A stretch of 64,000 bases of DNA from an uncultured Candidatus Saccharibacteria bacterium (GTDB lineage Bacteria; Patescibacteriota; Dojkabacteria; J137). Positions within the stretch are counted from its first letter, which is position 1, and each line of letters begins with the position of its first letter. The notes below the pieces were generated by a model, which saw only the letters and a list, made by a program, of their open reading frames with translations, ran no database searches and was not told the origin of the DNA. Below, one piece after another: positions 1 through 64,000 of the stretch. The translations under genes were made by a program, and so were the position numbers. The stretch is from the NCBI GenBank assembly GCA_964414295.1, contig CAYPVU010000010.1, positions 6,937-70,936 on the forward strand, written 5' to 3'.

Positions 1-1
1 A

Positions 2-862
2 ATGACAGGAACTAGATTAGAAGTGGACGCACATATTATATCTGCTCCTACTACAGCAATTCATAATTTGCAAAAATGCATTCAAAGTATAGGCTTAAGA
101 ATTGATGGTATTGTATTTAGTGGATGGGCTTCTGCTCAATCGGTTCTTACGCAAACTGAAAAAGAATTAGGCGTTTTACTATTAGATTTTGGAGGTGGTA
201 CAGTTTCTATTACTACATTTGTAGAAGACGCAATCACTTATTCTACATCTATTCCATTTGGAGGAAGTAATATAACAAGGGACTTAGCAGCAGGATTAAG
301 GCTATCTTTAGATGATGCAGAAAAAGTAAAGATAAGAGCAGATGAAATCTTTAAAAACTCTGAATCCATTTCGTCTAAAGAGAAAGATGAGGATGATGAT
401 AAGCCAAGAAAGACAGATATATTAGATGTAACTCAATTAGATATTGAAGGAGTAAAGACTATTTCTAGAAAATTATTTACTGATATTATTGGTGCAAGAG
501 TAGAGGAGATCTTTGATCTTGTAAAAGCAAATATTGAACAATCCGGAAACGACTATAAGTTACCAGCAGGTATTGTAATTACTGGAGGTAGTTCATTAGT
601 TCCTGAAATTACTTCAATTGCTAAAAAATCATTTGGTGTTCCTGCAAGAATCGGTACACCTAAGGGCTTGGAAGGTTTAGTTGATGGTATTGCATCTCCA
701 GCTTATGCAGCAGCTCAGGGTTTAATAATGTATGCACTAGGAGATGAGGTTTACAGGGGTGATAGCAAGTTCTCTGCGGGAGGTCCTGCAAAGAAAAAAG
801 GAAGCTCTCAATCAGGTTTATTGGGCAAATTAGGAGGATTATTCAAAAATATACTTCCTTGA
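2..862 (+). CDS. ftsA: Cell division protein FtsA, C-terminal part (5' end outside window)
   Basis: Actin-like ATPase motifs (LLDFGGGTVSIT, ITGGSSLVPEI); lies directly upstream of ftsZ in the usual ftsA-ftsZ order; the ORF runs off the window start. Confidence 0.85.
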   Translation: MTGTRLEVDAHIISAPTTAIHNLQKCIQSIGLRIDGIVFSGWASAQSVLTQTEKELGVLLLDFGGGTVSITTFVEDAITYSTSIPFGGSNITRDLAAGLRLSLDDAEKVKIRADEIFKNSESISSKEKDEDDDKPRKTDILDVTQLDIEGVKTISRKLFTDIIGARVEEIFDLVKANIEQSGNDYKLPAGIVITGGSSLVPEITSIAKKSFGVPARIGTPKGLEGLVDGIASPAYAAAQGLIMYALGDEVYRGDSKFSAGGPAKKKGSSQSGLLGKLGGLFKNILP

Positions 863-1045
863 AAGAGTATAAGATTTATACAAGCTTTTGAATTGGTCCA
901 GCTGATAACATAATATACTAAATCTTAAAGTCCGAAAGACGTGTAATTTGTTTAAACAATATTTGCGTTGAAATTTAGGATCTGCTTGAAAATTTAGAAC
1001 TATTAGCATAGTATATAAATACGAATTAATTTTTAGACATGATGT

Positions 1046-2218
1046 ATGTTAGTAAAACCTCAGGCTGCGCTTTCAGCTAAAATCAAAGTTGTTGGAGTAG
1101 GAGGCGGCGGTGGCAATGCTCTAAATACAATGATTAATGAATACAATATTCAAGATGTAGAATTTATTGCAATTAATACTGATGCACAAGCATTAATGAA
1201 CTCTAAGGCTGATATTAAATTAAGAATCGGTGAACAAATTACTAGAGGATTAGGAAGCGGTGGAAATCCAATTATAGGAAGAAAAGCCGCAGAAGAAAGT
1301 GTAGATTTAATACACGAAAATTTAGCAGGATCTGATATGGTTTTTGTAACTGCGGGTATGGGCGGAGGAACAGGTACAGGTGCTTCTCCAATTGTTGCAG
1401 GTATTTCAAAAAACTTAGGAGCATTAACTGTTGGAGTAGTAACCAAACCCTTTCATTTTGAAATGAAAAGAAGAATGGACTCTGCCTTAAAAGGTATTGA
1501 GGAATTAAGAGAAAAGGTAGATACATTAATTATTGTTCCTAATCAAAGACTTTTAGAAACAATGGATAAGAATGTTCCATTCTTGGAAGCTATGAAAAAA
1601 GCTGATGACATTCTTGCACAAGCTGTTAAAAGCATTGCGAACTTAATTACTCAAACAGGATTAATTAATGTAGACTTTGCTGACGTAAGAAGTGTTATGG
1701 ATAATGGAGGAACTGCGTTAATGGGTATTGGATCTGCAACCGGAGAAAATAGAGCAATGGAAGCATCTAAAATGGCTATAGAAAGTCCACTTTTAGAAGT
1801 TTCAATTGATGGAGCAAAAGGTGTTCTATTTAATGTTGTAGGTGGTCGAGACTTATCTATGACTGAAATTAGTGAAGCTGCTGAAGTTGTTAAAGAAAAA
1901 ATTAATCCAGATGCTATATTTATTTTCGGAGCAAGTATTGATCCAGCTTATGAAGATAAATTTGAAGTTACTGTACTAGCTACAGGATTTGAATCAGACT
2001 ACATTAATTCTGAATTAATGAATATGGGTATGAATCCCGTTAATTCAATGACTTCTAGATCTCAGCAACCACAAAAACCAGCAGAGAATAGAGGTGGAAT
2101 GTCAGGCGGAATTCTTGGTAGCCTATCTAAACCTAAATCCTCGCAAGGCACTGATGAAGAAGATTTAGATTCATTACCTTCTTTCTTAAGAAGAAGAAAT
2201 CCAAATAACGAGGATTAA
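1046..2218 (+). CDS. ftsZ: Cell division GTPase FtsZ
   Basis: Tubulin signature GVGGGGGNA, the T7 loop, and a C-terminal disordered tail; 390 aa. Confidence 0.95.
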   Translation: MLVKPQAALSAKIKVVGVGGGGGNALNTMINEYNIQDVEFIAINTDAQALMNSKADIKLRIGEQITRGLGSGGNPIIGRKAAEESVDLIHENLAGSDMVFVTAGMGGGTGTGASPIVAGISKNLGALTVGVVTKPFHFEMKRRMDSALKGIEELREKVDTLIIVPNQRLLETMDKNVPFLEAMKKADDILAQAVKSIANLITQTGLINVDFADVRSVMDNGGTALMGIGSATGENRAMEASKMAIESPLLEVSIDGAKGVLFNVVGGRDLSMTEISEAAEVVKEKINPDAIFIFGASIDPAYEDKFEVTVLATGFESDYINSELMNMGMNPVNSMTSRSQQPQKPAENRGGMSGGILGSLSKPKSSQGTDEEDLDSLPSFLRRRNPNNED

Positions 2219-2220
2219 TA

Positions 2221-2658
2221 ATGTCTGCTAAAAGATTTACATTTCTAGCTGCTGTACATTTATTTCTGTTAAAAGACAACAGAATATTACTTTTGCGTAG
2301 ATTTAATACTGGTTATGAAGATGGTAATTATAGTGTAGTTGCGGGCCATTTAGATGGTAATGAAAGTGTTTTTACAGGAATGATAAGAGAGGCTAGGGAA
2401 GAAGCAGCCATTACTATTAAAAAGGAAGACCTTGAAGTTGTTCACGTAATGCATAGAAAATCTACGGATAATGAGCGTATAGATTTTTTCTTAGCGTGTA
2501 GAGCGTGGGAAGGTGATATTAAAAATTTAGAAAAAGATAAATGCGATGACTTATCGTGGTTTAACATAGATCAGCTTCCAGTAAATACAATCCCTTATAT
2601 TAAATTTGCTATAGAAAACTATAAGAACAGGGTTAACTTTTCTGAATTTAATATTTAA
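2221..2658 (+). CDS. NUDIX hydrolase
   Basis: Nudix box GHLDGNESVFTGMIREAREEAAI (G-x5-E-x7-REx2EE); 145 aa. Confidence 0.7.
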   Translation: MSAKRFTFLAAVHLFLLKDNRILLLRRFNTGYEDGNYSVVAGHLDGNESVFTGMIREAREEAAITIKKEDLEVVHVMHRKSTDNERIDFFLACRAWEGDIKNLEKDKCDDLSWFNIDQLPVNTIPYIKFAIENYKNRVNFSEFNI

Positions 2659-3518
2659 ACAGGTCTTGCTACAGCAACGTATCTATTTTCGTTACTGCCA
2701 AGCGGAAAGCATGTTACCAAAGTCAATGTTTGTCTGCCCTTAGTTCCTGTAATTACAGAAGTATCGGTTGGTTTTACAATCTTGCTGCTGCTCATTTTAT
2801 ATTTATATTCTTTCCCTTCCATCTCAATTATAATTTCGTCACCTACCTTTAGGTCAGGTAAAAATGAGAATGCTACTTGAGGATCTTTTGGGCTAGGATT
2901 ATAGTTAGGACTTGCGCTATGTCCATAAACTAGCATGTTATTTTTTATATTAGATATTGGTAATCCTGTGCTTTTAAAATGAGCTAATTTTGTTAAAAGT
3001 ACTTGGTTATATACTTCTTCGGTAGTGCTGTCTACATTAGATTCTACAGGTAGTCTTTCAATTCCAATTGAAGGAATTGTTAAATAAAAAGTACCTTGGT
3101 AGTTTAAACTAGTAGAATCTTCTTCTAGTGTATGTTCATTTAATGCCTGAATAGTTAACTCTTTGAATCCTTGTGGTTTAGAAATATAGCTGGCAAGATC
3201 TAAGTATTGATCAGAAACTGGTGAAACATTGCCTTGAGAAAGATATCCGGCTGAACTTTGAATTGCAGCCTGTATGTCTGGAAAGAATTCCTTATATATG
3301 AATACTCCTCCAATAGCAATAAAGGCTATAGGTACTATTAAGTTTGCAATAGAAGATTTTTTTGTTAGCCCAAAAATATCTTCGTAAATACCTCTAGGTA
3401 TAGCCATGGCTTTAGTGATTATACTTTCCTTTTGTCTGTAGTCTCTAATTACAAACTCTTCGTTGCTGCTTTGAAATTTGCTAGGCGTTTTTGTTTTTTG
3501 GTATTTATAAAGTGCCAT
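2655..3518 (-). CDS. Sortase-family transpeptidase (membrane anchored)
   Basis: N-terminal TM helix, a His in VYGHSA and a C-terminal TLTLVTC(x12)R motif that resembles the sortase TLxTC active-site Cys box. Confidence 0.55.
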   Translation of the reverse strand: MALYKYQKTKTPSKFQSSNEEFVIRDYRQKESIITKAMAIPRGIYEDIFGLTKKSSIANLIVPIAFIAIGGVFIYKEFFPDIQAAIQSSAGYLSQGNVSPVSDQYLDLASYISKPQGFKELTIQALNEHTLEEDSTSLNYQGTFYLTIPSIGIERLPVESNVDSTTEEVYNQVLLTKLAHFKSTGLPISNIKNNMLVYGHSASPNYNPSPKDPQVAFSFLPDLKVGDEIIIEMEGKEYKYKMSSSKIVKPTDTSVITGTKGRQTLTLVTCFPLGSNENRYVAVARPV

Positions 3519-3615
3519 TTATTAATTCAGCCGATGTTCCACTAATAAAATTTTGAAATTGGTGTTAAAATAGAGAGCAAAAAATTGCCCCTATAAATAT
3601 AATATTTGTTAGCTA

Positions 3616-4899
3616 GTGCTAATGTCAATAATTTCAGAAGATAAACAAAAAGTAAGAAACCTGGTAGAGCAGGGTAAAAAACAGGGATACCTTACACATG
3701 ACGACATTTTAGACGTTTTTCCAGAGGTTGAAGATAATTTAAATTTATTAGAATACATAATAACAAGCCTTCAAGATGCTGACATTGAATTAATTGAACC
3801 TTTAGAAGATGCTGAGTATAAATACATGGCTGGAGCAGCAAGTAAAATGTCTTTTGAAGAAAAGATTAGAATTTTAAAGCAAATAAAATCTCATGTAAGT
3901 ACTGATCCGATTAGAGCATACCTACAAGAAATCGGTAAAATTCCATTACTAAGTGCAGAAGAGGAAGTTATTTTAGCTAAAAGAATAGAGGATGCAGAAG
4001 CTGAATTCTTAAAGGTTATTCCAGAAATTGCTGAAAAAAACATTGATCCAATATACGAAAAGGCAGCAAAAATAATCTCTAAAGGTACAAAAAAGAATCC
4101 AAGTATAGAAGCATCTAAAAAAAGAATTATTGAAAAAGATAAAAGATTCTTAAATGAAAAAATGAAGCTTGGAGTAGAAGCTAAGCATTTATTAACTACC
4201 GCTAACTTAAGACTTGTAGTTTCTATTGCAAAAAACTATCTAAAAAGAGGTTTAGACTTATTAGACTTAATCCAGGAGGGTAATTTAGGTTTAATGAGAG
4301 CAGTAGATAAGTTTGAATACAGAAAAGGATTTAAATTTTCTACTTATGCTACCTGGTGGATTAGACAGGCTATTACAAGAGCAATTGCTGATCAGGCAAG
4401 AACAATCAGAGTGCCTGTTCATATGATTGAAACTATTAATAAGTTAAGTAAAGTTTCTTCTCAGTTAGCTGCAAAATTAGGTAGAAAACCTACCCCAAAA
4501 GAAATTGCAGATGAGATGGGATTATCAATACAAAAAGTTAATGAAATTATTAAAATTGCTCAAAAGCCTCAATCTTTAGAAGCACCTATTGGTGATGAAT
4601 CAGATGCAAGTTCATTAAGTGATATTATTGCAGATGAATACACTGCATCACCTCAGGAATTAGCAACATGGTCATATTTAAAGAAGCAAATCAATGAGAT
4701 TTTAGGAAACTTATCAGACCGAGAAAGAAAAGTATTGGAATTAAGATTTGGATTAAGAGATGGAGTAGCTAGAACACTAGAAGAAGTAGGACATGAATTT
4801 AATGTAACAAGAGAAAGAATTAGACAAATTGAAGCTAAAGCTTTAAGAAGAATTAAAAGTGACGAAATTGCTCAGGCATTAAGAGATTATTTAAACTAA
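3616..4899 (+). CDS. rpoD: RNA polymerase primary sigma factor (sigma-70)
   Basis: Regions 2-4 are present (DLIQEGNLGLMRAVDKFEYRKGFKFSTYATWWIRQAITRAIADQARTIRVP); region 4 HTH (EEVGHEFNVTRERIRQIEAKALRRI). Confidence 0.95.
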   Translation: MLMSIISEDKQKVRNLVEQGKKQGYLTHDDILDVFPEVEDNLNLLEYIITSLQDADIELIEPLEDAEYKYMAGAASKMSFEEKIRILKQIKSHVSTDPIRAYLQEIGKIPLLSAEEEVILAKRIEDAEAEFLKVIPEIAEKNIDPIYEKAAKIISKGTKKNPSIEASKKRIIEKDKRFLNEKMKLGVEAKHLLTTANLRLVVSIAKNYLKRGLDLLDLIQEGNLGLMRAVDKFEYRKGFKFSTYATWWIRQAITRAIADQARTIRVPVHMIETINKLSKVSSQLAAKLGRKPTPKEIADEMGLSIQKVNEIIKIAQKPQSLEAPIGDESDASSLSDIIADEYTASPQELATWSYLKKQINEILGNLSDRERKVLELRFGLRDGVARTLEEVGHEFNVTRERIRQIEAKALRRIKSDEIAQALRDYLN

Positions 4900-4949
4900 G
4901 AGTATATAGTGGTAGACTAAATAGGAATATTTAGTTTACCACTTGTACA

Positions 4950-5804
4950 ATGTATACCGACTTACAATCTTCCAGTCAGGATAAGCAAACTTCAGAAAGA
5001 TATAGAATTTGGCTTTTGCAATCTCAATATGATTTAAAAGCTGCCGAAGAATCCATAAATGATAAGTTTTACGAATGGTCTTGCTATCAATCTGTTCAAG
5101 CTGTAGAAAAGGCTTTAAAATCTGTAATTATCCATGCCGGCTGGAGATCACCAAAGACACACAAACTTGGAGTCCTTTTAAGTATGTGTAATAGAGCAAA
5201 TGAAAGATTCAAGGAAGTTAAATTCAATTTTAGAAAAATTGAAGTTTATACATTTATTTCACGATATCCTTTTATTTATCCTGGTGAAAATAATGCTCCA
5301 CATGATTTAATAAATGAAAACGATGCTAGAACATGTTTTGATATTGCTACAAGTATGATTAGTAAAGTCGAAGAGTTCTTACAGCACAATACTCCAACTT
5401 ATCAGGATAAAGGAGAAATAGATTTAGAAAACTATTATTTCACACCAGAAGAAGTAGACCAAAGAATTCAAGGAATCATTCAAGAATTAACACTTGATTT
5501 AAAGCTAAAAGTAGAAAAGATTGTTTTATTTGGATCTTTTGCAAGAGAAAAATTGCACCCACGAACTAGTACAATGGACCTATTGATTGTTGCCCAAACA
5601 GATATTCCGTTTATTGAAAGAATTCAGTATGTAAGAGAATTAACAAAAGATGAAGAACCTATTATTGAACCCCTTGTATATACTCCTCAAGAGTTTGACT
5701 ACATGTTAAAGGATGAAAGAGAAGGGTATGTTGAAAGTGCTATAGATGAAGGTAAAGTTGTTTACGATAAGAATCTTGCACTAGACAAGCAGATTGTTAA
5801 ATAA
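4950..5804 (+). CDS. HEPN domain / minimal nucleotidyltransferase fusion protein
   Basis: N-terminal HEPN-like helix pair with an R-x4-H motif (WRSPKTHKLG). C-terminal NTase fold motif hG[GS] (VLFGSFAREK...MDLLIV). The usual DxD looks degenerate (only one Asp). Confidence 0.55.
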   Translation: MYTDLQSSSQDKQTSERYRIWLLQSQYDLKAAEESINDKFYEWSCYQSVQAVEKALKSVIIHAGWRSPKTHKLGVLLSMCNRANERFKEVKFNFRKIEVYTFISRYPFIYPGENNAPHDLINENDARTCFDIATSMISKVEEFLQHNTPTYQDKGEIDLENYYFTPEEVDQRIQGIIQELTLDLKLKVEKIVLFGSFAREKLHPRTSTMDLLIVAQTDIPFIERIQYVRELTKDEEPIIEPLVYTPQEFDYMLKDEREGYVESAIDEGKVVYDKNLALDKQIVK

Positions 5805-5827
5805 CTAATTCTAAATAAAGTTGTTGA

Positions 5828-5857
5828 AGCGGGCCTCAAAGAGGCCCGCTTTTGTGT
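5828..5857 (+). terminator. Rho-independent terminator after the HEPN-NTase gene
   Basis: Perfect GC-rich hairpin agcgggcctc-aaa-gaggcccgct followed by TTTGTGTT. Confidence 0.7.
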
Positions 5858-6004
5858 TCCAATACAAGGAATTTAAAGTAATAAACTGTAAGAATTAAGT
5901 AAGAGTTTATTATTAAATTAATTGCATTACTTATTAATGCATTAATTATGAAGCCCCCATAAATAGCTTTATATAAACTTCTTATTTAAACTTTAACTTT
6001 AATT

Positions 6005-6859
6005 ATGAAATTTAATAAAAGACATTTAATCTTCTTACTTTTATTTGGTACAGCAGTTATAAATTTACCTATTATGGCTGCAGTTACTTGGACACAGAAT
6101 AATAATGATATATGGAGTGATGGACAAGTCTTGGTGAAAGCTCCTAGTAGTAGTGCAGAAGGATCTTTAAGAATATCATCTTATGCGGGAGGATGGAGTT
6201 CTGATAATCTTATTCTGTCCCTAAAGTCAAACCACGCACTTATAGAAACTTGGGGAGGTACCAAGCCGCTAGCATTACAGGTAGCAGGAGGTAGAGTTGC
6301 AATTGGTAATACTACACCTGGTGTCAAACTTGATGTTAAAGGAAACAATGCCTTAGGCAATAACCCAAACGTTGTTGCTGCATTTAGAGCTAATAATCAT
6401 GCTGGAGTTGTTATAGGAAGCTTAAATGGTAATACACCATATATTGGAGATGATCCTGGTGCAAGTTCTTCTGTAGGTTTATCCTTTTTTACCAATGGTA
6501 CAGAGAGAATGAGAATTAAAAATGATAACGGAAATATAGGAATTGGGACAACAAATCCTACTCAAAAGTTATCGGTAAATGGAACGATTTTAGCAAAAGA
6601 AGTTAGGGTTTCTACTTCCAGCAGTAGTTGGCCAGACTATGTGTTTGAGGAAGGATATATTCTAAAGTCTTTGTCGGATGTGGACGAGTACATAAAGGAG
6701 AATAAACATTTACCAAATGTCCCTAGTGCAAAAGAAGTAGAAGAGAAGGGTATTTCTTTAGGAGAAATGCAAAAAATACATATGGAAAAGATTGAAGAGT
6801 TGACGTTATATGTAATTGAACTGGAGAAACTAATTAAGGAATTAAAACCCAAATTATGA
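6005..6859 (+). CDS. Secreted fibre-like protein (Gly-rich beta repeats plus conserved C-terminal helical module)
   Basis: Sec signal peptide. Gly/Asn-rich repeats of the IGIGTTNPTQKLSVNGTI type typical of tail-fibre/BclA-like beta structures. C-terminal WPDYVFEEGY...HLPNVPSAKEVEEKGISLGEMQKIHMEKIEELTLYVIELEKLIKEL segment. Confidence 0.45.
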   Translation: MKFNKRHLIFLLLFGTAVINLPIMAAVTWTQNNNDIWSDGQVLVKAPSSSAEGSLRISSYAGGWSSDNLILSLKSNHALIETWGGTKPLALQVAGGRVAIGNTTPGVKLDVKGNNALGNNPNVVAAFRANNHAGVVIGSLNGNTPYIGDDPGASSSVGLSFFTNGTERMRIKNDNGNIGIGTTNPTQKLSVNGTILAKEVRVSTSSSSWPDYVFEEGYILKSLSDVDEYIKENKHLPNVPSAKEVEEKGISLGEMQKIHMEKIEELTLYVIELEKLIKELKPKL

Positions 6860-7449
6860 AAAGATTACTTTTTATAGGTGCTATATTTGCAATATTGATA
6901 TCAAGCACTACTCTTGGATTTCATTCCTACGCTCTTAATTCAAAATTAGAAACGTATAGAGAATTAAAAGAAAATATTAACTTAGATCTTGAGTCTTTAG
7001 GAAATTTAGAAAAAAACACTAGTAGACCTAAAAAGCTTAAGGATTTTAAAAATATTTATATTTTGTCTAAAAGAGATGTTGATCCCTACAAACATTTAGA
7101 GTTACTTATTATCCCTATGATAGATAATAAGGACTTAAGTGCTAGTGACATACTTAAGTCTTTCATAGCTAAGTATGTTACTACAGAATTCCCCTTTGAG
7201 GTTACAACAGAAAATAATGGTTCTATAGAAACTTCGTATACAAGCTTTTCGATTTTTTCTGATGGGGAGCATAGATCAGGAGAAAGATATGGCATTGTAA
7301 AAAAGAATAAAAAATACATTATTTTAATTCAAGGCTATATAAATCCCTTTGAGGGTAATAATGTATTTCAACATGAGTTTTTTAAATCGATTAGTAAAGG
7401 TATTAATTTTAATAGTAACAATAATGAAGAAGTTTTTTATAATCTTTAG
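6856..7449 (+). CDS. Hypothetical secreted protein
   Basis: ATGA start/stop overlap with the upstream gene; N-terminal signal peptide; no recognisable motif. Confidence 0.4.
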   Translation: MKRLLFIGAIFAILISSTTLGFHSYALNSKLETYRELKENINLDLESLGNLEKNTSRPKKLKDFKNIYILSKRDVDPYKHLELLIIPMIDNKDLSASDILKSFIAKYVTTEFPFEVTTENNGSIETSYTSFSIFSDGEHRSGERYGIVKKNKKYIILIQGYINPFEGNNVFQHEFFKSISKGINFNSNNNEEVFYNL

Positions 7450-8143
7450 CATATTGATTTGCTCACTATATCCTCAACTCAGAGTGAAAGCTGAACCTGT
7501 GTTCAGTTGGCCCTCTAATGGTTATCTAGGATGGACCTATACATATCCTAATGGTACTACAAATGGCCATAACGGAATTGATATTTGGGGCAATACTTCA
7601 GGTACATGGGGAAATGGTATAAGTCCTAATCAAGGAGATGGAAGTAGTTGGGATATTTTTCCAGTTAGTGATGGACAGATTAAATACTCGTCAACAACAG
7701 TAGCAGGTGGAGGTATAAGCATAAAACATTCTGATAATTTATACTCGTTTTATTGGCACGTTAAAGGTATTCAAGTAAACAACGATGATTGGGTAACGAG
7801 AGATTCCCTGTTGGGTCAAATGAACTACCATCCCAGTGATTCAAGCAAAATTGTTCACGTCCACCTTACGATTGCTGATTCAAACTTTGATTCCTCTGCA
7901 ATTGATCCTTCACCTTACTTTGATCAAAACTTAGATTATGGAAGTGAGGGATATAGCATAGAGTGGATGAAACCAGTTACTAGGGTAGTTAATTCAGCCA
8001 ATAATATTATATGTGGAGCTTTTGTAGTTCAAATTATTAATAAAACTATTACTGATAGTATTGATTGTAAGGCTCAAAACGAGATAATATTATCTCCAGA
8101 GACAAGAATCTTTAGTGGTAGTAGTAGATTCTATATAAACTAA
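7424..8143 (+). CDS. M23-family (LytM-like) metallopeptidase, secreted
   Basis: HxxxD (HNGIDIW) and HxH (VHVHLT) zinc-ligand motifs. Signal peptide begins at the internal Met (MKKFFIIFSILICSLYP), so the start is moved from the 7349 ORF start to 7424. Confidence 0.65.
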   Translation: MKKFFIIFSILICSLYPQLRVKAEPVFSWPSNGYLGWTYTYPNGTTNGHNGIDIWGNTSGTWGNGISPNQGDGSSWDIFPVSDGQIKYSSTTVAGGGISIKHSDNLYSFYWHVKGIQVNNDDWVTRDSLLGQMNYHPSDSSKIVHVHLTIADSNFDSSAIDPSPYFDQNLDYGSEGYSIEWMKPVTRVVNSANNIICGAFVVQIINKTITDSIDCKAQNEIILSPETRIFSGSSRFYIN

Positions 8144-8159
8144 TTATTAAATAATATTC

Positions 8160-8801
8160 ATGAGGAAGTTTGTTATCTTATCTGCTGGGGTTTTAGTGAT
8201 TGTAGCATCGATTACTACTTATGTACTTTTAAATAGAAATCCTGAACAAACGGATATTAATATTACAACAAGTAACAATACTTATGAATTTAGTAATTTT
8301 TTTGATCTATCATTAGATAAGAGATCGGTGAATACATTAGCAATTGAAGTACCTTCAAGATATAAAGCTAATCAACATTCAAATTATGTACTAAGTATTG
8401 AAGATGAAAATGTTCAACTAATATTAATTAATCCAGGTACAGAAGCTTTTAGCTTTTATACACTAAAAAGCAATGATGGATCTACTGTAAAGGCAAATGA
8501 CTACTTTAATGGAGATTTAATAAAATTTTTAGATAGAGGCGAATTGAAAATTTATAGTCGTGATAAAGATATCTTTAACTCTTTTATTTATCCAAATAAG
8601 TATTTCTATATAGAAGAAGCACAGTTAAGTACTAACTCTTGTTCGGAGGAATTTGGTTGTCCTGGAGCTTCAATATTAATAGAGGGAGATTATCCTCTAT
8701 ATTTACTTTGTTCTACCAATTCTGAAAATGATTCAAATAATTGTGAAGATATCTTATTAAGTCTTAAATTTAATAGAGAAAATAGAGTAGAACAGAGATA
8801 A
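8160..8801 (+). CDS. Hypothetical membrane-anchored/secreted protein
   Basis: N-terminal TM/signal anchor; Cys cluster near the C-terminus; no known motif. Confidence 0.4.
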   Translation: MRKFVILSAGVLVIVASITTYVLLNRNPEQTDINITTSNNTYEFSNFFDLSLDKRSVNTLAIEVPSRYKANQHSNYVLSIEDENVQLILINPGTEAFSFYTLKSNDGSTVKANDYFNGDLIKFLDRGELKIYSRDKDIFNSFIYPNKYFYIEEAQLSTNSCSEEFGCPGASILIEGDYPLYLLCSTNSENDSNNCEDILLSLKFNRENRVEQR

Positions 8802-8816
8802 AAAACATAGATAACA

Positions 8817-8845
8817 AAAAACGGAGCCTTTTGGCTCCGTTTTAA
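8817..8845. terminator. Bidirectional rho-independent terminator between convergent genes
   Basis: aaaaacggagcc-tttt-ggctccgtttt hairpin flanked by A-run and T-run. Confidence 0.7.
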
Positions 8846-8864
8846 TTTAGTTATTATTCCTTTT

Positions 8865-10442
8865 TTATTTAGCCTCTTCTGTAGCCCTTAACTCTCTTAT
8901 TACGTTTACTTTAATTACACCAGGATAGTTTTGAGTTTCTTCAATCTCCTTAGCAATTTTGTAAGCCATTACTTTTGTATCTTCATCAGTTACTTCTTCA
9001 GGTTTTACAATAACTCTAACCTCTCTACCAGCATGAATGGCATAAGCTTCTTTAACACCTGTATGTTTTCTAGCAATATCTTCTAAAGCCCTTACTCTTT
9101 TGATATATTCTTCGTAAGAGTCTCTTCTTGCTCCAGGTCTAGCTCCAGAAATTGCATCTGCAATTCTTACTAATTCTGCTTCTATGTATTTAGCTTCAAT
9201 ATCGTAGTGGTGTGCCTCAATTGCATTATATAGTCTGTCATTATTTTTAAAGTATTTTCTAGCAACTTCTCCAGATATATGGTGATGTTGCTTACCATCT
9301 TCTGGTGCAACTTTACCAATATCGTGTAATAGACAAGCTAATTTTGTAGTTTGTACATCAGCTCCCATTTCTAAAGCTAATGCTTCCCCAATCTTTACCA
9401 TTTCTAATGTATGTTTTACTAAATTTTGGCCAAAACTGAATCTATATTTAAATCTACCTAAAAGCATTATTATTTCAGTTGGGAGATTATTACATCCAGT
9501 TTCGTAGGCTATATCTTCTCCTGTCTTTTTTATTACTTTTAGGACGTCTTTTTTAACTTTTTCTACAGTTTCTTCAATTGATCCTGGGTGAACTCTACCA
9601 TCGTCTAAAAGTTTTTTTAGAGCTAAAGCACCAACCTCTCTTCTAATAGGATCAAAGCAGGATAGAGTTACTTGATTAGGAGCTTCATCTACTATTAAAT
9701 CAACTCCGGTTAATTTTTCAAATGTTCTAATATTTCTTCCGTCTTTTCCAATAATCTTACCTTTCATTGCTTCGTCGTCAATTGTAAAGGTAGTGGTTGT
9801 AGTTTCAACTACATAATCAGTAGCGGAATTTACCATTGTTTCAACTAAAATCTCTCTAGAAGTTTCATCATTTTTGAATCTGATTTGATCTTCATTTTCT
9901 CTAACTTTCTTTGCATACCAGTCCTGTAAATCTCTTTCAACTTGGCTTTTTAGTTGTGCTTCTGCTTCTTGTTTTGTTAAACCTGCTATCTGCTGAAGTT
10001 TTAATCCTAAATCTTCTCTTACTTTTTGTACATCTCTTTTAGCTTGATCTAAACTTCTTTCTTTTGCTTCAATTGCGTTAGCTCTTTCATCGATACTCTT
10101 TGCTCTCGAAAGTAAATTTCTTTCTCTTTCGTCTAAAATTCTTTCCTGTTCTTTTAGCTTTTCTCTTACATCTCTAGCAGTAGCCTGTGCTTTGCTTTCA
10201 AGCTCTAAAGCTTGTTTTTCTGCTTCTAAGATTTTATTTTTAGCAATTTGACTGGCCTTTTCTATAGCTTGTTCTTCAGTTAGTGTTGTAACTGCTTTGC
10301 TTTTTGCTAATGCTTCTTCCATTTGTTTCTGCATGTCTATTTTTACTTTTTTATTCTGATTGAATAAGTAAAAGGCAGCAGCTCCAAATAATGTAGCCAG
10401 AACCAGCAGAACTGCCAAAACCAGCAATAATGCTACGTCCAT
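8865..10442 (-). CDS. rny: Ribonuclease Y
   Basis: N-terminal TM plus coiled coil, a KH domain (GKIIGKDGRNIRTFEKLTGVDLIVDE) and an HD domain (LACLLHDIGK); 525 aa. Confidence 0.9.
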   Translation of the reverse strand: MDVALLLVLAVLLVLATLFGAAAFYLFNQNKKVKIDMQKQMEEALAKSKAVTTLTEEQAIEKASQIAKNKILEAEKQALELESKAQATARDVREKLKEQERILDERERNLLSRAKSIDERANAIEAKERSLDQAKRDVQKVREDLGLKLQQIAGLTKQEAEAQLKSQVERDLQDWYAKKVRENEDQIRFKNDETSREILVETMVNSATDYVVETTTTTFTIDDEAMKGKIIGKDGRNIRTFEKLTGVDLIVDEAPNQVTLSCFDPIRREVGALALKKLLDDGRVHPGSIEETVEKVKKDVLKVIKKTGEDIAYETGCNNLPTEIIMLLGRFKYRFSFGQNLVKHTLEMVKIGEALALEMGADVQTTKLACLLHDIGKVAPEDGKQHHHISGEVARKYFKNNDRLYNAIEAHHYDIEAKYIEAELVRIADAISGARPGARRDSYEEYIKRVRALEDIARKHTGVKEAYAIHAGREVRVIVKPEEVTDEDTKVMAYKIAKEIEETQNYPGVIKVNVIRELRATEEAK

Positions 10443-10649
10443 AAATTAAATATTAATAAATTATCCTGTAGAAAAAAAACCGAAGATTAGCTACACAGCA
10501 AAAATGTGCCAGTATAGCGATGAGCTCTTTTAAAAGTAATTAAGCTATTTTTAATTGTTTTAATTAAACTAATGTTCATTACTGATCAAGATTTCGGTTA
10601 TCTAATCTACTAAACCTAATTATAGCGTAAATTTAAGTATTTTTGGGTT

Positions 10650-11834
10650 TTATAGTCTAAAGATATCCATTAAGAAGTCAATAAAAGTTCTTTTCCTTTG
10701 ATTTTGTGGAGTAGAGTAGGTTTGTTGGGCTTTTGGTTGCTGGTTATAAAAAGAATCTATATGGCTTCCATGTACTATAATATTGTTTTTTGCTAATTCC
10801 TGATTTAATCGGGAAATGAGCATATTTTTGTGTTCCAATAGTCTATTCATGCTTTCTTGCATCACCTTTACATCTCCTTGGTTAGCTTTTAATTGATCTA
10901 ATTCTGCTTGTAGCTTTAATACTTTTTCACTTAATTGTCTAAATTCTTTAGCATCATTTACCATTTTTTCATGATCTACACCATCTACTAATTTTTTTAT
11001 TAAATCTATTTCTGTTACTCCTGTATTAAGATGAAAATTCAAATCGTTTTGTCCAGGTTCCTTTCCTAAAACTTTAAGATATACTTTTTTAATCATTTCT
11101 TTTCTTTCCTCTCGATCCATTAGTACAGGTCTATTTGGAGTTGTAGAGCCAAAGGATGGCGTTGCTCCTCCAAAAGGGGTTGTTACTTGTGGTGCGGTTG
11201 AATTTTGGAATACAGGTCTATTTAATTGATTTGTAGGTAGCTGCTTAGATGAAGGTCTATATTTTAAAGCTGGAGCAATATTTTTAATATATTCATTTAT
11301 TGAATCAGCTATTGCTTTTGCGAGTTGCTCTAACTTTGTATCGTCCTTTAAAATTGCAATATCCTCAGTGTTATCTATATACAAACATTCAATAGCTGCT
11401 GAGATTGTATTTGACTGATTTAAAATAATTAAAGATCCTAAATCATGCTGGTATTCACTCTTTGCACCTTGATTTTGATATCCTGTTTGTTTACAAATGC
11501 CATTAACCAGAGTTTCTGCTAGTTTTTGCGAGTTATTGTCCGTAGAGGCCGCACCTTCGTACCATCCTTCTATCCCTCTTTTTCCTCCATCATTTACATG
11601 AATTTCAACAAATATATCTCCCTGTTCACTGGAATATCCAGTATCTCTAATCCAATCAAGTCTTTTTAGAAGTTGTAAATCTAGAGGTACAGCTTGATAT
11701 TCTATTTGATGAGAATCTAAATAGGGTAGAGTCTTTTTTAATATTTTTCTAGTTAAATCTGCTTCTCTTAAATCACCATATATTTCTCCTGGATTTTCTA
11801 ATGTATGTGCAGCAGATATTAATAATCTAGGCAT
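10650..11834 (-). CDS. N-acetylmuramoyl-L-alanine amidase (Amidase_3-like) with C-terminal coiled-coil domain
   Basis: N-terminal region matches Amidase_3 blocks loosely (ISAAHTLENPGEIYGDLREADLTRKI; EIHVND). C-terminal half is coiled-coil rich. Confidence 0.45.
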   Translation of the reverse strand: MPRLLISAAHTLENPGEIYGDLREADLTRKILKKTLPYLDSHQIEYQAVPLDLQLLKRLDWIRDTGYSSEQGDIFVEIHVNDGGKRGIEGWYEGAASTDNNSQKLAETLVNGICKQTGYQNQGAKSEYQHDLGSLIILNQSNTISAAIECLYIDNTEDIAILKDDTKLEQLAKAIADSINEYIKNIAPALKYRPSSKQLPTNQLNRPVFQNSTAPQVTTPFGGATPSFGSTTPNRPVLMDREERKEMIKKVYLKVLGKEPGQNDLNFHLNTGVTEIDLIKKLVDGVDHEKMVNDAKEFRQLSEKVLKLQAELDQLKANQGDVKVMQESMNRLLEHKNMLISRLNQELAKNNIIVHGSHIDSFYNQQPKAQQTYSTPQNQRKRTFIDFLMDIFRL

Positions 11835-11895
11835 TTAAGAATTCTAAATTTTATTAGTGTAATTATACTAAATAGATTTACTTTGTACGAAGGAA

Positions 11896-12753
11896 TTATA
11901 GAAGCTTAGATATTAATTTATCTAATTCTGAATCACTTTTAAACGGAATAACAATCTTTCCTCCTTTTTGAGATCTAGCAACTGATACATTGTTTCCGAA
12001 TTTATCTCTTAATGATGTTTCTATTTCTGTAGTTTTTTCATCCATTATTCTCATATCTTTTCTTTGAGTTACTTGTTTTCCTGTATTTAATCGTCTTACT
12101 AATTCTTCTACAGCTCTAACAGACAAGTGATCCCTTATTGTAATTTTATATGCTGCAAGTAAGGTTTCTTGTTTATGTAGCCCAAGTAGAGCTCTTGCGT
12201 GTCCTTCTGAGATCTTCGCTTCTAGTAAGCCTCTTTTTATTTCTTCAGGTAAACTTAATAGTCTTATTTTATTTGCTATTGCAGGTCTACTTAATCCAAT
12301 CTTTTTAGAAATTTGTTCGTGAGTAAGATTAAATGTAGTAACTAATTGTTGAAAAGCCAAAGCCTCTTCTAATGGATTTAAGTCAGCTCTTTGTACATTT
12401 TCTACTATAGCAAGTTCGAGCATTTCTTGTGGAGAAGTTTCTTTGATTACCACAGGAACGGTTTCCATTCCTGCTAATTTGGCAGCTCTCCATCTTCTTT
12501 CTCCTGCTATTAACTCGTAATTATTTGTATCTTTTTTAGTAACTAATAATGGCTCAATTACACCATGTTCTCTAATAGAATCAGCTAACTCTACTAGATG
12601 TTCAGGATTCATCTCTATTCTTGGCTGATAAGGGTTAGGAACTATCATGTTTATAGGCAGATTTGGAATAAATCCTTGAGAGAAATCAGGGATTGAATTT
12701 GCATTTATTAATGCCGATAAACCTTTACCAAGTCCGGATTTTTTTTCTGCCAT
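11896..12753 (-). CDS. parB: Chromosome partitioning protein ParB/Spo0J
   Basis: ParB box IAGERRWRAAKLAGMETVPVVIK, HTH, N-terminal GLGKGLSALI. Confidence 0.9.
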   Translation of the reverse strand: MAEKKSGLGKGLSALINANSIPDFSQGFIPNLPINMIVPNPYQPRIEMNPEHLVELADSIREHGVIEPLLVTKKDTNNYELIAGERRWRAAKLAGMETVPVVIKETSPQEMLELAIVENVQRADLNPLEEALAFQQLVTTFNLTHEQISKKIGLSRPAIANKIRLLSLPEEIKRGLLEAKISEGHARALLGLHKQETLLAAYKITIRDHLSVRAVEELVRRLNTGKQVTQRKDMRIMDEKTTEIETSLRDKFGNNVSVARSQKGGKIVIPFKSDSELDKLISKLL

Positions 12754-12808
12754 ATAAATAATGAAATTTCTAAACTTATAAATATCTTGTCACAAAACAC
12801 TAACTACT

Positions 12809-13633
12809 TCAAGAAGTTTTAAGCAATTTAGGCCTTCTCATTATTGCTTTGTCGAATCTCTCAATGATTTCGTCTGTTAGATTTTCGTAAGCTAATCCAC
12901 CAGCAGATGCTCTTGCATATTCATATATAGAAAGACCGTGAGAAGGTGCTTCTGATAATTTTATATTTCTTGGAATTACTGATTTAAATAATTTTGTATC
13001 AAAATATTTTTCTATTTCTCCAGCCACATCTTTACTTAAGTTAGTACGATTGTCGTACATTGTAAGAATTACACCCCCAATATCCATTGCAGGATTAAGA
13101 GAGCCCTTTATTAATTTTATAGTATTAATTAACTGTCCTAATCCTTCTAATGCAAAATATTCTGATTGTACAGGTATTAATACTTGATCTGCAGATACTA
13201 AACTGTTTATTGTTAATAATCCAAGTGATGGAGGACAATCGATTAAAATGTAATCATAATCGTCTCTTACATCTTCTAAGGCTTTTTTTAATATATTTTC
13301 TCTAGACAGCGCACCTACTAGTTCAACTTCTGCACCAGCTAACTCTATTCCAGAAGGAATAATGCTTAAATTATCAATTCTAGTTTTTTGGATTACTTCT
13401 TTAGCTGGAGTTCTATTTACTAATAAATCGTAAATAGTTTTATATCCTTTATTGTTTAAATCTTCAATTTCGTTTGGTTCATGAGATATCCCTAATCCAC
13501 TAGACAGATTAGCTTGTGGATCAATATCTATTAATAAGACCTTCTTTTCTTTTGTGGCCAAAAAAACGCCAATATTTAATACGGTGGTAGTTTTACCTAC
13601 ACCTCCTTTTTGATTCGTTACTGCAAATACCAT
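12809..13633 (-). CDS. parA: Chromosome partitioning ATPase ParA/Soj
   Basis: Deviant Walker A NQKGGVGKTTT; lies upstream of parB. Confidence 0.9.
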   Translation of the reverse strand: MVFAVTNQKGGVGKTTTVLNIGVFLATKEKKVLLIDIDPQANLSSGLGISHEPNEIEDLNNKGYKTIYDLLVNRTPAKEVIQKTRIDNLSIIPSGIELAGAEVELVGALSRENILKKALEDVRDDYDYILIDCPPSLGLLTINSLVSADQVLIPVQSEYFALEGLGQLINTIKLIKGSLNPAMDIGGVILTMYDNRTNLSKDVAGEIEKYFDTKLFKSVIPRNIKLSEAPSHGLSIYEYARASAGGLAYENLTDEIIERFDKAIMRRPKLLKTS

Positions 13634-13670
13634 ATGTATAAATTACAGGATTAATTGATTTTAGGCAACT

Positions 13671-14291
13671 TTAAATATTATAAATAGGCCTTTTAAATAT
13701 AGTAAAACTAGATAGTGGCCAGTATTTTAATATTACTTTTCCCTTTATCCACGCTTTATTAATTAGACCTATATCGTTGTATCTTGAATCCAGGCTATCT
13801 ATCCTATTGTCTCCTAATACTAAGTAACGATCTTCTGGTATTAGTATTTCCGGTCCTTCACTAGATAAAAAGTCACCACCTAGAGTTGTATGTTCAAGAA
13901 TATAATCCTCTTTTAGTTCTACCTCGTTTACAAATACATGACCATTCTTTATAGACACCTTTTCTCCTGGTAAGCCAACTATTCTTTTTACAAAGTCTTT
14001 ATATTTAGGTTTTTGAAATACTACTATATCACCTCGTTGGTAACCTGTACCTAAATTACTAGATAAATTCACTAAAAAGTTATCGATCTTATCAGTAATA
14101 ATAAGCTCTCCGCTATTTAGAATTGGAGCCATTGAATCACCTTCAACTTGGTTGGGTGTTGCAATAAATAGATAAAAAAAGGTGCAGATAACTAAAACCT
14201 TTCCCGCGGTTTTAAAGAATTCATACACTTCTATTGGGACATTGAATCCCAATAGTGGTACGTATTTATTAAGTTGTACATCGGTTTCCAT
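13671..14291 (-). CDS. lepB: Signal peptidase I
   Basis: S26 catalytic Ser box GDSMAPIL and the VLGDNRIDSLDSRY box; N-terminal TM. Confidence 0.85.
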   Translation of the reverse strand: METDVQLNKYVPLLGFNVPIEVYEFFKTAGKVLVICTFFYLFIATPNQVEGDSMAPILNSGELIITDKIDNFLVNLSSNLGTGYQRGDIVVFQKPKYKDFVKRIVGLPGEKVSIKNGHVFVNEVELKEDYILEHTTLGGDFLSSEGPEILIPEDRYLVLGDNRIDSLDSRYNDIGLINKAWIKGKVILKYWPLSSFTIFKRPIYNI

Positions 14292-17266
14292 TAACCTACA
14301 GTGATTTCTGCAGCTACTTCTTTTCCTTCTATTTCGATTGTAAATGGTGATTCAATCTCACTAACAAATTCAACATTTACTGCATTAATTGTCTTTTTTA
14401 TAGATTCAATATTTCTATTTAATGTTGATTGTAAGACTTCATCAGTAACAGTCAACTTTACATTAATAGTGTCTCCTTGTTGTAAACCCATTTTCTTTCT
14501 TTGAGCCTGTAGAGATCGAGTAAATTCTCTTACAAGTCCTTCATCTTTTAATTCTTGAGTTAAATTAGTTTCTAGTCCAATCTTTATTTTTAGAGTAGTA
14601 TCTTCTGTAACTTTTATAGTTTCAGTTTCATTGATTACTGCTTTATCTAGAACATCTTTTACATTTAATTCATTCTTGATCATATTGCCCATCCAAGTAC
14701 TTATAGCCGGTACAACTTCATTTGAACTTAATACATATAGTTCACTTAAAGGTTGTCTAACTTTCATTTGAGAAGCTACCCTTAAAGTATGACCCATTTC
14801 GCAAACCTGCCTTACAACCTGCATTTCATCAGCTAATCTTGAATATTGTTCTACAAATTTTCTATCTACTTCAGGATAGTCTGTTAAATGTATAGATTCT
14901 TTTGCTCCCTGTACCTTTCTTACTACAAGTTCTTGGTACATATACTCTGTAATAAATGGTGTAAATGGAGCTAATAGCTTTATTGTTTCTACAAAAACGT
15001 AATATAAAGTATCAATAGAATCTTGATTGCCTTCTGCAAACCTTTCTCTTGAACTTCTAATAAACCATTTAGAAGTATCATCAACTAATTCCTTTACTTG
15101 TTTCATTGCTTTTTGAATATCATAAACTTCTAAAGCAAGATCCATATTATGGATAGTTTCTTGTAGTCTATAAATTATCCATGCATTTACTTCGTTCTCA
15201 ATATCTCCAAAAGGAATATGATTCCATGGATGATTTTCTGTAGAATTATTTCTATTATTAAATGCAAGCTCTTCTTTTGGCTCCCAGTTATGGATATTTG
15301 CATAAGTTATTAAATACGTAAATATATTCCATAGTGGAAGAATGAATTCTTGAGTCTGTAATTTTAGAGTTTTGTTACTTACAGTTGTATCCTCCCCAGC
15401 ACAGATAGGCGTACTAAAGAAGTTTGCTCTAATTGCATCTGCACCAAAGGATTCGATCATTGTTTTTGGTTCGGTATAGTTACCCTTACTTTTACTTAAC
15501 TTAACTCCGTTATCGTCTAATACAAATCCGCTCATTACTACATTCTCAAATGCCTCTTTGTTAAATAAGCTTGTAGATATCGCTAAAAGAGAGTAGAACC
15601 ATCCTCTTGTCTGATCGACACTTTCTGCAATGTATTGAGCCGGAAACTTTTTATCGAACTTTTCTTTATTTTCAAAAGGATAATGGAACCTTGCAAATGG
15701 CATTGCTCCAGAGTCGTACCAAACATCTAATACATCAGGAATTCTTTTATAAGTTTCTCCATCTTTTTCGAATATAATATCGTCAATGTATGGCCTATGT
15801 GGGTCTTCTACTTCAACACCAGATAATTCTTTTAATTCTTCGTAAGAGCCAATCACCATTGTTTTTCCTGACTCGCTCTTCCAAACAGGAATTGGTGTTC
15901 CCCAATATCTTGTTCTGGAAATTCCCCAATCCTTAATTTCGGCTAACCAATTCCCAAATCTTCCGTGCTTTACGTGTTTAGGTGTCCAGGTAATCTTTTC
16001 GTTGTTATCAACTAACTGCTGTCTTAGTGTACTCATTCCGATGTACCAAGAAGTAATTGGTTTATAGATTAATGGAGTATTTGTTCTCCAGCACATTGGC
16101 ATTTCGTGTTCGTAATCTTCGTGTTTAAATAGTGCGCTTATATCTTTTAAGTCTTCAATTATTTTAGGATTTGCATCTCTATAATTCATTCCGGAGTAAG
16201 GCGCAACTTCTGCTTTAAAATCTCCTTGATCATCTAAATAATCAAAGCTTTCGATTCCTACTTTTTGAAATATTTCATTATCTTCAGCTCCGTAAGGTGC
16301 TAAGTGTACTATTCCAGTACCTGATTCAGTTGTTACATGAAAGCCTTCGTATATTTTGTGTGCATTTGTTCGTCCTTTATAAAATTTAAAGGGAGGAATA
16401 TAACTTTTACCTACAAGTTCAGAAGCATTTACTTCTTCCAATACCTTGTATTCTGAATCCTTAAATACTGAATCTGCTAAATCCTTTGCAACAATATATT
16501 TTTTATTACTACCTTCTTTTTGTACCTTTACATATACAATATCTTTACCTACTGCTAAACCTAGGTTACCAGGTATTGTCCAAGGTGTAGTTGTCCATGC
16601 TAAAAGTACAACCATTGGATCCTCTTCTAATGGGAATTCTACAGTAATTGCAGGATCTACCATTTTTTTGTATCCACCTAAAGCAACTTCTGCATTTGAG
16701 AGTGTTGTTCCAGCTCTAGTAGAATAAGGGACTACTTTAAATCCTTCATAGAGTAAGCCTTTGGTATACAATTCTTTTAAAGACCACCAAATAGATTCAA
16801 TATAGGACTTATCCATTGTTTGATATTCCTCATCTGAATTTGTAAGTCTTCCCATTAATTCTTCCAACTCAATAATCTTGTCTTTGAATTCTAGAACTGA
16901 AGCTTTACATAGTTCATTAAATTTAGCTACACCAAATTTTTCTATGTCTTTTTTCTCTTTAAATCCTAATCTTTTTTCAATTTCGTATTCTACAGGTAAT
17001 CCTTGGCAGTCCCAACCTAAACTTCTTGCAACTTTAAAACCTTTCATTGTCCAATATCTTGGGTAAACATCTTTCATTGCAAATGTAAGCATATGCCCGT
17101 GATGCGGACTTCCGTTCGCCGTTATAGGACCATCGTAAAAAGTTTTTGTTTTATCTTCTGGTCTTTGATCAATAGATTTGTTTAAAATATCATTAGATTT
17201 CCAATATTTTAATATTTCTTGCTCTAATTCAAAAAAATTCTGCTTGGGATTTGGTTTGTTGAACAT
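14291..17266 (-). CDS. ileS: Isoleucyl-tRNA synthetase
   Basis: HIGH-type motif PHHGHML, KMSKS-type KLSKSKGN, and IleS-type GWDCQGLPVE; 991 aa with no C-terminal Zn-finger (type-2-like). Confidence 0.9.
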   Translation of the reverse strand: MFNKPNPKQNFFELEQEILKYWKSNDILNKSIDQRPEDKTKTFYDGPITANGSPHHGHMLTFAMKDVYPRYWTMKGFKVARSLGWDCQGLPVEYEIEKRLGFKEKKDIEKFGVAKFNELCKASVLEFKDKIIELEELMGRLTNSDEEYQTMDKSYIESIWWSLKELYTKGLLYEGFKVVPYSTRAGTTLSNAEVALGGYKKMVDPAITVEFPLEEDPMVVLLAWTTTPWTIPGNLGLAVGKDIVYVKVQKEGSNKKYIVAKDLADSVFKDSEYKVLEEVNASELVGKSYIPPFKFYKGRTNAHKIYEGFHVTTESGTGIVHLAPYGAEDNEIFQKVGIESFDYLDDQGDFKAEVAPYSGMNYRDANPKIIEDLKDISALFKHEDYEHEMPMCWRTNTPLIYKPITSWYIGMSTLRQQLVDNNEKITWTPKHVKHGRFGNWLAEIKDWGISRTRYWGTPIPVWKSESGKTMVIGSYEELKELSGVEVEDPHRPYIDDIIFEKDGETYKRIPDVLDVWYDSGAMPFARFHYPFENKEKFDKKFPAQYIAESVDQTRGWFYSLLAISTSLFNKEAFENVVMSGFVLDDNGVKLSKSKGNYTEPKTMIESFGADAIRANFFSTPICAGEDTTVSNKTLKLQTQEFILPLWNIFTYLITYANIHNWEPKEELAFNNRNNSTENHPWNHIPFGDIENEVNAWIIYRLQETIHNMDLALEVYDIQKAMKQVKELVDDTSKWFIRSSRERFAEGNQDSIDTLYYVFVETIKLLAPFTPFITEYMYQELVVRKVQGAKESIHLTDYPEVDRKFVEQYSRLADEMQVVRQVCEMGHTLRVASQMKVRQPLSELYVLSSNEVVPAISTWMGNMIKNELNVKDVLDKAVINETETIKVTEDTTLKIKIGLETNLTQELKDEGLVREFTRSLQAQRKKMGLQQGDTINVKLTVTDEVLQSTLNRNIESIKKTINAVNVEFVSEIESPFTIEIEGKEVAAEITVG

Positions 17267-17358
17267 AGATTACTTAATAAATACTTTATCTTGTAATTTT
17301 AACCTTAAAAACATTAGCAGGCAAATGATTGAAAGCTTATTGTGTTAAAATTTAATTA

Positions 17359-18288
17359 ATGAGAATAAAAACCATTTTTATAGGTAGCGGAGAATTTGCA
17401 GTCCCTATCTTAGATAAACTATTGCAAAGCGATTTAATAGAGATTACATGCGTAATCTCTCAGCCAGATAAACCGGTAGGCAGAAAACAGATCCTAACTC
17501 CAACGCCTGTTAGCGAATTTTTACAAAAAAACAGCATTAAGATAAGCTTAGAAACACCAGTAAAAATTCGCTTAGAAGCAGATAACTTACTAAATAAGTA
17601 CCAGCCTGAGTTAATTATAGTTGCTTCTTATGGACAAATAATTCCAGAAAGTATTTTAAATTATCCTAAATACAAAGCTCTAAATATACATGGATCATTG
17701 TTGCCTGAATTAAGAGGAGCAGTTCCGGTACAAATGTCTATTTTAAATGGTTTAAGTAAAACAGGTGTAACTATTCAAAGAATGGTTTATCAAATGGATG
17801 CAGGACCAATAGTTGGTTTAAAGGAAATTGAATTGAATAATAAAGAAACCTCTGATTTATTAATGGATAAATTAGGTAATCTCGGTGCTGAATTATTAAT
17901 ACAAATTTTGCCTAAATGGATTGATGGACAAATACAAGAAGTTCCTCAAAATGAAATGGGTGCTACTTACTGCTATAAGGATGACATTGCAAAAAACAAG
18001 GCTGAAATAACCTTTGAAACAGATATTGATTTAGCCGAAAGAATGGTGAGGGCTTTTTACCCTTGGCCGATTGCTTGGGTAAAATACAATAATAAGTTTA
18101 TAAAAATATATTCTGCTATTGTTTCTACTCCAATTCCAGGATTAGAGAATCTTAGGTTTATTAAAAAAGATAAAAAACTCTATTTAGGATTAAAAAACGG
18201 AAGTCTAGAAATTCTTGAGTTGCAGGAAGAAGGAAAGAAAAGAGGAGAATTCAAAAATTACTTTTATCTTGCTGATATAAAATCTTGA
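17359..18288 (+). CDS. fmt: Methionyl-tRNA formyltransferase
   Basis: Formyltransferase motif NIHGSLLPELRG and the N-terminal GSGEFAVP Rossmann segment. Confidence 0.9.
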   Translation: MRIKTIFIGSGEFAVPILDKLLQSDLIEITCVISQPDKPVGRKQILTPTPVSEFLQKNSIKISLETPVKIRLEADNLLNKYQPELIIVASYGQIIPESILNYPKYKALNIHGSLLPELRGAVPVQMSILNGLSKTGVTIQRMVYQMDAGPIVGLKEIELNNKETSDLLMDKLGNLGAELLIQILPKWIDGQIQEVPQNEMGATYCYKDDIAKNKAEITFETDIDLAERMVRAFYPWPIAWVKYNNKFIKIYSAIVSTPIPGLENLRFIKKDKKLYLGLKNGSLEILELQEEGKKRGEFKNYFYLADIKS

Positions 18289-18518
18289 TATTCTTTTAGA
18301 ATATATCCTTCAGGGAAGTTTTCTATAGCCAGTTCAAAATAAAATTGTGCGTTTTTAGAATCTCCTAATCCCATACTTTCCACAGCTAAATTATAATAAG
18401 CTGCAGCTCTTGTTTTAGGGACTCCAATAAAATATTGGTAGCTTAAAAATATAAATCCAATAACTATTCCAACTAAAAGTGGTTTAAAGAGATTATTTAG
18501 CAGAGATTTCATGTTCAA
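18264..18518 (-). CDS. Small membrane-anchored protein with TPR-like helix pair
   Basis: One TM helix followed by AAAYYNLAVESMGLGDSKNAQFYFELAIE; overlaps both neighbouring genes by about 25 nt. Confidence 0.3.
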   Translation of the reverse strand: MNMKSLLNNLFKPLLVGIVIGFIFLSYQYFIGVPKTRAAAYYNLAVESMGLGDSKNAQFYFELAIENFPEGYILKEYQDFISAR

Positions 18519-19599
18519 GTTTGTTTTTTAGAAAATTCTTTCTGTAAATATCTACAATAGTTAGGAATAAAACAAGCAATACTGGTCCATATAAAATTCC
18601 TAATACACCAAATGTAGCAATTCCACCCAATACGCTAAATACTGCTGCTAATGGATGAATATTTACTGCCCCCTGCATTAATCTTGGTCTAATAGTTGTA
18701 TCAATAACATTAATAATTATTGCACTATAAACAATTAATAAGATACCTAAAATAATCTGATTAGTATTCCCGCTAGAAATTCCGCCAATAATAATAGCTA
18801 CTCCAACAGGTGCCCATACTAAGCCTGAACCTACAGGGATTATAGAAAGTAATACCATTATTAACCATAATAATACAGGAGCGCCAATTCCCATAAACAT
18901 CATTGGAATTAATACAGCTGTAGCTTGAAGAATTGCAACTACTAATGTTCCCTTTAAAACTCCCTTTGTTGTTTGTTTTAATTTTTCAAAAATTACTTTG
19001 TCTACTTCATCATCCAGTGGTGATACCTTTCTAAATATCGAAGGTAAATTTTCAAATAAAGGAAAGAAGTAACTTAAAGAAAGTATTAATAGAAATAAAT
19101 TAAATAATATTTCTCCACTTAAAGATAATATCTGAGATGCTACGGGTAACAACTGGTCTCTTAAATTGACCGCAAAATCAATTAATAAACTTCTTAATTC
19201 AAGCTGAGATAAAGCAAATCCCGTAGTTGAAAGTAAATTTGTATTGATGTTACTAATTGCATCATTGATAGATGTTTCTAAATTCCCAACAATACTAAAT
19301 AGGTTTCCAGAATCAGACAAAGTTTTAATTTCGTTAATTGTTAATAACAGTATTAATACAAGTGGTACGATTACGCACACTAAAGTTGTTATTACAGATA
19401 CTAAAGTACTAATTCCTTTGCTTTTTGTTCTTGAGTATATAAATCTGTAAAAAGGATGAAATATCAAAACAATAATTAAAGAAATTATTATGATATTAAA
19501 ATAAGGTGAAAATAACCTAAAGGTAAAAATCCCTAGTAAAGTCATTAGTCCTAAAAAGAATAGCGTTGGAACTTCAATGTTTGAAAGAGTTTTTTTCAT
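18493..19599 (-). CDS. Polytopic membrane protein, AI-2E/PerM-like transporter family (tentative)
   Basis: Eight predicted TM helices in about 368 aa and a Gly-rich TM core, a topology typical of the AI-2E family; no decisive motif. Confidence 0.45.
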   Translation of the reverse strand: MKKTLSNIEVPTLFFLGLMTLLGIFTFRLFSPYFNIIIISLIIVLIFHPFYRFIYSRTKSKGISTLVSVITTLVCVIVPLVLILLLTINEIKTLSDSGNLFSIVGNLETSINDAISNINTNLLSTTGFALSQLELRSLLIDFAVNLRDQLLPVASQILSLSGEILFNLFLLILSLSYFFPLFENLPSIFRKVSPLDDEVDKVIFEKLKQTTKGVLKGTLVVAILQATAVLIPMMFMGIGAPVLLWLIMVLLSIIPVGSGLVWAPVGVAIIIGGISSGNTNQIILGILLIVYSAIIINVIDTTIRPRLMQGAVNIHPLAAVFSVLGGIATFGVLGILYGPVLLVLFLTIVDIYRKNFLKNKLEHEISAK

Positions 19600-19668
19600 T
19601 CAAAATATATAACAATATTGTATTAATGATAATGTAGTGTGAATTAATAGTAAATAGTAATTAACTAC

Positions 19669-20316
19669 TTAAATCTTTATAACATTTGCTATCCTATTAG
19701 GTGCTTTTCCTATATTTCTCATCCCTTGTCCTACAGGATAGTAAGAAGGATAAACTTTAAACCCTTTTTCTTTTATCTTTAAATTCTCGTATTCATCTTC
19801 TAAGTAATTAGATACCTTGATTGGTTTATTAAGCAGTATGGAAGATACTTGTCCTCCAAATGTAATAATTTTCTTAGGGTTTATTGTATAAATTTCATCT
19901 AGTGTTTGATTTAAATAATCTTTAAATACTGAATTAGATAAATGGCTAGCATCTGCTTGCGTGCATTTTGCTAGATTTGTAATATAAATACTATTATTGC
20001 TAATGTAACTGTATAAGCTTAGTGCAAAATTGCTATCCCATTCATTAGGTTTTAAGTTAAGTATTTGGGAAGTTATTTGAATATCTATTAGGTTTAACTT
20101 GTTAAGAAGTTTCCAAATATTTTTAGTTCCTAGCCAGGGGGCTCTTAATCCTTTCCATTCTAGGTCCGAAGAAATATTTCTTGCGGTTGGATTCATAAAA
20201 ATGAGCATTAATTCCGGATTCTTTATACAGCCCGCTCCGTATATGGCGTGTAATGATTTACTTCCGTGCTTTAACTGTAGTTCATCTAATAAAGAAAAAT
20301 GTGCTGTTAGTTGCAT
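19669..20316 (-). CDS. Uracil-DNA-glycosylase-superfamily protein (tentative)
   Basis: Motif A-like LIFMNPTA (compare GxNPG of SMUG/MUG) and C-terminal YPSYYPVGQGMRN (compare HPSPxN); low confidence. Confidence 0.35.
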   Translation of the reverse strand: MQLTAHFSLLDELQLKHGSKSLHAIYGAGCIKNPELMLIFMNPTARNISSDLEWKGLRAPWLGTKNIWKLLNKLNLIDIQITSQILNLKPNEWDSNFALSLYSYISNNSIYITNLAKCTQADASHLSNSVFKDYLNQTLDEIYTINPKKIITFGGQVSSILLNKPIKVSNYLEDEYENLKIKEKGFKVYPSYYPVGQGMRNIGKAPNRIANVIKI

Positions 20317-20346
20317 AATTTATTCTAACAGAGTGGAGTATTAAAT

Positions 20347-20418
20347 CTCCGCCTGCTGGATTCGAACCAGCGACCAATCGCTTAACAGGCGAGCGCTCTA
20401 CCGCTGAGCTAAGGCGGA
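20347..20418 (-). tRNA. tRNA-Asn (anticodon GUU)
   Basis: Reverse complement folds as a cloverleaf: acceptor TCCGCCT/AGGCGGA, anticodon loop CTGTTAA, T-loop TTCGAAT, discriminator G; CCA not encoded. Confidence 0.85.
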
Positions 20419-20500
20419 ATATAATTGCTTAAAATAGCTTAGAGATTATATCCAAAACTATTATATCTGTCTATTAGTAAACAAAAAGAGTAGGGAAGGG

Positions 20501-20827
20501 TTAAATCCTTTTTCTAAAAGCCTTTAGCAATTCTTGAGAACTATCCTTTAATAATTCTAATTGCTTTATTATTTCTTTGCTAGCGTAAGCTATGTCTTGA
20601 ACTTTATCTTTATATTCTCTGCTTTTTGTATATCTATTCAAATTCTCACTGGCTTCTGAATATTCCTTCTCTATTTCTTTAGCAAATCTACCTGCTTTGT
20701 TTGAAAAGTCATTTGTAGCTGTTTTTAATTTCTTTTGATTTTCTTCGTCAGAAAGCAGAGTAGCTGCCCCTGCAGATAATGCAGCAATTGTTCCTAGTAT
20801 TAGTGTGGCTTTTAATAAATTCTTCAT
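20501..20827 (-). CDS. Small secreted protein (about 108 aa), divergent from lexA
   Basis: Start moved to the internal Met (MKNLLKATLILGTIAALSAGAA signal peptide). The longer 172-aa ORF would read through the lexA promoter. Helical, Lys/Glu rich. Confidence 0.45.
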   Translation of the reverse strand: MKNLLKATLILGTIAALSAGAATLLSDEENQKKLKTATNDFSNKAGRFAKEIEKEYSEASENLNRYTKSREYKDKVQDIAYASKEIIKQLELLKDSSQELLKAFRKRI

Positions 20828-20899
20828 AATGATTATTTTACTAGTGTTACTAAAGAATCTCAATAAATATAAATTTTTTAAAAAAGGATTTGACAAATG

Positions 20900-20950
20900 T
20901 TGGTATACCACGTATACCATATTAATACTTATATTTAACTTGGTATACCA
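20900..20950 (+). promoter_or_regulatory. Candidate LexA operator pair (TTGGTATACCA) overlapping the lexA promoter and start codon
   Basis: The perfect 10-bp palindrome TGGTATACCA occurs at 20901-20910, followed by a tandem GTATACCA, and again at 20941-20950, where it ends in the lexA ATG. A TTGACA -35 lies at 20890. Confidence 0.45.
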
Positions 20951-21585
20951 TGTTAACTCAAAAACAACAAAATGTTTTAAATACAATTCAATCTTACATC
21001 CAAGAGAACGATCAACCACCTACCTTGGCAGAACTAAGTGAGATGCTTGGTATTAAAACTAAAAGAGGAGTAGTAAAGCATTTAGATGCGCTTGAGAAAA
21101 AGGGCTATCTATATAGAACCAGTAAGCCAAGAGGTATAGTTTTAACCTTTGGTGAAAGCTTGTATTCGGATACCCTTAGTGTACCAGTTGTAGGATTTGC
21201 AAATGCAGGTAGACCTTTAGTGTTTGCTGAAGAAGATATTATTGGTTCTATAAAAATAGATAGGGATCTTATTAAAAACAGTAGAAAAACCTTTGCTTTA
21301 GTAGTAAAAGGAGATTCAATGAATCTAAGGCAAGTAAATAAAGTTCCAATTCTAGATAGAAATTATGTAATAGTAGAAAAAGATACCTCAATAGAAGATG
21401 GAGATGTAGTTTTGGCGGTAGTAGATAATGCAGCAACTATAAAAACTTTTAAAAGAAGTCAAAATTCAGTGATTTTATATCCCGAAAGTAGTAATCCTGT
21501 CCACACTCCAATATATTTAAAGGACGATGTAGCGGGGTTCATTAACGGTAAAGTGATCGCGGTTTTAGAGAACCCAATGTTTTAA
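20950..21585 (+). CDS. lexA: SOS repressor LexA
   Basis: N-terminal wHTH, Ala-Gly cleavage region (VGFANAGRP), and S24 peptidase Ser (VVKGDSMN) and Lys (AATIKTFKR) boxes. Confidence 0.9.
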   Translation: MLTQKQQNVLNTIQSYIQENDQPPTLAELSEMLGIKTKRGVVKHLDALEKKGYLYRTSKPRGIVLTFGESLYSDTLSVPVVGFANAGRPLVFAEEDIIGSIKIDRDLIKNSRKTFALVVKGDSMNLRQVNKVPILDRNYVIVEKDTSIEDGDVVLAVVDNAATIKTFKRSQNSVILYPESSNPVHTPIYLKDDVAGFINGKVIAVLENPMF

Positions 21586-21838
21586 CTGATATTTTACATT
21601 TCTGTTACGTTAGTATTAATCTTCTTATTTATTATAAAAATAGGTAAGAATTAATAAAATTAATTTAATTTTTATTGTAAATAGTATGACAAATGTAGAC
21701 TACAAAAGAGCAGTTGAACTAAGAAAAAAGACAATAAGAGAGCATTTGGCAGTATTTGCAGCTAGGATTATTGGCGTTCAATACATCTAATAGTTACATT
21801 CAAAGTTAATCAAAGTGCTTTTTTAATTATTTTTTCTA

Positions 21839-21866
21839 GGGCCCGAATATTCGGGCCTTTTTTTTA
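21839..21866 (+). terminator. Rho-independent terminator downstream of lexA
   Basis: gggcccgaa-ta-ttcgggcc followed by a T9 run. Confidence 0.65.
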
Positions 21867-22319
21867 TTTCTTAAATAAACCTCTTACTTTTGATCTTTTT
21901 ACAGATAATACAACAATTAGATTAATTGTAATAAAAGCACATAAAGATAAAAATGGAATTGTTATAAAGCCTAAGTATGCAATATCTACAACATCACATG
22001 GTTTTGCAGCGGAAGTACAAGCTGCAAATTCTTTAAATAATCCAAATGTTTGCATTAAATAATGATAGGTAGCGAATAGTAATCCAGGTAAAGATAAAGA
22101 AAGTATTAGTAATTTTTGTAGTCTAATTTTAAAAACTAAAGATGCAGTGGTTAAAAAGAATAATGGGTACATAAATATTCTTTGCCACCAACATAAATAA
22201 CAAGGTTCTATTAATAAAACATCACTAAAATATAGACTTCCTAATACAGAAGAAAAGGAAATCATAAAAATTAAAAGAGTGTAGTTATTTTCTAAAAAGT
22301 TTTGGACTTTATTAATCAT
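21864..22319 (-). CDS. Disulfide bond formation protein B (DsbB/BdbC family)
   Basis: Four TM helices; first loop EPCYLCWWQRI matches the BdbC PCxLCWxQRI signature; second Cys pair CTSAAKPC. Confidence 0.65.
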   Translation of the reverse strand: MINKVQNFLENNYTLLIFMISFSSVLGSLYFSDVLLIEPCYLCWWQRIFMYPLFFLTTASLVFKIRLQKLLILSLSLPGLLFATYHYLMQTFGLFKEFAACTSAAKPCDVVDIAYLGFITIPFLSLCAFITINLIVVLSVKRSKVRGLFKK

Positions 22320-22327
22320 ATAAAAAT

Positions 22328-22672
22328 TTAATATTTAGAATTTTTTTTTAAAGAATCAATAATTAAGTATAAAAGAATAATAATACAAATCCCCATTAAA
22401 GCAATTCCAAATAGTGCCAAAGTGCCGCTTTGTCCCTCTAGTACTACTTTTTGATTGATAAAAGGAATTAAAAGAGTACTAGGTTCCTGTTTTTCTATCG
22501 AAATTCCTGCAACCTGTCCAGTTGTAGTTTTTATATTGCTAATTGTACTTTGATTAATTAAATATATAGGAATTACAAAAGAAATTGTTATCCCTATAAA
22601 GCTTGCAATTAAACTTACTAAATTAATTTCTATTTTTACTTTTGGCAGTTTTGAATAAATGCTTTCTTCCAT
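22328..22672 (-). CDS. Hypothetical small membrane protein
   Basis: Two hydrophobic helices; abuts mltG with a 1-nt spacer. Confidence 0.35.
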   Translation of the reverse strand: MEESIYSKLPKVKIEINLVSLIASFIGITISFVIPIYLINQSTISNIKTTTGQVAGISIEKQEPSTLLIPFINQKVVLEGQSGTLALFGIALMGICIIILLYLIIDSLKKNSKY

Positions 22673-23761
22673 TTATGGATATAAAGAAATATTTAGTAAG
22701 TGTTCATTGTATGTTTCTGAAAAGTAAATGTTTGCAGCTTTGTCGTGTCTAAAGTAATAATAAGATGACTCTTTTGGATAGATAGCTGCATATATAGATT
22801 GAATGCCTGGACTATTAATTGGAGTTGGAACTAATCCAGCATATTTATATGAATTATAAGGATTGTCTATTTGTGTTTCCTCAATTGTTGATCTTGGGTC
22901 ATCTCTTCTAGTAAAAAAATTAATTGTTGCATCAGACTGTAAAGGCATACCATCTGCAATTCTATTGTGGAATACACTTGAAATCATTTGTCTATCATCG
23001 CTCCCACCGGATTCTTTATCAATAATTGAAGCTAGTATTAATGCATCATAAAAGGTTGGTGTTTCTGGAGTAAAATTATAGTCTTCTAAATTAATATTAT
23101 TCTCTTCTAATCTTTTTATTAATGTTTCAATTTGTTTTTCAATTACAAATTGTGCGGTAGTATCTCCATCGAAGTTATAAGTATCGGGATATAGGAATCC
23201 AATCAATGGCTTATCCGCAGGTTTATGTTGGTTTATAAAGGTTTGTATATTATTACTAAAAATATAATTCTCAGGATTTTCTGCAATGTCTATATATTCA
23301 TTTGCAGAAAACTTTTTCATTTCACCTACTTCATTAAATTTTTCATCAATAATAGCAGCTGCTTGATCGGGTCTTAGTGCCTCTCTAAGAGTTACCCATA
23401 TATTCTTTTTAAATACCCCAGTTTCTAACTGAGCTATCAATTTATCAAGTGTAAGATTTTGAGGAATATCATAGGTACCTGGCTTTATGTTTGCGGATAC
23501 ATCATTAAGTCTTAAATATACCTTTAAAGCTAACTCACTATTTATTAATCCTTCTTTTTCTAATTTAGGAGCAATAGAAGTTAGATTTTCACCCTCATTA
23601 ATTGTAAACGATACTGTTTCAGCTTCTTGCGTAGGTGGATTATTAATTGCACCTGTATACCAATTAAAAGCAATAAATCCTGCAATAGAAACTAAAATAA
23701 GGATAATTAGTATTAGCGATAAAATCGTTTTTATTGGATTATGTTGTCTTTCACCTCTCAT
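22673..23761 (-). CDS. mltG: Endolytic murein transglycosylase MltG (YceG family)
   Basis: N-terminal TM and YceG signature LILASIIDKESGG...VFHNRIADGMPLQSDATINF. Confidence 0.85.
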   Translation of the reverse strand: MRGERQHNPIKTILSLILIILILVSIAGFIAFNWYTGAINNPPTQEAETVSFTINEGENLTSIAPKLEKEGLINSELALKVYLRLNDVSANIKPGTYDIPQNLTLDKLIAQLETGVFKKNIWVTLREALRPDQAAAIIDEKFNEVGEMKKFSANEYIDIAENPENYIFSNNIQTFINQHKPADKPLIGFLYPDTYNFDGDTTAQFVIEKQIETLIKRLEENNINLEDYNFTPETPTFYDALILASIIDKESGGSDDRQMISSVFHNRIADGMPLQSDATINFFTRRDDPRSTIEETQIDNPYNSYKYAGLVPTPINSPGIQSIYAAIYPKESSYYYFRHDKAANIYFSETYNEHLLNISLYP

Positions 23762-24153
23762 TATATATTCTTAAAATCTAAATATTCCTGAAGTATTATT
23801 CTAGCAGATTGACTGTCTAAATTCCCTTTTCTATTATCCTTAACTATTTTGCCTGCCATTTTACTAGTCATTACTTCATTCCAAAATTTTGTAGATACTC
23901 TATACCTTTCTTCTAGATCTAAAGCAAAGTCTTTAATTTGATTAGACATTTGAGTAGGTTTTTCCTCATGACCTAAAGGCAGACCTAATAAAATAGTATT
24001 TGGCGAATATTTTTTAATTAGCTTTCCTATTTCTTCTATTAATTCTTCATAGGAAGTGTAAACTATTGCATCTACTGCAAGTGCAATACTTTCTGTATCT
24101 TCAGATATCGCTACCCCAACTCTTTTTGTTCCATAATCTAATGCAATTATCAT
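23761..24153 (-). CDS. ruvX: Holliday-junction resolvase-like RuvX/YqgF
   Basis: MIIALDYGTKRVGVAISED start and an RNase H-like fold size of 130 aa. Confidence 0.85.
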   Translation of the reverse strand: MIIALDYGTKRVGVAISEDTESIALAVDAIVYTSYEELIEEIGKLIKKYSPNTILLGLPLGHEEKPTQMSNQIKDFALDLEERYRVSTKFWNEVMTSKMAGKIVKDNRKGNLDSQSARIILQEYLDFKNI

Positions 24154-24211
24154 GATAAATCTTTGTAGAAACTTTTGTTTAATATTGCTATTAATATAAC
24201 ATAAAAGCCTA

Positions 24212-24928
24212 ATGAGCCTTGATATTTTGAATTTTATTAATAATATAGTTTTACCTTCCTACTGTATAGTTTGCGGCAATTACGGACTATATATATGCCG
24301 AAACTGTATGTATAAATATTTCAATATAAATTTTTATAATATTTGCCACGTTTGCGGAGTTTCAACTTATAAATTAAATTTACACAAAGAATGTGAAGAT
24401 AGTACAAATTTAGATAAATTATTATTCTTTTGTGAATATAATTGGGCTTCAAAAAAGATTATAGAAGAGGTCAAATATAGAGGTAGTTATTCTATTGCAA
24501 AGGAAGTTGCTGATCATATGGTTAAATACTTTAGATTTAAACAAAAGGATTATTCGCCCTCGGAGTTTTTAATAACTTGCGTTCCATCTCATAAATATAA
24601 GTTTAATGAGAGAGGATTTAATCAATCAGAATTACTTGCAAAAGAAATTGCTTTGCAATTAAATATTGAATTTGCCGATTTGTTATCTAAAACGCAAAAT
24701 ACTCAAAAGCAGGCTGGGGCATCAAAAACTAAAAGAGTAATAAACTTAGGCAACTTTAAAATTAAAAAGATTATTAAAAATAGAATTGTAATTATTATTG
24801 ATGATGTCCACACTACAGGTAGCACACTTAATAATTGTGCAGCAGAACTAAAAAGAAATGGTATAGAAATTGTTTGGGGCTTTACTTTTGCTAAGTCCCT
24901 AAACTATTCTCAGGTAAGTATAAATTAA
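24212..24928 (+). CDS. comFC: ComF/ComFC-family protein (double zinc ribbon plus phosphoribosyltransferase domain)
   Basis: N-terminal Cys4 pairs (CIVCGN...CRNC...CHVCGV); C-terminal PRTase motif VIIIDDVHTTGSTL. Confidence 0.75.
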   Translation: MSLDILNFINNIVLPSYCIVCGNYGLYICRNCMYKYFNINFYNICHVCGVSTYKLNLHKECEDSTNLDKLLFFCEYNWASKKIIEEVKYRGSYSIAKEVADHMVKYFRFKQKDYSPSEFLITCVPSHKYKFNERGFNQSELLAKEIALQLNIEFADLLSKTQNTQKQAGASKTKRVINLGNFKIKKIIKNRIVIIIDDVHTTGSTLNNCAAELKRNGIEIVWGFTFAKSLNYSQVSIN

Positions 24929-24984
24929 CGTTTTATGGTATAATTATTTAGGCATTCGCTTATAGAATAGTATCTATTTTGTAA

Positions 24985-25441
24985 GGGGATGCTTATTAGA
25001 CAGTAAACCTGCATATTAAAAATCAAGCCGGAATTTAGATTATTTGTTCCGTAAAAATAAGTAATCACCTTGAATAAAGGTAACTTGACTAAACGTCAAT
25101 CAAATTAAAAATACTTTCTCTAATGCAGTTGCAAACGTAAAGGCAGCTTTTGCTCCTTCTTACGCTTTAGCATTTGCTTAATTTAGAGTAAGTAGTTAAT
25201 CGAAAAAAAGAGTAGATTAACCACTTATTAGTTCTTTTTTCAGTGGGAATTATTAAGTGTCACACAGCTGAAATGCAGAATTTATTTTTAGTTTATGAAT
25301 AAATTTCAAGATTAAATAAACTGGAGTATGTAATTTTTGTAAGTTTTAATCGACATGCTTTTAATAAAAAACTTAATCTAAGCTTGTAAAAATTTTTAAT
25401 GTGAGATTTGTTGGACAGGGGATAACCCCTCATCTCCACCA
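24985..25441 (+). ncRNA. ssrA: tmRNA (SsrA), with tag ORF encoding about ANVKAAFAPSYALAFA
   Basis: 5' GGGGATG pairs with 3' CATCTCC-ACCA, with G3.U70 (the Ala identity pair). Resume region GCAAACGTAAAG...TACGCTTTAGCATTTGCTTAA parallels the canonical GCAAACGACGAAAACTACGCTTTAGCAGCTTAA. An intrinsic terminator follows the CCA. Length (about 457 nt) and the T-arm are atypical. Confidence 0.6.
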
Positions 25442-25443
25442 AA

Positions 25444-25481
25444 AGGGTATCTTTAATTAATTTAAAGGTACCCTTTTTTTC
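25444..25481 (+). terminator. Rho-independent terminator after tmRNA
   Basis: gggtatctttaa/ttaaaggtaccc imperfect hairpin followed by a T7 run. Confidence 0.55.
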
Positions 25482-25515
25482 TGCTATCATTGTAAGCATA
25501 TAAAATAATAATTCT

Positions 25516-26370
25516 ATGGATATAACAATAACTCTTCTGTACCAGCCAATATTTAACTTGATGGTAATTTTTTACCGTTTTTTTAGTGAGAATCTAGGTA
25601 TTGCAATTATATTAATCGCTTTACTGTCAAGAATAATAACTATTCCTATTATCATTAAACAAAGACAGTCAATGGTTAAAAGTAGGGAATTCTCAGAGAA
25701 GATGAAATCTATTAAAGAAAAGCATAAGAATAATAAGGAGCAGCAAGATAAAGAATTGATGGCTTTACAATCTGAATACCTACCTGGACAATTGGCTGGC
25801 TGTTTACCAATAATCTTGCAGTTAATATTTTTTGTTAATGTCTACAATGTAATTGTTAATTTAGTAACAAAGGGTCCTTCTGCATTTAATTCTTTAGCAT
25901 ACCCTTTTGTTGCACAGTTTCCAGAAGGGGCTCAGTTAAATTATTCATTCTTAGGTATTTTTGATCTAAGTAAATTCCCTGCTGAATTTGCAAGTTCTGG
26001 AGCATCGTTTATTCCATATTTAATTCTTATGATTTTAGTAGGAATAACTCAGTTCTACTCAATGAGAATAACTATGAATATGGGTAAGGCTAATCAGCCT
26101 ACACCAGAAAAGAAAAAGGATAGTAAGAACAATAAAAATAATCCAGCCAGTGAGGATTTTAATGAGATTTTACAACAATCAACACAGCAAACAATGCTTT
26201 TATTCCCAATCTTGTATACCTTCCTTTCTTATAATTTTCAGACAGGATTATCTTTATACTGGATTGTACAGAGCGGTTTTGTTATAATTCAACAGCTTTT
26301 TATTGCCTGGCTTGATAAAAGGAAGACCTTAAAGCAGGATTCAGTTGCAGTAGAAGTAAAAACTAAATAA
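25516..26370 (+). CDS. yidC: Membrane protein insertase YidC/Oxa1 family (short form)
   Basis: Five-TM core with GIAIILIALLSRIITIPI first helix, conserved hydrophilic groove residues, and a basic C-terminal tail. Confidence 0.8.
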   Translation: MDITITLLYQPIFNLMVIFYRFFSENLGIAIILIALLSRIITIPIIIKQRQSMVKSREFSEKMKSIKEKHKNNKEQQDKELMALQSEYLPGQLAGCLPIILQLIFFVNVYNVIVNLVTKGPSAFNSLAYPFVAQFPEGAQLNYSFLGIFDLSKFPAEFASSGASFIPYLILMILVGITQFYSMRITMNMGKANQPTPEKKKDSKNNKNNPASEDFNEILQQSTQQTMLLFPILYTFLSYNFQTGLSLYWIVQSGFVIIQQLFIAWLDKRKTLKQDSVAVEVKTK

Positions 26371-26391
26371 TTTTATTTTAATAATTTTAGT

Positions 26392-27030
26392 ATGAAGCTA
26401 GAAGCACAAAAAAGGGAGATAACCGGGAAAAAGGTGAAAAACCTAAGAAGCGAAGGCTTAGTTCCTGCAACAGTTTTCGGCCCTAAAAAACCATCCGAAA
26501 ACATCCAAATTAATAAAAAAGATTTTATAAAACTTTTTAAAAAGGTTGGATACAACAAATTCTTTGATTTATTAGTAGCTGAAGATAAACCAGCAAAGGT
26601 ACTTGTAAAAGAAATTCAAAAACACCCAGTTAACGATAATTTAATTAGCGTTGGTTTATACCAGGTTGCTGAGGACAGAAAGATTACAGTTGAAGTCCCA
26701 GTTGAATTTGTAGGAGAATCCCCAGCTGTAAAACAGAATTTAGGATTCTTAATTACACAAATGGATACTATTGCTGTTAACTGTTTTCCTAAAGACTTGC
26801 CTAGTATATTTACTGTGGATATTGCAGTTTTAGCAAATCCTGGAGATGCTGTAACAGTTGGTGATATTAAATTACCAGAAGATGTTACTTTAGATAGTGC
26901 AATGGATGCTACATCTGCTTTAGTATACATTGGTACAGCTCAAAAAGAAGAGGAAGCTGCTCCTGCTGAAGTTCCTGCAGAAGGCGCTGCGCCAACAGAA
27001 AATGCTGGTGAAGCACAAAAATCAGAATAA
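26392..27030 (+). CDS. rplY: 50S ribosomal protein L25 / general stress protein Ctc
   Basis: N-terminal L25 domain (REITGKKVKNLRSEGLVPATVFG) with a Ctc-type C-terminal extension. Confidence 0.85.
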   Translation: MKLEAQKREITGKKVKNLRSEGLVPATVFGPKKPSENIQINKKDFIKLFKKVGYNKFFDLLVAEDKPAKVLVKEIQKHPVNDNLISVGLYQVAEDRKITVEVPVEFVGESPAVKQNLGFLITQMDTIAVNCFPKDLPSIFTVDIAVLANPGDAVTVGDIKLPEDVTLDSAMDATSALVYIGTAQKEEEAAPAEVPAEGAAPTENAGEAQKSE

Positions 27031-27050
27031 GATTTTAAACTAAAATTTTT

Positions 27051-27080
27051 AAGGCCCGCTTTCGCGGGCCTTTCTTTTTC
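27051..27080 (+). terminator. Rho-independent terminator after rplY
   Basis: aaggcccgc-tttc-gcgggcctt followed by TCTTTTTC. Confidence 0.65.
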
Positions 27081-27136
27081 TTTGAAATCTATTTGCTTTG
27101 TATGTAATAATGTTAATGATTATTAAGCTTATATAA

Positions 27137-28384
27137 ATGAATCAGGCTTTGCCTTTACAAAATTCCAATCCAGTTAACACGCCAATGCAGCCTCAGCAGG
27201 TTCCTTTGCAGCCTCCACAGACACCAGTTTCGTCTTCTGTTCCCGCTAGTCAGCCAGCTGCTTACGATATTGATGTTTATGACGAAATTTCGGTTTTAAA
27301 AAAGAAGATAGAAGAGGCAAAATTACCTCAGCAATTAAAGGAAAAAGCTCAGGGTATGATCTTAAGACTTATTAAGATGTCTCAAAAAGGAAACTTTTCT
27401 GCTGAATTTGAACCAGTTTCTGAATATATAAACTGGATTACTAAGCTTCCATTTGGAGAATATACTACAGATAACATTGAGATTGATGATGTTAAATCTA
27501 CGCTAGATAAATATAATTATGGTTTAGAACCAGTTAAAAATAGAATTTTAGAATATCTTGCAGTTTTAAAATTACAAAATAAAACTAATTTACCTGAAGG
27601 TGCAGGTGAAATGGATGTTTCCGCAGAAATGATGAGGTTGCAGGGTAACTCTTCTCATGCTCCAATCTTATGTTTTGTAGGTATTCAAGGAGTTGGTAAG
27701 ACTTCTATGGCAAAAGCAATTGCTAATGCTTTAAATAGAAAATTTATGAGATTGGCATTAGGAGGTATGGGGAATGTAACAGAAATAAGAGGTATTCCAA
27801 GAGGTAATGTAGATGCTGAGCCAGGGCAAATTGTAAAATCTTTAATTAGAACAGGAGTGATGAATCCATTAATCTTATTGGATGAAATTGATAAAACAAG
27901 TGCGCAGAGCGGTGTAAGAACAGATGTTATGGCTGCTTTACTCGAAATCTTAGATCCTGAGCAAAATTCTACTTTTATGGATAAATATCTAGATTATCCA
28001 CTAGATTTATCTCAGTGTATTTTTATTTGTACGGCAAATAACTTGGGAGGTATTACTGCGGCTCTGTTAGACCGTTTAGAAATAATTCGTTTTGGTAGTT
28101 ATACAGATAACGATAAGGTTATGATTGCAAGAAATTATTTATTGCCAAAAGTTAGGGAAGCTACCGGATTAGGTGAAGACCAGCTTGCTTTTGCAGAAGA
28201 TGTTTGGCCAATGGTAATTAGGCCATTAGGTTTTGATGCTGGAGTAAGGCAGTTAGAAAGAACTTTAACTGAACTAGCTAGAAAAGTTGCATTACAAATT
28301 GTTAGAGGAACAGTTAAAAGTGTTCAAATAACAAAAGAAAATTTTAGAGAGTACATTCCAGAAGATATTGGAGTTTACTCATAA
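27137..28384 (+). CDS. Lon-like AAA+ ATPase domain protein without protease domain
   Basis: Pro/Gln-rich N-terminus and coiled coil. Lon-type AAA+ module (FVGIQGVGKTSMAKAIANALNRKFMRLALGG; LDRLEIIRFGSYTDNDKVMIARNYLLPK). The ORF ends right after the AAA+ helical subdomain, so there is no S16 protease region. Confidence 0.7.
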   Translation: MNQALPLQNSNPVNTPMQPQQVPLQPPQTPVSSSVPASQPAAYDIDVYDEISVLKKKIEEAKLPQQLKEKAQGMILRLIKMSQKGNFSAEFEPVSEYINWITKLPFGEYTTDNIEIDDVKSTLDKYNYGLEPVKNRILEYLAVLKLQNKTNLPEGAGEMDVSAEMMRLQGNSSHAPILCFVGIQGVGKTSMAKAIANALNRKFMRLALGGMGNVTEIRGIPRGNVDAEPGQIVKSLIRTGVMNPLILLDEIDKTSAQSGVRTDVMAALLEILDPEQNSTFMDKYLDYPLDLSQCIFICTANNLGGITAALLDRLEIIRFGSYTDNDKVMIARNYLLPKVREATGLGEDQLAFAEDVWPMVIRPLGFDAGVRQLERTLTELARKVALQIVRGTVKSVQITKENFREYIPEDIGVYS

Positions 28385-28409
28385 AAAAAGAGGCTTTCGC
28401 CTCTTTTTT
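28384..28409. terminator. Bidirectional terminator between convergent genes
   Basis: aaaaaagaggc-tttc-gcctctttttt. Confidence 0.65.
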
Positions 28410-28977
28410 ATGAATTTAAGTAATTCTTATAATCTTTATCCTTTTTCATCATTTGCTCTAAAGCATTTCTTACAATTTGAGCTTTATGCATTCTTTTTGT
28501 TGTTGATGACCAGTCTAAGTATCTATCTATTTCTGGAGAAATAATTAGAATGAACTTAGAATCTAATCTTTTTGCTGCTTCTTTTACAGACTCTTCGATT
28601 ATAGTTGTGATATTACCTTTGTGATACTTGTTGTGCATTAAGCTTTTTGATTTATTTCCATGCACAATAGGATTCACTTTATCGTTTGATTCTTCATTTT
28701 CTAATGCAATTACAAACTTTTTTTCATTAAAAGCTTTTGCAATTTCATATCCTACTTTACTATCAGACTTAGATACTTCAGCTATAACAATATCAGTATC
28801 TTTTAAAGATTTATCTGAATGAGAAAAAAGTTTTTCTGCATGTTCAACTGTTTTAGCATGATGTCCAGTAGTATCTACAACATTATGCCCTAATTTTTTA
28901 AGGTGGGAAACACCTTCCATAAACGCCTTCATGTCTTTTTCATCAAAGTTCAAAGGCAATGATATATATATTTTCAT
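28408..28977 (-). CDS. Hypothetical protein with Rossmann-like N-domain and C-terminal ribbon-helix-helix-like segment
   Basis: C-terminal FILIISPEIDRYLDWSSTTKRMHKAQIVRNALEQ resembles a CopG/RHH beta-alpha-alpha unit; the N-terminal 100 aa has an alpha/beta pattern. Confidence 0.3.
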   Translation of the reverse strand: MKIYISLPLNFDEKDMKAFMEGVSHLKKLGHNVVDTTGHHAKTVEHAEKLFSHSDKSLKDTDIVIAEVSKSDSKVGYEIAKAFNEKKFVIALENEESNDKVNPIVHGNKSKSLMHNKYHKGNITTIIEESVKEAAKRLDSKFILIISPEIDRYLDWSSTTKRMHKAQIVRNALEQMMKKDKDYKNYLNS

Positions 28978-29126
28978 TCAATCTAACCTTAAAATTTATA
29001 TATAGGAATTATATCACGCGACTGTTACAATTGTAAACTTTTTCCTTATAAATAAACCCTCCTAGAGTTCTATTTAAATCATAAGTTTTCTGATATATTA
29101 TTATAGGTTTGTTCAATTTTCATTAA

Positions 29127-30350
29127 ATGTTTGGAAACAATAGAAATAAAAAAACAGTTAGTCGTAGCTCTAATTATCATCTGGCTGTAGATATTGGTAC
29201 TGAATTTGTTAAATCTGCAGTTTTTAAAGTAGAGGATGAAGAAGTTGTTATTTTAGGCTATAGTCGTATAAAGCAAAAAGAATCCTCAATGTATGCAGCT
29301 TTTATAATTAATCTACAGGCAGTAATAGAGGCCTGTGATAAAGGCATTGGTGAGGCTGTTGCGCAAGCAATGCAAAAAGAGGGAGAAGATTTTGTAATCC
29401 CTTCTGATGTAATTATAGGTATTGCAGGAGAATTGGTGCACGGAGTAACTATAATGGTAAATGTAGAAAGAGATAATCCTTCCTCCAAAATTACACAAAG
29501 AGAAGTTGATAAATTTGTAGAAAAAGTTAAAAAATACACTTTCTCCAGTACAGTTGAAGAAATTTCGAGAGAAATGGGACTTAAGGCAAGTCAGGTAATT
29601 GAGGTTAATACTGCAATAAACAGTGTCTACATAGATGGAATAAAAGTTTCTAATCCTTTAGGATACACAGGTAATGAACTTATATATAAGGTATTTTCTA
29701 CCTTTGCACCAAAAATTCATTTGGATTCAATTAATCAAGTAACAAATGCTTTAAATCTAAAGCTTAGTAAAATAGTTGTAGAGCCTTATGCGTTAGCAGT
29801 AGGGCTTCAAAATATGAGAGATCCAAATGCCAATGCAATTATTATTGATGTAGGTGGTGGAACAACCGATGTTGCTTTAGTAAGTAATGGAGATATTGTA
29901 GGTACAAAAATGTTTGCAATTGGAGGAAAAGTTTTTACTAAAAGAGTTCAAAGAGAGTTAGGGGTAAGTTACGAAGAAGCAGAAAAGATTAAAATTGATT
30001 ATTCAAATGGAGCTGTAGATAAAGATACGGATCAAAAGTTAACTAAGGCCTTTGAAATGGATATTTCTACTTGGTTAACAGGGGTAGAGATTGCACTGGA
30101 AGGTTTTCAGGATGTAGAAGAATTCCCTTCTCAGATATATATTTGTGGAGGAGGAGCCTTGCTGCCAGAGATTCAAGAAGGTTTATTAACATATCCATGG
30201 TTACAGACTTTGAATTTTAAAAAGTTCCCAAAGGTCAGCTTTATCTTTCCAAATGCATTAAATGGTGTTTTGGATAGAACAAAAAGCGCTACATTACCAA
30301 TGGATGTAACGCCTTTAGCATTAGCAAGAATGTATTTAGATAATTTGTAA
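29127..30350 (+). CDS. Actin-like ATPase of the FtsA/PilM family (paralogue distinct from ftsA at the window start)
   Basis: Phosphate-1 (HLAVDIGTEFVK), phosphate-2/adenosine (IIIDVGGGTTDVALV; YICGGGALLP) motifs and a FAIGGKVFTKRVQRELGVSYEEAEKIKIDY connect region; 407 aa. Confidence 0.65.
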   Translation: MFGNNRNKKTVSRSSNYHLAVDIGTEFVKSAVFKVEDEEVVILGYSRIKQKESSMYAAFIINLQAVIEACDKGIGEAVAQAMQKEGEDFVIPSDVIIGIAGELVHGVTIMVNVERDNPSSKITQREVDKFVEKVKKYTFSSTVEEISREMGLKASQVIEVNTAINSVYIDGIKVSNPLGYTGNELIYKVFSTFAPKIHLDSINQVTNALNLKLSKIVVEPYALAVGLQNMRDPNANAIIIDVGGGTTDVALVSNGDIVGTKMFAIGGKVFTKRVQRELGVSYEEAEKIKIDYSNGAVDKDTDQKLTKAFEMDISTWLTGVEIALEGFQDVEEFPSQIYICGGGALLPEIQEGLLTYPWLQTLNFKKFPKVSFIFPNALNGVLDRTKSATLPMDVTPLALARMYLDNL

Positions 30351-30366
30351 TTTTTATTTAGAAAAA

Positions 30367-32475
30367 GTGTCTATATCATCATCAGAAAAAATTTTTATAG
30401 ACCCAAGGGAAGAGATTACCTTTATAGTTGAGCGTTTATTAAAAGCCGAAAAAGATCGTATTATTTTGGTTGTCCCTCAGAATTCTTTGTTATTAAGTAG
30501 TTTAGTAAGTATAGATATTTTATTTAGAAAGTTAGTAAGAACTAAAAAGTTAGCAGTTATTGTTACTGAGGATGAATACGGTAAAGCTATTTCTTCTAAA
30601 GCTGGCTTTGTAGTTGTAGATAAGGTTAGTCAGATTACGAATGATCAATGGAACTTGGCAAATAATAAAAAGATGACTATTAAAGAGGTCCTTGATGAAA
30701 GAAAAGAAGCACTTTTAGCAAATATTAGTGGGGAGCATAAGTCAGTTGTAGACTTACCAGAACTCCCAGATGTAGAAGCAGAGGAGTTTGTGGTATCAGC
30801 AAATGAATTAAATGAGAGTGTAGAGGAGGATAATAAGACTTTTGAGGCAGTTCTTGAAGAACAAAATCTAGAAGATGGAGTGACTGAAGACATAATGGAA
30901 GATGAATATATTGAAGAACCTATTGTAGAAGAAAAAAGCATTGAAGAAAAAGAATTGGAATCATCTTTAAAGAAATATGCCAAACCTAGAAGAGAAGCTA
31001 AAGAAATTGATTTAGATGGTATAAAGCTTATCTCTGGAGGTGATGTAAAGTCTTTCATTGATTCTTTAGATAGTGTTAAAATGGCAAGTAATAATTCATT
31101 TACTCAAATGTCAGACGAAAAAAGCTTTGAACGAAAAATTAAAAAGGTTGGTTCATCTTCTTTTACAGGAAAAGATTTTACTAAACAAATAACTGAAAAA
31201 GGCGGAATTGGAGCTTTCTTTTCCAAATTCAGTCTAAAAAGAAGAAATCCTGATTTTAGAGACGAAAATGACTTCGTAAAAAAAAAGAATAGAAAAAGAA
31301 TTCTTTTAATTACATTTCTTATATTTCTATCGCTATTTGCAGGTAGCGGGTATATACTTGCATTCCAAGTATCTTCTGTAGATATTAATTTAAAATTAAG
31401 AGCACAGGATGTAAGTACTTCAGCTACTATACTAGTTAGTACAAAGGTAACAGAAATGAGCTTGGAATCTCCAATTACTATTCCTGCTAAAGAGTATTCA
31501 ATCTTACCAGAGAATTTAAGTATTTCTAAAACAGGTACCGCTGATGGAAGTGCTAAAAGAGGTGTTAAGTCTAAAGGTGTTGTTACTATTTATAACTTAC
31601 AAACCGAAAGTGTAGACTTGCCTGCAGGAGCCAAATTTAAAAATCTAACTAATAATTTAACTTATTTATTAGTTTCTGCTGTTACATTAGAGCCTGCTAC
31701 AGTAGCTGCAAATATTAAGACCCCAAGTTCTAAAGATAGTATTGCATTAGAAGCAGAAGCATTTGGTCCTCAATACAATATTGAAGTAGATGAAAAAACA
31801 AGATTTAGTATTGAAAACTACAGCACAGAAGAAGAGGTAAGTGCTACAGCATTTCAATCATTTACAGGGGGAACAGAAGAATCATTTACATCTGTTTCTC
31901 AAGAGAATTACGACAAGTTAAAAGATACTATAGTACCTGATTTAAAAAAGCAGGGGTTAGAAAGATTAAAAAGCTTAACAGAAAATGGTTACCAATTAAT
32001 TGAAGGTACAGTTGTTTACGATGAATCTAAGCAGCCAGAAGCTTTCCCTAAAGTTGGAGAAGAGGCTAAAGATAAAACATTTAATTTAACAGTACAAATA
32101 GGAATTAAAGGATTTGCAGTTAGGACTCAGGATTTAATAGAGGCTGTAAGTACAGTACTTAAAAATAATACCCAAAATAATGGTTCTGGAGATTTACAAA
32201 TAGATGATATTGCTGATCCGCAAATTGATAAAGTAGAAAAAAATGGAGATGATTATGTTTTAACAGTTTCTTCTAAAGGATCAGTTAAAACCCAAATAAC
32301 ACAAGAGCAGATGAAAAAAGATATTGCAGGTTTATCTATAAAGCAGGCCGAGGATTATTTTAGACTAATTGATTATATTGAAAGCTATAACTTAAGCTTT
32401 AATCCTGGTATTGTTCCAGAAGGTCTGCAGAGAGTGCCTTCGGATACTGCAAGAATTAACATTAGGACAAGATAA
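30367..32475 (+). CDS. Bitopic membrane protein (310-aa cytoplasmic N-region, one TM, about 370-aa extracytoplasmic domain), partner of the upstream actin-like ATPase
   Basis: Acidic low-complexity linker, TM RILLITFLIFLSLFAGSGYILAF, and a Ser/Thr-rich extracytoplasmic region; 17-nt gap to the upstream gene. Confidence 0.45.
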   Translation: MSISSSEKIFIDPREEITFIVERLLKAEKDRIILVVPQNSLLLSSLVSIDILFRKLVRTKKLAVIVTEDEYGKAISSKAGFVVVDKVSQITNDQWNLANNKKMTIKEVLDERKEALLANISGEHKSVVDLPELPDVEAEEFVVSANELNESVEEDNKTFEAVLEEQNLEDGVTEDIMEDEYIEEPIVEEKSIEEKELESSLKKYAKPRREAKEIDLDGIKLISGGDVKSFIDSLDSVKMASNNSFTQMSDEKSFERKIKKVGSSSFTGKDFTKQITEKGGIGAFFSKFSLKRRNPDFRDENDFVKKKNRKRILLITFLIFLSLFAGSGYILAFQVSSVDINLKLRAQDVSTSATILVSTKVTEMSLESPITIPAKEYSILPENLSISKTGTADGSAKRGVKSKGVVTIYNLQTESVDLPAGAKFKNLTNNLTYLLVSAVTLEPATVAANIKTPSSKDSIALEAEAFGPQYNIEVDEKTRFSIENYSTEEEVSATAFQSFTGGTEESFTSVSQENYDKLKDTIVPDLKKQGLERLKSLTENGYQLIEGTVVYDESKQPEAFPKVGEEAKDKTFNLTVQIGIKGFAVRTQDLIEAVSTVLKNNTQNNGSGDLQIDDIADPQIDKVEKNGDDYVLTVSSKGSVKTQITQEQMKKDIAGLSIKQAEDYFRLIDYIESYNLSFNPGIVPEGLQRVPSDTARINIRTR

Positions 32476-32546
32476 GCAGATAGGTTAAGCCTTTTGACCT
32501 TTCCCCCGTTGACAGTCAGAATAAATTTGATATTATTATTAGGTAC

Positions 32547-32561
32547 TGGCACTAGGTGCCA
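32547..32561 (+). promoter_or_regulatory. Palindrome TGGCAC-TAG-GTGCCA between a sigma70-like promoter and groES (candidate heat-shock operator; not a canonical CIRCE)
   Basis: Perfect 6+3+6 inverted repeat about 30 nt upstream of the groES ATG. TTGACA (32509-32514, one of two nearby TTGAC motifs) and TATTAT are upstream. No TTAGCACTC-N9-GAGTGCTAA seen. Confidence 0.3.
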
Positions 32562-32591
32562 AACTTAAAATTAATTTATTATCTTTTACTT

Positions 32592-32897
32592 ATGTCTAAG
32601 ATTAATGTAAAGCCAATAGGCGAGTATATCTTAGTAGAGCCTCAAGAAGAGGAAGAAAAGACAGCTTCCGGTTTATTAATTCAATCATCTTCAAAAGGAG
32701 AAAGACCTCAAAGAGGTAAAATTGCTGCTTTAGGTACAGGTAAAAGAGACGAGAGCGGTAAACTTATTGAATTCAGTGTAGAAGTAGGACAAGACGTCTT
32801 ATTTAAAAAATATGCTCCTGAAGATATTGAAATAGAAGGAAAATCCTATCTATTAATGAAAGAATCCGATATTTTAGCAGTATTAATTAATCAATAA
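32592..32897 (+). CDS. groES: Co-chaperonin GroES
   Basis: Start set at the internal Met (MSKINVKPIGEYILVEP), giving about 101 aa; mobile loop and roof hairpin are present. Confidence 0.9.
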   Translation: MSKINVKPIGEYILVEPQEEEEKTASGLLIQSSSKGERPQRGKIAALGTGKRDESGKLIEFSVEVGQDVLFKKYAPEDIEIEGKSYLLMKESDILAVLINQ

Positions 32898-32909
32898 TTT
32901 TTAAATTAA

Positions 32910-34538
<1,629 letters not shown>

Positions 34539-34548
34539 TAAAGCGATT

Positions 34549-34577
34549 CTAAGCCCGCCTTCGGCGGGCTTTTTTTA
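34549..34577 (+). terminator. Rho-independent terminator after groEL
   Basis: aagcccgcc-ttcg-ggcgggctt followed by a T7 run. Confidence 0.7.
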
Positions 34578-34637
34578 TCCCTCTTAATTTAAAAAGCTTA
34601 ATCAGCTATACTATAAAAAGTATCTAATAAAATAATT

Positions 34638-34964
34638 ATGGGTAATTTATTGTTTGTCTTTTACTGGTGGTATTTTGTACTAGTTAAAGATTTTTGGCAA
34701 AACTATGTAATAGGAAGATTAGTTTATAATCTTAATCTTACAAATACTTTGCCTATGGCTAAGCATATAACTGATCCTTTGTTTCAAGATGATTCAGGAT
34801 TAGGAAAGTCCTTTAGCTTTGTAATAAGATTCATTTGGATAGGCATAGGCTCTTTTATGAGTGTAATTGTTACAATCCCATTTTTATTATTTGGATTATT
34901 TTTATTAATAGTTCCTTTTTTACCAATAATTCAATTTATTAGGTATATTTCGTTTTTAGTATGA
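34638..34964 (+). CDS. Small hydrophobic membrane protein, translationally coupled to the Clp ATPase gene
   Basis: Three to four TM helices; ATGA overlap with the downstream gene. Confidence 0.35.
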   Translation: MGNLLFVFYWWYFVLVKDFWQNYVIGRLVYNLNLTNTLPMAKHITDPLFQDDSGLGKSFSFVIRFIWIGIGSFMSVIVTIPFLLFGLFLLIVPFLPIIQFIRYISFLV

Positions 34965-37540
34965 ATGGAAAAGTCATATTAGCTAAATATAAAAGTGCAC
35001 AGATTACAGTTGATTTTTCTTCACTATCTTTCTTTAAAGGTGATAAATTCTCAATTTATAAACTAGAATTAAATGCTGCTAAATTACTGAATATATTTAC
35101 AGCAATAATTGTATTCGTGCCGTTATTAATACTTATTATGAATGCTGAGTTTTCTATCGGCTCACTTATTAATCCTTCAAACTTATTAGAATATATTCCT
35201 TATTTAGGCATTTACACATTTATATTTGCTAGATTTTTAGGAAGAGATAGAGATAAGTTTGATCATATAATTAAAAATTATAATTTGTTAAAAGTAAGTA
35301 AGGAATTAGAACAAGGTAAATCACTTTCGATAGAAATTACTGAATACATGGATTTCGAAACTCTTTGTTTATTGGATTCTGTACTGGAGGATAAAGATCA
35401 TCCGTTTATTGTAAACATTTGCAGGTTGCTAATAAAGAATAAAGAAATAGAGTACTTTTTAACTAATCGTATAGGCGTAAATTCAGACAGATTTATAGAG
35501 TTATTAAGTAAGAATGCTAATAATCCAAACTTTACATTAAGTAATTCTTATAGAACTTTCTTTTTATATTTGTTTGATGAAGCAATAAAACTGGAATCAA
35601 ACAGAATAAATAAATATGTTCTATTTTTTGTATTAAATAAATACTTTCTAAGAAGTCTTTACTTTGAATTAGGAGTAGGGGAGCTTGAACTAGAAGGCTT
35701 AAGAGTATGGTTTAAAAACGAAACGAAACAAAAGGAATATTATATTAAATGGGAAAAACTTTCAAAATTAAAACCTAAGGGTGATGTAAATAGAGCCTAT
35801 ACATCTAGGGTTACCCCTGTATTAGATGAATATGCTGAAGATTTTACTAAGCAGGCTGCTTTGGGTTTTTTTATGCTATCTGTTGGTAAAGATCAAGAAA
35901 TGAATAAGGTTGTTGAAATTATGGAAAGAGGTAAATCAACTCCATGTTTAATTTTAGGGGAACCTGGTGTGGGTAAAACAAGATTTATAAGACATTTAGC
36001 AACAAGAATGGTGGTTGAGGATGTTCCATCGAGACTATACGATCATAGACTATTAATTGTGGATTTAAATAAGATTTTAACTCAAGTAGGAACAGTAGAT
36101 ATCTTTAAGCAGACTTTGCAAAGAATGTTCGAAGAAGTCCGTTACTCAGGAAATGTAGTTTTGGTTTTAGAAGAATTCAGTCAAATCCTAAATATTAGAG
36201 AAGAAGCAAAACTGGAAGTTGTTAACTTAATTGTAAATGCAGTAGACAGTTTAAATTTAAGAATAATTGCTACTTCTAATAATGCCAGTTATTCTAAATT
36301 TATTAAGCCTCTTAAAAATCTTGCTGCATTATTTGAAGTAGTTAATTTAAAAGAGCCTTCTTCTAATGTTGCATTACAGATTTTAATTGATGAAGTCCCG
36401 AGGGTAGAAAAAAAATATAAGGTTAGTGTAAGAGTTAATGCTTTAAAAAGAATTGTAGAGTTTGCACCAAAGTTTGACCAAGACAGAGTAATGCCAGATA
36501 AAGGCATTGATTTGCTGGAAGAAGCTTGTTTAGCAGCAAAAAATAGAGGATTATCTTTTTTAGATGTATCTACAGTTGATGAAGTCCTATCAGAAAAAGT
36601 AGGGGTAAAAGTAGGTAATTTATCGGAGGCAGAAAGTCAAACTTTAATGTCTTTGGCTACTAAAATGCACGAAAGAGTAATCGGTCAAGATGAAGCTATT
36701 ACAGCCATAACTTCTGCAATAAAAAGATCAAGATCCGGTTTATCTGTAAGCAAAAGACCTATTGCATCCTTTCTTTTTTATGGACCTACTGGAGTGGGTA
36801 AAACAGAGGTGGCAAGAACTTTGGCAGATGTATATTACGGAAGTGAAAATCTTTTAATTAGACTTGATATGTCTGAATACCAAGAAGATCAGAATTTAAA
36901 CAGAATAATTGGATATACAGACGAGAAAGGTAACTTTATTGGTGGACATTTAACTGAATCTGTTAGGTCAAGACCATTCTCGCTTGTATTACTTGATGAG
37001 ATTGAAAAAGCTAATAAAAAAGTATTAGATTTATTCTTACAAGTTCTTGATGAAGGTACACTCACAGACGGTTTAGGCAGAAAGGTAGATTTTACAAATA
37101 CTGTAATTATTATGACATCTAATGTTGGTTCGGACTTAATTGCTAAAGAAATAGTTGAGGGTAAAAAGTACCATGACGTAGAAAAAGATGTTTCTCAAAA
37201 GTTAAGGGAGTATTACAGAATTGAATTTTTAAATAGATTTGATAAATTAATAATGTTTAGACCGCTAAATAGGATTGAAATTGAGCAAATAGTACTTTTA
37301 ATGTTAAAAAAAATAAATGATAATTTAATGCAGAAGGGTATAAGTTTTAGTTGGAACGAAAATACATTGATTGAATTGGCCAATATGGGTTATAGTCAGA
37401 TGTTCGGTGCCAGAGAGTTAAAAAGAGTAGTTCAAGAGAATATTGAGGATAAATTGGCGGATTTAATTATTCAAGGTAAGTTAAGAAGCGGTACAGAAGC
37501 AGTTTTTAATGGATTAACTGTTCAACAAGTGGTAAATTAG
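34961..37540 (+). CDS. Clp/Hsp100-family AAA+ ATPase (two nucleotide-binding domains) with a novel TM-containing N-terminal region
   Basis: D1 Walker A LILGEPGVGKTRF. D2 Walker A FLFYGPTGVGKTEVA, sensor/linker LMSLATKMHERVIGQDEAI and Walker B LVLLDEIEKA. Hydrophobic helix at residues about 42-62. No long ClpB M-domain and no obvious ClpP-docking IGF/LGF loop. Confidence 0.8.
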   Translation: MNGKVILAKYKSAQITVDFSSLSFFKGDKFSIYKLELNAAKLLNIFTAIIVFVPLLILIMNAEFSIGSLINPSNLLEYIPYLGIYTFIFARFLGRDRDKFDHIIKNYNLLKVSKELEQGKSLSIEITEYMDFETLCLLDSVLEDKDHPFIVNICRLLIKNKEIEYFLTNRIGVNSDRFIELLSKNANNPNFTLSNSYRTFFLYLFDEAIKLESNRINKYVLFFVLNKYFLRSLYFELGVGELELEGLRVWFKNETKQKEYYIKWEKLSKLKPKGDVNRAYTSRVTPVLDEYAEDFTKQAALGFFMLSVGKDQEMNKVVEIMERGKSTPCLILGEPGVGKTRFIRHLATRMVVEDVPSRLYDHRLLIVDLNKILTQVGTVDIFKQTLQRMFEEVRYSGNVVLVLEEFSQILNIREEAKLEVVNLIVNAVDSLNLRIIATSNNASYSKFIKPLKNLAALFEVVNLKEPSSNVALQILIDEVPRVEKKYKVSVRVNALKRIVEFAPKFDQDRVMPDKGIDLLEEACLAAKNRGLSFLDVSTVDEVLSEKVGVKVGNLSEAESQTLMSLATKMHERVIGQDEAITAITSAIKRSRSGLSVSKRPIASFLFYGPTGVGKTEVARTLADVYYGSENLLIRLDMSEYQEDQNLNRIIGYTDEKGNFIGGHLTESVRSRPFSLVLLDEIEKANKKVLDLFLQVLDEGTLTDGLGRKVDFTNTVIIMTSNVGSDLIAKEIVEGKKYHDVEKDVSQKLREYYRIEFLNRFDKLIMFRPLNRIEIEQIVLLMLKKINDNLMQKGISFSWNENTLIELANMGYSQMFGARELKRVVQENIEDKLADLIIQGKLRSGTEAVFNGLTVQQVVN

Positions 37541-37559
37541 TTTAAGTAATCAAATTTAT

Positions 37560-37943
37560 ATGAATAAAAAAAGAGCTTTAGTTTTAACTATTGTTGCATT
37601 ACAAAGTCTTTTTATTACTATGCCCTTATTGGCTCAGGGACTTACTAATGTAAATCAGAACTTTCAAATTCCTAACCCTACCAGATACGGAGACCTTGAA
37701 GATATTATAAATGCAGCTACTTCTTTAATTCGACCTGTATTTATAATAACTTTTGCTGCCATGGTTTTATATGGAGGATGGGTTAGATTAACATCTCAAG
37801 GTAATCCAGATAAAATTAAATCCAGCTCTCAAATTATAGTTGCTGCAATTGTTGGATTTGCAATCGCTGTATTTGCTCCTACAATAGTAGACTTTGCTGG
37901 TAGATTATTAGGGGTAAGCGGAGGTTTAATTGGCGAACGATAA
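37560..37943 (+). CDS. Pilin-like secreted two-helix protein, paralogue 1 (VirB2/TrbC-like architecture)
   Basis: Signal peptide ...PLLA|QG, hydrophobic helix, loop RLTSQGNPDKIK, second hydrophobic helix; 127 aa. Confidence 0.5.
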   Translation: MNKKRALVLTIVALQSLFITMPLLAQGLTNVNQNFQIPNPTRYGDLEDIINAATSLIRPVFIITFAAMVLYGGWVRLTSQGNPDKIKSSSQIIVAAIVGFAIAVFAPTIVDFAGRLLGVSGGLIGER

Positions 37944-37944
37944 T

Positions 37945-38547
37945 ATGAAGAAAGCTTTATTACTAACAATCATTTCTTTTTTAACAATAGGGATTGTTGT
38001 TAATGCACAGACGGGGAGTGGTCAATGCGATGCTCCTTATTATATTCCTTCTGCTTGTCCAGCTCCATATAGGCCGGGAATAAGCGGGGGTTATACTGCA
38101 GACTTAAATTGTCAATTAGAAAAATTTACAGATCCTCAAAGTAACTGTTGTCCAAATAAATGTGTAACTGCAGATGGTTCATCAAATGCTGGAGCGCAAA
38201 ATCCAGACTTATTTTGGGATATAGATGTTTTTGGTACCGTTATGAGAATTAATCCTGACAATACACCTGTTCTTATTAATATACTATTTACCACGGTTTT
38301 AGGCTTAGTATCTTTATATGCTATTGTTAGGGGGATCTATGTTACTGGTGTAAAAAGAACAATGGCTACTACTCCTGACGAAATTGCAGAAATAAATAAA
38401 GAACTTACAAACCTTATTATAGGTGCAGCTCTTTGTTGGGGGTTCATAATCTTAATACAAGTGGTTGCAAACTTCTTAGGTGTTGGTTCTTTAAGCAGTT
38501 TAGATTTTAGTAGCGGAGATTCCGGTACTGTTATTATTGTAAATTAA
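37945..38547 (+). CDS. Pilin-like secreted protein, paralogue 2 (Cys-rich variable region)
   Basis: Start set at MKKALLL, immediately after the upstream stop. Signal peptide ...VNA|QT; eight Cys in the variable segment; two hydrophobic helices. Confidence 0.45.
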   Translation: MKKALLLTIISFLTIGIVVNAQTGSGQCDAPYYIPSACPAPYRPGISGGYTADLNCQLEKFTDPQSNCCPNKCVTADGSSNAGAQNPDLFWDIDVFGTVMRINPDNTPVLINILFTTVLGLVSLYAIVRGIYVTGVKRTMATTPDEIAEINKELTNLIIGAALCWGFIILIQVVANFLGVGSLSSLDFSSGDSGTVIIVN

Positions 38548-39113
38548 TGAAAAAATTTATTATTGTATCTTTATTAATTTTGTTTCTTTCTCCAATTACA
38601 ATCTTTGCTCAAGATAGGTCAGGAGGGAGTGCAAATTCAACTACCTCTACACAAGATATTGATGATGAAATTGGGTTAAGAGAAATTAGAATTCCTATTT
38701 TTAGTAGTTTTATAGATTTTGATACTGAGAATGCAAGTATTTTTAGTTGGATATCGTTTATCGGATCTTTAGCTACAATTGGCTTAGTAGTTTTTTGGAT
38801 ATTTTTATTAGTTAAAGCAGGTGTAAAGGGAATGCAAAGCCAAGGAAATGCTGAGAACTTAACTGGGGCATTTAAGCAGGTGCAATCCGTATTGATTGGG
38901 GCCGCTGTAACGCTTTTCTTTCCATTTGTTTTGAGTTTAATAGGACTCTTTTTTGGTATAGGTACTATTTTTAGCTGGCCAAAGATGTTTCAATTATGCG
39001 ATAAGTCATCAAATCCAAATGGATTTGACTTTTATTTTCAATATTTAATCAGTATTGGATCAGAAGGCGATGAAGCTGCCGCTGAAAGCGCTTGTAATCC
39101 ACTAGGAACATAA
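38547..39113 (+). CDS. Pilin-like secreted protein, paralogue 3
   Basis: TAATG overlap. Signal peptide ...IFA|QD; helix, loop MQSQGNAENL, helix; C-terminal Cys pair. Confidence 0.45.
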   Translation: MKKFIIVSLLILFLSPITIFAQDRSGGSANSTTSTQDIDDEIGLREIRIPIFSSFIDFDTENASIFSWISFIGSLATIGLVVFWIFLLVKAGVKGMQSQGNAENLTGAFKQVQSVLIGAAVTLFFPFVLSLIGLFFGIGTIFSWPKMFQLCDKSSNPNGFDFYFQYLISIGSEGDEAAAESACNPLGT

Positions 39114-39116
39114 TTT

Positions 39117-39551
39117 ATGAGAAAAATTATATTAATCATTTTTATTTCTTTACTAAGTTTAATTCCGGTGAGTATTAAAGCTCAATCTGCATCTGAATTC
39201 CTTCCTTGTAATCAGTACGATCCAAGTGTATTTGATGCTTGCGGTACAAATGTAAATGATCAAGTAACTAATTTAATAAAGGTTGCAATTTCTGCGGTTT
39301 TTGCTTTAATAGTATTGTACGGTATTTTCTTGATAATTAAAGCAGCACTTACTATAATAAGAAGCAATGGAGACCCAGGACAGGTGCAAAGTGGAGCAGA
39401 TATTTTAAGAGGTGTATACATTGGTATTGGAATTATTTTTGTAGGTTTGATAGGATTAATAATCGTTATTGCATTTTTTGGTGCAGAGGGTATTTTGAGT
39501 ACTAATGTTAATACACCAGGAAATACAGTAATACCATTAATTACAAATTAA
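39117..39551 (+). CDS. Pilin-like secreted protein, paralogue 4
   Basis: Signal peptide ...IKA|QS; Cys pair; helix-loop-helix core IKAALTIIRSNGDPGQVQSG...FVGLIGLIIVIAFFGAEG. Confidence 0.5.
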   Translation: MRKIILIIFISLLSLIPVSIKAQSASEFLPCNQYDPSVFDACGTNVNDQVTNLIKVAISAVFALIVLYGIFLIIKAALTIIRSNGDPGQVQSGADILRGVYIGIGIIFVGLIGLIIVIAFFGAEGILSTNVNTPGNTVIPLITN

Positions 39552-39573
39552 TTTAATTTATTAAATAAATCTT

Positions 39574-40068
39574 ATGTTTAAAAATAAGACTTTAGTAGCA
39601 GTAATGATGGGAGCTTTTCTATTGGCAGCGCCATTAGTATCTCCTTTATTAACTGCAAAAGCAGATAACTTAATCTGTACAGTTTTCCCATTTATCAATA
39701 GTGTTACAGCTTTTGGTATTAATGCATTATGTTCAGAAGGTGGAATTAGTGCAGATACAACAAGTAATACAATTAGAAGTACATTCAACTTAATTGTATC
39801 TTTAATCTTTGTTGCAATTATTATCTTCTCAATTTACGTAATAATTAAAGCAGCTATTAAATACATTAGAAGTGAAGGTGATCCAGCTAAAATTGAAGAA
39901 GCTCAAAAAGCAATTAAATCTGTATTCATTGGTATTGCAGCTTTATTTGTAGGATTAATCGGAATTATTATTGTTATTGCATTCTTTGGTGCAGGTGGAG
40001 CATTAAACTCGGATCAAAATGCAGTAAATACAAGTCCATTATTAAACTCAATCTTAAACGGAAATTAA
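39574..40068 (+). CDS. Pilin-like secreted protein, paralogue 5
   Basis: Core nearly identical to paralogue 4: IKAAIKYIRSEGDPAKIEEAQK...FVGLIGIIIVIAFFGAGG. Confidence 0.5.
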   Translation: MFKNKTLVAVMMGAFLLAAPLVSPLLTAKADNLICTVFPFINSVTAFGINALCSEGGISADTTSNTIRSTFNLIVSLIFVAIIIFSIYVIIKAAIKYIRSEGDPAKIEEAQKAIKSVFIGIAALFVGLIGIIIVIAFFGAGGALNSDQNAVNTSPLLNSILNGN

Positions 40069-40084
40069 TTAATTTTAATTTCTT

Positions 40085-40113
40085 AAAGCCCGCCTTTTGG
40101 CGGGCTTTTTTTT
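40085..40113 (+). terminator. Rho-independent hairpin within the pilin-like array (possible attenuator after paralogue 5)
   Basis: aaagcccgcc-tttt-ggcgggcttt followed by a T8 run. Confidence 0.6.
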
Positions 40114-40177
40114 ATCTTCTTGATAAGCTATTATCTTTAATCTATAGTGTATTGAGTATTAATGTTATTATCTTCTC

Positions 40178-40990
40178 ATGAATAAAAAGAAAAAATTAGT
40201 TTATTTACTTCTTTTGCTTAATCTCTTTTTTGGTCAATTTGCGGTAGTACATGCACAATTACAGACCTTTGATTTCTCCGCCAATAATCCAGAAAGCTAC
40301 CAATGTTTTAATAAAGAAACAGGAGAGATATTAGATATACCCGTTGAGCCAACTCCGGACGAATTTGGTAATTACTATTGTAATAATGGAGGAACTAGAG
40401 TTATAGCTCAATTAAAACCTCCTACACTCCAGCAATTAGAAGTTTGGTTTGTTAGAATTTTATACGCAATTTGGGGTCTTGTGGCTTCTTTATCCTTTCT
40501 ATTCTTAGTTAAGTTAGGATACGAATACACAATATCTAGAGGGGACCCTACAAAGATAACAGAAGTAAGAAAAAGAATTGTAAGTTATTTAATAGGTTTT
40601 GCTCTTGTATTTTTAGCTGTCCCAATATTAACTACAGTATTTAGATTGTTAGGCATTAATACTAATGCGCAGTGTTATAACGTTAATATGCCTGGCTTTA
40701 GATTCTTTTATGCTACATTATGTACCGACCCTAAGGGAGTGATCGCATCTAAATTTGCCTCTAATCCGTGTCAGGCATTTATTGATGGAGAAGCGCCAGA
40801 AGGTATTACTTGTAGCGGAACTCCTTATGCGGGTGGTGCACCAGTTACATGTGGTGTAGTTGGTTTAGCTTCAATTTCATTAACATGCCAAGTTCAAGAA
40901 GGAGATAGCCCAGGTGCATCAACGTGGTGTAGAACATCAACTTTATTTGGCTTTTGCTCATCATCGTGTAACCCATCGGGTTGTCCATAA
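40178..40990 (+). CDS. Pilin-like secreted protein, paralogue 6, with extended Cys-rich C-terminal domain
   Basis: Signal peptide ...VHA|QL; helix-loop ISRGDPTKITEVRK-helix; about 120-aa C-terminal tail with 12 Cys. Confidence 0.45.
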   Translation: MNKKKKLVYLLLLLNLFFGQFAVVHAQLQTFDFSANNPESYQCFNKETGEILDIPVEPTPDEFGNYYCNNGGTRVIAQLKPPTLQQLEVWFVRILYAIWGLVASLSFLFLVKLGYEYTISRGDPTKITEVRKRIVSYLIGFALVFLAVPILTTVFRLLGINTNAQCYNVNMPGFRFFYATLCTDPKGVIASKFASNPCQAFIDGEAPEGITCSGTPYAGGAPVTCGVVGLASISLTCQVQEGDSPGASTWCRTSTLFGFCSSSCNPSGCP

Positions 40991-42489
40991 TGATTCAATT
41001 TATTAGTTTAAAAAAAAATAACGTTCAAATTAATTTATTGGAAAGTTCAATAGATTTGAACACGCTTGAAGATCTTGTTAAATTACTTAATAGGGATTCT
41101 AGTATTGATATTGAATTAGCATTTAAAATTAATAAAGCTAATAGATCAGAGCAGTTTTTAATAAATAAGACTTCAATTTTAAAAGAGGGAAATGTAATAG
41201 AAGAGAATTCTTTTTTTAATCTAGTAAAAGCTGAACTAGGAATTATTTTAGATGCTAATATTCTAAAAAGTAGATTCCTAGAAGCAAGTAGTTTAAATGA
41301 TCTAGAAGCTTCTTTCAATTCTTTAAACTTAACAACTGATCCAGAGTTAGAAACTAAGATAAACTCTAAAACTCAACAACAAACAGAATTAAAAACTCAA
41401 CTTCTTAATACTTTAGATGAAGATCAAAAGAGTAAATTTACTAGATTAGAAGAGGTTACTCAGAGGATTGCATCTATTCAGGTTCAGGTAGATTTTTACC
41501 AAAATGAAAAGAAAATAAAAGAAGAACTTAATAGTAATATAAAAAAATATAAGATTGATAAAGAAAATATCAATCAAATGCTTCAATCCGTAGAGTTGTT
41601 AATAGAAAATAAAGAATCGTTAAATTTAAAACTAAAGTCCTTTGAGCAATTTAGTGATTCTTACGATAAAGTTAAGGAATTAAAAGCTCAAAAAATCAAC
41701 TATCTGAACTCTAAATTATCTATAAGACATTCACCTGGATCCTCAATTTTAGAAGACGATATTAAGGAAGCTGAAAATAAATCTAGTTCACTAAATTTAT
41801 TCTTAGTAATTCCAATTATAAATTTATTGATAACATTTGTAGTTTTTTTAGTTACTTATAATGCAGCGGTACTTTTAATCGGAATCCTTTTTACTGTATT
41901 CTTAATGATTATTTATATTGTATCTAGATTTTTTAAAGATTCATTAGAAGATGTTGAAGAATTAAATAATAAAGCATTTTCTCCCCAAGCGGATTCTAAA
42001 GAAGGTGTTGCAGAAGTAGAAGACCCAAATACTCAATTATTTATAAATAGTGCATGGGCTAAAGCAATAAAAGATGAATTAGAAGTTGTAGATGAAAATA
42101 TTACAAAAAGCTTAAATGGGAAGTCTTATGAGGCTCTAAAGCAGGATCTTACAAATTTAGATTTAAATATAGAAAAAGAAAATAATAAATTGGAAGAGTT
42201 AACTCAAAAAGCAATAACCTCAGATGAGTACTATAAAAAAAGAAGAGAAATAGATATTTTAAAAATCGAAAAAGAGAATCTGGAATATGGTTTAAAGTTA
42301 GAGCCTACCATAAATAATAAAATACAAGATTTATCAAAAGAAATAGAAAATTTAAAGCTATTAACAGAAATGGGACAGAAAACTAATGCTTTAGTGCCCG
42401 TTTTTATCAAATTTAGTGAGAATTTGCCTCAAATTGAGCAAATTAAGCAAATAATTAGTGCACAGGTAATTCTCGTAGGGTTAAATTAA
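40981..42489 (+). CDS. Coiled-coil membrane protein (central TM hairpin)
   Basis: Long heptad-rich N- and C-terminal regions flank an approximately 45-aa hydrophobic segment LFLVIPIINLLITFVVFLVTYNAAVLLIGILFTVFLMIIYIV; overlaps the upstream gene by 10 nt. Confidence 0.45.
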   Translation: MSIMIQFISLKKNNVQINLLESSIDLNTLEDLVKLLNRDSSIDIELAFKINKANRSEQFLINKTSILKEGNVIEENSFFNLVKAELGIILDANILKSRFLEASSLNDLEASFNSLNLTTDPELETKINSKTQQQTELKTQLLNTLDEDQKSKFTRLEEVTQRIASIQVQVDFYQNEKKIKEELNSNIKKYKIDKENINQMLQSVELLIENKESLNLKLKSFEQFSDSYDKVKELKAQKINYLNSKLSIRHSPGSSILEDDIKEAENKSSSLNLFLVIPIINLLITFVVFLVTYNAAVLLIGILFTVFLMIIYIVSRFFKDSLEDVEELNNKAFSPQADSKEGVAEVEDPNTQLFINSAWAKAIKDELEVVDENITKSLNGKSYEALKQDLTNLDLNIEKENNKLEELTQKAITSDEYYKKRREIDILKIEKENLEYGLKLEPTINNKIQDLSKEIENLKLLTEMGQKTNALVPVFIKFSENLPQIEQIKQIISAQVILVGLN

Positions 42490-42504
42490 AGTTATAATCT
42501 AGTT

Positions 42505-43290
42505 ATGTCTAATAATACCTCAGGTAATCAGAATAATGGAGAAAATAACGGATCTAATAATTCGTTTAGCTACCCACAGCCTGTTTATCCTGGAAGTATG
42601 GCAAACCCATTTAACGGGTATTACTATTATCCTTCTAATATGCAACAACCACAAAATAATAGAGATTACATATTAAAGATGAGAGAGCAGGAGGCTAATA
42701 AAATTGTTCCAGAAAAAAAAGGAATGCCTTGGTCTTCAATTATTTTAAAGCCTAATTTAGTATTCGAAACACAAAATCCTAACGAAAAGGTTTTTGTTTT
42801 AGTAAGGGCACATTGGTTAACTAATCTAGGATGGTTTTTAAGAAATCTTTTCTTAGCAATTCTTCCATTTATAGTATTCTCTTTACTAGAATATTTCGGA
42901 ATTCGAATTGATTTAACCTTTATAGGCAGTAAAGCTTCTACAATCTTAGGACTGCTTTATTATTCTTTTATATTTACAAGTATAGTAAGTAACTTTATTG
43001 ACTGGTATTTTGACCCATTTATAGTTACTGATATTCGTATAATGGATTATGACTATAAGCCTTATTCAAATTATAAAGTTTCCGAAGTTAACTTACAGGA
43101 TATTCAAGAAGTAAAGGAAAGATCTGCAGGTTTAATTGGAGATATCTTTAATTTTGGAAACGTTTATATCTATAGTGCCAGCGATAGAACAGAAATGATT
43201 TGTTCTAACGTGCCTTCACCTACAAAAGTTAGAGATATTATTATCGATTTATCTACCGTAGCTAAAACATATAAATATGACAATCTCTGA
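42505..43290 (+). CDS. Membrane protein with Asn/Gln-rich N-terminus, TM pair and bacterial PH-like (bPH_2/YdbS-like) C-domain (tentative)
   Basis: Two TM helices followed by a region DIRIMDYDYKPYSNYKVSEVNLQDIQEVKERSAGLIGDIFNFGNVYIY resembling bPH_2 proteins. Confidence 0.4.
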   Translation: MSNNTSGNQNNGENNGSNNSFSYPQPVYPGSMANPFNGYYYYPSNMQQPQNNRDYILKMREQEANKIVPEKKGMPWSSIILKPNLVFETQNPNEKVFVLVRAHWLTNLGWFLRNLFLAILPFIVFSLLEYFGIRIDLTFIGSKASTILGLLYYSFIFTSIVSNFIDWYFDPFIVTDIRIMDYDYKPYSNYKVSEVNLQDIQEVKERSAGLIGDIFNFGNVYIYSASDRTEMICSNVPSPTKVRDIIIDLSTVAKTYKYDNL

Positions 43291-43498
43291 ACTATTAACA
43301 CCTGAAATAATTGAGTTTATTAAAGTTATTGCAATTATTATTGGATTAGTACATTTATTAGCTGGATTTATATTAGTATTCCAGACTTTTAGAATGAATC
43401 GAATTATAAAAACCCCGAATGCTCCTATTTTTAGTATTATTGCAATTGTCTACATTGCTGTATTAATGGCTACGTTAATTTTAATCTTGAGTGCATAG
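43277..43498 (+). CDS. Small two-TM membrane protein
   Basis: 73 aa, two hydrophobic helices; overlaps the upstream gene by 14 nt. Confidence 0.35.
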   Translation: MTISELLTPEIIEFIKVIAIIIGLVHLLAGFILVFQTFRMNRIIKTPNAPIFSIIAIVYIAVLMATLILILSA

Positions 43499-43554
43499 AA
43501 TACATTTTCTTTTTTGATATACTGTTTTAAGGATAGTTAATCTTTTTAAAGTAT

Positions 43555-46053
43555 ATGCATTTAAGAGCAGATTTTATTGTAGGAACTCAAACCTCTAATT
43601 CATGGTCAGGAGTATATGGTTTTAAACCAGAAGACTCTATTGAGCCGCTAGAACTTTTTGCCATTATTAAGTTGGAATCCCTTACCAGCGAAGACAGATT
43701 AGAGGCTCTGGCTAAAATGTTTTTAGATGAACTCCAAAACTATCTATTTAACGAAGGTAAAGAGGGAAACTATATAATTAGACTAGAAAATGCTGTTTGG
43801 AAAATGAAATCCAAAATGGAGTTGCTTTTATCTTCAGATGAAAGATATTCCCAAAATGGATTAGATATAGAAATTGCTCTTACTTTATTCGATAAGAATT
43901 TTCTTTACTTAGGTGTAATAGGCGAAAGCAAGATCTTTATTAAAAGAGAGGATAAATTTGTAGAGCTTTCTCAAGGTTTATCTGATGCAAACATGATGGG
44001 CTTCTTAAAAACAGGAAGTCTAGAACTGGAAGAAGGGGATAGACTGGTTTTAGCAACCAATACAGCTGCAGAACAAGGGCTGGGAAGTATAGAGGCTTCT
44101 GTTAATAATTTAAATATTCAAGCATTGTCATCATTAACTAGTGGAAAAGGTACTGCAGTACTACTTTTAGCAGATGAAAAAGATAATTGGACAGAAAAAG
44201 AAATTATAGATGAAGAGTTTATTCCAGAAACTCCTATTAATTTAGAAACTGAAGATAATCAACATCAAGAATCTGCCAAATTTATACCTATTCAAGAAGA
44301 AGATTTTGAAGATAATACCGAATATATTGCTACAGAGTCAAACGAAGAAGAGTTAAACCTACAGCCATTAGAAGATAAAATTATTCCCGTAGAGAGGGAG
44401 GAAGTTGTTTTAAATACTAATATAACAGAATTGAATGAAAATGAATTACCAAAAGGAAAGGTCTTATTAAATTCAGTAGGGAGTAAATTATCTTCAAGTA
44501 TGAGGGTAGGGGCAAGTAAACTTACTGATTTACGCACGAGAATGAAAAGAGTTCCCCTAGAAAACGCAACTGAATTTAATAATGACATAGATAATTCAGT
44601 AGAGATTAAAGAATCAAAAGTAGGTTCAGTACTCACTAAAACTGCACCGATTCTAAATTCTATACAATCCTTTGTGCAAAACAAGTTAATGCCTTTCTTT
44701 AAAAAAAGTAATAAAACATATATTAAATATTTAAGAGATTTTGTTTTACTTGTAGTTGGATTAATTAAAAAATTCGTGGCATGGTTTAAAAAAGAATTTA
44801 TTGGTGGAGGAGTTGATGATAGAAGGAATATTTTTGAAAAAGCAAAAAAAAGAAAAAGAAATAGAATTATTTTAATTGTACTTGTAGTTATTTTGGCAAT
44901 ATTAATTGTATCAGCGATTAATAATAGAAATGCACAATTAAGGGAACAGGAAAGAATCGATACTGCTAGATCAAATGTAGATCAATATAAATCTGAACTA
45001 GACAATTTAGTAAGACAAGCAAATAGTAATCTTAATGATACTCAGAAAAATACTGTAATAGATCAGTTAGATAAACTAAACACTAGTTTAGAAACACAAA
45101 AAAGACAGGATTTATTTATAGATGAAATTGCAAATTATCAAACAACCATTACCAAAACAAAAGATAAAGTTTTAGGTGTTGTTGGCTTTACGGACCCACA
45201 AATGGTTGCAGATATTGGGAAAATCTATTCAGATGCAAATTTAATAGATATGGTTTATACGGATGGTAATTTATATGTGGGAGATAAGGCAAGAAATGCA
45301 ATATATCAAGTAGGAACAAATATAAATTCTCAGGTATCTCAATTTGCAACTGGTTTAAATGCCCCATATACAATGACAGTAAATGCGGCAGGAGACATTA
45401 TTTTCTTTGATTCAGATAGTACAAGTGCTGTAGGTAGAATATTTGTGGGGGAAAATGGCAGAATTGAAAGATATCCTGGATTAGCTCCTGCAGTTATTGG
45501 CACTGTTACTAAATCAGCAGTTTTTAGTGGTAATGATGCCTTATATGAATTACATCAAAATCATCAGCAGATATATAAAAGAGAAAAAGCAGGTGAAGAT
45601 TATACTAGTGGAGGAGCAGTATATAACACACAAAATCCACCAAACTGGAAAACAGACCCAGAGTTGGGAAGTGCAATAGATATAGATATCCCTTACGAGA
45701 TTTATGTTTTGATAAGAGGTAAAGGATTAAGAAGATATTTAGCTGGGGAAGCAAATACAATCTCTAAAGAAACCTTTGTAAATACTTCTCAAAAAGATAT
45801 TGACTCATTAGCATCTGCCACTGCATTTGACATAGATGGTAAACTATTGGCAGTTGCTGATCCAACAAACAGAAGAGTACTTTTATTCAGAATTGAAGAT
45901 AATGATGCTAAAACTTTGGCATACGAGAAATCTTATGTATATAGAGGTAATGACTCTACAACCTTTAAAAATATTAAAGAAATAGTTGTGAATGAATCAA
46001 GTAAGTATATCTTTGTATTGGATGGCACAGGAATAATAAGATTAGATATTTAA
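43555..46053 (+). CDS. Large bitopic membrane protein with cytoplasmic N-domain and C-terminal beta-propeller/NHL-like repeat region
   Basis: TM NRIILIVLVVILAILIVSAI near residue 440. C-terminal repeats (DGNLYVGDKARNAIYQV; GDIIFFDSDSTSAVGRIFV; LAVADPTNRRVLLF) suggest a beta-propeller. Confidence 0.45.
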   Translation: MHLRADFIVGTQTSNSWSGVYGFKPEDSIEPLELFAIIKLESLTSEDRLEALAKMFLDELQNYLFNEGKEGNYIIRLENAVWKMKSKMELLLSSDERYSQNGLDIEIALTLFDKNFLYLGVIGESKIFIKREDKFVELSQGLSDANMMGFLKTGSLELEEGDRLVLATNTAAEQGLGSIEASVNNLNIQALSSLTSGKGTAVLLLADEKDNWTEKEIIDEEFIPETPINLETEDNQHQESAKFIPIQEEDFEDNTEYIATESNEEELNLQPLEDKIIPVEREEVVLNTNITELNENELPKGKVLLNSVGSKLSSSMRVGASKLTDLRTRMKRVPLENATEFNNDIDNSVEIKESKVGSVLTKTAPILNSIQSFVQNKLMPFFKKSNKTYIKYLRDFVLLVVGLIKKFVAWFKKEFIGGGVDDRRNIFEKAKKRKRNRIILIVLVVILAILIVSAINNRNAQLREQERIDTARSNVDQYKSELDNLVRQANSNLNDTQKNTVIDQLDKLNTSLETQKRQDLFIDEIANYQTTITKTKDKVLGVVGFTDPQMVADIGKIYSDANLIDMVYTDGNLYVGDKARNAIYQVGTNINSQVSQFATGLNAPYTMTVNAAGDIIFFDSDSTSAVGRIFVGENGRIERYPGLAPAVIGTVTKSAVFSGNDALYELHQNHQQIYKREKAGEDYTSGGAVYNTQNPPNWKTDPELGSAIDIDIPYEIYVLIRGKGLRRYLAGEANTISKETFVNTSQKDIDSLASATAFDIDGKLLAVADPTNRRVLLFRIEDNDAKTLAYEKSYVYRGNDSTTFKNIKEIVVNESSKYIFVLDGTGIIRLDI

Positions 46054-46055
46054 AC

Positions 46056-46511
46056 ATGAAAGTCCTAGCCAGTAATAAAAAGGCCTATTTTGATTTTGAT
46101 ATACTTGAAAATATTGTAGCAGGTATTAGTCTAGTTGGATGGGAAGTAAAATCAATTAAAGCAGGCAAAATAAGTTTAAATGGTGCTTACATTAAAGTAT
46201 TAAATGGAGAGATGTACTTAGAGAATGCAGTTGTGCCTTCGCTTAAATACACTCCTAACGTTTCTCAGCATCAAGAAAGCAGAAAAAGGAAGTTGTTGCT
46301 TACTAAAAGACAAATCTCTGTATTAACTGCAAATGCTAAACAACCCGGAAATACAATTGTCCCCTTAGAAGTAGTAGAAAATGATTCCGGATTAATAAAA
46401 GTAAATGTAGCATTAGTAAAGGGTAGAAAAAAGTTTGATAAAAGAGAGAAGTTAAAAGAAAAAGATATTCAGAAACGAATTAATTTTGAAAGAAAAAAGT
46501 ATAATATTTAA
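46056..46511 (+). CDS. smpB: SsrA-binding protein SmpB
   Basis: VAGISLVGWEVKSIKAGKISLNGAYI...RKRKLLLTKRQI, the SmpB signature; 151 aa. Confidence 0.85.
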   Translation: MKVLASNKKAYFDFDILENIVAGISLVGWEVKSIKAGKISLNGAYIKVLNGEMYLENAVVPSLKYTPNVSQHQESRKRKLLLTKRQISVLTANAKQPGNTIVPLEVVENDSGLIKVNVALVKGRKKFDKREKLKEKDIQKRINFERKKYNI

Positions 46512-46513
46512 AT

Positions 46514-47065
46514 ATGAGCAACTCCAATCAGACTTTAAAACAAAATAATGAAGAAAATTTAAAATTAGTAGAAAGATTTGGATTTAAATTTTTTGGATAT
46601 GATGAGAATTCTTTTACTCTTGTAGTTGCTCCAAATGGTCAAATAGTACCCTTGAATGTGGCGTATGAGTTTGTACAAACTCAAATTGCTAATTCTCAAA
46701 CATTTTCTGGAGGCGGAATGGAAGGAATGCCAAATATGCCAACTATGCCCACACTCCCCGAAGCTAAAGTTGAATCAAAGGTTGAGTCAGCTATAGAAAA
46801 TAGGATAGAGAAAAAACAAGAGAGTACAAATGATAATAATCAAACCCAGCAAACAGTATCTGCAACTCCTAAACAGGAGCCTGCTAAAAAAACTGAATTA
46901 GAATCTCCTTATGGAGATGGATTTAAAACTCCTATTAATCCTGCTTATATCGAAAAGGCTTTAGACTATATAAAAAGAAATAGCAAAAAATCATTAAGCT
47001 CTACTTCTAAATGGCTTTCTGTTCAATTTGAGAAATTTATTTCCGAACAGAATTCTGGCAAATAA
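46514..47065 (+). CDS. Hypothetical protein (Met/Pro-rich linker)
   Basis: No signal peptide or TM helix; no recognisable motif. Confidence 0.35.
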   Translation: MSNSNQTLKQNNEENLKLVERFGFKFFGYDENSFTLVVAPNGQIVPLNVAYEFVQTQIANSQTFSGGGMEGMPNMPTMPTLPEAKVESKVESAIENRIEKKQESTNDNNQTQQTVSATPKQEPAKKTELESPYGDGFKTPINPAYIEKALDYIKRNSKKSLSSTSKWLSVQFEKFISEQNSGK

Positions 47066-47124
47066 TTCTTACTTAACTGCAGAGGGAAAATAATCTATAA
47101 TAAAGCGAATTATATATTTAATAA

Positions 47125-49584
47125 ATGTTTTCAGGACAGAATATTACAAATTTCAACACTACAGTTGATACTTCATGGGTTCAAGGAGCCGTAATCTTTT
47201 TACTTGTTCTACTTGTAGTATTAGTTGTCTTGGGCATAGTAATTGCCAAGTTTTTACAGAACTTTAAACAAGAAGTTTTAAAGAAAAAGGGGTTAAATCT
47301 TGTTTTTTATGAAGTAAAACTCCCCAAATCTAATGATGTAGAAATTAGAGCTGCAGAGCAAATGTTCACTGGTCTTATTGGTATAGGAGAGGAATTAAAA
47401 GGGTTTAAAAAGTTTGTAGGGGCAAGAAAGTTTGTAAGCTTTGAGATAGTTGCATTTAAAGAATCAATTAAGTTTTATGTTGTTTGTCCAAAAAGTATTT
47501 CTAATATTGTAGATAGGCAAATTAATGGAACCTACCCATTAGCAGAAATTAATCAGGTAAAGGAATATAATCTATTTCCAGATGGAGCATTTACTTCTTA
47601 TACATCTCTTAAGTTAGAAAAAGATACTAAAATTCCTTTTCAAACATATGAGGAACTTGCCGTAGATTCAATTGGAACAATAACTGATATTTTTAGTAAA
47701 CTACAAGAAAACGAAGGTGCTGTCTTTCAGGTTGTAATAACACCTGCCGGATCTGGTTGGAGAAATGAAGCTAAGTCTTTAGTTAAAAAGCTTAGAGAAC
47801 CAGCTAAAGAAGGAGAGACTGCTTCTAAGCCTAAATTTAATGATGATACTATTTCTTTAATTGATAAAAAAGCAGATAAATCTGGATTTTATACAGATAT
47901 AAGAATTGTATGTGTTTCCGATACAAAATTTGGTGCTGATTCTAATTTAGCCAATATTTTAAGTGTATTTGATCAATTCTTAAAAGAAGCAGGGAATCGA
48001 TTTAAGAAAACAAAAGAATCTGATTTAGGAAATTTTGCAGAAGACGTTATTTATAGAATTCCTAGGCTTTCAATGGTCTTAAATACTGCTGAACTGGCAA
48101 CTATTTTCCATTTCCCAAATAAAAATGTAACTTCTCCTCATATTAAATGGATGCTTGCTAAAAAGGCCCCGGCTCCAGATTTTGTAGCAAGTAATTACCA
48201 ACAAGACTATATGTATATTGGTAGAAACTCATTTAGAGGTCAATTTAAAGAAATATTCATAAAACCTGAAGATAGATTAAGGCATATGTATGTAATAGGT
48301 CAGACTGGTACTGGTAAATCGGGTTTTATGTCTGGAATGATGATAAGAGATATGAAACTAGGCCATGGTTGTGGTTATATTGACCCCCACGGCACAGATG
48401 CGGAGAAAATATTACAACAGGTTCCTCCTGAAAGAGTTGAAGATGTAATAATTTTTGATCCATCTGATTTAGAAAGACCTGTAGGATTGAACATGCTAGA
48501 GTTTTCAAATCCTGCACAACGTACACTTGTTACAAACGAAATGTTAAATATATTTGATACTTTGTATAACCTTAAAACAACCGGAGGTCCAATGTTTGAA
48601 CAGTACTTTAGGTATGCAATTATGCTTTTAACAGATGATGTAGAATCAGGCTCTACATTAATGGAGATCCCTAAGATCTTTGCAGATGACGGTTATAGAA
48701 ACTATAAACTTTCAAAATGTACCGACCAGGAAGTTATAGACTTCTGGAGAAAACAGGCAGAACAAGCAACAGGCGATGTGGGGTTAAAAAATGTAACCCC
48801 ATATGTTGTTTCTAAACTTGCACCATTTTTAACTAATCAATATGTAAGACCTATTATTGCACAGCAAACTTCTACAATAAATTTTAGAAAGATAATGGAT
48901 GAAGGCAAGATCCTGATTGTAAAACTTACTAAAGGTAGAATTGGAGATTTAAACGCTGCACTACTAGGTATGATTATTATTGGTAAGTTACTAATTGCTG
49001 CTTTAGAAAGAGAAGGTACAGATGAAAAATCAAGAAATCCATTTTATCTGTACATTGATGAGTTTCAAAACTATCTTACAGATGGAATTATGACAATTTT
49101 AGCTGAAGCTAGAAAGTACAGACTTTCCTTAACAATGGGACATCAATTCATAGGTCAGTTAACAAGAGAAGGTGGAAATACAAAAATTAGGGATGCTGTA
49201 TTTGGTAATGTAGGAAACAAAGCTATTTTTAGAGTAGGTGAGGATGATGCTGCATTCTTAAAGAAGGTTATTGGTGAAGGTTTTGAAGAACTTGATTTAC
49301 AGCAAATAGAAAACTTTAATTTTTATCTAAAAATGTTAGCAGACGGTAAGCCAACTCCAGCTTTTACAGCAAGATCTTTTTATGGTGATTCTAAATACGA
49401 TATGATAGGTTCATCAAGCTCTCAGATTGCCGATGTAGCTAAACAAATTTCTAGACTTCGTTATGGTAAAGATAGAAACATAATTGAAAATGAGATTAAA
49501 TTAAGAGGTACATTTATTAAAGAAAAAACAGAGGAAGAAAAGAAACCTGCTTCCTTATTTGGTGGCGGATTAGGCGGATTCTAG
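47125..49584 (+). CDS. Membrane-anchored P-loop ATPase of the FtsK/HerA/VirB4 (DUF87-like) superfamily
   Basis: N-terminal TM VIFLLVLLVVLVVLGIVIA. Walker A HMYVIGQTGTGKSGF...GYIDPHG, Walker B FYLYIDEFQNY, and the downstream ARKYRLSLTMGHQFIGQL block typical of VirB4/TraC/HerA-like ATPases. Confidence 0.65.
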   Translation: MFSGQNITNFNTTVDTSWVQGAVIFLLVLLVVLVVLGIVIAKFLQNFKQEVLKKKGLNLVFYEVKLPKSNDVEIRAAEQMFTGLIGIGEELKGFKKFVGARKFVSFEIVAFKESIKFYVVCPKSISNIVDRQINGTYPLAEINQVKEYNLFPDGAFTSYTSLKLEKDTKIPFQTYEELAVDSIGTITDIFSKLQENEGAVFQVVITPAGSGWRNEAKSLVKKLREPAKEGETASKPKFNDDTISLIDKKADKSGFYTDIRIVCVSDTKFGADSNLANILSVFDQFLKEAGNRFKKTKESDLGNFAEDVIYRIPRLSMVLNTAELATIFHFPNKNVTSPHIKWMLAKKAPAPDFVASNYQQDYMYIGRNSFRGQFKEIFIKPEDRLRHMYVIGQTGTGKSGFMSGMMIRDMKLGHGCGYIDPHGTDAEKILQQVPPERVEDVIIFDPSDLERPVGLNMLEFSNPAQRTLVTNEMLNIFDTLYNLKTTGGPMFEQYFRYAIMLLTDDVESGSTLMEIPKIFADDGYRNYKLSKCTDQEVIDFWRKQAEQATGDVGLKNVTPYVVSKLAPFLTNQYVRPIIAQQTSTINFRKIMDEGKILIVKLTKGRIGDLNAALLGMIIIGKLLIAALEREGTDEKSRNPFYLYIDEFQNYLTDGIMTILAEARKYRLSLTMGHQFIGQLTREGGNTKIRDAVFGNVGNKAIFRVGEDDAAFLKKVIGEGFEELDLQQIENFNFYLKMLADGKPTPAFTARSFYGDSKYDMIGSSSSQIADVAKQISRLRYGKDRNIIENEIKLRGTFIKEKTEEEKKPASLFGGGLGGF

Positions 49585-49587
49585 TAT

Positions 49588-50235
49588 ATGAAGTCTTTAT
49601 TCGATTCACCCACCGTAGAGTACTGCGAAAAAGCCATTGAAGGATTAATTTCAAGACCAGGCTATGCAGTATCTAACCTTCCTTTTATTATTTTGGGTAT
49701 TATTTTAATACTTAGAGCTAAAAATAATAAGCTTGCAAAGTTATTTGGTGTAAGTGCGATTATCATCGGACTATGTTCGTTTTATTACGATGCATCCTTT
49801 ACCTATCTATCGCAATATATCGACTGGTTAGGGATGTTTATCTTTATCCTTATCCTATCTTTACTAAATGTAAAAAGAATTATAAATATTAGTAATGCTA
49901 AGTTATATTTTTATGCATTCTTAATAATTATCTCCTATCTTTTATTAAGTTTTATTACTCAGCAAGGTACTTTATTCTTTGGAATAGGGGTTATTTTTGT
50001 AATCTTTTCAGAGATGTACCTACTGTATAAGGAACAAAGAAAGGTTGATATTAAGTGGTTGGTAGCTTTGCTATTGTTTCTAGTTGGGTTTATTGCTAGA
50101 AACTTAGATTTATACGGAATAATCTGCGATCCTTCAAATATAATTAATGGTAGAGGTATACTGCATTATCTATCTACGCTCTCTATATTCCTTTTGTATT
50201 TGTACTATACTAATATTAAGCATAAGTCAGAGTGA
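49588..50235 (+). CDS. Polytopic membrane protein (six to seven TM helices)
   Basis: Highly hydrophobic 215 aa; 3-nt gap to the ATPase gene. Confidence 0.45.
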   Translation: MKSLFDSPTVEYCEKAIEGLISRPGYAVSNLPFIILGIILILRAKNNKLAKLFGVSAIIIGLCSFYYDASFTYLSQYIDWLGMFIFILILSLLNVKRIINISNAKLYFYAFLIIISYLLLSFITQQGTLFFGIGVIFVIFSEMYLLYKEQRKVDIKWLVALLLFLVGFIARNLDLYGIICDPSNIINGRGILHYLSTLSIFLLYLYYTNIKHKSE

Positions 50236-50310
50236 AAATTTTAAATCTTTTTGCTATACTTTGCTTGCTTTTACAGCAAATCTTGAACATTAATAGTAAG
50301 TATTTTTAAT

Positions 50311-50384
50311 AGGCCTGTAGCTCAGCTGGTTAGAGCACGGTTCTTATAAAGCCGGGGTCCGCAGTTCAAGTCTGCGCAGGCCTA
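50311..50384 (+). tRNA. tRNA-Ile with UAU anticodon
   Basis: Cloverleaf AGGCCTG/CAGGCCT acceptor, discriminator A, anticodon stem CGGTT/AGCCG, loop CTTATAA (34-36 = TAT). 5' half nearly identical to the tRNA-Ile(GAU) in the rRNA spacer. Confidence 0.65.
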
Positions 50385-50481
50385 TTTAGAATATTTAGAC
50401 TTCTATACAAATTTTTCTCTAAAATCGATTAGTTTGCATCAAACCTATTACTACATTAAACTATAGAGTAAAGTTTTTTGT

Positions 50482-51153
50482 ATGCTTAAACTAAATTCAT
50501 TATTAAAATTGTCCTTAATCTTGTTTGCAAGCTTATTAATTCCAAGCTTTTTATCACTATTTAAAATTTCTTTTGATGAATATATTGCAGCACAAAAGGG
50601 GCAGGGTAAGGTTCAGGGAGCAAGTGTAGTAAATGTTCGTACTGTAAATGGAAGAACACCTGACGGGGAAGAACAGTCTGTTATAGTTAATGTTAATCTG
50701 CCACGAATTGGGTCTATTAGAAATCTAAGTGAAAGGCCCTTCGCTTTCCCAAATGCAAAAGCTAATACTGAATCTCCTTTAGTTAATCTCCAAGCACCAT
50801 TATCCTACCCTGATGGCCCAAATAATCCTGTTTATATAATTTCTAAGGATGGTGGAAGAGGAGGGGATTCCTTTTTATTTGCATACGGCGGACTAAAAGG
50901 TAATTATCTATCTTTCTACAACGGAAACAATTACGATATGAATGATGTTAGGATTCAAATAAAATGGTCTAATGGAAACATTGAATATACAAGTATTTAT
51001 TCTACACAGCAAATTCAAAGAAAATTAGGATTTTACGTTGCCGTAAATAACTCTTCTGAGGCTAGTATCCCGTATAATCCCCAAATGAGGATTAAGGAAT
51101 TTTTAGTAAGATTTAAGGATAATGCGGGAATGGAGTATATTGCAGAATTTTAA
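50482..51153 (+). CDS. Hypothetical secreted protein
   Basis: Signal peptide; Gly/Asn-rich; no motif. Confidence 0.4.
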   Translation: MLKLNSLLKLSLILFASLLIPSFLSLFKISFDEYIAAQKGQGKVQGASVVNVRTVNGRTPDGEEQSVIVNVNLPRIGSIRNLSERPFAFPNAKANTESPLVNLQAPLSYPDGPNNPVYIISKDGGRGGDSFLFAYGGLKGNYLSFYNGNNYDMNDVRIQIKWSNGNIEYTSIYSTQQIQRKLGFYVAVNNSSEASIPYNPQMRIKEFLVRFKDNAGMEYIAEF

Positions 51154-52019
51154 AGCTCTACAAGCTTATTTTCAGGCCTTGCTTTATATTTCTTACTTAA
51201 TAATTCTAAATATCTTGTAGTTGTAGCAATGTTTTTATGCCCAACAATTTCTGCAAGAGTAGTTAAAGATATACCATTGCTTAGTTGATTTACTATAAAT
51301 GTATTTCTAAGATCATTTACGCAGGCATTTCTCACCTTTGCTTTGATTATTATTCTATCGATTGAGCCTCTAATATTCCTTACTTCTATACTTCTACCTG
51401 TTTTAGTACAGAATAGAGGGGAATTGGGCTTTTTAGCAAACTTGTGCTGTGCTAGATATGCTTTTAGTTCAGTCAATAACTTCCCATTAATTGGAACCTT
51501 TCTTTCATCATTGCTGCCAAATTGTTCTATTTGTACATAAGGTCTAGAACCGCTTAAATGTAGATCCTTTATTTTTATTCTTGAAAGCTCCCCAATTCTT
51601 ACACCGGTTTGAAGAAGAAATTCAATAATTACAAATATTTTATAATTATCTCTACTACATTCTTTTAGTGCTAAATATTCAGGTCTAGATAAAAATCGTT
51701 GTTTCTTTATTCTAAACTTAGGATGAGAAATATTTAAAGTAGGATTTGATTTAATATACTTTTTTTCCTCTAAAAACTTATAGAAAGTTCTTATGCTGTT
51801 CAGTTTTCTAGAAATTGTCTTTGCAGAAAGAGTATAGGTATTTTGTAAAAAGTTTAAACCATGTTTTATATCTGCTTCACTAAAATCTACTAAAGATTTA
51901 TTTAGATTGCTTTCTGCTAACTGACTTAAGTCATTTTTATAAGCTATTAGCGTTGACTTTGCTTTCCCCCTTCTTTTAAGGTAATTTATAAAGTCATTTA
52001 TTAATTTTTCAGTTTCCAT
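51150..52019 (-). CDS. Tyrosine recombinase (XerC/XerD-like)
   Basis: N-terminal core-binding helix pattern (KSTLIAYKNDLSQL); catalytic R...H-x-x-R...Y blocks (GVRIGELSRIK; LRNTFIVNQL; VGHKNIATTTRYLEL); 289 aa. Confidence 0.8.
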   Translation of the reverse strand: METEKLINDFINYLKRRGKAKSTLIAYKNDLSQLAESNLNKSLVDFSEADIKHGLNFLQNTYTLSAKTISRKLNSIRTFYKFLEEKKYIKSNPTLNISHPKFRIKKQRFLSRPEYLALKECSRDNYKIFVIIEFLLQTGVRIGELSRIKIKDLHLSGSRPYVQIEQFGSNDERKVPINGKLLTELKAYLAQHKFAKKPNSPLFCTKTGRSIEVRNIRGSIDRIIIKAKVRNACVNDLRNTFIVNQLSNGISLTTLAEIVGHKNIATTTRYLELLSKKYKARPENKLVEL

Positions 52020-52090
52020 TTGCAGAATTGGTTTACAAGTGACAAAATATTAACATGGGTATATTATAGGGTCAATTAACTTAAAAATTT

Positions 52091-52504
52091 ATGCAGGGCT
52101 TACTTAAAAGAATCTTTCAAAAAGCAAAAAATAATTTAAATGAGGTTAAATTTGACGGTATAGCGTTATCTATTGTTCTTGCTTTTTTAGTTCTAGTAAT
52201 TGCAGGCAATATTATAAGAGTTTTCACTAATGGGCAAAGTAATTATTCTACTTTCTTAGAAGAAAAAGCTGAATTAGATAAATTACTAGAAAGGAATGAG
52301 AATCTAAATCAAGAATATGCATATGTAAATTCAGATGAATACAAAGCATTATTACTAAGGGATGCTCAAAACTTAGCTAAACCCGAGGAAACTCTTTACA
52401 ATACAAAAGAACGGCCAAGTTTCTTTTTTGAAGAACCTGAATATTTAGATCTGGAAACAAAAAGTAATTATATGGACTGGTGGTTAAAATTGATCGGGAA
52501 GTAA
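52091..52504 (+). CDS. FtsB/DivIC-like septum formation initiator (TM plus coiled coil), tentative
   Basis: Single TM LSIVLAFLVLVIAGNII followed by a Leu-zipper-like coiled coil EEKAELDKLLERNENLNQEY. Confidence 0.4.
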   Translation: MQGLLKRIFQKAKNNLNEVKFDGIALSIVLAFLVLVIAGNIIRVFTNGQSNYSTFLEEKAELDKLLERNENLNQEYAYVNSDEYKALLLRDAQNLAKPEETLYNTKERPSFFFEEPEYLDLETKSNYMDWWLKLIGK

Positions 52505-52544
52505 TTATCTGATATAATCCATTGCATTTAAAAATATTAGTGAT

Positions 52545-52619
52545 CGCGGGGTAGAGCAGTGGCAGCTCGTCAGGCTCATAACCTGAAGGTCGTGCGTTCG
52601 AATCGTACCCCCGCAACCA
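52545..52619 (+). tRNA. tRNA-Met (CAU), initiator type
   Basis: Anticodon loop CTCATAA; C1 x A72 unpaired end (CGCGGGG vs CCCCGCA), which is characteristic of bacterial initiator tRNA; CCA encoded. Confidence 0.7.
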
Positions 52620-52620
52620 A

Positions 52621-52653
52621 AAGCCCCTACATGTTTGTAGGGGCTTTTGATTT
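52621..52653 (+). terminator. Rho-independent terminator after tRNA-fMet
   Basis: agcccctac-atgttt-gtaggggct followed by TTTGATTT. Confidence 0.65.
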
Positions 52654-52701
52654 AAATCGCTTAAAATATTTTAAGTTTCCTGATAAAATCCATAAGCATA
52701 T

Positions 52702-52775
52702 GTCAGGGTAGCTCAGAAGGTTAGAGCACAGGATTCATAAACCTGAGGTCGAGGGTTCGATTCCCTCCCCTGATA
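52702..52775 (+). tRNA. tRNA-Met (CAU), elongator type (alternatively an Ile2-type CAU tRNA)
   Basis: Cloverleaf GTCAGGG/CCCTGAT, anticodon loop TTCATAA, T-loop TTCGATT. Confidence 0.65.
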
Positions 52776-52885
52776 CTATTTATATCTATTCGGCATTTAA
52801 GACCATTATTTCCAAAGAACGTTTTTATAATAGACGTCATAAGATATAATAAATGTAGTTCCAATTTAATTATTCACTTAAATCT

Positions 52886-55291
52886 ATGGATAAAGATTCT
52901 CAATCGAATAAGAAAGAAGAAAAGAAAACCCTTTCCCCACAAGAAGAAATGGAAAAGTTATCGAATGAAATACTTAATAAGATTCAATCTGTACAAAAAA
53001 AGCCGAACAAAAAGAGTAAAGGATTTGTACCTCGATTTAATCCTTTATTTTTAATAATTGGAGTATTCTTAATCCTCCTTTTAGCACTTAGCTTTTTTAA
53101 TCGATCTGGAAATAATGCAGTTAATACAACTTTAGACAGCATTGTTAGAGGTGTAAAAGATAATAGATTCTCTCAGGTTTATATTCAGAATGATGGAAAG
53201 GTAATTGCATATAGTAAATCTTATGCAGTTGTAGGTTCTGCAGAAGACGTTCAAGTTCAAACTTCTGACAAATATAAATATACTGCAGATTCCTCTGATG
53301 GTTTTGAAGTTCAGACTTTAGATCAATTTGTTTCTAACTTTACAATAAAAGATTCTCTTACAGCTCTAAGAGCTTTATTGAATAATCAATATTCAACAAT
53401 AAGAGAAGTTGTAATAGGGGAAAACTATATTATTGGTGTAAGACCAACTGGATCTAAGGATATTATTGTCAAAAATGTTTCAGAAAAGGACTTTTTAGGA
53501 AAGTTAAATGACAGAAATCTTACTATTGAATCCCTTACAGCTAACGTTAAAAAGCTTAGAACAGAGTCTATTTCCTTAAATGGAAGCTCATTTACAGAAA
53601 GGAAAAATGATAATCAGTTTACAAATATATTTGCTGTAGACAATATGCTAATTGCAAGAATGAAACCTGAATTGGTTCAGCAGTATTACGTTGACTGGAA
53701 TCCTAATATCTATTCTTTTACAGACTTATTACAGAACGAAGGAGTTTCCTTAACTAATGAAAGTGTAGAAATACTCTCGGTTAATGTTCCTTCTAGTATT
53801 GGATTCTCGGATATTATTAACATTATTACACTTGTAGGTTTTGTAGTTTTAATATTCTTTATATTTAGAGGAGCTCAAGGTTCAGGAATGGGGATTATGC
53901 AGTTTGGGCAAAGTAAGGCAAAAGTATTCTTTGGATCAAAAACCGATACTACTTTTGATGACGTAGCAGGTATTGATGAAGCAAGAAATGAATTATTTGA
54001 AATTGTAGATTTCTTAAAAAATCCTAATAAATATAGAAAGTTAGGAGCAAGAATTCCAAAAGGTATTTTATTAGTTGGTCCTCCAGGTACAGGTAAAACC
54101 CTCTTGGCTAGAGCTATTGCTGGAGAAGCAAAAGTTCCATTCTTCCATACTTCTGGATCAGAATTTGAAGAAATGTTAGTTGGTGCAGGTGCTTCCAGAG
54201 TAAGAGACCTTTTTGACAAGGCAAAAAAGGCTGCTCCATCCTTAATATTTATTGATGAAATTGATGCTGTAGCTAGAAAAAGAGGTACAAAAATTCAGAC
54301 TGGTGCTACTGAGCAGACATTAAATCAAATTCTTGTAGAAATGGATGGATTTGAAAAAAATACAAATGTTATTGTATTGGCTGCTACAAATAGACCTGAT
54401 GTTTTAGATCCAGCTATATTAAGACCAGGAAGATTTGATAGGCAAGTAAGAATTGATTTACCAGATGTTGAAGGAAGAAAGAAGATCTTAGATATACATG
54501 GAGAAAATAAGCCTTTTGCGGCAGATGTAGATTTATACAGAATTGCAAAAAGAACTGTGGGCTTTACTGGGGCTGATTTAGAAAATATTCTTAATGAAGC
54601 AGCAATTATTGCAGCAAATGCTAACAAAAAAGAAATCAGTGATTCAGATATTGATGAAGCGGTTTCTAAGGTAGTTTTAGGCCCAGCTAAAAAGTCTAAG
54701 AAAAGAACTGAAAAAGAACTTAAATTAGTTGCTTATCACGAAGCAGGTCATGCGGTAGTCGCTAAATATACATCTAATTCAACTCCTGTTGATAGAATTT
54801 CTATTGTATCAAGAGGTATGTCAGGTGGAGTTACAATGTTCTTACCAGAAACAGATGAATATATAATCTCAAAAGGTAAGCTTCTTGCTGATATTACTGT
54901 TGGACTTGGTGGTAGAGCAGCGGAAGAGTTAGCATTAGATGATATTTCTACAGGAGCATCTAACGATATTGAAAAGGCTACGGCAATTGCAAGAAGAATG
55001 GTTCAGAGGTTTGGTATGAGTGATAAATTAGGCTTAGTACAATATGGTGATTTTGAAGAAAATGAATATTTAGGTTATGCATATTCAACAAGTAAAGAAT
55101 ATTCAGAAAAAACAGCTGAAGAAATCGATACTGAAGTAAGATCAATTATTGAAAATGCTTATACTAATGCCAAAAAAGTATTAGAAGAGCATAGAGATAA
55201 ATTAGATTTGGTAGCTAATATGCTACTAGAAAAGGAAGTGATGTCCAAAGAGGAGTTTGATGCTTTATTTACTGAGCAGCAAGATCAATAA
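52886..55291 (+). CDS. ftsH: ATP-dependent zinc metalloprotease FtsH with enlarged extracytoplasmic domain
   Basis: Two TM helices about 250 aa apart. AAA+ module ([18 protein letters not shown], second region of homology) and HEAGHA zinc motif; 801 aa. Confidence 0.95.
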
Positions 55292-55863
55292 TGGCTCAAT
55301 TCCTGGATCTATACAGCATAACTCTTGACTTTATATTTAAAATGACAGGACCAATAACTGGGATAGCAGTTATTGGTCTTTGTTTTGTTTATAGAAAACA
55401 ATTAGCTGATTTTTTAGTTAGCAATATACAAAGGATAAAGGGTAAAATCTTTAATCAGGAGATTGATATAGAGTTAAGGAAGAGAGAGCAGAGTATACCT
55501 GTAATAAAGGATGTGGAAAAAGATGTGTTAAAAAAGGATAAAGATGAGCTTCTAAAAGCCTTAGAATTCGAAAAGATTTACTCAATTATATTTGGTTCCC
55601 AAATAGAGCTTTTAAGAGATATTTCGATTTTCAAGGATCTGCCTTATACAAGATTAACCGGATACTTTTACTTTTTAGATAAGAAAAGGGAATTCCCTAT
55701 ACTTGATAGTTGGAGTTATGATGAGTACTTGAAGATTCTTATTAATAATAATTTAATTGAACTTAGCCCAATAGAGTCAGAGCAAAAGTTAGAAATTACT
55801 AAAAAAGGTTTGGACTTTTTAAGGTACATAGACGAAAATAACTACAACGATAGACTTTTTTAA
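55291..55863 (+). CDS. Hypothetical protein
   Basis: One N-terminal hydrophobic helix; no motif; start overlaps the ftsH stop. Confidence 0.35.
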   Translation: MAQFLDLYSITLDFIFKMTGPITGIAVIGLCFVYRKQLADFLVSNIQRIKGKIFNQEIDIELRKREQSIPVIKDVEKDVLKKDKDELLKALEFEKIYSIIFGSQIELLRDISIFKDLPYTRLTGYFYFLDKKREFPILDSWSYDEYLKILINNNLIELSPIESEQKLEITKKGLDFLRYIDENNYNDRLF

Positions 55864-55864
55864 T

Positions 55865-58459
55865 ATGGAAAAGAAAACATTTTTAATAATTGATTCTCAT
55901 GCACTTATACATAGAGCGTTTCACGCGTTCCCTCCGACGCTTTCTAATGCAAAGGGTGAACCTACAAATGCTGTCTATGGATTTGCGGGGCTTTTGTTAG
56001 ATGTATTATTAAAGTTTCAGCCAAGTAGGGTGGTAGCGGTTTTTGATTCTCACGGCCCAACAGTTAGAAGTACAGAGTTTCAGGGTTATAAAGCTAATAG
56101 AGCTGAAACAGATAGCTTGTTAATACCTCAATTCCCAATGGTTTATGAATTAATTCAAATGTTTGATATCCCAATGGTTATACAAGACGGTATCGAAGCA
56201 GATGATTTAATAGGTACTTTAGATGATAAATACTCTAATGATGTAATGCAGACAGTTATTGTTACTGGCGATAGGGATTTATTTCAGCTTGTAGACCAAG
56301 ATACATTTGTATATTTAGCAGGTTCAAAATTCTCTGAATCAAAACTTTATAATTCAGAAATGGTAAAAGAGAAGATGGGAGTAGGTCCTGAGTATATAAC
56401 AGATTTAAAAGGTTTAAGCGGAGATGCTTCAGATAATATTCCGGGTGTTAAAGGAATTGGTGCTAAAGGAGCTGCTGATTTAATAAATAAGTATGGAACT
56501 ATAGAAGAAATTTATACCAAAATAGATCAGGTAGAAAATAGATATAGACAAAAGTTAGTAGATGGTTATGAGGATGCTCAATTATCTAAAAGATTAGCAA
56601 CTATTTTTAAAGATATACCTATTAGCTTTAACTTAGATCATGCAGATTTTTCTACGGTAAATAAAGGAAAGATCACAAAGTTTTTTCAGGAAATGCAGTT
56701 TAGGTCTCTAATGCCTAGGCTAGATAAGTTTTTTGATATCTATGCCATTGAATCTAATGAATTAGATCTATTTTCTGAACCTAAGCAACAAAAACCTGTT
56801 GTTGAGATAGGTTTATGGAATTCTAGTATAGATCTAGAAGATGATTTGTATATATTAGCTAACATTAAGAATAAAGAATTAAGCCCAATAAACTGGAGTA
56901 TTGATAAATTGCTTCTATTAAGCAATGGAAATATATACAGGATAGAGGGGGAAGAGGTAGCAAGCTTTTTTGAACAAAATAGTAGGAAGCAGTTTATTAC
57001 TTTTGATAAAAAGTGGATTTTGCATTCATTGATAAATAACAAAAACAATAATTGGGTTAATTTAAAAATAAAGGATTTAGGAATTTATGCCTTTGCTCTT
57101 GCTGAAGGGCAAGTAAAATTTGACCTTACTAGTGTATTAAATTGGGCCAATATATATAGTGAGAATACAGATGAGTCTAAGCTTTTAGCTTTTAAAGAAT
57201 TAAATGAATTTATATATTTAAAGCAAGCAGAGCTTGATTTAAAACAAAAGTTAATAGATTTAGAAGATACCGTAATGTTAACTACGGTAGAAATGGAACA
57301 AAATGGTATCACAGTGAATGGAGATTCTTTAAGAAACTTTAATGAGATTCTTAGTAGTAAATTAGAAGAATTTAGAACTGGTATATATTTGAGCGCTGGC
57401 CATGAATTTAATATTAATTCCCCTAAACAAGTTTCGGATGTTTTATTTAAAGAAAAAGCTTTACCAGTAAATCGTAAAACAAAGGGTGGAGCGCTTAGTA
57501 CAAATGAGTCTACACTAAGGTCATTAATTGGTGTGGATCCTATTATAGAGCATTTATTGGCTTATAGAGAGGTAGATAAGTTATTAAATACATATGTTAA
57601 GGCTTTGCCAGAATATGTGGATAGGGATGGTAAAATTCACTCTGTTTTTGATCAGTTTGGTGCAGTAAGTGGGCGTTATTCTTCAAAGAATCCGAACCTT
57701 CAGAATATTCCATTTACAGAAGTGTACGGCGTAAACATTAGAAATGCGTTTGTTTCTTCTGAGGGTTATAAGTTAATCTCGTTTGACTATTCACAACAAG
57801 AGCTTAGGGTCTTAGCAGCCTTATCTGGAGAAGAGGTTATGGTTGATAGTTTTAATAACGGAGTTGATATTCATAAAATTACTGCTGCAGAGTTGTTTGG
57901 GGTAGAACTGGATAAGGTTGATTCTAGTCAAAGGCAAGTTGGGAAAACAGTTAACTTTTCGGTCATCTACGGAATCTCGGCATTCGGACTGTCCGAAAGA
58001 CTTGGTTTGAACAGGGCTACTGCCGATACATTTATAAAAAAATATTTTGAAAAATATTCAAAAGTAAGGATGTTTTTAGACGAGACTATTAATAAAGCAA
58101 AGGAGACGGGGTACAGTGAGACTATTCTAGGAAGACGTAGAATTAATAATATGATTAAATCTAATAACAGGGCTTTAAAGAATGCTGCAGAAAGAGAGTT
58201 GTTTAATTTTGTGATACAAGGTAGCGCTGCAGATATTATGAAGAGTTCTATGACGAAATTCCCTGATATTATTAAAAAATATAATGCAAAAATTCTGTTA
58301 CAAATACACGATGAATTTTTATTTGAATTTCCTGAAGAGAATTCTTATTTAGAAGATGCATTTGTAGAGGAGATTTGTACTGCTATGTCCAGTGCTTTAA
58401 ATTTAGGTGTTGAATATAAGGTAGAGGTTAATAAGGGAAATATTTGGGGAGAAATATAG
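55865..58459 (+). CDS. polA: DNA polymerase I
   Basis: 5'-3' exonuclease N-terminus (LIIDSHALIHRAFHAF, GDRDLFQL). Polymerase motifs A/B/C (RQVGKTVNFSVIYG; QIHDEFLFE). Confidence 0.9.
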   Translation: MEKKTFLIIDSHALIHRAFHAFPPTLSNAKGEPTNAVYGFAGLLLDVLLKFQPSRVVAVFDSHGPTVRSTEFQGYKANRAETDSLLIPQFPMVYELIQMFDIPMVIQDGIEADDLIGTLDDKYSNDVMQTVIVTGDRDLFQLVDQDTFVYLAGSKFSESKLYNSEMVKEKMGVGPEYITDLKGLSGDASDNIPGVKGIGAKGAADLINKYGTIEEIYTKIDQVENRYRQKLVDGYEDAQLSKRLATIFKDIPISFNLDHADFSTVNKGKITKFFQEMQFRSLMPRLDKFFDIYAIESNELDLFSEPKQQKPVVEIGLWNSSIDLEDDLYILANIKNKELSPINWSIDKLLLLSNGNIYRIEGEEVASFFEQNSRKQFITFDKKWILHSLINNKNNNWVNLKIKDLGIYAFALAEGQVKFDLTSVLNWANIYSENTDESKLLAFKELNEFIYLKQAELDLKQKLIDLEDTVMLTTVEMEQNGITVNGDSLRNFNEILSSKLEEFRTGIYLSAGHEFNINSPKQVSDVLFKEKALPVNRKTKGGALSTNESTLRSLIGVDPIIEHLLAYREVDKLLNTYVKALPEYVDRDGKIHSVFDQFGAVSGRYSSKNPNLQNIPFTEVYGVNIRNAFVSSEGYKLISFDYSQQELRVLAALSGEEVMVDSFNNGVDIHKITAAELFGVELDKVDSSQRQVGKTVNFSVIYGISAFGLSERLGLNRATADTFIKKYFEKYSKVRMFLDETINKAKETGYSETILGRRRINNMIKSNNRALKNAAERELFNFVIQGSAADIMKSSMTKFPDIIKKYNAKILLQIHDEFLFEFPEENSYLEDAFVEEICTAMSSALNLGVEYKVEVNKGNIWGEI

Positions 58460-58510
58460 TTTCAGTCTTGCCTTCAGTTTTTCTACATATTAATATTATG
58501 TAGTTAAATT

Positions 58511-59056
58511 TTGTCCGATTTTATGAAAAATTTCTTAAAATCTATATTCATTTTATTATCAATCTTTTCCGTAATTGGTATTGTTGTTCTTATATTTGTA
58601 TATATAAAAAGAAATATTAAGATTTTTACTGACTTATATAATGAGATTGAAGCTTCTTTTAGAGATGGCAAACTTGATAGTAAAGAGCAGGAGAAAGTTG
58701 TTGACGCTGCAAATGTTATTAAAGATGAGATTCAGAAGGATGTAAAAGATATTCAAAAAGATGTAAAGGAGGAGGAGGTGGTTATCCCGGTTAAAAAAGT
58801 AATAAAGAATTTTAGTAAGGATATTTCTAAGGTTAAAAGAAAAAATGCTGTTTTGTCTAAGGGTGGTTTGAATTCAAGGCAAGAGCAGATCTTTAATTAT
58901 ATAAAGTTGAATTCAGAAGTTAAAATGTCTTCTGTAAGTCAAATATTTAATAAAGTTACCCCAAGAACATTAAGGAGGGATTTTGAAAAACTCCAACAGT
59001 TGGGGCTTGTAAGACAAGAGGGTAAGACTAGAGATGCAGTGTATAAAATTATTTAA
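58511..59056 (+). CDS. Membrane-anchored protein with C-terminal winged-HTH (DeoR-like) domain
   Basis: N-terminal TM; C-terminal QEQIFNYIKLNSEVKMSSVSQIFNKVTPRTLRRDFEKLQQLGLV. Confidence 0.4.
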   Translation: MSDFMKNFLKSIFILLSIFSVIGIVVLIFVYIKRNIKIFTDLYNEIEASFRDGKLDSKEQEKVVDAANVIKDEIQKDVKDIQKDVKEEEVVIPVKKVIKNFSKDISKVKRKNAVLSKGGLNSRQEQIFNYIKLNSEVKMSSVSQIFNKVTPRTLRRDFEKLQQLGLVRQEGKTRDAVYKII

Positions 59057-59074
59057 ATTTCTTGCTAAAAATAC

Positions 59075-59103
59075 TTGCAAATATAAATTCTGGGGTGTAC
59101 AAT
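59075..59103 (+). promoter_or_regulatory. Candidate sigma70-type rRNA promoter
   Basis: TTGCAA, 17 bp spacer, then TACAAT, about 310 nt upstream of the 16S 5' end. Confidence 0.35.
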
Positions 59104-59411
59104 CTCAATACAAATTTTTTGCACCAGTACTAATCTTAAAACAAGCGTTTAAGAAGGCTGGTTTACCTCATAATAGAAATGGAATTTAAAATCTTTAAGC
59201 GGAGAGATTTCTTTGCGCTTTAGATTTTAGAGGTACGCACTTTGAATATTTAAAAGTGACAAGGTTTCTTTAATATTTCTTTGAAGTCAAGGTCTAAACT
59301 ACCAATCATTAAATTGATTTTATCCTACTTGCAGAAATGCAAAAGGATTTAATAAATCCTAAGTTCAAGTAATTGAACGACGGTCTTCCGCATCGTCAAG
59401 TGGAAGTATTT

Positions 59412-60921
59412 TTATGGAGAGTTTGATCCTGGCTCAGGGTTAACGCTAGCGACGTGCCTAAGGTATGCAAGTCGAACGGTGAAATTTTGGTAGCAATACT
59501 GAAATTTCATAGTGGCAAACGGCTGAGTAACGCGTGGGAATCTCCCCCTAAGTCTGATATAGCTCACCGAAAGGTGGGGTAATCTCAGATGGTCTCGTAA
59601 GAGTAAAGATTTTTCGCTTAGGGATGAGCCCGCGTCCTATCAGGTTGTTGGTGGGGTAATTGCCTACCAAGCCTATGACGGGTAGCTGGTCTGAGAGGAT
59701 GGCCAGCCAGACTGGGACTGCGATACGGCCCAGACTCCTACGGGAGGCAGCAACTAGGAATTATGCGCAATGGACGAAAGTCTGACGCTGCGACGTCGCG
59801 TGAAGGATGAAGGTCTTAGGATCGTAAACTTCTTTTATCTACGAACAAGTTCTGAGTGTAGTAGATGAATAAGTGCCTGCCAACCACGTGCCAGAAGCAT
59901 CGGTAATACGTGGGACACAAGCGTTACCCGGATTCACTGGGCGTAAAGAGATGCGTAGGCGACTAGAAAAGTTCTGTGTTAAATCCCAAGGCTCACCCTT
60001 GGAACCGCATAGAAAACTCTCTGGATTGAGTCATGTAGAGAATAGGGGAATTCCTGGTGGAGCGGTTAAATGCGTTGATATCAGGAGGAACACCAATGGC
60101 GAAAGCACCTATTTGGACATGTACTGACGCTAAGGCTCGAAAGTGTGGGGAGCAAAACGGATTAGATACCCGTGTAGTCCACACCGTAAACAATCCCTGT
60201 TAGATGTTCGGAATCTTGCTGAAATTTCTCTTCGGAGAAGGATAAGCATTTTCTGAGTGTCGCAGCTAACGCGTTAAACAGGGCGCCTGTGAAGTACGAC
60301 CGCAAGGTTAAAACACAAAGGAATTGACGGGGACCCGCACAAGCAGTGGAGTGCCTGGTTTAATTCGATGATCAGCGAAGAACCTCACCTGGGCTTGAAC
60401 TGTAGCTGCAAACCCTATGAAAATAGGGCTCTTTCGAAGGTGCTATAGAGGTGATGCATGGCTGTTGTCAGCTCGTGTCGTGAGATGTCGGGTTAAGTCC
60501 CACAACGAGCGCAACCCCTTTCAGATGTTACAATTACTTCTGATACTGCCCCGCCCAAACGGGGAGGAAGGAGGGGATGACATCCAGTCATCATGTCCCT
60601 TATGTCCAGGGCTACACAGACACTACAATGGCGATAACAATGGGTTGCCAAACCGCGAGGTGGAGCTAATCCCATCAAAGATCGTCTCAGTTCAGATTGC
60701 AGTCTGCAACTCGACTGTATGAAGGCGGAATTGCTAGTAATCGGACATCAGCATGGTCCGGTGAATACGTTCTCGGGTCTTGTACACACCGCCCGTCAGG
60801 GCATGGGAGTTGCTCATACTCGAAGTCTACGTTTATCGTGGCCGAAAGTTATGGGTGGCGACTGGGCTTAAGTCGTAACAAGGTAGCCGTAGGGGAATCT
60901 GCGGCTGGATTACCTCCTTTC
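59412..60921 (+). rRNA. rrs: 16S ribosomal RNA
   Basis: 5' GAGTTTGATCCTGGCTCAG. The 530 loop, 1390s region (GTACACACCGCCCGTCA) and anti-SD CCTCCTTTC are present. Universal 515F site altered to GTGCCAGAAGCATCGGTAA. Confidence 0.9.
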
Positions 60922-61050
60922 TAAGGAGTTAGTTCAAACATTATTGTTTGACATACCCATGATCTTGATACTCAAAGTAATTGAGATCCTTGTCACTTTT
61001 TAGTATTCAAAGTAAATTAACAAAACCAGTTTTAACTGGTAAAAGAACAT

Positions 61051-61127
61051 AGGCCAATAGCTCAGCTGGTTAGAGCATTCCTCTGATAAGGGAAAGGTCC
61101 ATGGTTCGAGTCCATGTTGGCCTACCA
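61051..61127 (+). tRNA. tRNA-Ile (GAU), in the rRNA spacer
   Basis: AGGCCAA/TTGGCCT acceptor, anticodon loop CTGATAA, CCA encoded. Confidence 0.9.
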
Positions 61128-61204
61128 TTATCAATAATATTAATTAGTAATTAAGAATTTAATTTGCTAAAATTTATAGCTTTAAATTCAACATTATTAA
61201 ATTA

Positions 61205-61282
61205 GGGGCCTTAGCATAGCTGGTTTATTGCGCCTCATTTGCAATGAGGAGGTCAAGGGTTCGAATCCCTTAGGCTCCACCA
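61205..61282 (+). tRNA. tRNA-Ala (UGC), in the rRNA spacer
   Basis: GGGGCCT/AGGCTCC acceptor with G3.U70, anticodon loop TTGCAAT, CCA encoded. Confidence 0.9.
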
Positions 61283-61385
61283 TTTTGTTGATTGATTAAA
61301 GTCTATAGGATTTTAATTAGCCAACAAAGTTTGGTTAATAAACTTTGTTCTTTAAAAACTGAATAGAAAGATATAACAGATTTTA

Positions 61386-64000
<2,615 letters not shown>

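Follow-up and report, generated by a model that had tools for sequence, protein, structure and literature searches.

The open reading frame (ORF) at positions 4950-5804 of the window, by which is meant the whole 64,000-nucleotide (64-kb) stretch of DNA analysed here, encodes a HEPN domain fused to a minimal nucleotidyltransferase (MNT) domain. Judged by its sequence, the fusion belongs to the "Class II" kind of HEPN/MNT modules, not to HepT/MntA, and appears to be derived from a two-gene form. The gene is vertically inherited in Candidatus Dojkabacteria (candidate division WS6, a CPR lineage) and is present in one copy in the window. The reading favoured here, in which about even confidence is placed, is that of a domesticated cellular factor that came from a toxin-antitoxin (TA)-like ancestor, a Class II HEPN-MNT fusion with an altered nucleotidyltransferase (NTase) whose mechanism we only infer. 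The kind of system is not new; HEPN-MNT fusion has been listed in the literature before, and "fusions to MNT" are recorded for the PF05168 family (PMC3710099). The gene and its domains are as follows:

4950-5804, + strand: HEPN-MNT fusion gene with an ATG start, 284 aa, supported by Pfam, homologues, AlphaFold2, and Foldseek
4998-5387, + strand: HEPN domain of the PF05168 type, aa 17-146, supported by Pfam, PDB profile matches, and Foldseek
5388-5444, + strand: variable linker, aa 147-165, with low pLDDT and low column conservation, the overlap site in split relatives
5445-5777, + strand: MNT domain of the pol-beta fold, aa 166-276, supported by PF18765, PF01909, and Foldseek

The HEPN-then-NTase fusion reported in the initial annotation is present as described, with PF05168 in the N-terminal half and PF18765/PF01909 in the C-terminal half, and Pfam, AlphaFold2, and Foldseek agree on both folds, so the profile searches did not fail the HEPN assignment. 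The PF05168 match spans aa 18-142 (E=6.5e-24, 84.8 bits against a cut-off of 22), Polbeta PF18765 covers aa 185-275 (E=4.8e-7, 30.3 bits against 26.9), and NTP_transf_2 PF01909 matches the C-domain with 25.5 bits against a cut-off of 21. Sequence and profile matches of the HEPN half in the PDB include ST0689 (1wol), TT1696 (1ufb), TM0613 (1o3u), and the sacsin HEPN domain (3o10), three of which (1ufb, 1wol, and 3o10) were also matched by Foldseek at a probability of 1.00; the MNT structures matched by Foldseek are 2rff, MntA 7bxo_E, and 8xeo. The AlphaFold2 model (pLDDT 81.9, pTM 0.72) consists of a helical N-domain and an alpha/beta C-domain with a low-confidence linker between them. No further HEPN or MNT relatives were found within the 64-kb window.

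A word search retrieved 177 homologues with 45-100% identity, all of the same HEPN-MNT architecture, and those with informative source names come from Candidatus Dojkabacteria/WS6 or the "Patescibacteria group". Among 1.84 billion proteins, only 12 representative clusters fall below 1e-30. The genome scan for the family was based on two exact peptide patterns; the GTDB species genomes gave 49 loci, 48 of them with a full or partial copy and the 49th a chance match of 33 residues, and the record titles of the 48 are Dojkabacteria, WS6, "Patescibacteria group", and generic uncultured-bacterium names. One sequence, P0128, in which a PNPase fragment is joined to a TxD NTase domain, lies on a contig of 1.4 kb and was treated as a likely chimera of the assembly. 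Split orthologues with the same synteny are also known (L047-L053), and other genomes carry additional split pairs (L054, L057, L140, and L141); in these relatives HEPN is followed by MNT in overlapping reading frames. In a crude neighbour-joining tree, the split forms are both basal and nested among the fused ones.

The position of the gene is conserved across Dojkabacteria. Its neighbours in the window are as follows:

3616-4899, + strand: rpoD, the primary sigma factor gene and upstream neighbour, a 427-aa ORF assigned by homology
5826-5860, + strand: intrinsic terminator of the HEPN-MNT gene, a GC-rich stem of 11-12 bp with an AAA loop, followed by UUUUGUGUU
8865-10442, - strand: RNase Y gene (rny), the convergent downstream gene, with Pfam RNase_Y_N, KH, and HD

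The ORF at 3616-4899 shares 70-97% identity with genes of L001, L003, L008, and L056 that carry Sigma70_r1_1/r1_2/r2/r3/r4 in Pfam and is therefore rpoD. In clade A, to which the window belongs, the order is ftsA-ftsZ-sortase(-)-rpoD-[gene]-rny(-)-amidase-parB-parA, and it is the same in the most divergent member, P0270; in clade B, it is recA-wHTH197-[gene]-rny(-). Mobile-element genes were found in none of the family loci examined. The gene had been described as sitting alone between rpoD and a strong terminator; both flanking elements are real, but given the shared position it is no stand-alone insertion of a TA-like kind. Among the neighbours of the family, rny is conserved most widely, being downstream and convergent in approximately three quarters of 54 loci from both clades. 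When metagenome contigs were scanned from RNase Y as an anchor, the HEPN-MNT gene was present at three of eight Dojkabacteria-like loci, most of which were too short, and at none of 72 RNase Y loci of other bacteria; the linkage is therefore lineage synteny and not a general association. In small CPR genomes, a conserved gene order may itself reflect inertia and need not be a sign of function.

The 197-aa gene of clade B, which encodes a wHTH and an NTase-like domain, was considered as an obligate third partner and rejected: its family is approximately ten times larger, it always follows recA, and it is unlinked in the clade of the window. As a separate observation, its link to the HEPN-MNT gene recurs in three separate contexts and is regarded as a lead.

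Two conserved sites characterize the HEPN domain:

5145-5162, + strand: loop R66-S-P-K-T-H71, the R-x4-H motif (in WRSPKTHKLG), with His invariant and Arg in 64% of the family
5262-5270, + strand: R105-Y106-P107, invariant in 152/152 homologues; Y106 is the Tyr conserved in Class II and a candidate for nucleotidylation

In the set of 152 distinct intact homologues, H71 is present in 152, R66 in 97, and 34 have no Arg anywhere in the loop, so the R-x4-H motif of the initial annotation holds for this ORF and not as a constant of the family. P0039, for example, lacks Arg66 and reads WSPPQTH. On these counts, the canonical HEPN Arg appears to be dispensable in the fused family, and RNase activity of this particular protein may be possible, with the invariant H71 and with R66 present here. 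The motif reads R-SPKT-H-K-L and has no Tyr at position H+2. A conserved Tyr has been noted in MNT-associated HEPN domains (PMC7641770; PMC3710099).

Class II HEPN/MNT modules (PF05168 with PF01909; Makarova/Koonin) are predicted and biochemically uncharacterised, with approximately 9,600 sequences (Yao et al., 2020; PMC7641770). These modules, exemplified by the structural-genomics HEPN proteins 1wol, 1ufb, and 1o3u, share with the Dojkabacteria gene both domain families, the QQxxEKxLK/His/RYP signature with its Tyr, the MNT fold, the G-S motif, and the third carboxylate. They differ in being MNT-first gene pairs, whereas the ORF is fused and its split kin are HEPN-first with overlapping genes; their MNT motif is GSX10DXD (PMC7641770) instead of GS-x11-TxD; and they are scattered through thermophiles and archaea in multiple copies, while the gene described here is single copy and inherited vertically in one CPR lineage.

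The NTase domain carries three motifs of the pol-beta fold:

5532-5537, + strand: G195-S196 nucleotide-binding motif (in LFGSFAREK), G in 152/152 homologues and S in 110/152, otherwise R, G, or T
5571-5579, + strand: T208-M-D210, with Thr at the first catalytic Asp and the second Asp kept, from alignments and family counts
5667-5669, + strand: E240, the third metal carboxylate position, E in 147/152 and D in 2/152, also in the A2 consensus; canonical relatives have D-x-L-V-Y-T

By alignment, the catalytic motif is GS-x11-T208-x-D210. STMDLLIV aligns with SDIDFLIV of PDB 9xbd_E and with the SDxDL consensus of 91 relatives, and T208 therefore occupies the first-Asp position and D210 the second. 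The single Asp noted previously persisted on this realignment, and no canonical GS-x9-13-DxD emerged. A literature search on PDB entry 9xbd and on HEPN in CPR/Patescibacteria found nothing relevant. Of the three-carboxylate set of active pol-beta NTases ([DE]h[DE]h ... [DE]), two (D210 and E240) are thus present together with G-S, and the first is Thr. The degenerate motif is not peculiar to this ORF; it is a fixed character of the clade, with T208 in 151/152 and D210 in 152/152 distinct fused homologues. Across the Dojkabacteria TxD clade, G-S, Ser207 before the motif, the second Asp, and the third carboxylate are kept. Some split relatives have Ser or Glu at the first-Asp position, and over fused and split members alike the residue there is mainly oxygen-bearing (T, S, or E); Ala occurs once, in P0180, and larger hydrophobic residues are absent. 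The [T/S]xD clade is discrete: T or S occurs in 29/29 close MNT relatives, and SDxD in 34/34 remote ones.

Mean column conservation over the 152 fused homologues is 0.65 for HEPN, 0.64 for the NTase, and 0.36 for the linker, a pattern that points to equal purifying selection on both domains. Since the NTase half is conserved as well as the HEPN half and T208 is fixed, decay or inactivation is unsupported, and a constrained, altered function is indicated instead. The earlier wording "inactivated or repurposed" is accordingly retained in its second half only. That the gene is a decaying relic, a functionless remnant of a fused TA system with a dead NTase, is extremely improbable: its sole support is the broken canonical DxD, while the intact full-length homologues reach down to 40% identity, approximately 30 positions are invariant across both domains, and the substituted residue is itself fixed.

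The NTase may be fully active with unusual chemistry and not crippled, because the oxygen ligands of Thr, Ser, and Glu can coordinate Mg. A possible, if somewhat unlikely, alternative is a genuine NTase acting on a third-party substrate (a small molecule, an RNA 3' end, or a protein), in which Thr208 would be a tolerated metal or phosphate ligand and HEPN would serve as the substrate- or nucleotide-binding lobe, like the helical domain of kanamycin nucleotidyltransferase, AadA, and GlnE. The equal conservation of the two domains, the prevalence of oxygen-bearing residues at the first-carboxylate position, and the retention of the triphosphate-binding G-S and of Ser207 are consistent with such an enzyme, yet we found no characterised pol-beta NTase with Thr at the first-Asp position. 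Foldseek similarity to ANT(4') 1kny and AAD(9)/AadA is weak (E of 0.07 or more). ANT(4') 1kny, AAD(9), and AadA likewise combine a pol-beta NTase lobe with a HEPN-like helical lobe that jointly form the substrate site, but they are NTase-first, have the full carboxylate set, and show no sequence-level membership; the domain order is in fact opposite to that of all enzymes named as models. The invariant polar HEPN residues, many of which (QQxxEKxLK, H, and RYP) are a generic PF05168 signature also found in stand-alone HEPN proteins, and the lack of any conserved substrate-related gene found near family loci weigh against this alternative. The general view of MNT-fused HEPN domains is that they lack catalysis, serve to bind substrates or to regulate, and come from domesticated TA systems (PMC3710099), which fits the favoured reading; a substrate-binding HEPN is also what a third-party NTase would have.

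The comparison with HepT/MntA drawn in the initial annotation needs correction. HepT/MntA (type VII, Class I) and the fused FhepTA share with the Dojkabacteria protein a HEPN-superfamily domain joined to a minimal NTase, interconversion of fused and split forms, and a Tyr near the HEPN motif. The HEPN of HepT is of the DUF86 type (PF01934; or PF08780) with RX4HXY and is AMPylated by MntA, whereas only PF05168 is found here, with R-x4-H-K-L and an unconserved Arg; MntA has DxD (GSX10DXD) and the Dojkabacteria fusion TxD. The NCBIfam MntA equivalog NF047752 gives 16.2 bits against a cut-off of 60. The FhepTA of Shewanella is MNT-first, has a DUF86-type HEPN, and resides in prophages and islands, while the present gene is HEPN-first and lies in a core-gene block (PMC13000451). 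The commonest fused relatives in the representative search are NTase-HEPN DxD fusions of approximately 240-280 aa, which have the same two domains mostly in the opposite order, and all NTase-first fusions keep SDxD; rarer HEPN-first DxD fusions (P0139, P0242, and P0265) keep SDxD as well. Whereas members of the family score 244-424 bits, these DxD relatives reach at most 120 bits.

On this evidence, it is improbable that the protein is a functional toxin-antitoxin in one chain and thereby a HEPN-first equivalent of FhepTA. In such a system a toxic HEPN RNase would be held off by the MNT, which would self-AMPylate the tyrosine and/or block dimerisation, and loss or proteolysis of the MNT would free the toxin. 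In its domain content the protein agrees with type VII systems and with the Shewanella fusion FhepTA (PMC13000451), and in Shewanella, too, fused and split versions coexist naturally; R-x4-H in this ORF, the invariant His and Tyr, the retained G-S, D210, and E240, and weak PADLOC matches to the candidate defence MNTs PDC-S09 and PDC-M05A also fit. Set against this are the presence of one copy at a fixed place in the core genome throughout a phylum-level lineage, without mobile-element neighbours, the absence of Arg from 36% of orthologues, and the low MntA equivalog score. Moreover, the HEPN is PF05168, with no RNase motif or toxicity on record (PMC7641770), and placing the toxin first inverts TA logic (PMC3710099). 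In MntA, D39, D41, and D71 hold two Mg ions, and the double D39E/D41E change already abolishes AMP transfer while binding is kept (PMC7641770), whereas in the fusion the first Asp is replaced altogether.

The 36-nt near-perfect hairpin reported upstream of the HEPN-MNT gene lies in the gap after rpoD:

4908-4943, + strand: terminator/attenuator hairpin of rpoD, with 16-nt arms and a GGAA loop, its T-run lost in the window

The arms are 94% complementary, with one G-U pair in RNA (dG -25 kcal/mol, z = -7.7). In L007 and L008, the nearest relatives, the same hairpin runs into TTTTTT, as is typical of an intrinsic terminator; the hairpin is real, but it belongs to rpoD, and its role as a gene-specific operator or regulatory element was rejected in favour of an rpoD terminator. 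It is missing where the gap between rpoD and the gene is 6-19 nt, and among other relatives some carry a different hairpin and some carry none. In L003, L011, L014, L025, L029, and L056, the gap measures 4-19 nt. No promoter was found in the 50-nt gap of the window, where the scan matches equalled the shuffled expectation. The downstream terminator has its stem at 5826-5852 ahead of UUUUGUGUU (dG -24 kcal/mol, z = -4.5), and an Rfam search with both hairpins gave no credible family. rpoD is the probable co-transcription partner of the HEPN-MNT gene, and expression in the window would probably proceed by read-through of the weakened rpoD terminator, by which the HEPN-MNT level would be tied to transcription of the primary sigma factor.

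Under the favoured reading of a domesticated cellular factor, the two domains would most likely function jointly, and the protein would probably be dimeric by analogy with other HEPN proteins. Binding of RNA or a nucleotide would be the task of the HEPN domain, which would not be a free toxic RNase, and the NTase-like domain would bind ATP-Mg with its transfer chemistry crippled or altered, so that the fusion might serve as a regulator dependent on nucleotides or might slowly modify itself, for instance at the invariant Tyr106. Loss of one or more catalytic carboxylates in a pol-beta fold that is conserved under selection and keeps nucleotide binding is familiar from the pseudoenzymes OASL, NF45/NF90, and MiD51, although these are eukaryotic and unrelated in sequence to the Dojkabacteria fusion, which keeps two of its three carboxylates. 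The HEPN domain of sacsin, likewise PF05168, is RNA-binding (bioRxiv 10.64898/2025.12.18.694329). A more specific form of this reading, tentative and rather unlikely as it stands, is that of a former TA module turned lineage-wide housekeeping factor on the sigma-factor transcript, in which the TxD domain, as a pseudoenzyme sensor that binds ATP but transfers inefficiently, would gate the RNA-binding HEPN and so link RNA turnover or translation to the nucleotide or energy status.

Class II modules are abundant and have stayed biochemically unstudied since their prediction, and the Dojkabacteria family offers a useful test case, with a compact single chain, natural fused and split forms, a fixed substitution of a catalytic residue, and a fixed place in the core genome of organisms whose genomes measure approximately 1 Mb. 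Together, these properties make it a clean case in which to ask whether these modules are toxins, enzymes, or regulators. The family would also illustrate a conflict system domesticated into a cellular gene, and if the sensor reading is true, it would provide the first functional handle on Class II (PF05168) HEPN/MNT modules.

In a single ORF, the HEPN-NT gene joins an N-terminal HEPN domain to a C-terminal minimal nucleotidyltransferase (MNT) domain, the HEPN-then-NTase fusion described in the initial annotation.

Features at the locus
4908-4943: upstream hairpin, 16-nt arms with one G-U pair, GGAA loop, dG -25 kcal/mol, z -7.7
4950-5804, + strand: HEPN-NT gene, ATG start, 284 aa
5826-5860: downstream terminator of conventional type, GC-rich stem and U-run
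6005-8801: four genes separating HEPN-NT from RNase Y (two of unknown function, one for an M23 peptidase, and a further unknown)

Pfam places HEPN (PF05168) at residues 18–142 (E=6.5e-24, 84.8 bits, cut-off 22) and a pol-beta-type MNT at residues 185–275 (PF18765, 30.3 vs 26.9 bits; PF01909, 25.5 vs 21 bits). The HEPN half was matched by sequence in the PDB to the stand-alone ST0689 (1wol), TT1696 (1ufb), and TM0613 (1o3u) and to the human sacsin HEPN domain (3o10), and the C-terminal half to the MNT chain 9xbd_E. The AlphaFold2 model, built with 30 homologues as input (pLDDT 81.9, pTM 0.72), has a helical N-domain and an alpha/beta C-domain connected by a low-confidence linker at approximately residues 147–165, and Foldseek against the PDB returned HEPN structures first, followed by MNT/MntA structures including 2rff, 7bxo_E, and 8xeo. 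Pfam, PDB, AlphaFold2, and Foldseek agree, and therefore both of the folds claimed earlier are supported. The 64-kb window contains no further HEPN or MNT relatives.

The 177 homologues recovered by word-indexed search (45–100% identity) all have the HEPN-then-NTase architecture, and those with informative source names are all from Candidatus Dojkabacteria. Residue statistics were taken over 152 distinct full-length fused members.

Residues in the 152 fused members
R66: 97/152
H71: 152/152
R105-Y106-P107: 152/152
G195: 152/152
S196: S in 110, otherwise R, G, or T
S207: S or T in most
T208: T in 151, S in 1
D210: 152/152
E240: E in 147, D in 2

STMDLLIV was aligned by HMMER with SDIDFLIV of 9xbd_E, and alignment with 91 relatives gave the consensus FGSxARGxxxxxSDxDLxVI; by both alignments, T208 stands where the first Asp would be and D210 is the second, so the reading of a single Asp left of the DxD pair survived realignment. 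E240, within E-P-L-V-Y-T, lies at the third-carboxylate site, where canonical relatives read D-x-L-V-Y-T. In Shewanella MntA, the equivalents of the T208, D210, and E240 sites (D39, D41, and D71) hold two Mg ions, and the double D39E/D41E change abolished AMP transfer while binding was kept (PMC7641770). On the residue counts, Thr-for-Asp is fixed, and the ATP-binding residues are kept along with two carboxylates. The HEPN Arg is dispensable in the family, the R66–H71 loop being Arg-free in 34 members and 7 having no basic residue at 66 or 69, while His and R-Y-P are invariant.

Mean column conservation is 0.65 for HEPN, 0.64 for the NTase, and 0.36 for the linker, and therefore selection maintains the NTase half as strongly as the HEPN half, which excludes decay. 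The degenerate motif, taken earlier as a hint of inactivation, is instead a conserved clade character, and a dead relic is extremely improbable given the equal conservation of the halves and the fixed T208.

Only 12 clusters came in below 1e-30 when 1.84 billion representatives were searched exhaustively with a profile, and beyond these the scores dropped steeply. The best matches outside the family were stand-alone HEPN proteins, stand-alone MNTs, and many NTase-first fusions, the last with canonical SDxD in all; SDxD is also present in P0139, P0242, and P0265, three fusions that are HEPN-first but not of the family. In the stand-alone MNTs closest to the HEPN-NT protein, the first position is T, S, or E, with a single A. 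When a split MNT was the seed of a second search, 29/29 matches at >=44% identity had T or S and 34/34 weaker matches, among them Portnoybacteria and Staskawiczbacteria proteins, had SDxD, with a clean break between the two sets. That the substituted position is mostly oxygen-bearing favors a true NTase with HEPN as its substrate lobe, an alternative that we regard as possible but rather unlikely. In the 391-aa protein P0128, from a 1.4-kb ENA contig, a PNPase C-terminal portion passes directly into the TxD NTase domain, the two meeting at a 'PEKI' string that both have; the protein is probably an assembly chimera and, if true, would be a striking RNA-decay fusion.

Separate HEPN (140–153 aa) and MNT (116–151 aa) genes, HEPN first, were found in eight Dojkabacteria species genomes (L047–L054), with the MNT start approximately 60–70 nt within the 3' end of the HEPN frame. 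Other split pairs are L057 (SxD), L140 (SxD, 58-nt overlap), and L141 (TxD, 8-nt overlap); across split pairs, the frames overlap by 8–70 nt and the first-carboxylate residue is T, S, or E. By synteny, the L047–L053 genes are orthologous to the fused gene, and the fused and split forms are interchangeable. In a crude neighbor-joining tree with no support values, split L057 and L054 are basal and L047–L053 are nested among fused members of clade B, the recA-linked clade, which points to two or more fusion or fission events. HEPN/MNT pairs are usually MNT-first, HEPN-first being the reversed order (PMC3710099).

The gene, described earlier as sitting alone, is not a solitary toxin–antitoxin (TA) but a vertically inherited Dojkabacteria gene in a recurring ftsA–parA block. 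The window order is ftsA, ftsZ, a NUDIX gene, sortase (-), rpoD, the HEPN-NT gene, the four genes, RNase Y (-), and amidase (-). The arrangement ftsA-ftsZ-sortase(-)-rpoD-gene-rny(-)-amidase-parB-parA recurs in relatives to approximately 45% identity (L029), and P0270, the most divergent fused member, lies in the same ftsA-to-parA block. The second clade (40–48% identity) has recA, a 197-aa winged-HTH (wHTH) and NTase-like gene, and the HEPN-NT gene, with RNase Y convergent downstream. Of 54 family loci, about three quarters have RNase Y downstream, and 0/72 RNase Y loci of other bacteria carry the HEPN-NT gene; the linkage is therefore read as lineage synteny and points only weakly to RNA metabolism. 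Integrase, transposase, and phage genes were absent from all family loci. Inheritance is vertical at a core locus, a setting unlike that of mobile TA modules; that the fusion works as a type VII-like TA is considered improbable.

The approximately 197-aa protein begins with a winged-HTH and ends in a degenerate NTase-like domain, which lacks G-S and reads DIDLLLIG or EVDLLVIG.

wHTH/NTase-like genes outside the window
L048: 3235-3828
L005: 5411-6004
L057: 4405-5001
L141: 1164-1763

It is encoded directly upstream of the HEPN-MNT module, often overlapping, in clade-B Dojkabacteria and two other lineages, and after recA in the three loci checked (L005, L058, and L059). In the window's clade it still follows recA but has no linkage to the HEPN-NT gene. 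Its family is a large one, with 1702 word-search matches, and goes by ArsR/HTH in some sources.

As called, ORFs 6856-7449 and 7349-8143 share 100 nt; orf6005 relatives are present in L008, L009, L060, and L061, and the HEPN-NT gene lies ~30–90 nt from RNase Y in L003, L011, and L056. No counterpart of the NUDIX hydrolase gene (2221-2658) was detected between ftsZ and sortase in any other Dojkabacteria locus examined; one weak match lies elsewhere in L025. At L001:964-2267, on a 1.14-Mb Dojkabacteria chromosome, ftsA is called as two ORFs (237 and 132 aa), perhaps through a frameshift or a true split of the gene. The tRNA-Ile at 50310-50385 has the anticodon TAT, which is uncommon in bacteria, where AUA is usually read by a lysidine-modified CAU tRNA, and two tRNA-Met(CAT) genes lie at 52545-52776. 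The tRNA-Ile(GAT) and tRNA-Ala(TGC) pair at 61051-61282 is the usual 16S–23S spacer arrangement, and therefore an rRNA operon probably spans the window's end.

The near-perfect hairpin noted before the gene is real, and the element belongs to rpoD. The two nearest species (L007 and L008) have the same hairpin with several stem and loop differences and the fold kept, with TTTTTT directly 3' of it and then the start codon; in L001, L020, L021, and L024, rpoD is followed by unrelated hairpins, GC-rich and with T-runs, and still other relatives (including L056) have an rpoD–gene gap of only 4–19 nt and no hairpin. This pattern identifies the 4908-4943 hairpin as the intrinsic terminator of rpoD. 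In the window, its T-run is degraded to CUUGUACA and the 50-nt rpoD–gene gap has no promoter-like site, from which we infer that expression is most likely by read-through from rpoD. The terminator reported after the gene was recovered at 5826-5860. Just downstream of the RNase Y stop, at 8809-8905 (-), weak, sub-threshold Rfam matches (SpF10 sRNA, 30 bits; sraA, 27 bits) are most likely the RNase Y terminator hairpin.

By domain content, the family belongs with Class II HEPN/MNT modules (PF05168/PF01909), set apart from the characterized Class I HepT/MntA by Yao et al. (2020), who reported no active RX4H motif in Class II and GSX10DXD kept in its MNT, and described the class as biochemically unstudied (PMC7641770). 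It fits this class except in catalytic motif, gene order/fusion, and mode of inheritance. Its HEPN class is not that of HepT, with whose HepT/MntA pairs the initial annotation compared the fusion: unlike HepT/MntA and FhepTA, the fused MNT-first, DUF86-type TA characterized in 2026 (PMC13000451), the family has a HEPN of PF05168, lacks HxY and DxD, has the domain order reversed, and is not on mobile elements, and its protein scores 16 vs 60 bits on the MntA equivalog. 'Fusions to MNT' were already listed for PF05168 by Anantharaman et al. (2013), in whose account MNT-fused HEPN domains are usually non-catalytic, substrate-binding or regulatory, and derived from TA domestication (PMC3710099).

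A domesticated, non-toxic cellular factor is the reading to which we give about an even chance. The two halves would work as one domesticated complex, in which the HEPN domain may bind RNA or a nucleotide, since the sacsin PF05168 HEPN domain binds RNA, and the NTase-like domain would bind ATP-Mg with transfer impaired or altered, making the protein a nucleotide-dependent regulator or slow self-modifier. The main value of the family is that it offers a tractable way into Class II HEPN/MNT modules, which are uncharacterized, and that it would illustrate how a TA is domesticated within a reduced genome.

Follow-up and report, generated by a model that had tools for sequence, protein, structure and literature searches.

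The window, i.e., the whole 64-kb stretch of DNA that was analysed (~31% G+C, with an rRNA operon), carries upstream of a lexA gene a short palindrome whose copies reach into the start codon. This locus raises the question of whether these copies are the sites by which LexA controls its own synthesis, and perhaps that of the gene transcribed in the opposite direction, or whether they serve another factor, other signals, or nothing at all. The original prediction had proposed a LexA box of a new type, duplicated at the lexA promoter and shared with a divergent gene for a secreted protein.

The lexA gene and its promoter region

The features on which the argument relies are as follows.

20501-20827, minus strand: divergent gene of 108 aa, with an N-terminal membrane anchor or signal segment and a coiled-coil
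20828-20949: intergenic region of 122 bp between the divergent 108-aa ORF and lexA, holding the -35 hexamer and the units
20835-20863, minus strand: predicted promoter of the 108-aa gene, TTGAGA-17-TAAAAT, from a promoter scan, overlapping no unit
20891-20896, plus strand: TTGACA, -35 hexamer of the lexA promoter, read from the sequence
20901-20910: putative operator unit 1, TGGTATACCA, with its GTATAC core at 20903-20908; it lies in the spacer of the -35 and the -10 and belongs to the RGTATACY type seen across the class
20911-20920: putative operator unit 2, CGTATACCAT, core at 20912-20917, 9 bp after unit 1
20941-20950: putative operator unit 3, TGGTATACCA, its last base being the A of the lexA ATG
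20950-21585, plus strand: lexA, encoding 211 aa, with a wHTH whose recognition helix is TKRGVVKHL, the Ala-Gly cleavage site ANAGRP, and the dyad Ser123/Lys165
21686-21790, plus strand: small ORF of 34 aa (MTNVDYKRAVELRKKTIREHLAVFAARIIGVQYI) between lexA and the terminator, conserved in three other Dojkabacteria loci (L001, L002, and L011)
21838-21867, plus strand: intrinsic terminator with a 9-bp G+C stem and a T run, closing the lexA-small ORF unit

The identification of the downstream gene as lexA was borne out by profile searches, the 211-aa ORF matching the TIGR00498 lexA equivalog at 150.3 bits for a cutoff of 110.95 (NCBIfam) and containing the Pfam domains LexA_DNA_bind (PF01726, 59.6 bits) and Peptidase_S24 (PF00717, 70.8 bits), i.e., a wHTH and an S24 domain. 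The protein aligns over its full length to the Escherichia coli LexA structures 7b5g, 1jhh, and 3jso, with its cleavage site and dyad falling on A84-G85, S119, and K156 of E. coli LexA, and among 23 relatives the columns ANAG-P, GDSM, and K165 show no or almost no variation. Judged on these residues and domains, the ORF is a genuine LexA with its cleavage site and catalytic dyad intact. Its nearest relatives carry the labels Candidatus Dojkabacteria (WS6) or Patescibacteria, and the organism is a patescibacterium of Ca. Dojkabacteria. In the Dojkabacteria genome BOLA01000001.1, LexA is 88% identical to that of the window. The base-contacting positions of the recognition helix read SPNAAEE in E. 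coli whereas they read TKRGVVK here, and since all of them differ, a different DNA specificity is to be expected.

The perfect 10-bp palindrome TGGTATACCA was found twice within 50 bp (20901-20910 and 20941-20950), as originally described: the first copy lies just after TTGACA (20891-20896) and is extended in tandem by the abutting CGTATACCA at 20911-20919, which corresponds to unit 2, and the second copy ends in the lexA start codon, position 20950 being the A of the ATG. These are the only exact copies in the whole 64 kb, for 0.04 to 0.07 copies expected there under Markov models of order 1 to 3. GTATAC hexamers number 13 in the window, and 3 of them are packed into 46 bp at lexA. The total of RGTATACY in the window is 4 for 3.6 expected, i.e., at chance level, so that the anomaly consists in the clustering at the lexA promoter and not in an overall excess. 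The three units stand between the -35 hexamer and the ATG and overlap the lexA core promoter, which is the layout of an autoregulated gene.

Unit 2 is overlapped by TATACC (20914-20919), the sole hexamer spaced 17 bp from TTGACA and probably a weak -10 of the lexA promoter; the promoter scan omits it since its position 6 is a C, and we infer this -10 from the sequence. In most Dojkabacteria, the homologous position is occupied by TATACT. As TATAC[TC] also serves as the -10 hexamer, promoter function could explain part of the conservation of unit 2.

Between lexA and the terminator lies the 34-aa ORF, which is absent from the account of the locus given in the original prediction. Compared to L001, L002, and L011, its substitutions amount to 14 to 18 at third codon positions versus 2 to 8 at first and second positions, and no family match was found for it. 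An equivalent stem-loop followed by a T run also occurs in these three loci, and the small ORF probably shares its transcript with lexA.

On the opposite strand, the 108-aa ORF is present, and its product has an N-terminal hydrophobic segment, in agreement with the secreted protein first proposed; a YtxH-like Pfam similarity is below threshold, and none is significant. Orthologues occupy the same position in L001, L002, and L011; most other Dojkabacteria have another gene there, which encodes a DUF4870 membrane protein. The predicted -10 of the 108-aa gene stops 7 nt short of the ATG, so that its mRNA would be leaderless, and the same TAAAAT-6/7 nt-ATG arrangement is found in L001 and L002. 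This promoter is separated by ~38 bp from the nearest unit and overlaps none, and LexA control of the 108-aa gene is therefore not indicated; the proposed SOS control of this gene thus finds no support in the geometry. An SOS cell division inhibitor of the YneA/SulA type was considered for the 108-aa protein and rejected, there being no operator over its promoter, no LysM, and no family above threshold.

Conservation of the units and their relation to the recognition helix

Our comparison covered 80 Dojkabacteria lexA loci from species-representative genomes, with LexA identities of 46 to 88%, and promoters were counted in the 78 loci whose upstream sequence exceeds 100 nt. GTATAC reaches a density of 17.7/kb in the 150 nt upstream of lexA versus 0.56/kb in the other 421 kb of these loci, a 32-fold enrichment. 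Two copies are present in 31 of the 78 promoters, three in 21, four in 21, five in 1, a single copy in 1, and none in 3. Units numbering 2 to 5 thus occur in 74 of 78 promoters, in relatives whose LexA identity goes as low as 47%, and a single one of the GTATAC-bearing full-length promoters has fewer than two. The comparative footprinting called for in the original prediction therefore places the motif upstream of lexA throughout Dojkabacteria.

A position count over 212 sites confined the information content to R-GTATAC-Y, with flanks near background, the outer T and A of the 10-mer TGGTATACCA being weakly conserved. The 10-bp palindrome first taken as the unit is real, but what is conserved is the 8-bp RGTATACY, in arrays of at least two. 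This 8-bp element would be the functional unit, and across the lineage it behaves like a direct repeat in tandem, with a period of 9 bp, and not like a single 10-bp palindrome. Aligning the window with seven relatives (59 to 88% LexA identity) showed that, in the intergenic region, TTGAC, the three units, and a few scattered columns are invariant and the rest has diverged; the core of unit 1 and the GGTATA of unit 3 are invariant in this alignment.

In other clades, a unit is located at the lexA ATG or within codons 3 to 5. One clade with its start-proximal unit at lexA codons 3 to 5 (M-D-G-I-L-T) encodes the Ile by ATA in 20 of 20 distinct loci versus a background of 47%; at residue 3, Gly, Ser, or Cys is found, with a codon that is always xGT, and GTATAC is kept in 17 of the 20 loci. 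The ATA bias together with the retention of xGT reflects selection on the DNA and not on the protein. Spacings between units are clade specific (9, 14, 22, and 36 bp). At +9, only about 16% of units have a partner in which 5 or more of 6 positions match; most units lack a partner at 9 bp, and the idea that every unit has one in tandem at that distance was rejected.

The GTATAC promoters all pair with a helix of the TKRGVVxHL type, which aligns to SPNAAEEHL of E. coli LexA, a few of them with single conservative substitutions. At locus L075, the helix is TKKGVASHL, and GGTGTAGT-g-GGTGTAGT follows the -35 hexamer without GTATAC. For L243 (P0051), with the helix TKKGVAFHL, the motif was predicted before the promoter was read, and the promoter reads TTGACA-g-GGTGTAGT-g-GGTGTAGT...GTGTAG. 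GTATAC is likewise absent from L078 (SKRSVTFHL) and L079 (SKRGVVQYL), which have GGTRTA-like tandem repeats instead, and in the relatives with GGTGTAG, this non-palindromic unit is clearly repeated in direct orientation every 9 bp. Finally, the lexA promoters retrieved from more distant Patescibacteria, of the Parcubacteria/Komeilibacteria type, carry TTGAC-GTTCGG-N5-GTTCGG-TATA together with the helix SSTATVHEHI. The motif thus shifts together with the LexA helix, over a small number of independent switches, which argues that LexA is its reader.

Sharing of the motif with umuDC and competing readings

Within the 64-kb window, no recA, uvr, dinB, or umu gene is found among the ~45 Pfam-annotated ORFs, no other cluster of units was detected, and no unit lies upstream of polA, ruvX, the UDG-like gene, or the NUDIX gene. 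Searching the fetched loci by tblastn with approximate fragments of E. coli RecA, UvrA, UvrB, and RuvB gave no matches, and only Y-family polymerases were found. The MAG JAGQLK01 provides two promoters for comparison: that of lexA on contig 98 (L063) reads TTGACA-N5-GTATACC-aa-GTATACT...GGTATACA-actATG, and that of umuD-umuC on contig 58 (L082) reads TTGACA-N5-GGTATACT-a-GGTATACT-N15-AGTATACC-caaATG, or equally TTGACA-gtttG-GTATAC-Tag-GTATAC-T...AA-GTATAC-CcaaATG. One promoter-operator cassette is thus present in JAGQLK01 on both lexA and an unlinked canonical SOS operon, umuD-umuC, a distribution to be expected of a LexA box. Moreover, lexA-umuD-umuC operons, in which umuC encodes the Y-family polymerase, stand behind the motif in L077, L081, L084, L229, and L231, some of them with a DNA alkylation repair gene.

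Wider scans did not extend this list of targets. A three-unit array scan of metagenomes (GGTATACYNNGTATAYN{12,42}RGTATACY) yielded no identifiable new target among the at least 120 matches listed, which were mostly microsatellites and collagen-like coding repeats, with ~11 Dojkabacteria lexA promoters. Scanning viral contigs for TTGACA followed by tandem units (TTGACA-N-GTATACY-NN-GTATAC) gave 24 matches in ~10 unrelated phage families, high-GC ones included, and neither LexA, UmuD, nor UmuC was found near any of the 24. Such matches in unrelated families without SOS genes indicate that the pattern is biased toward sigma-70 promoters and is uninformative for the regulon.

The autoregulatory LexA-box reading, as originally put forward, gains strong support from the conservation across the class, the sharing with an unlinked umuDC, and the co-variation with the recognition helix, and we consider that the three GTATAC-centred units are very probably the operators of the LexA encoded directly downstream. 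They could instead be bound by another transcription factor that happens to control lexA and umuDC. Regulators of the GntR/HutC type favour GT-N-AC palindromes such as TGGTCTAGACCA, TGGTATACCA may be similar in form to GntR-type operators, and a palindrome of 8 to 10 bp is atypically short for LexA. However, the motif changes along with the recognition helix of LexA, it goes with lexA itself and umuDC, the most typical targets of LexA, and lexA is the sole regulator gene that is consistently adjacent, all of which makes a foreign factor very improbable.

A second view would take the units for promoter and translation signals, with TATAC[TC] as the -10, GGT as a weak ribosome-binding site, and the palindrome as incidental. 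It accounts for the unit that coincides, in most Dojkabacteria, with TATACT at 17 bp from TTGACA or TTGCAA, and for the promoter bias of the viral matches in ~10 unrelated phage families. It is nevertheless very improbable given that promoters have 2 to 5 units, some of which stand upstream of the -35 or in the spacer and others at the ATG or within the coding sequence, that the G and C around TATA are as invariant as TATA itself, that elsewhere between the genes of these loci GTATAC is seldom found, and that unit 2 of the window yields TATACC, a poor -10. Lastly, the duplication of TGGTATACCA could be due to chance or to a recent local repeat without function, as the chance-level total of RGTATACY in the window might suggest. 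Against this stand the two copies of a 10-mer expected 0.04 to 0.07 times, both in one 122-bp intergenic region, and the units conserved in 74 of 78 full-length promoters of relatives refute it, leaving it a negligible probability.

A putative LexA operator type and its place among known systems

We propose a model in which, in the undamaged cell, LexA dimers would occupy the tandem units 1 and 2, filling the spacer and the -10 region and thereby blocking RNA polymerase, and unit 3 on the start codon, at about +25 from the inferred transcription start, would act as a roadblock. Upon DNA damage, RecA filaments would trigger LexA self-cleavage at Ala86-Gly87 via Ser123/Lys165, a RecA-stimulated derepression to which the conserved catalytic residues point. 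Once the operators are vacated, transcription of lexA would set in and run to the terminator at 21838-21867, probably including the 34-aa ORF, until fresh LexA re-establishes repression. In related Dojkabacteria, the motif would control umuDC, either fused behind lexA or provided with its own promoter-operator cassette.

A canonical LexA dimer has two wHTH domains, for which, in E. coli geometry, a palindrome of 8 bp does not offer enough length. For the Dojkabacteria protein, we favour, as a speculation, the binding of one monomer per unit with the dimer bridging two units. A more elaborate hypothesis, possible but doubtful in its entirety, would be that Dojkabacteria LexA places each monomer on one self-complementary unit of 6 to 8 bp, that the dimer bridges two units in either orientation at 9, 14, or 22 bp, that units in coding sequences are used as well (codons 3 to 5, and +184 and +216 in one subclade), and that the 34-aa ORF encodes a new SOS-induced small protein. 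If true, such a modular, monomer-per-unit mode would be a binding mode not described for LexA, and it would explain how the family switches between palindromic and direct-repeat motifs.

The E. coli lexA promoter carries two SOS boxes. The system described here has in common with it the wHTH and S24 domains, the Ala-Gly site, the Ser/Lys dyad, several operators over its own promoter, and, in Dojkabacteria relatives, the umuDC target, whereas the E. coli SOS box CTGT-N8-ACAG extends over 16 bp versus an 8-bp palindrome with abutting half-sites here, and one unit is placed here on the start codon. In Bacillus subtilis, lexA and yneA form a divergent pair with a GAAC-N4-GTTC box. The present locus likewise has a small membrane-anchored or secreted protein encoded divergently from lexA, but the 108-aa protein has no LysM, and no operator covers its predicted promoter.

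Likeness to motifs built as direct repeats (GTTC-N7-GTTC of Alphaproteobacteria and the Patescibacteria type) is seen in the position of the operator, which begins directly behind the TTGAC of the -35 hexamer and extends into the -10, and in tandem units about one helical turn apart. The Parcubacteria type differs by GTTC(GG) with a period of 11 and the helix SSTATVHEHI, where Dojkabacteria have GTATAC with a period of 9, a self-complementary unit, and TKRGVVKHL. The divergent Dojkabacteria-like loci L075 and L243, with their non-palindromic direct repeat, resemble the direct-repeat class. The Bdellovibrio LexA box, TTAC-N3-GTAA, is the shortest palindrome reported (PMC8565304). It is, as here, a short palindromic site, and the junction of units 1 and 2, ATAC-N3-GTAT, has the same 11-bp geometry; yet the sequence is different, and given that most units are without a 9-bp partner in Dojkabacteria, an inverted repeat with N3 does not describe the units in general.

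Seventeen LexA motifs have been counted, the known ones including CTGT-N8-ACAG, GAAC-N4-GTTC, GTTC-N7-GTTC, TTAC-N3-GTAA, GGTT-N10-AACC, and Bacteroidetes motifs (PMC8565304), and RGTATACY is unlike every motif listed there. The original view that the motif is distinct from the boxes of Proteobacteria, Firmicutes, and Cyanobacteria is therefore upheld. The SOS network of Patescibacteria was reportedly analysed by Sanchez-Osuna et al. in 2017. A passage of a later article cites the Patescibacteria SOS motif of that study as a direct repeat (PMC7739468). The GTTCGG-N5-GTTCGG of the Parcubacteria-type promoters is a plausible candidate for it. Neither a LexA motif of WS6 nor the 2017 Patescibacteria consensus is stated in the literature searched in full text, a body to which the 2017 paper itself does not belong. 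It is thus plausible that the GTATAC-type LexA motif is new, although it may well have been published before.

LexA is the textbook case of a conserved network with an ever-changing DNA motif. Our study leaves the general picture of the SOS response unchanged and adds a LexA motif, putative as an operator, for a whole class of uncultured Patescibacteria. The intermediates within the same lineage, from the GTTCGG direct repeat to the GGTGTAG direct repeat and on to the palindromic unit GGTATACC, matched by substitutions in the helix, constitute concrete material on how a repressor may retarget its regulon. The motif permits the prediction of SOS regulons in Dojkabacteria metagenome bins, and it suggests that translesion synthesis (umuDC) is the core of the Dojkabacteria SOS regulon.

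Genes flanking lexA in the window and in its relatives

Two features adjoin lexA in the window, one on each side of the gene:

21686-21790, + strand: conserved short ORF (34 aa) lying between the stop codon of lexA and the terminator
within 20827-20863, - strand: predicted -10 element (TAAAAT) of the divergent 108-aa gene, ending 7 nt before its ATG

The 34-aa ORF is 72 to 82% identical in three relatives (L001, L002, and L011), and the substitutions between the window and these loci fall mainly on third codon positions. A family search with this ORF gave no match, and its product may be a small protein cotranscribed in the SOS response. On the other side of lexA, no Shine-Dalgarno sequence precedes the ATG of the 108-aa gene; this, together with a predicted -10 element only 7 nt from the ATG, suggests that its mRNA is leaderless. 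L001 and L002 share the TAAAAT-to-ATG arrangement.

In most Dojkabacteria loci, the gene divergent from lexA encodes a DUF4870 membrane protein of 106 to 136 aa (PF09685, 31.8 bits), as at the following loci of other genomes:

L029, 225-575: DUF4870 gene, divergent from lexA
L024, 2448-2846: DUF4870 gene, divergent from lexA

At DUF4870 loci, a GTATAC unit (a short palindrome, RGTATACY, predicted to be the LexA operator) sits between this gene and lexA, and a YtxH-like gene of 108 to 116 aa takes the place of the DUF4870 gene in the window's clade.

Elsewhere in the window, a UDG-superfamily gene (19669-20316) lies two genes upstream of lexA, without a unit. The window also holds a tmRNA gene (24985-25441), a type IV secretion-like cluster (40178-49584) with a T4SS pilin (PF18895) and a TrwB-like coupling protein, and a XerC/D-type integrase (51150-52019) adjoining tRNA genes.

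Other elements before and within lexA

Most Dojkabacteria (L012-L069 type loci) conserve an ACTATRRGTAsTTGC block at roughly positions -75 to -60 relative to the start codon of lexA, immediately upstream of the -35 element and overlapping it; the block is kept even in loci without a neighboring GTATAC unit, and is absent from the window's clade. One subclade (L010, L017-L019, L021, L025, L028, and others) carries two extra GTATAC sequences within lexA, at +184 and +216, which may be intragenic operators. There, the RGIH codons read GGTATACA[TC] in 34 of 36 cases. The VY codons read GTATAC in 21 of 25 cases, versus ~9% expected by codon usage. The window lexA has neither sequence, its RGIV codons reading GGTATAG.

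Upstream of Parcubacteria/Komeilibacteria-type lexA (L235, L238, L240, and L242; recognition helix SSTATVHEHI) lies TTGAC-GTTCGG-N5-GTTCGG-TATA, a direct repeat with an 11-bp period like the alphaproteobacterial GTTC-N7-GTTC. At L240, lexA is followed by a DUF6504-like 96-aa ORF and a Y-family polymerase.

Unit-like arrays in phage and metagenome contigs

TTGACA-N4-8-GTATACY-NN-GTATAC promoters occur in about 10 phage families with G+C contents of 30 to 61% (IMG/VR contigs L085-L108), and neither LexA, UmuD, nor UmuC was found near them. Repressors unrelated to LexA could use these sequences as operators, or the sequences could simply be strong promoters with a TATACT -10 element. Nonrepeat arrays of GGTATACC-type units, found in five metagenome contigs (L109, L152, L201, L124, and L173; G+C 34 to 39%), precede small ORFs and an ORF of 587 aa with zinc-finger or primase-like character, and these contigs may represent mobile elements from related bacteria.

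Follow-up and report, generated by a model that had tools for sequence, protein, structure and literature searches.

A candidate third SHS2-type actin-fold ATPase encoded beside a membrane-anchored Baseplate_J-like protein in Patescibacteria

In the PilM-PilN system of the type IVa pilus alignment subcomplex (PDB 2ych, 5eou), the gene for an SHS2 actin-fold ATPase that lacks an evident membrane anchor immediately precedes the gene for a bitopic N-in protein; PilN, which acts together with PilO, PilP, PilB and PilC, contributes only a short peptide at its N-terminus and a small domain in the periplasm. FtsA (PDB 7q6f, 7q6i, 4a2a), which has a 1C/SHS2 subdomain as well, also binds the cytoplasmic tails of bitopic proteins. 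MreB is an actin-like protein whose bitopic partner RodZ has a folded cytoplasmic helix-turn-helix domain of about 85 aa, followed by a linker, one transmembrane (TM) segment and an outer domain. A different setting is that of the baseplate wedge proteins of phages and contractile systems (PF04865; T4 gp6, Mu gp47, P2 J), which arrange a beta-barrel with alpha/beta domains. Here, we describe a gene pair that shares features with all of these, found in a 64-kb stretch of DNA (the window) from the class Dojkabacteria of the ultra-small Patescibacteria, with the following layout:

2-862: ftsA, partial (Pfam FtsA 5e-25)
1046-2218: ftsZ, downstream of ftsA
29073..29101, + strand: candidate promoter upstream of the ATPase gene, weak and sigma-70-like (TTTAAA-17-TATTAT)
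29127-30350, + strand: ATPase gene, 407 aa, ATG start
29424..29711, + strand: predicted SHS2 (1C-type) subdomain inserted in the ATPase, about residues 100-195 (AF2 secondary structure)
30367-32475, + strand: partner gene, 702 aa, GTG start supported by the aligned N-termini of homologues
30367..30636, + strand: cytoplasmic alpha/beta domain of the partner, residues 1-90, pLDDT above 90
30727..31266, + strand: acidic linker of the partner, residues 121-300, variable and mostly disordered
31300..31368, + strand: TM helix of the partner, residues 312-334, with a basic flank on its N-side
31372..32472, + strand: extracytoplasmic domain of the partner, residues 336-702, made up of a GlxA-type beta-barrel and then Baseplate_J/gp6-like alpha/beta domains
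32509..32536, + strand: strong promoter-like site ahead of groES (TTGACA-16-TATTAT, extended TG), marking the boundary of the unit

A preliminary description of the window had placed an authentic ftsA next to ftsZ at its start and a second full-length actin-fold ATPase further on. Both are present, and the translation of the second contains IIIDVGGGTTDV and YICGGGALLP; the spacer to the partner gene, first given as 17 nt, measures 16 nt (30351-30366). Both genes are real. A word-indexed search returned 1,091 relatives for the ATPase; for the partner there are 47 of full length, and 4,219 cluster representatives match a partner profile at E<=1e-30. The upstream neighbour lies on the opposite strand and the transcription unit must therefore begin ahead of the ATPase gene, where the candidate promoter is only suggestive, with 9 of 12 consensus positions matched and sites of this quality equally frequent in shuffled sequence. 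Downstream, the strong promoter-like site at 32509..32536 is followed by the palindrome TGGCACTAGGTGCCA, 5' of groES, whose true start is likely the ATG at 32593 (groES homologues are about 100 aa long). Since this site precedes groES, groESL appears to be transcribed separately from the pair.

The predicted structure of the ATPase (AF2, pLDDT 88.8) has the FtsA/PilM fold, including a 1C/SHS2 subdomain in place of 1B. Its boundaries are a reading of the model, together with the TIGR01174 alignment (positions 3-270) and a whole-chain superposition on FtsA, and its elements run strand 105-114, helix 124-150, strand 157-169 and strand 184-195. Foldseek searches with the model matched FtsA best (TMq 0.70-0.76, E ~5e-27), then PilM (0.54-0.65) and MreB (~0.45); in Pfam, the protein matches FtsA (3.4e-13), MreB_Mbl (7.7e-11) and PilM_2 (1.6e-10). 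The nucleotide-binding motifs D22-x-G24-T25...K29, D241-x-G243-x-G245-T246-T247-D248 and G341-G343 are invariant across the family. The ATPase has no TM segment, and its C-terminus is a confidently modelled helix (391-406) that contains the conserved DVTPLALARM and has a moderate hydrophobic moment; in the computed AF2 model we saw no FtsA-style flexible linker with an amphipathic membrane-targeting helix, although the terminal helix may still bind the membrane.

Which family does this ATPase belong to? Its top NCBIfam match is the FtsA model TIGR01174 (residues 19-309), at 77.1 bits against a cut-off of 175.85, and it scores 38.4 bits against 409 on a second FtsA model (PRK09472). By contrast with members of its own family, which reach at least 305 bits on a family HMM when near full length, canonical FtsA proteins reach 62-104 bits. 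Across 46 further loci, ftsZ came after canonical FtsA wherever the available DNA allowed, and no ATPase of the family type adjoined ftsZ. In a neighbor-joining tree (100 bootstraps), the family was monophyletic (91/100) and fell outside an FtsA clade (87/100) that takes in the window's FtsA fragment and Bacillus velezensis FtsA; its nearest neighbours were PilM/HofM (40/100), a tiny sample made up of Acinetobacter PilM and E. coli HofM only, within which it was not nested. We rejected FtsA as its identity on the score, the tree, the position away from ftsZ and the separate ftsA-ftsZ at 2-2218. MreB was rejected as well, on a TIGR00904 score of 33 bits against 366, a TMq of about 0.45 and the presence of the SHS2 insertion; a true MreB, found in one of the relatives' loci, scores 478 bits on PF06723.

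PilM is the closer call, and with it the reading of the pair as a type IV pilus (T4P) alignment module, in which a divergent PilM would work with an oversized substitute for PilN/PilO, or as a platform for the T4SS-type pilins encoded at 37.5 kb in the window. We consider this reading improbable. The fold, the apparent lack of an own membrane anchor and the weakly supported position in the tree all fit PilM, and the NCBI pipeline names some members PilM, among them the probable orthologue in Southlakia epibionticum ("pilus assembly protein PilM"). The ATPase also passes the gathering score of Pfam PilM_2 (PF11104; 40.9 bits versus 27), over residues 194-353 only, in the second half of the actin fold, which is generic; the T4P PilM of Southlakia matches the same model with 7e-44. 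On the PilM model TIGR01175, however, its 31.5 bits fall short of the cut-off (133), and Saccharibacteria have a canonical PilM-PilN(-PilO) inside T4P loci, apart from the pair. The ATPase is probably not PilM.

The partner bears on the same reading. It has about 311 cytoplasmic residues, one TM helix and about 367 residues outside. The TM helix is a single strong hydrophobic segment preceded by KKKNRKR, and this basic flank on the N-side indicates an N-in/C-out topology; all 38 partners examined share this arrangement, a single TM helix flanked by basic residues on the cytoplasmic side. The N-terminal domain, four strands alternating with helices and followed by a long helix (92-120), is kept in every ATPase-paired partner, as is the outer domain. 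Between them and ahead of the membrane, the linker carries a net charge of -26 over residues 121-200 and varies from 60 to 357 aa across lineages, usually acidic, with motifs shared among close relatives (KPRxExK...DG-I..SGGDIK, with a beta-hairpin at 212-223, and FTGKDFT). PilN, by comparison, has a short peptide in place of the folded domain (about 90 aa) and linker of this protein, and a small periplasmic domain in place of its outer domain of about 360 aa.

That outer domain had been called Ser/Thr-rich, which holds only to a modest degree (S+T 18.5% versus 13.4% in the N-terminal 120 residues). Foldseek against the PDB returned GlxA (5.6e-7) and the baseplate wedge proteins of phages phi812 and A-1(L) (7e-6 to 3e-5), the top BFVD matches are Baseplate J-like, the profile matches Mu-type gp47 (E 0.006), and PF21110 is matched in relatives. 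The window's protein itself has no match in Pfam, whereas three distant members, P0227, P0239 and P0270, pass the PF04865 gathering score of 21.1 bits (26.0, 29.0 and 24.6). Fold and profile matches thus support homology to baseplate wedge proteins, from which the partner differs in being membrane-anchored, fused to a cytoplasmic domain and encoded outside any phage or contractile cluster. Searches of Pfam, PDB profiles and Foldseek gave no similarity to PilN, PilO or FtsQ/POTRA, a check proposed with the preliminary description; a Baseplate_J-like outer domain is not of the PilN/PilO type and speaks against a T4P module. In the comparison with FtsA and FtsN/FtsQ, the partner likewise has neither a POTRA nor a SPOR domain, and the likeness to MreB-RodZ is one of layout only, with an alpha/beta instead of a helix-turn-helix cytoplasmic domain and an ATPase that is not MreB-like.

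The specific association of the ATPase with a large bitopic protein is borne out well beyond the window. The two genes adjoin in 14 of 14 Dojkabacteria loci and, outside that class, in 30 of the 32 loci that were informative, which by source name come from Saccharibacteria, Moranbacteria and a Doudnabacteria-labelled genome; partner clusters are likewise named TM7, Moranbacteria or "Patescibacteria group". One locus has a partner and no adjacent ATPase (L019), another is rearranged (L035), and a further locus has no partner within the 416 nt present (L044). Might the two genes have no function in common, being just neighbours within a conserved run of housekeeping genes or linked to the groESL stress operon? 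Synteny of the whole region is very high in Dojkabacteria, so that adjacency there carries little weight, groES-groEL follow the partner in four lineages (Dojkabacteria, L015/L016, L019 and L020), and L019 shows that the partner can stand without the ATPase. Yet the pair stays intact while its flanks differ wholly (alaS/ruvX, lon/groES or serS), the gaps are 0-137 nt, mostly below 40, with overlap in some loci, a strong promoter-like site stands ahead of groES itself, and both genes are progressively depleted in transposon sequencing (Tn-seq) of a relative. We find an accidental association very doubtful. We read the ATPase family, a clade of Patescibacteria, as adding a third kind, beside FtsA and PilM, to the SHS2-type actin-fold ATPases, and the ATPase and partner genes as a two-gene unit widespread in the group.

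The surroundings of this unit are housekeeping genes in every lineage. Outside Dojkabacteria, the recurrent order is mnmA-alaS-ATPase-partner-ruvX-mltG-CHAP/LysM hydrolase-obg, with mreB near the pair in two loci; the Dojkabacteria version has a lon-like gene upstream and groESL downstream, and in the window ruvX and mltG are found 5 kb ahead of the pair. For the T4P module, VirB2-type pilin genes 5 kb downstream throughout Dojkabacteria are a point in favour. These genes, suggested at first to be served by the pair, are VirB2/TrbC-type T4SS pilins (PF18895), not type IV pilins, and groES-groEL and a Clp-type ATPase lie in between. Their proximity reflects class-wide synteny in Dojkabacteria; elsewhere such pilins are not near the pair, whose flanks there are alaS/ruvX-mltG without pilus or secretion genes. 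VirB2-type T4SS pilin systems are not known to include a PilM-type component. PilB, PilT and PilC, already noted as missing nearby, are absent from the 39 window ORFs of at least 200 aa scanned against Pfam, the remaining ORFs (up to 197 aa) being too short for them. No pil gene was found anywhere in the window, and none of pilB, pilC, pilT, pilN, pilO, pilD or type IV pilin genes stood beside the pair in about 45 loci.

Our best reading is that the pair is a Patescibacteria-specific envelope module, an actin-like ATPase tethered by its partner, and not a pilus platform; we give this reading as a whole a slightly better than even chance. A role in cell-envelope growth, division or budding is likely because of the neighbours ruvX-mltG-CHAP/LysM hydrolase (and sometimes mreB), the housekeeping surroundings and the published fitness defects of the probable Saccharibacteria orthologues; the nearness to cell-wall genes is also what the pair shares with MreB-RodZ. 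This signal may be one of neighbourhood only: alaS-ruvX-mltG is itself an ancient conserved string, and the pair may sit inside it without a functional link. The divergent division or elongation complex proposed at the outset is possible, and is the direction we favour.

How might an envelope module of this kind work? The cytoplasmic domain of the partner, a putative docking site, or its linker would bring the ATPase to the membrane, a parallel to PilN/PilM, FtsN/FtsA and RodZ/MreB. Once there, the ATPase would through ATP-dependent self-association arrange the outer domains or send them a signal, and these domains may oligomerise as baseplate wedge proteins do. More tentatively, and with less than even odds, we envisage a third, lineage-specific actin-like cytoskeletal system next to FtsA and MreB/PilM, in which a membrane-tethered SHS2-actin ATPase would polymerise at the cytoplasmic face and, by way of a partner with STAS-like, TM and Baseplate_J-like parts, organise an extracellular ring or scaffold required for the unusual growth mode of the epibionts. 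If this were so, the scaffold would be needed for, e.g., polar budding or the insertion of envelope at the pole in contact with the host.

A probable orthologue of the pair, judged by gene order, length, annotation and domain architecture, exists in the cultured Southlakia epibionticum as SEML1_0656/0655. SEML1_0658 to SEML1_0651 have the same gene order (Wang et al., 2023, Tables S1 and S2, PMC10633639), mnmA-alaS-ATPase-partner-ruvX-mltG-LysM-obg, and the two proteins measure 427 and 556 aa, compared with 423 and 552 aa in a TM7-type locus (L033) whose partner lies within 90% identity of cdiviTM7_03019, a cluster member labelled TM7. By domain assignment, in agreement with our models, the ATPase is FtsA-like and the partner has a SpoIIaa-like N-terminus, a beta-barrel and gp6 domain III; the region equivalent to the partner's cytoplasmic domain (residues 6-105) is assigned to the ECOD "SpoIIaa-like" fold (Wang et al., 2023, Table S2, PMC10633639). 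The Dojkabacteria version differs in the much longer acidic linker and in its lon-like gene/groESL neighbourhood. Apart from this pair, Southlakia encodes FtsA-FtsZ (SEML1_0174/0175) as well as a canonical PilM beside a PilN-like protein (SEML1_0104/0105) (PMC10633639). SEML1_0656/0655 are listed in the supplementary tables only, and neither a pairing nor a third actin-like system is discussed for them (Wang et al., 2023).

Both Southlakia genes are flagged as core and as belonging to Patescibacteria-enriched families (PMC10633639). Such families are strongly enriched among epibiotic-growth genes, many of them for envelope proteins, and the partner becomes necessary only after T0, while Southlakia grows on its host. 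Together with the homology to phage and contractile baseplate wedge proteins, this fits a role in building or anchoring a cell-surface host-contact structure, such as an organelle for adhesion or attachment or a degenerate baseplate of contractile-injection or phage origin, with the outer domain as its working part and the ATPase as a cytoplasmic regulator. Yet no sheath, tube, spike, gp25, tail or other baseplate or phage genes lie near the pair in any locus examined, PADLOC gave no match and PHROG one among five members, the surroundings are housekeeping (a tRNA synthetase, ruvX, mltG, obg, groESL), and a single TM-anchored Baseplate_J-like domain is not a baseplate. With the data at hand, host contact and envelope growth look alike; we think a host-contact structure unlikely.

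The pair matters for growth in Southlakia. In the Tn-seq data, SEML1_0655 ("baseplate J/gp47 family protein") is scored NE/ES/ES, with reads falling from 373 to 34 to 24 (class II essential), and SEML1_0656 ("PilM") is scored NE/NE/GD, with reads falling from 2427 to 660 to 221 (growth defect) (PMC10633639). Polar effects on the overlapping ruvX, which shows an essential pattern, may account for part of the partner's depletion; against such polarity, insertions in the upstream ATPase gene are far better tolerated.

The nearest relatives of the window (G+C ~31%) in an alignment-based genome contig search are Candidatus Dojkabacteria, a class of Patescibacteria/CPR. A partial ftsA followed by ftsZ (2-2218) lies at its start, as the preliminary description had recognized, with a sortase gene just downstream of ftsZ on the minus strand (2655-3518). 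The other features of interest are:

22673-23761, minus strand, mltG, 5 kb upstream of the pair
23761-24153, minus strand, ruvX, 5 kb upstream of the pair
29127-30350, plus strand, FtsA/PilM-like ATPase, 407 aa
30367-32475, plus strand, bitopic membrane partner, 702 aa, GTG start
32509-32536, strong groES promoter-like site, TTGACA-16-TATTAT, followed by a palindrome

The GTG start of the partner agrees with the aligned N-termini of 29 homologues and leaves 16 nt between the two genes, so the short gap reported earlier stands while its figure of 17 nt does not. Because the gene upstream of the ATPase lies on the opposite strand and groES has its own promoter-like site, the ATPase and partner genes look, from the sequence, like a separate two-gene unit. 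Although groES-groEL follow the partner in Dojkabacteria and three other lineages, a chaperone link was rejected on account of that promoter-like site and because most lineages lack the link. The groES reading frame is listed from GTG 32556, its likely start being ATG 32593 (homologues are ~100 aa); between the -10 element and this start (window 32509-32600) a perfect palindrome, TGGCAC-TAG-GTGCCA, differs from classic CIRCE and could be an operator.

The ATPase belongs to a distinct, conserved family of SHS2-actin ATPases. It matches FtsA (3.4e-13), MreB (7.7e-11) and PilM_2 (1.6e-10) in Pfam, and its top NCBIfam match, TIGR01174 ftsA over residues 19-309, reaches 77 of the 176 bits required, with TIGR01175 pilM at 31.5 bits of 133. 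Conservation is high within the family: in an alignment of 27 members the mean column identity is 55%, and the phosphate-1, phosphate-2 and adenosine motifs do not vary; the ATP-binding site is presumably intact. The C-terminal segment at residues 356-402 is conserved as well. FtsA gives the closest superposition on the confident AF2 model (pLDDT 88.8; TMq 0.70-0.76), followed by PilM (0.54-0.65) and, at a distance, MreB (~0.45), a ranking that a profile search of PDB sequences reproduces. The model contains the SHS2/1C subdomain common to FtsA and PilM, a strand-helix-strand-strand insert at about residues 100-195. Neither sequence nor model contains a transmembrane segment, and a linker and amphipathic tail of the FtsA kind, of which no sign was seen in either, are probably lacking too.

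Scanning metagenomes with the ATPase alignment returned 80 loci, which we scored with the family HMM. ATPase relatives of 34-46% identity were found in 34 loci (L021-L054 and L064), near-full-length copies scoring at least 305 bits; the other 46 loci gave 62-104 bits, match the FtsA of the window better than the family, and have ftsZ next in line wherever the DNA extends far enough. In a neighbor-joining tree the family is monophyletic (91/100) and stands outside a monophyletic FtsA (87/100) that takes in the window FtsA fragment and B. velezensis FtsA; its grouping with PilM/HofM has a value of 40/100 with only two PilM/HofM references. The Acinetobacter PilM reference was reached via a fragment of M. 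xanthus PilM, and E. coli HofM as a query returned no PDB relative and no PilM from the plasmid set.

We also considered whether Firmicutes proteins of ~715 aa annotated "PilM" (Anoxybacillus, L103 2569-4728; Acetoanaerobium, L107 2545-4680) represent a fused form of the pair. Their N-terminal half is FtsA/PilM-like (TIGR01174 82 bits, TIGR01175 70 bits) and is followed by C-terminal ThiS/ubiquitin-like repeats, with no transmembrane helix; the combination marks them as a different family, and the candidate was rejected. They have no pil neighbours and form their own clade in the tree (98/100).

The partner of the window has no Pfam match; the GlxA beta-barrel domain is recognized in its relatives, and Baseplate_J (PF04865) in more distant ones. 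The AF2 model (pLDDT 76.9) is laid out as follows:

residues 1-90, alpha/beta domain, confidently modelled
residues 92-120, long helix
residues ~121-300, acidic stretch, mostly disordered
residues 302-334, transmembrane helix, hydrophobic core 312-334
residues 337-701, outer domain, well modelled

Foldseek matched the model to the GlxA barrel and to phage baseplate wedge proteins, Baseplate J-like proteins dominated its matches in a viral structure library, and a profile search matched Mu-type gp47 (E 0.006). Pfam, fold and profile searches gave no similarity to PilN, PilO, POTRA or FtsQ. A basic flank before the transmembrane helix, here and in 38/38 partners examined, indicates an N-in topology. 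Linker length ranges over 60-357 aa among paired partners, and the N-terminal and outer domains are kept in every one; KPRxExK and FTGKDFT are among the linker motifs. The partner-family profile matched 11,753 cluster representatives (4,219 at E<=1e-30), a number that overstates the paired family since it includes ectodomain-only paralogues of ~500 aa that have no ATPase neighbour. One such protein (P0303; L101 7001-8491), a 496-aa Baseplate_J-type protein encoded between dnaE and thrS without an ATPase neighbour in a ~1 Mb genome, suggests that Patescibacteria-like genomes carry these paralogues. A near-invariant Ser-Ser (residues 44-45, nt 30496-30501) opens the second helix of the N-terminal domain within a P-x-x-S-x-L-x-S-S motif. 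In true SpoIIAA/STAS proteins the phosphorylation site is a serine at a helix start, a position to which the Ser-Ser might correspond.

The ATPase is paired near-obligatorily with a bitopic protein that has an alpha/beta domain in the cytoplasm and a Baseplate_J-like domain outside the membrane. Its gene adjoins that of the partner in 14/14 Dojkabacteria loci, where high synteny of the whole region means that adjacency proves little by itself. Beyond Dojkabacteria, the partner lies directly downstream of the ATPase in 30 of 32 informative loci, the exceptions being a rearranged locus (L035) and one in which no partner is found within the 416 nt present (L044); another locus (L019) has a partner without an adjacent ATPase. 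Flanks differ wholly between lineages while the pair remains together. Source names of the partners include TM7/Saccharibacteria, Moranbacteria and "Patescibacteria group", and the pair also occurs in a Doudnabacteria-labelled genome. Genome contig searches gave no match with a single partner sequence and only Dojkabacteria-type genomes with the partner alignment; a protein search with a diverse partner alignment added almost no relatives to those already found. The preliminary description was right in proposing a further ATPase of the FtsA/PilM type that has a large bitopic partner of its own.

Most loci outside Dojkabacteria have the order mnmA-alaS-ATPase-partner-ruvX-mltG(YceG)-CHAP/LysM hydrolase-obg, and true mreB lies near the pair in two loci. 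The reading of the pair as a pilus platform is poorly supported, as no pilus context accompanies it across loci. PilB, PilC and PilT are absent from the window, as first noted (all ORFs of at least 200 aa scanned, those remaining being at most 197 aa), and the suggested link to the pilin cluster at 37.5 kb (VirB2-type, PF18895) does not hold, since Dojkabacteria alone have this array near the pair. In TM7x, PilM/N/O sit inside its T4P loci. A defence-system reading was rejected, neither protein having a PADLOC match.

In Southlakia epibionticum, SEML1_0658 to SEML1_0651 reproduce exactly the mnmA-to-obg order (Wang et al. 2023, Cell, PMC10633639). Its probable orthologues of the ATPase and partner, SEML1_0656 and SEML1_0655, matter for fitness: SEML1_0655 ("baseplate J/gp47 family protein", 556 aa) has HMM calls P0/P1/P2 of NE/ES/ES and normalised reads T0/T1/T2 of 373/34/24 (columns as defined in the Table S1 header), making it class II essential by the paper's definition (PMC10633639). 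SEML1_0656 ("PilM") has calls of NE/NE/GD and reads of 2427/660/221 (PMC10633639). The top ECOD domain of SEML1_0656 is S. aureus FtsA, those of SEML1_0655 are SpoIIaa-like (residues 6-105), beta-barrel, G3P-like and gp6 domain III, and both families are flagged as core and as enriched in Patescibacteria (PMC10633639). FtsA-FtsZ (SEML1_0174/0175) are also encoded in the same genome, as are a canonical PilM and, next to it, a PilN-like protein (SEML1_0104/0105) (PMC10633639).

Both families are already catalogued, under misleading names: the proteins currently go by "FtsA", "PilM" or "rod shape-determining protein". The CPR-enriched "PilM" family listed by Meheust et al. 2019 may have absorbed the pair. 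The main texts of Wang et al. 2023 and Meheust et al. 2019 do not discuss the pair, and our full-text literature searches found no paper describing it; it appears undescribed as a third actin-like module in its own right with a partner built in this way. The corrected annotation matters because surveys may pool the family with T4P PilM, which would inflate counts of pilus components.

Patescibacteria, whose genomes are tiny, account for much of bacterial diversity, and hardly anything is known of their cell biology. The pairs PilM-PilN, FtsA-FtsN and MreB-RodZ suggest by analogy that the partner would tether the ATPase to the membrane, and the complex may act in envelope growth, division or budding, a role suggested by the mltG and hydrolase neighbours, the housekeeping context and the Tn-seq data. 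That the pair instead forms a host-contact surface structure seems unlikely to us. Its retention across very distant Patescibacteria lineages, the published enrichment of both families, the Tn-seq evidence that it matters for growth on the host, and the unprecedented architecture of a cytoskeletal-type ATPase with an envelope-spanning partner make it a good candidate for a machine, particular to this lineage, that serves division, growth or the envelope, a hypothesis directly testable in the genetically tractable Southlakia epibionticum.

Several other genes of the window deserve mention. A 415-aa Lon-like protein (27137-28384) has the AAA+ module and lid only (TIGR00763 positions 252-572 of 795), no protease domain and a Pro/Gln-rich N-terminus; the place of its gene ahead of the pair is conserved across Dojkabacteria and in L017. 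Divergent from the ATPase, a minus-strand gene (28408-28977), whose position is kept in Dojkabacteria and L017/L018, encodes a 189-aa protein with weak nucleoside 2-deoxyribosyltransferase/TIR-like similarity below the Pfam cut-off and a marginal PADLOC match only. An 859-aa Clp-type double-AAA+ protein (34638-37540; AAA_2, ClpB_D2-small) begins with a hydrophobic region of ~100 aa that looks as if it were embedded in the membrane. Its gene is preceded by one for a 108-aa membrane protein, both directly upstream of the T4SS-pilin array and kept in position across distant Patescibacteria loci. The region 37560-49584 looks like the Patescibacteria T4SS-like system reported essential in Southlakia: it encodes six small proteins that all have a signal peptide and two transmembrane helices (2/6 match T4SS_pilin, PF18895, VirB2/TrbC-type), and, downstream of the array, a 502-aa coiled-coil membrane protein, an 832-aa protein without a Pfam match and a VirD4/TraG-like coupling protein (47125-49584), with smpB and one small ORF interleaved. 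Elsewhere lie a fused HEPN-nucleotidyltransferase protein (4950-5804) and, on the minus strand, a tyrosine recombinase/integrase adjoining tRNA genes (51150-52019).

Follow-up and report, generated by a model that had tools for sequence, protein, structure and literature searches.

A membrane-anchored Clp/Hsp100 ATPase and its small membrane partner in Dojkabacteria: a candidate ClpP-independent dislocase encoded beside VirB2-like pilin genes

In the literature we searched, Hsp100/Clp proteins are described as soluble cytoplasmic or organellar unfoldases, and FtsH is credited with extracting membrane proteins in bacteria. Substrate enters Hsp100 rings at the N-domain/D1 face, and the N-to-D2 polarity of threading is established. 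FtsH, which handles membrane proteins, has an N-terminal two-helix anchor that sets the entry face of its AAA+ hexamer at the cytoplasmic membrane; it forms only one AAA ring, which belongs to another clade, carries a fused M41 protease, and has its two helices separated by a periplasmic domain. In PTEX an Hsp100, HSP101, is coupled to a membrane assembly that includes the EXP2 pore. Msp1/ATAD1, Pex1-Pex6 with Pex15/Pex26, and Cdc48 with its membrane recruiters are AAA+ hexamers, tethered to membranes, that pull proteins out of the bilayer (PMC12793716, PMC9265785). In the VirB3-VirB4 pair, the gene for a small inner-membrane protein lies directly 5' of that for a hexameric ATPase, which the small protein anchors and to which it is sometimes fused (bioRxiv 10.1101/2025.01.22.634366). 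No membrane-anchored Clp/Hsp100 from CPR bacteria was described in the literature searched, the coverage of which was limited.

The 64-kb stretch of DNA analysed here (the window) encodes a two-ring Clp/Hsp100 protein of 859 residues together with a small membrane protein of 108 residues, arranged as follows:

32556-32897, groES, directly 5' of the small ORF/Clp pair and ahead of groEL
32916-34538, groEL, directly 5' of the small ORF
34551-34571, + strand, intrinsic terminator 3' of groEL, AAGCCCGCC-TTC-GGCGGGCTT and then a run of T
34638-34964, + strand, ORF for the 108-residue small membrane protein
34961-37540, + strand, ORF for the 859-residue Clp/Hsp100 protein
35084-35140, + strand, predicted transmembrane helix 1 (residues 42-60)
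35183-35239, + strand, predicted transmembrane helix 2 (residues 75-93), followed by a conserved L-x-R-D-R
35321-35680, + strand, divergent Clp_N-fold domain (residues ~121-240), after the hairpin
35681-35815, + strand, linker, a long helix (residues 241-270) and then LKPxGxVNRAYTS
35816-36565, + strand, D1 AAA+ module, degenerate, with Walker A kept and Walker B reading EE
36566-37540, + strand, D2 AAA+ module and D2-small domain
37560-40068, + strand, five small VirB2-like (T4SS_pilin) genes whose products all have a signal peptide and two transmembrane helices
40085-40108, + strand, strong terminator after the pilin array, where the unit of small ORF, Clp and pilins is predicted to end
52886-55291, a bona fide FtsH in the same window

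A first-pass annotation of this DNA had placed the Clp gene immediately downstream of groESL and had noted its ATGA overlap with the gene of the 108-residue protein. The overlap is as described, the stop of the small ORF and the start of the Clp ORF sharing these bases. The adjacency to groESL also stands, but not as a shared unit: the terminator at 34551-34571 (a stem of 9 bp, 7 GC) divides groESL from the small ORF and Clp, and strong terminators are likewise found 3' of groEL in two related loci (L001 and L003). Since a strong terminator ends groESL, we treat groESL as a neighbour only. Co-regulation with groESL under heat shock, which the earlier annotation had implied, is unsupported, given the intervening terminator and a search for the CIRCE/HrcA operator that found no match. 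The terminator at 40085-40108 is a near-copy of the groEL one, and none was predicted between the two, including the junction of Clp and the pilin array; the small ORF, Clp and the five pilin genes thus form a single predicted operon bounded by terminators, a link to the pilins that the first-pass annotation had not noted. A VirB4/VirD4-superfamily ATPase is encoded 7 kb downstream.

Supporting that the Clp gene is real, a full-length search returned more than 110 full-length relatives (38-81% identity, 98-100% coverage), annotated at source as "ATP-dependent Clp protease ATP-binding subunit ClpC". By its domain content the 859-residue protein is a two-ring, class I Clp/Hsp100 AAA+ ATPase: Pfam matches were to AAA_2 (4.1e-49), ClpB_D2-small (1.4e-19), AAA_lid_9 (1e-8) and two AAA stretches, giving a D1 of AAA type with AAA_lid_9, a D2 of AAA_2 type and a C-terminal D2-small domain. 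PDB sequence matches to ClpB, ClpC and ClpA had E-values of 1e-89 to 1e-109, and ClpC structures headed the Foldseek search (3e-51). The protein fell well short of the named subfamilies, however. The best NCBIfam model was ClpB (TIGR03346), with 459.9 bits against a cut-off of 1232, and the ClpA and ClpV models gave 416 against an equivalog cut-off of 993 and 392.9 against one of 885 bits. No T6SS families, as expected beside ClpV/TssH, were present among the neighbouring genes, and unlike FtsH the protein has two Clp-type AAA+ modules and no Pfam match to Peptidase_M41.

Hydropathy, conservation, charge bias and an AF2 model together predict an integral membrane protein with an N-terminal two-helix hairpin in N-in/C-in topology. 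The first-pass annotation had predicted one transmembrane helix in the first ~300 residues; a hydrophobic helix is indeed there, but it is one of two. Residues 42-60 have the highest 19-residue Kyte-Doolittle mean of the protein (2.81), and the family means are 2.35 for helix 1, where the top-residue frequency is only 0.29, and 1.69 for helix 2, so both helices vary in sequence across the family yet remain hydrophobic. Family means for K+R of 3.7 ahead of the first helix, 1.0 in the loop and 3.9 past the second argue, by the positive-inside rule, for an N-in/C-in hairpin, its external loop being 14 residues long. Helices at residues 29-60 and 75-93 appear in the AF2 monomer model (pLDDT 87). 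When a profile of the N-terminal region was run against 1.84 billion proteins, 400 cluster representatives matched at E<=1e-3, with N-terminal hydrophobic peaks in nearly all of the full-length proteins among the matches listed; a word-indexed search with the N-terminal 300 residues found one relative only.

A direct Pfam scan of the 859-residue protein gave no Clp_N match, and to that extent the earlier reading that no Clp_N was recognisable is accurate. An HMM of the N-terminal 300 residues run against PDB sequences likewise retrieved no Clp_N, its best match being an insignificant one to a transmembrane segment of a mannosyltransferase. Distant relatives and fold comparison nevertheless overturn that reading, as 18 of 61 homologous segments hit Pfam Clp_N (best E-value 2e-9) and the Foldseek matches in the PDB to the AF2 model of residues ~121-240 (pLDDT 94) were nearly all N-domains of Hsp100 proteins. 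We therefore assign a divergent, remotely homologous Clp_N domain on profile and model evidence. Its nearest fold is that of Plasmodium falciparum HSP101 (4iod/4irf; for 4iod, probability 1.00 and TM-score 0.55/0.66), and the lead of 4iod over the ClpB, ClpC and Hsp104 N-domains is marginal only. The hydrophobic helices lie N-terminal of this domain and outside it, so they do not correspond to a buried helix of a soluble Clp_N-like fold and the proposed membrane tether is supported. The tether between the second helix and Clp_N is short (~25 residues). On the other side of Clp_N, the linker carries the best conserved N-terminal motif, LKPxGxVNRAYTS, in which K271, P272, N277 and T281 are invariant across an alignment of 112 relatives, with R278 and S282 almost as constant.

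The two rings differ sharply in what they have kept. Walker A motifs are present in both (GEPGVGKT at residues 333-340, GPTGVGKT at 608-615), and a sensor-2 GAR is present, as the first-pass annotation had listed in calling both modules intact; that description suits D2 but fails for D1. In place of "ALERRFQ" D1 has "LAALFE", the arginine fingers being absent from all 112 relatives, and in place of "KYRGEFE" it has "GTVDIFK", with loss of the pore-loop tyrosine. Its Walker B reads EE instead of DE, the catalytic position being E in only 27 of the 112 relatives, and many distant relatives lack the D1 Walker A too. D2 conserves Walker A, Walker B, sensor-1, arginine finger and sensor-2 across the 112 relatives. 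Its pore loop has "EKGNF" where "GYVG" would stand; a conserved phenylalanine, F659, lies three residues further on, and in many distant relatives this site lacks any aromatic residue. The pattern of a degenerate D1 and an intact D2 is common to the 112 relatives and the distant ones, and on these motifs we describe D2 as catalytically intact with a non-canonical pore loop. Since neither ring has a canonical pore-loop tyrosine, processive threading is not assured.

The earlier observation that there is no ClpB M-domain, the long coiled coil set into the D1 small subdomain of ClpB, was borne out. The two Walker A motifs are 275 residues apart. In ClpB this spacing is ~400. ClpA aligns to the protein as one colinear stretch (residues 288-846) without an M-domain insertion, whereas ClpB and ClpC align as two, ClpB residues ~392-466 having no counterpart. 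Equally, the proposed absence of an IGF/LGF ClpP-docking tripeptide withstood careful alignment: D2 can be aligned gaplessly with T. thermophilus ClpB, and against S. aureus ClpC it shows a 7-residue gap exactly at "fagfggs", and at this site a hydrophobic-G-F/L motif is found in 0 of the 112 relatives, the family consensus being S-K-E-I-A-D-L-I-E-K-G-K-K-Y. The protein thus resembles ClpB/Hsp104 in its order of Clp_N, D1, D2 and D2-small, its gapless D2 and the lack of a ClpP loop, and differs from them in having no M-domain, no arginine fingers or pore tyrosine in D1, an odd D2 pore loop, a membrane hairpin at the N-terminus and a membrane partner of its own. It is like ClpA in its colinearity and like ClpC in Foldseek rank, but it lacks their IGL/VGF/AGF loop and the half M-domain of ClpC, is membrane-anchored and has a degenerate D1. 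FtsH shares the N-terminal two-helix anchor and differs in the features given above, the 859-residue protein having two rings, no protease and only a short external loop.

The 108-residue protein belongs, as judged by sequence, to an unannotated family, with no relatives in Pfam or the PDB. It has an aromatic N-terminal helix with a WWY motif, a conserved loop (LPMAK..PLFQDD..GK..F.IRF) and a hydrophobic stretch of ~50 residues that we read as a two-helix hairpin. Two candidate identities were rejected: hhalign gave a probability of 0.2% for its being a paralogue of the Clp protein's own transmembrane module, and a VirB3-like identity found no sequence match in Pfam, as searches with 15 members of the family gave no VirB3 family at E<=10. 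The likeness to VirB3-VirB4 is therefore one of a small membrane protein paired with an ATPase, sometimes fused and adjoining VirB2 pilin genes; the two pairs are not similar in sequence, the small protein falls outside Pfam VirB3, and the ATPase is of Clp rather than VirB4 type. The coupling of the Clp gene to the small membrane protein that had been proposed for this locus is retained among relatives. In 13 of 14 loci the partner gene is 5' of Clp, overlapping or adjacent, while other neighbours differ, and in two relatives, P0260 and P0198, the partner domain (residues 2-101) is fused to the Clp N-terminus (HMM E-values 5.6e-13 and 5.2e-14, respectively).

We propose, with moderate confidence, that the small protein and the Clp protein form a ClpP-independent membrane dislocase driven by D2, with its entry face toward the membrane. 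The predicted chain runs from a short cytoplasmic beta-hairpin through the membrane hairpin, the divergent Clp_N and the conserved linker to D1 and D2. In the hexamer that we infer, the D1 ring would probably bind ATP for assembly and hydrolyse it poorly, leaving the fully equipped D2 ring as the only motor. The 108-residue protein would be a dedicated membrane subunit beside the N-terminal end of the ATPase, and in some lineages gene fusion may have put it in place of the ATPase's own anchor. Because the tether of ~25 residues would hold the substrate-entry face at the membrane, the most likely action is an ATP-driven pull on cytoplasm-exposed segments of membrane-embedded proteins. Its outcome would be dislocation or remodelling and release, not degradation: lacking a ClpP-docking loop the complex is unlikely to be a protease partner, and lacking an M-domain it should not be under DnaK control of the ClpB type. 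The earlier suggestion of an extractase or disaggregase role rather than a protease partner is consistent with this geometry. Pex1/Pex6 likewise combines an inactive ring with a small membrane protein as anchor, but Msp1, Pex1-Pex6 and Cdc48 are eukaryotic, belong to other AAA+ clades and have non-homologous anchors, so the likeness is in logic only.

The most plausible clients would be the VirB2-like pilins, since the module precedes a pilin array here and in two clades of relatives. A pilin array follows Clp in L001, L003, L010, L011 and the contig of P0155, the last two belonging to a second clade in which the upstream context differs; in L003 the layout is the same, with no predicted terminator, and the first pilin-like gene overlaps the stop of Clp. 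The module is not followed by a VirB2 array in a third clade (L008, L009, L012-L014), so that pilins cannot be a universal client. L012 has an N_methyl (type IV pilus-type) pilin gene 10 bp past Clp. The more specific claim, that the pair is an undescribed bacterial "dislocase" powering VirB2-like pilus dynamics in Dojkabacteria and the related clade by extracting, exchanging or recycling pilins, we put forward as speculative.

The rival that survives best, possible in our view though not probable, is a motor dedicated to pilins, that is, an accessory ATPase of a CPR type IV secretion-like system that would draw VirB2-like pilins out of the membrane pool to build pili, to swap one pilin paralogue for another, or for retraction and turnover. 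There is a parallel in Agrobacterium, where VirB4 mediates the dislocation of VirB2. The predicted operon of small ORF, Clp and five pilin genes, the loci just described and the VirB4/VirD4-superfamily ATPase downstream all favour such a motor. Against it, L008, L009, L013 and L014 carry the module without a pilin gene nearby, and threading directed to the cytoplasm would be the wrong way for pilus extrusion, unless partial dislocation suffices. Pilin arrays are reportedly widespread in CPR bacteria, VirB2 arrays being reported from hundreds of assemblies and one VirB2-like array being reported as essential in a cultivated Saccharibacterium, but the same preprint on the CPR type IV secretion system names no Clp or AAA+ component (bioRxiv 10.1101/2025.01.22.634366). 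The Clp family, at 400 cluster representatives, would appear to be narrower than the pilin arrays, the two counts differing in kind.

We consider it doubtful that the protein is instead a housekeeping disaggregase, the lineage's only ClpB/ClpC orthologue, standing alone like ClpG/ClpL and tethered incidentally. Its targets would then be soluble aggregates, with the anchor and partner there to localise or regulate it and the nearby pilin genes explained by inherited synteny. The ClpB-like D2, the best NCBIfam match, a Clp_N domain (which binds substrates and adaptors in other Hsp100s), the adjacency to groESL throughout Dojkabacteria and the absence of a second Clp from the window agree with this. 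Yet groESL is cut off by a terminator and no CIRCE was found, other clades lose the groESL adjacency and keep or fuse the membrane partner, the short tether pins the entry face to the membrane, and the loss of the M-domain, D1 catalytic residues and pore tyrosines is unlike any characterised disaggregase.

Far less probable is an export motor, in which the 12 Clp helices and those of the partner would form a channel through which the ATPase pushes unfolded proteins outward, as in PTEX. Pairing would predict at least 24 transmembrane helices per hexamer, secretion-related genes lie downstream and the nearest solved N-domain fold is that of HSP101, though its lead is slight. HSP101, however, is not membrane-spanning, retains the M-domain and canonical pore loops, and meets the pore with its D2 exit face, whereas the N-terminal anchor here would put the entry side at the membrane, the opposite arrangement. 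Least credible of all is a protease chaperone that depends on ClpP and is orthologous to ClpC/ClpA, the name that several databases give it, for despite the ClpC annotations at source and a ClpA-like spacing without an M-domain, the docking loop is deleted relative to ClpC and missing from every relative aligned, the ClpA equivalog score is far below its cut-off and the window has no clpP.

Returning to the membrane dislocase that we prefer, the protein has four traits that are unusual for an Hsp100: it appears to be integral to the membrane; the M-domain, the ClpP loop and D1 catalysis are gone; its pore loops are non-canonical; and it has a membrane subunit of its own, to which it is sometimes fused. 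For AAA+ mechanism this family would be a naturally occurring case in which to gauge what one active ring can achieve without the canonical pore-loop tyrosine. If our reading is true, the pair would be a bacterial counterpart to the eukaryotic extractors Msp1, Pex1/6 and Cdc48, and a testable candidate for the handling of variable VirB2-like pilin arrays in CPR bacteria. Should the pilus reading also be true, it would place a Clp-family motor within an apparatus that episymbionts may use for host contact.

Both ORFs proposed in the first-pass annotation were present, that of a 108-aa membrane protein lying directly upstream of that of an 859-aa Clp/Hsp100 protein (hereafter Clp). More than 110 full-length relatives of Clp, from sources named Candidatus Dojkabacteria, WS6 or Patescibacteria, aligned over 98-100% of its length with 38-81% identity; the complete domain layout, with its N-terminus, is therefore shared across the lineage on these alignments, rather than a product of misassembly or misannotation. 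Public databases name the family generically, as 'ClpC' or 'AAA family ATPase', and our full-text literature search turned up no account of a Clp/Hsp100 anchored in the membrane of these bacteria. The features discussed here are as follows:

34551-34571, terminator after groEL, 9-bp stem with 7 GC, 3-nt loop
34638-34964, + strand, small-protein ORF (108 aa), its stop overlapping the Clp start by ATGA
34961-37540, + strand, Clp ORF (859 aa)
35771-35815, linker motif KPxGxVNRAYTS, aa 271-285 of Clp, pLDDT only 60-77
37560-40990, + strand, VirB2-like pilin array, six divergent genes of 127, 205, 188, 144, 164 and 270 aa
40085-40108, + strand, terminator after the fifth small gene 3' of Clp, near-identical in sequence to 34551-34571
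46056-46511, smpB, between an 832-aa ORF and an 819-aa protein

The window (~31% G+C) carries ftsA, ftsZ, a sigma-70 factor gene, RNase Y, parAB, ileS, yidC, smpB, ftsH, polA, tmRNA and an rRNA operon, and by this core gene content is part of a small bacterial chromosome. Its tmRNA gene (24985-25441, + strand, ~457 nt) was borderline (47.2 bits against an Rfam gathering threshold of 47) and absent from the ARAGORN output. A tRNA-Ile gene with anticodon TAT and two CAT-anticodon tRNA genes are clustered (50310-50385, 52545-52619 and 52702-52776), which may bear on AUA codon reading in this lineage. HEPN and minimal nucleotidyltransferase domains are usually encoded by two separate toxin-antitoxin-like genes; here one 284-aa ORF (4950-5804, + strand) holds both.

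Pfam recognized AAA_2, ClpB_D2-small, AAA_lid_9 and two AAA stretches in Clp, the NCBIfam ClpB, ClpA, ClpV, ClpK and ClpG models all matched at one-third to one-fifth of their cut-offs, and ClpB, ClpC and ClpA were matched in PDB sequence and fold searches. Clp is a member of the Clp/Hsp100 superfamily but does not qualify as ClpB, ClpA/ClpC or ClpV by their defining tests. ClpA was colinear with Clp (Clp aa 288-846 against ClpA 169-730), whereas alignments to ClpB and ClpC were broken into two stretches around their M-domains, and the two Walker A motifs of Clp are 275 residues apart; by NCBIfam and PDB alignments and this spacing, Clp therefore has no M-domain. In the second AAA+ module (D2), the segment from sensor-1 to the arginine finger aligned gap-free with T. 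thermophilus ClpB, while against S. aureus ClpC it had a 7-residue gap at precisely 'fagfggs', and none of 112 relatives had a hydrophobic-Gly-Phe/Leu tripeptide at the ClpP-loop site, which bears out the earlier reading that an IGF loop is missing. That both AAA+ modules are intact held for the catalytic residues of D2 and failed for the degenerate first module (D1). Conserved in D2 are Walker A, Walker B (D679 and E680 invariant), N721 of sensor-1, the arginine finger R759 and R818 of sensor-2; in place of a 'GYVG' pore loop it has x-G-x-F-x-G-G, with F659 in 97 of 112 relatives, and many distant relatives have no aromatic residue in this loop. When D1 was aligned to ClpB, Walker B 'IDE' was replaced by 'LEE', 'GATT' of the sensor-1 region by 'ATSN', the arginine-finger motif 'LERRFQ' by 'LAALFE' and the pore loop 'KYRGEFE' by 'GTVDIFK'. 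Across the 112 relatives its Walker A is kept, the catalytic Walker B position is D (54), N (29) or E (27), the pore-loop position is S, N, T or D, and arginine fingers are present in none; in more distant relatives the Walker A Thr/Ser is often missing too. From these patterns we infer that D1 would serve as a nucleotide-binding assembly ring and D2 as the sole motor.

The strongest hydrophobic window of Clp was aa 42-60 (TM1, Kyte-Doolittle 2.81), and a second hydrophobic helix occupies aa 75-93 (TM2), so the single transmembrane helix annotated at first is one of two. Mean hydropathy in 112 relatives was 2.35 for TM1 and 1.69 for TM2, with top-residue frequencies of merely 0.29 and 0.43, and K+R averaged 3.7 ahead of TM1 and 3.9 behind TM2, where an L-x-R-D-R motif is conserved, against 1.0 for the 14-aa loop between them. 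Together the hydropathy and the K+R bias indicate a predicted N-in/C-in membrane hairpin. In the full-length AF2 model (pLDDT 87.4), a beta-hairpin (aa 4-18) and helices at aa 29-60 and 75-93 precede a helical domain, for which neither a direct Pfam Clp_N search nor the family HMM against PDB sequences gave a Clp_N match. A profile of the N-terminal 300 aa found 400 cluster representatives (E<=1e-3) among 1.84 billion proteins, and Pfam Clp_N was matched by 18 of 61 homologous segments (best E 2e-9). PDB fold matches to the N-domain model (pLDDT 94.1) were almost exclusively to Hsp100 N-domains (P. falciparum HSP101, Hsp104, ClpB 1khy, ClpC, ClpC1 and ClpA), with probabilities up to 1.00 and TM-scores of 0.5-0.66 at E-values of just 0.05-1. 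Given the Clp_N matches in distant relatives and these fold matches, we identified the helical domain as a divergent Clp_N, contrary to the first-pass annotation, which saw none. The hydrophobic helices stand ahead of this domain and not within it; on the profiles and models, the hairpin is an addition ahead of a divergent Clp_N, neither its replacement nor a buried Clp_N helix. The most conserved element of the Clp N-terminus (aa 1-300) was the linker motif, LKPxGxVNRAYTS in its longer form, a possible docking site or element of the pore entrance.

Besides an aromatic N-terminal helix (WWY), the small protein has a conserved loop, and its ~50-aa hydrophobic stretch is read here as a two-helix hairpin; no relative was found in Pfam or PDB, VirB3 included. 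It was considered as a paralogue of Clp's own anchor, and this was rejected (hhalign probability 0.2%). With an HMM of the small-protein family, a member was detected immediately upstream of Clp, overlapping it or at <=150 bp, in 13 of 14 loci. Dojkabacteria-type loci with this partner were the window, L001-L007 and L010; partner and Clp stood in a TGT context in L008, L009 and L012 and in yet another gene context in L014. L011 had the partner upstream of Clp and no groESL in the ~0.5 kb of upstream sequence examined, and the genes upstream of its relative P0155 were RecA and unrelated genes. The exception was L013, in which Clp itself (P0260, 866 aa) bears the small-protein domain at aa 2-101 (E 5.6e-13); a further relative, P0198 (860 aa), has it fused likewise (E 5.2e-14), and in both the fused domain replaces the usual beta-hairpin and transmembrane hairpin. 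The best support for the two gene products forming a single membrane module comes from these fusions, which also place the C-terminus of the partner, and with it the conserved loop, on the cytoplasmic face. The gene call for a distant member of the membrane-anchored Clp family in L009 (4240-7935; P0229, 1231 aa) also includes a Glycos_transf_4 (MraY/WecA-like) domain, through either genuine fusion or an error of gene calling.

The twin terminators are G+C-rich hairpins (AAGCCCGCC...GGCGGGCTT) with a T run, in a 31% G+C genome, and bracket the small-ORF/Clp/pilin unit. The second is the next comparable + strand terminator after the first, and a pattern search (4-nt loop, <=2 mismatches) returned the copy at 40086 as its sole match, with none expected by chance. 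A strong terminator likewise follows groEL in L001 and L003; in L003 the next strong one lies only beyond the end of the pilin-like genes, the first of which overlaps the Clp stop. A CIRCE operator was sought and none was found. The six small proteins encoded 3' of Clp (five genes at 37560-40068, the sixth at 40178-40990) each have a signal peptide and two transmembrane helices, and four match Pfam T4SS_pilin (PF18895), two of them (127 and 270 aa) above the gathering threshold. This array matches the 'VirB2 arrays' of 2-11 genes described in CPR bacteria (bioRxiv 10.1101/2025.01.22.634366); that preprint names neither a Clp nor an AAA+ partner. In a second clade (P0155, L011) Clp is followed by a ~580-aa protein and then a pilin array; apart from the partner gene, seen in L011, the genes upstream are unlike those of Dojkabacteria. 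VirB2 arrays are absent from a third clade: in L012 a type IV pilus-type pilin gene is present instead, and the clade's other loci have unrelated neighbours.

Upstream of groESL, a PilM/FtsA-like actin-fold protein (407 aa) and a 702-aa protein without a family match (29127-32475, + strand) form a pair found in all Dojkabacteria loci examined (L001, L003, L010). The 415-aa product of 27137-28384 (+ strand) matches the AAA+ module and lid of Lon only (TIGR00763 252-572 of 795, E 3e-108), has neither protease domain nor Lon N-domain, and is apparently a Lon-like ATPase without the protease; equally sized proteins with the same domains occupy the syntenic position in L001, L003 and L010. Beyond the array, the 832-aa ORF (43555-46053, + strand) had no significant family match, and the 819-aa protein (47125-49584, + strand), with weak VirD4/TraG/TraD/TrbC-type matches in its C-terminal half, is probably a T4SS VirB4/T4CP-superfamily ATPase.

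Hsp100 machines take substrate in at the N-domain/D1 face and release it from D2. With the N-terminus anchored and a tether of merely ~25 residues between TM2 and Clp_N, this polarity would press the entry face of Clp to the membrane from the cytoplasm, an arrangement shared with FtsH and Msp1 and the reverse of that in PTEX. ClpB-type DnaK control would be absent, given the missing M-domain, and without the ClpP loop the product would be freed and not degraded. Three rival readings, from most to least weight, are a tethered housekeeping disaggregase, an export motor and a ClpP partner. The main caveat, from the alignments, is that neither ring has canonical pore-loop tyrosines; Clp may pull its substrates partway instead of threading them fully, or act in some quite different way. 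We lean slightly towards Clp using ATP to dislocate or remodel proteins embedded in the membrane; its most plausible clients in this lineage would be the predicted co-transcribed VirB2-like pilins, an assignment we put forward only as a tentative candidate.
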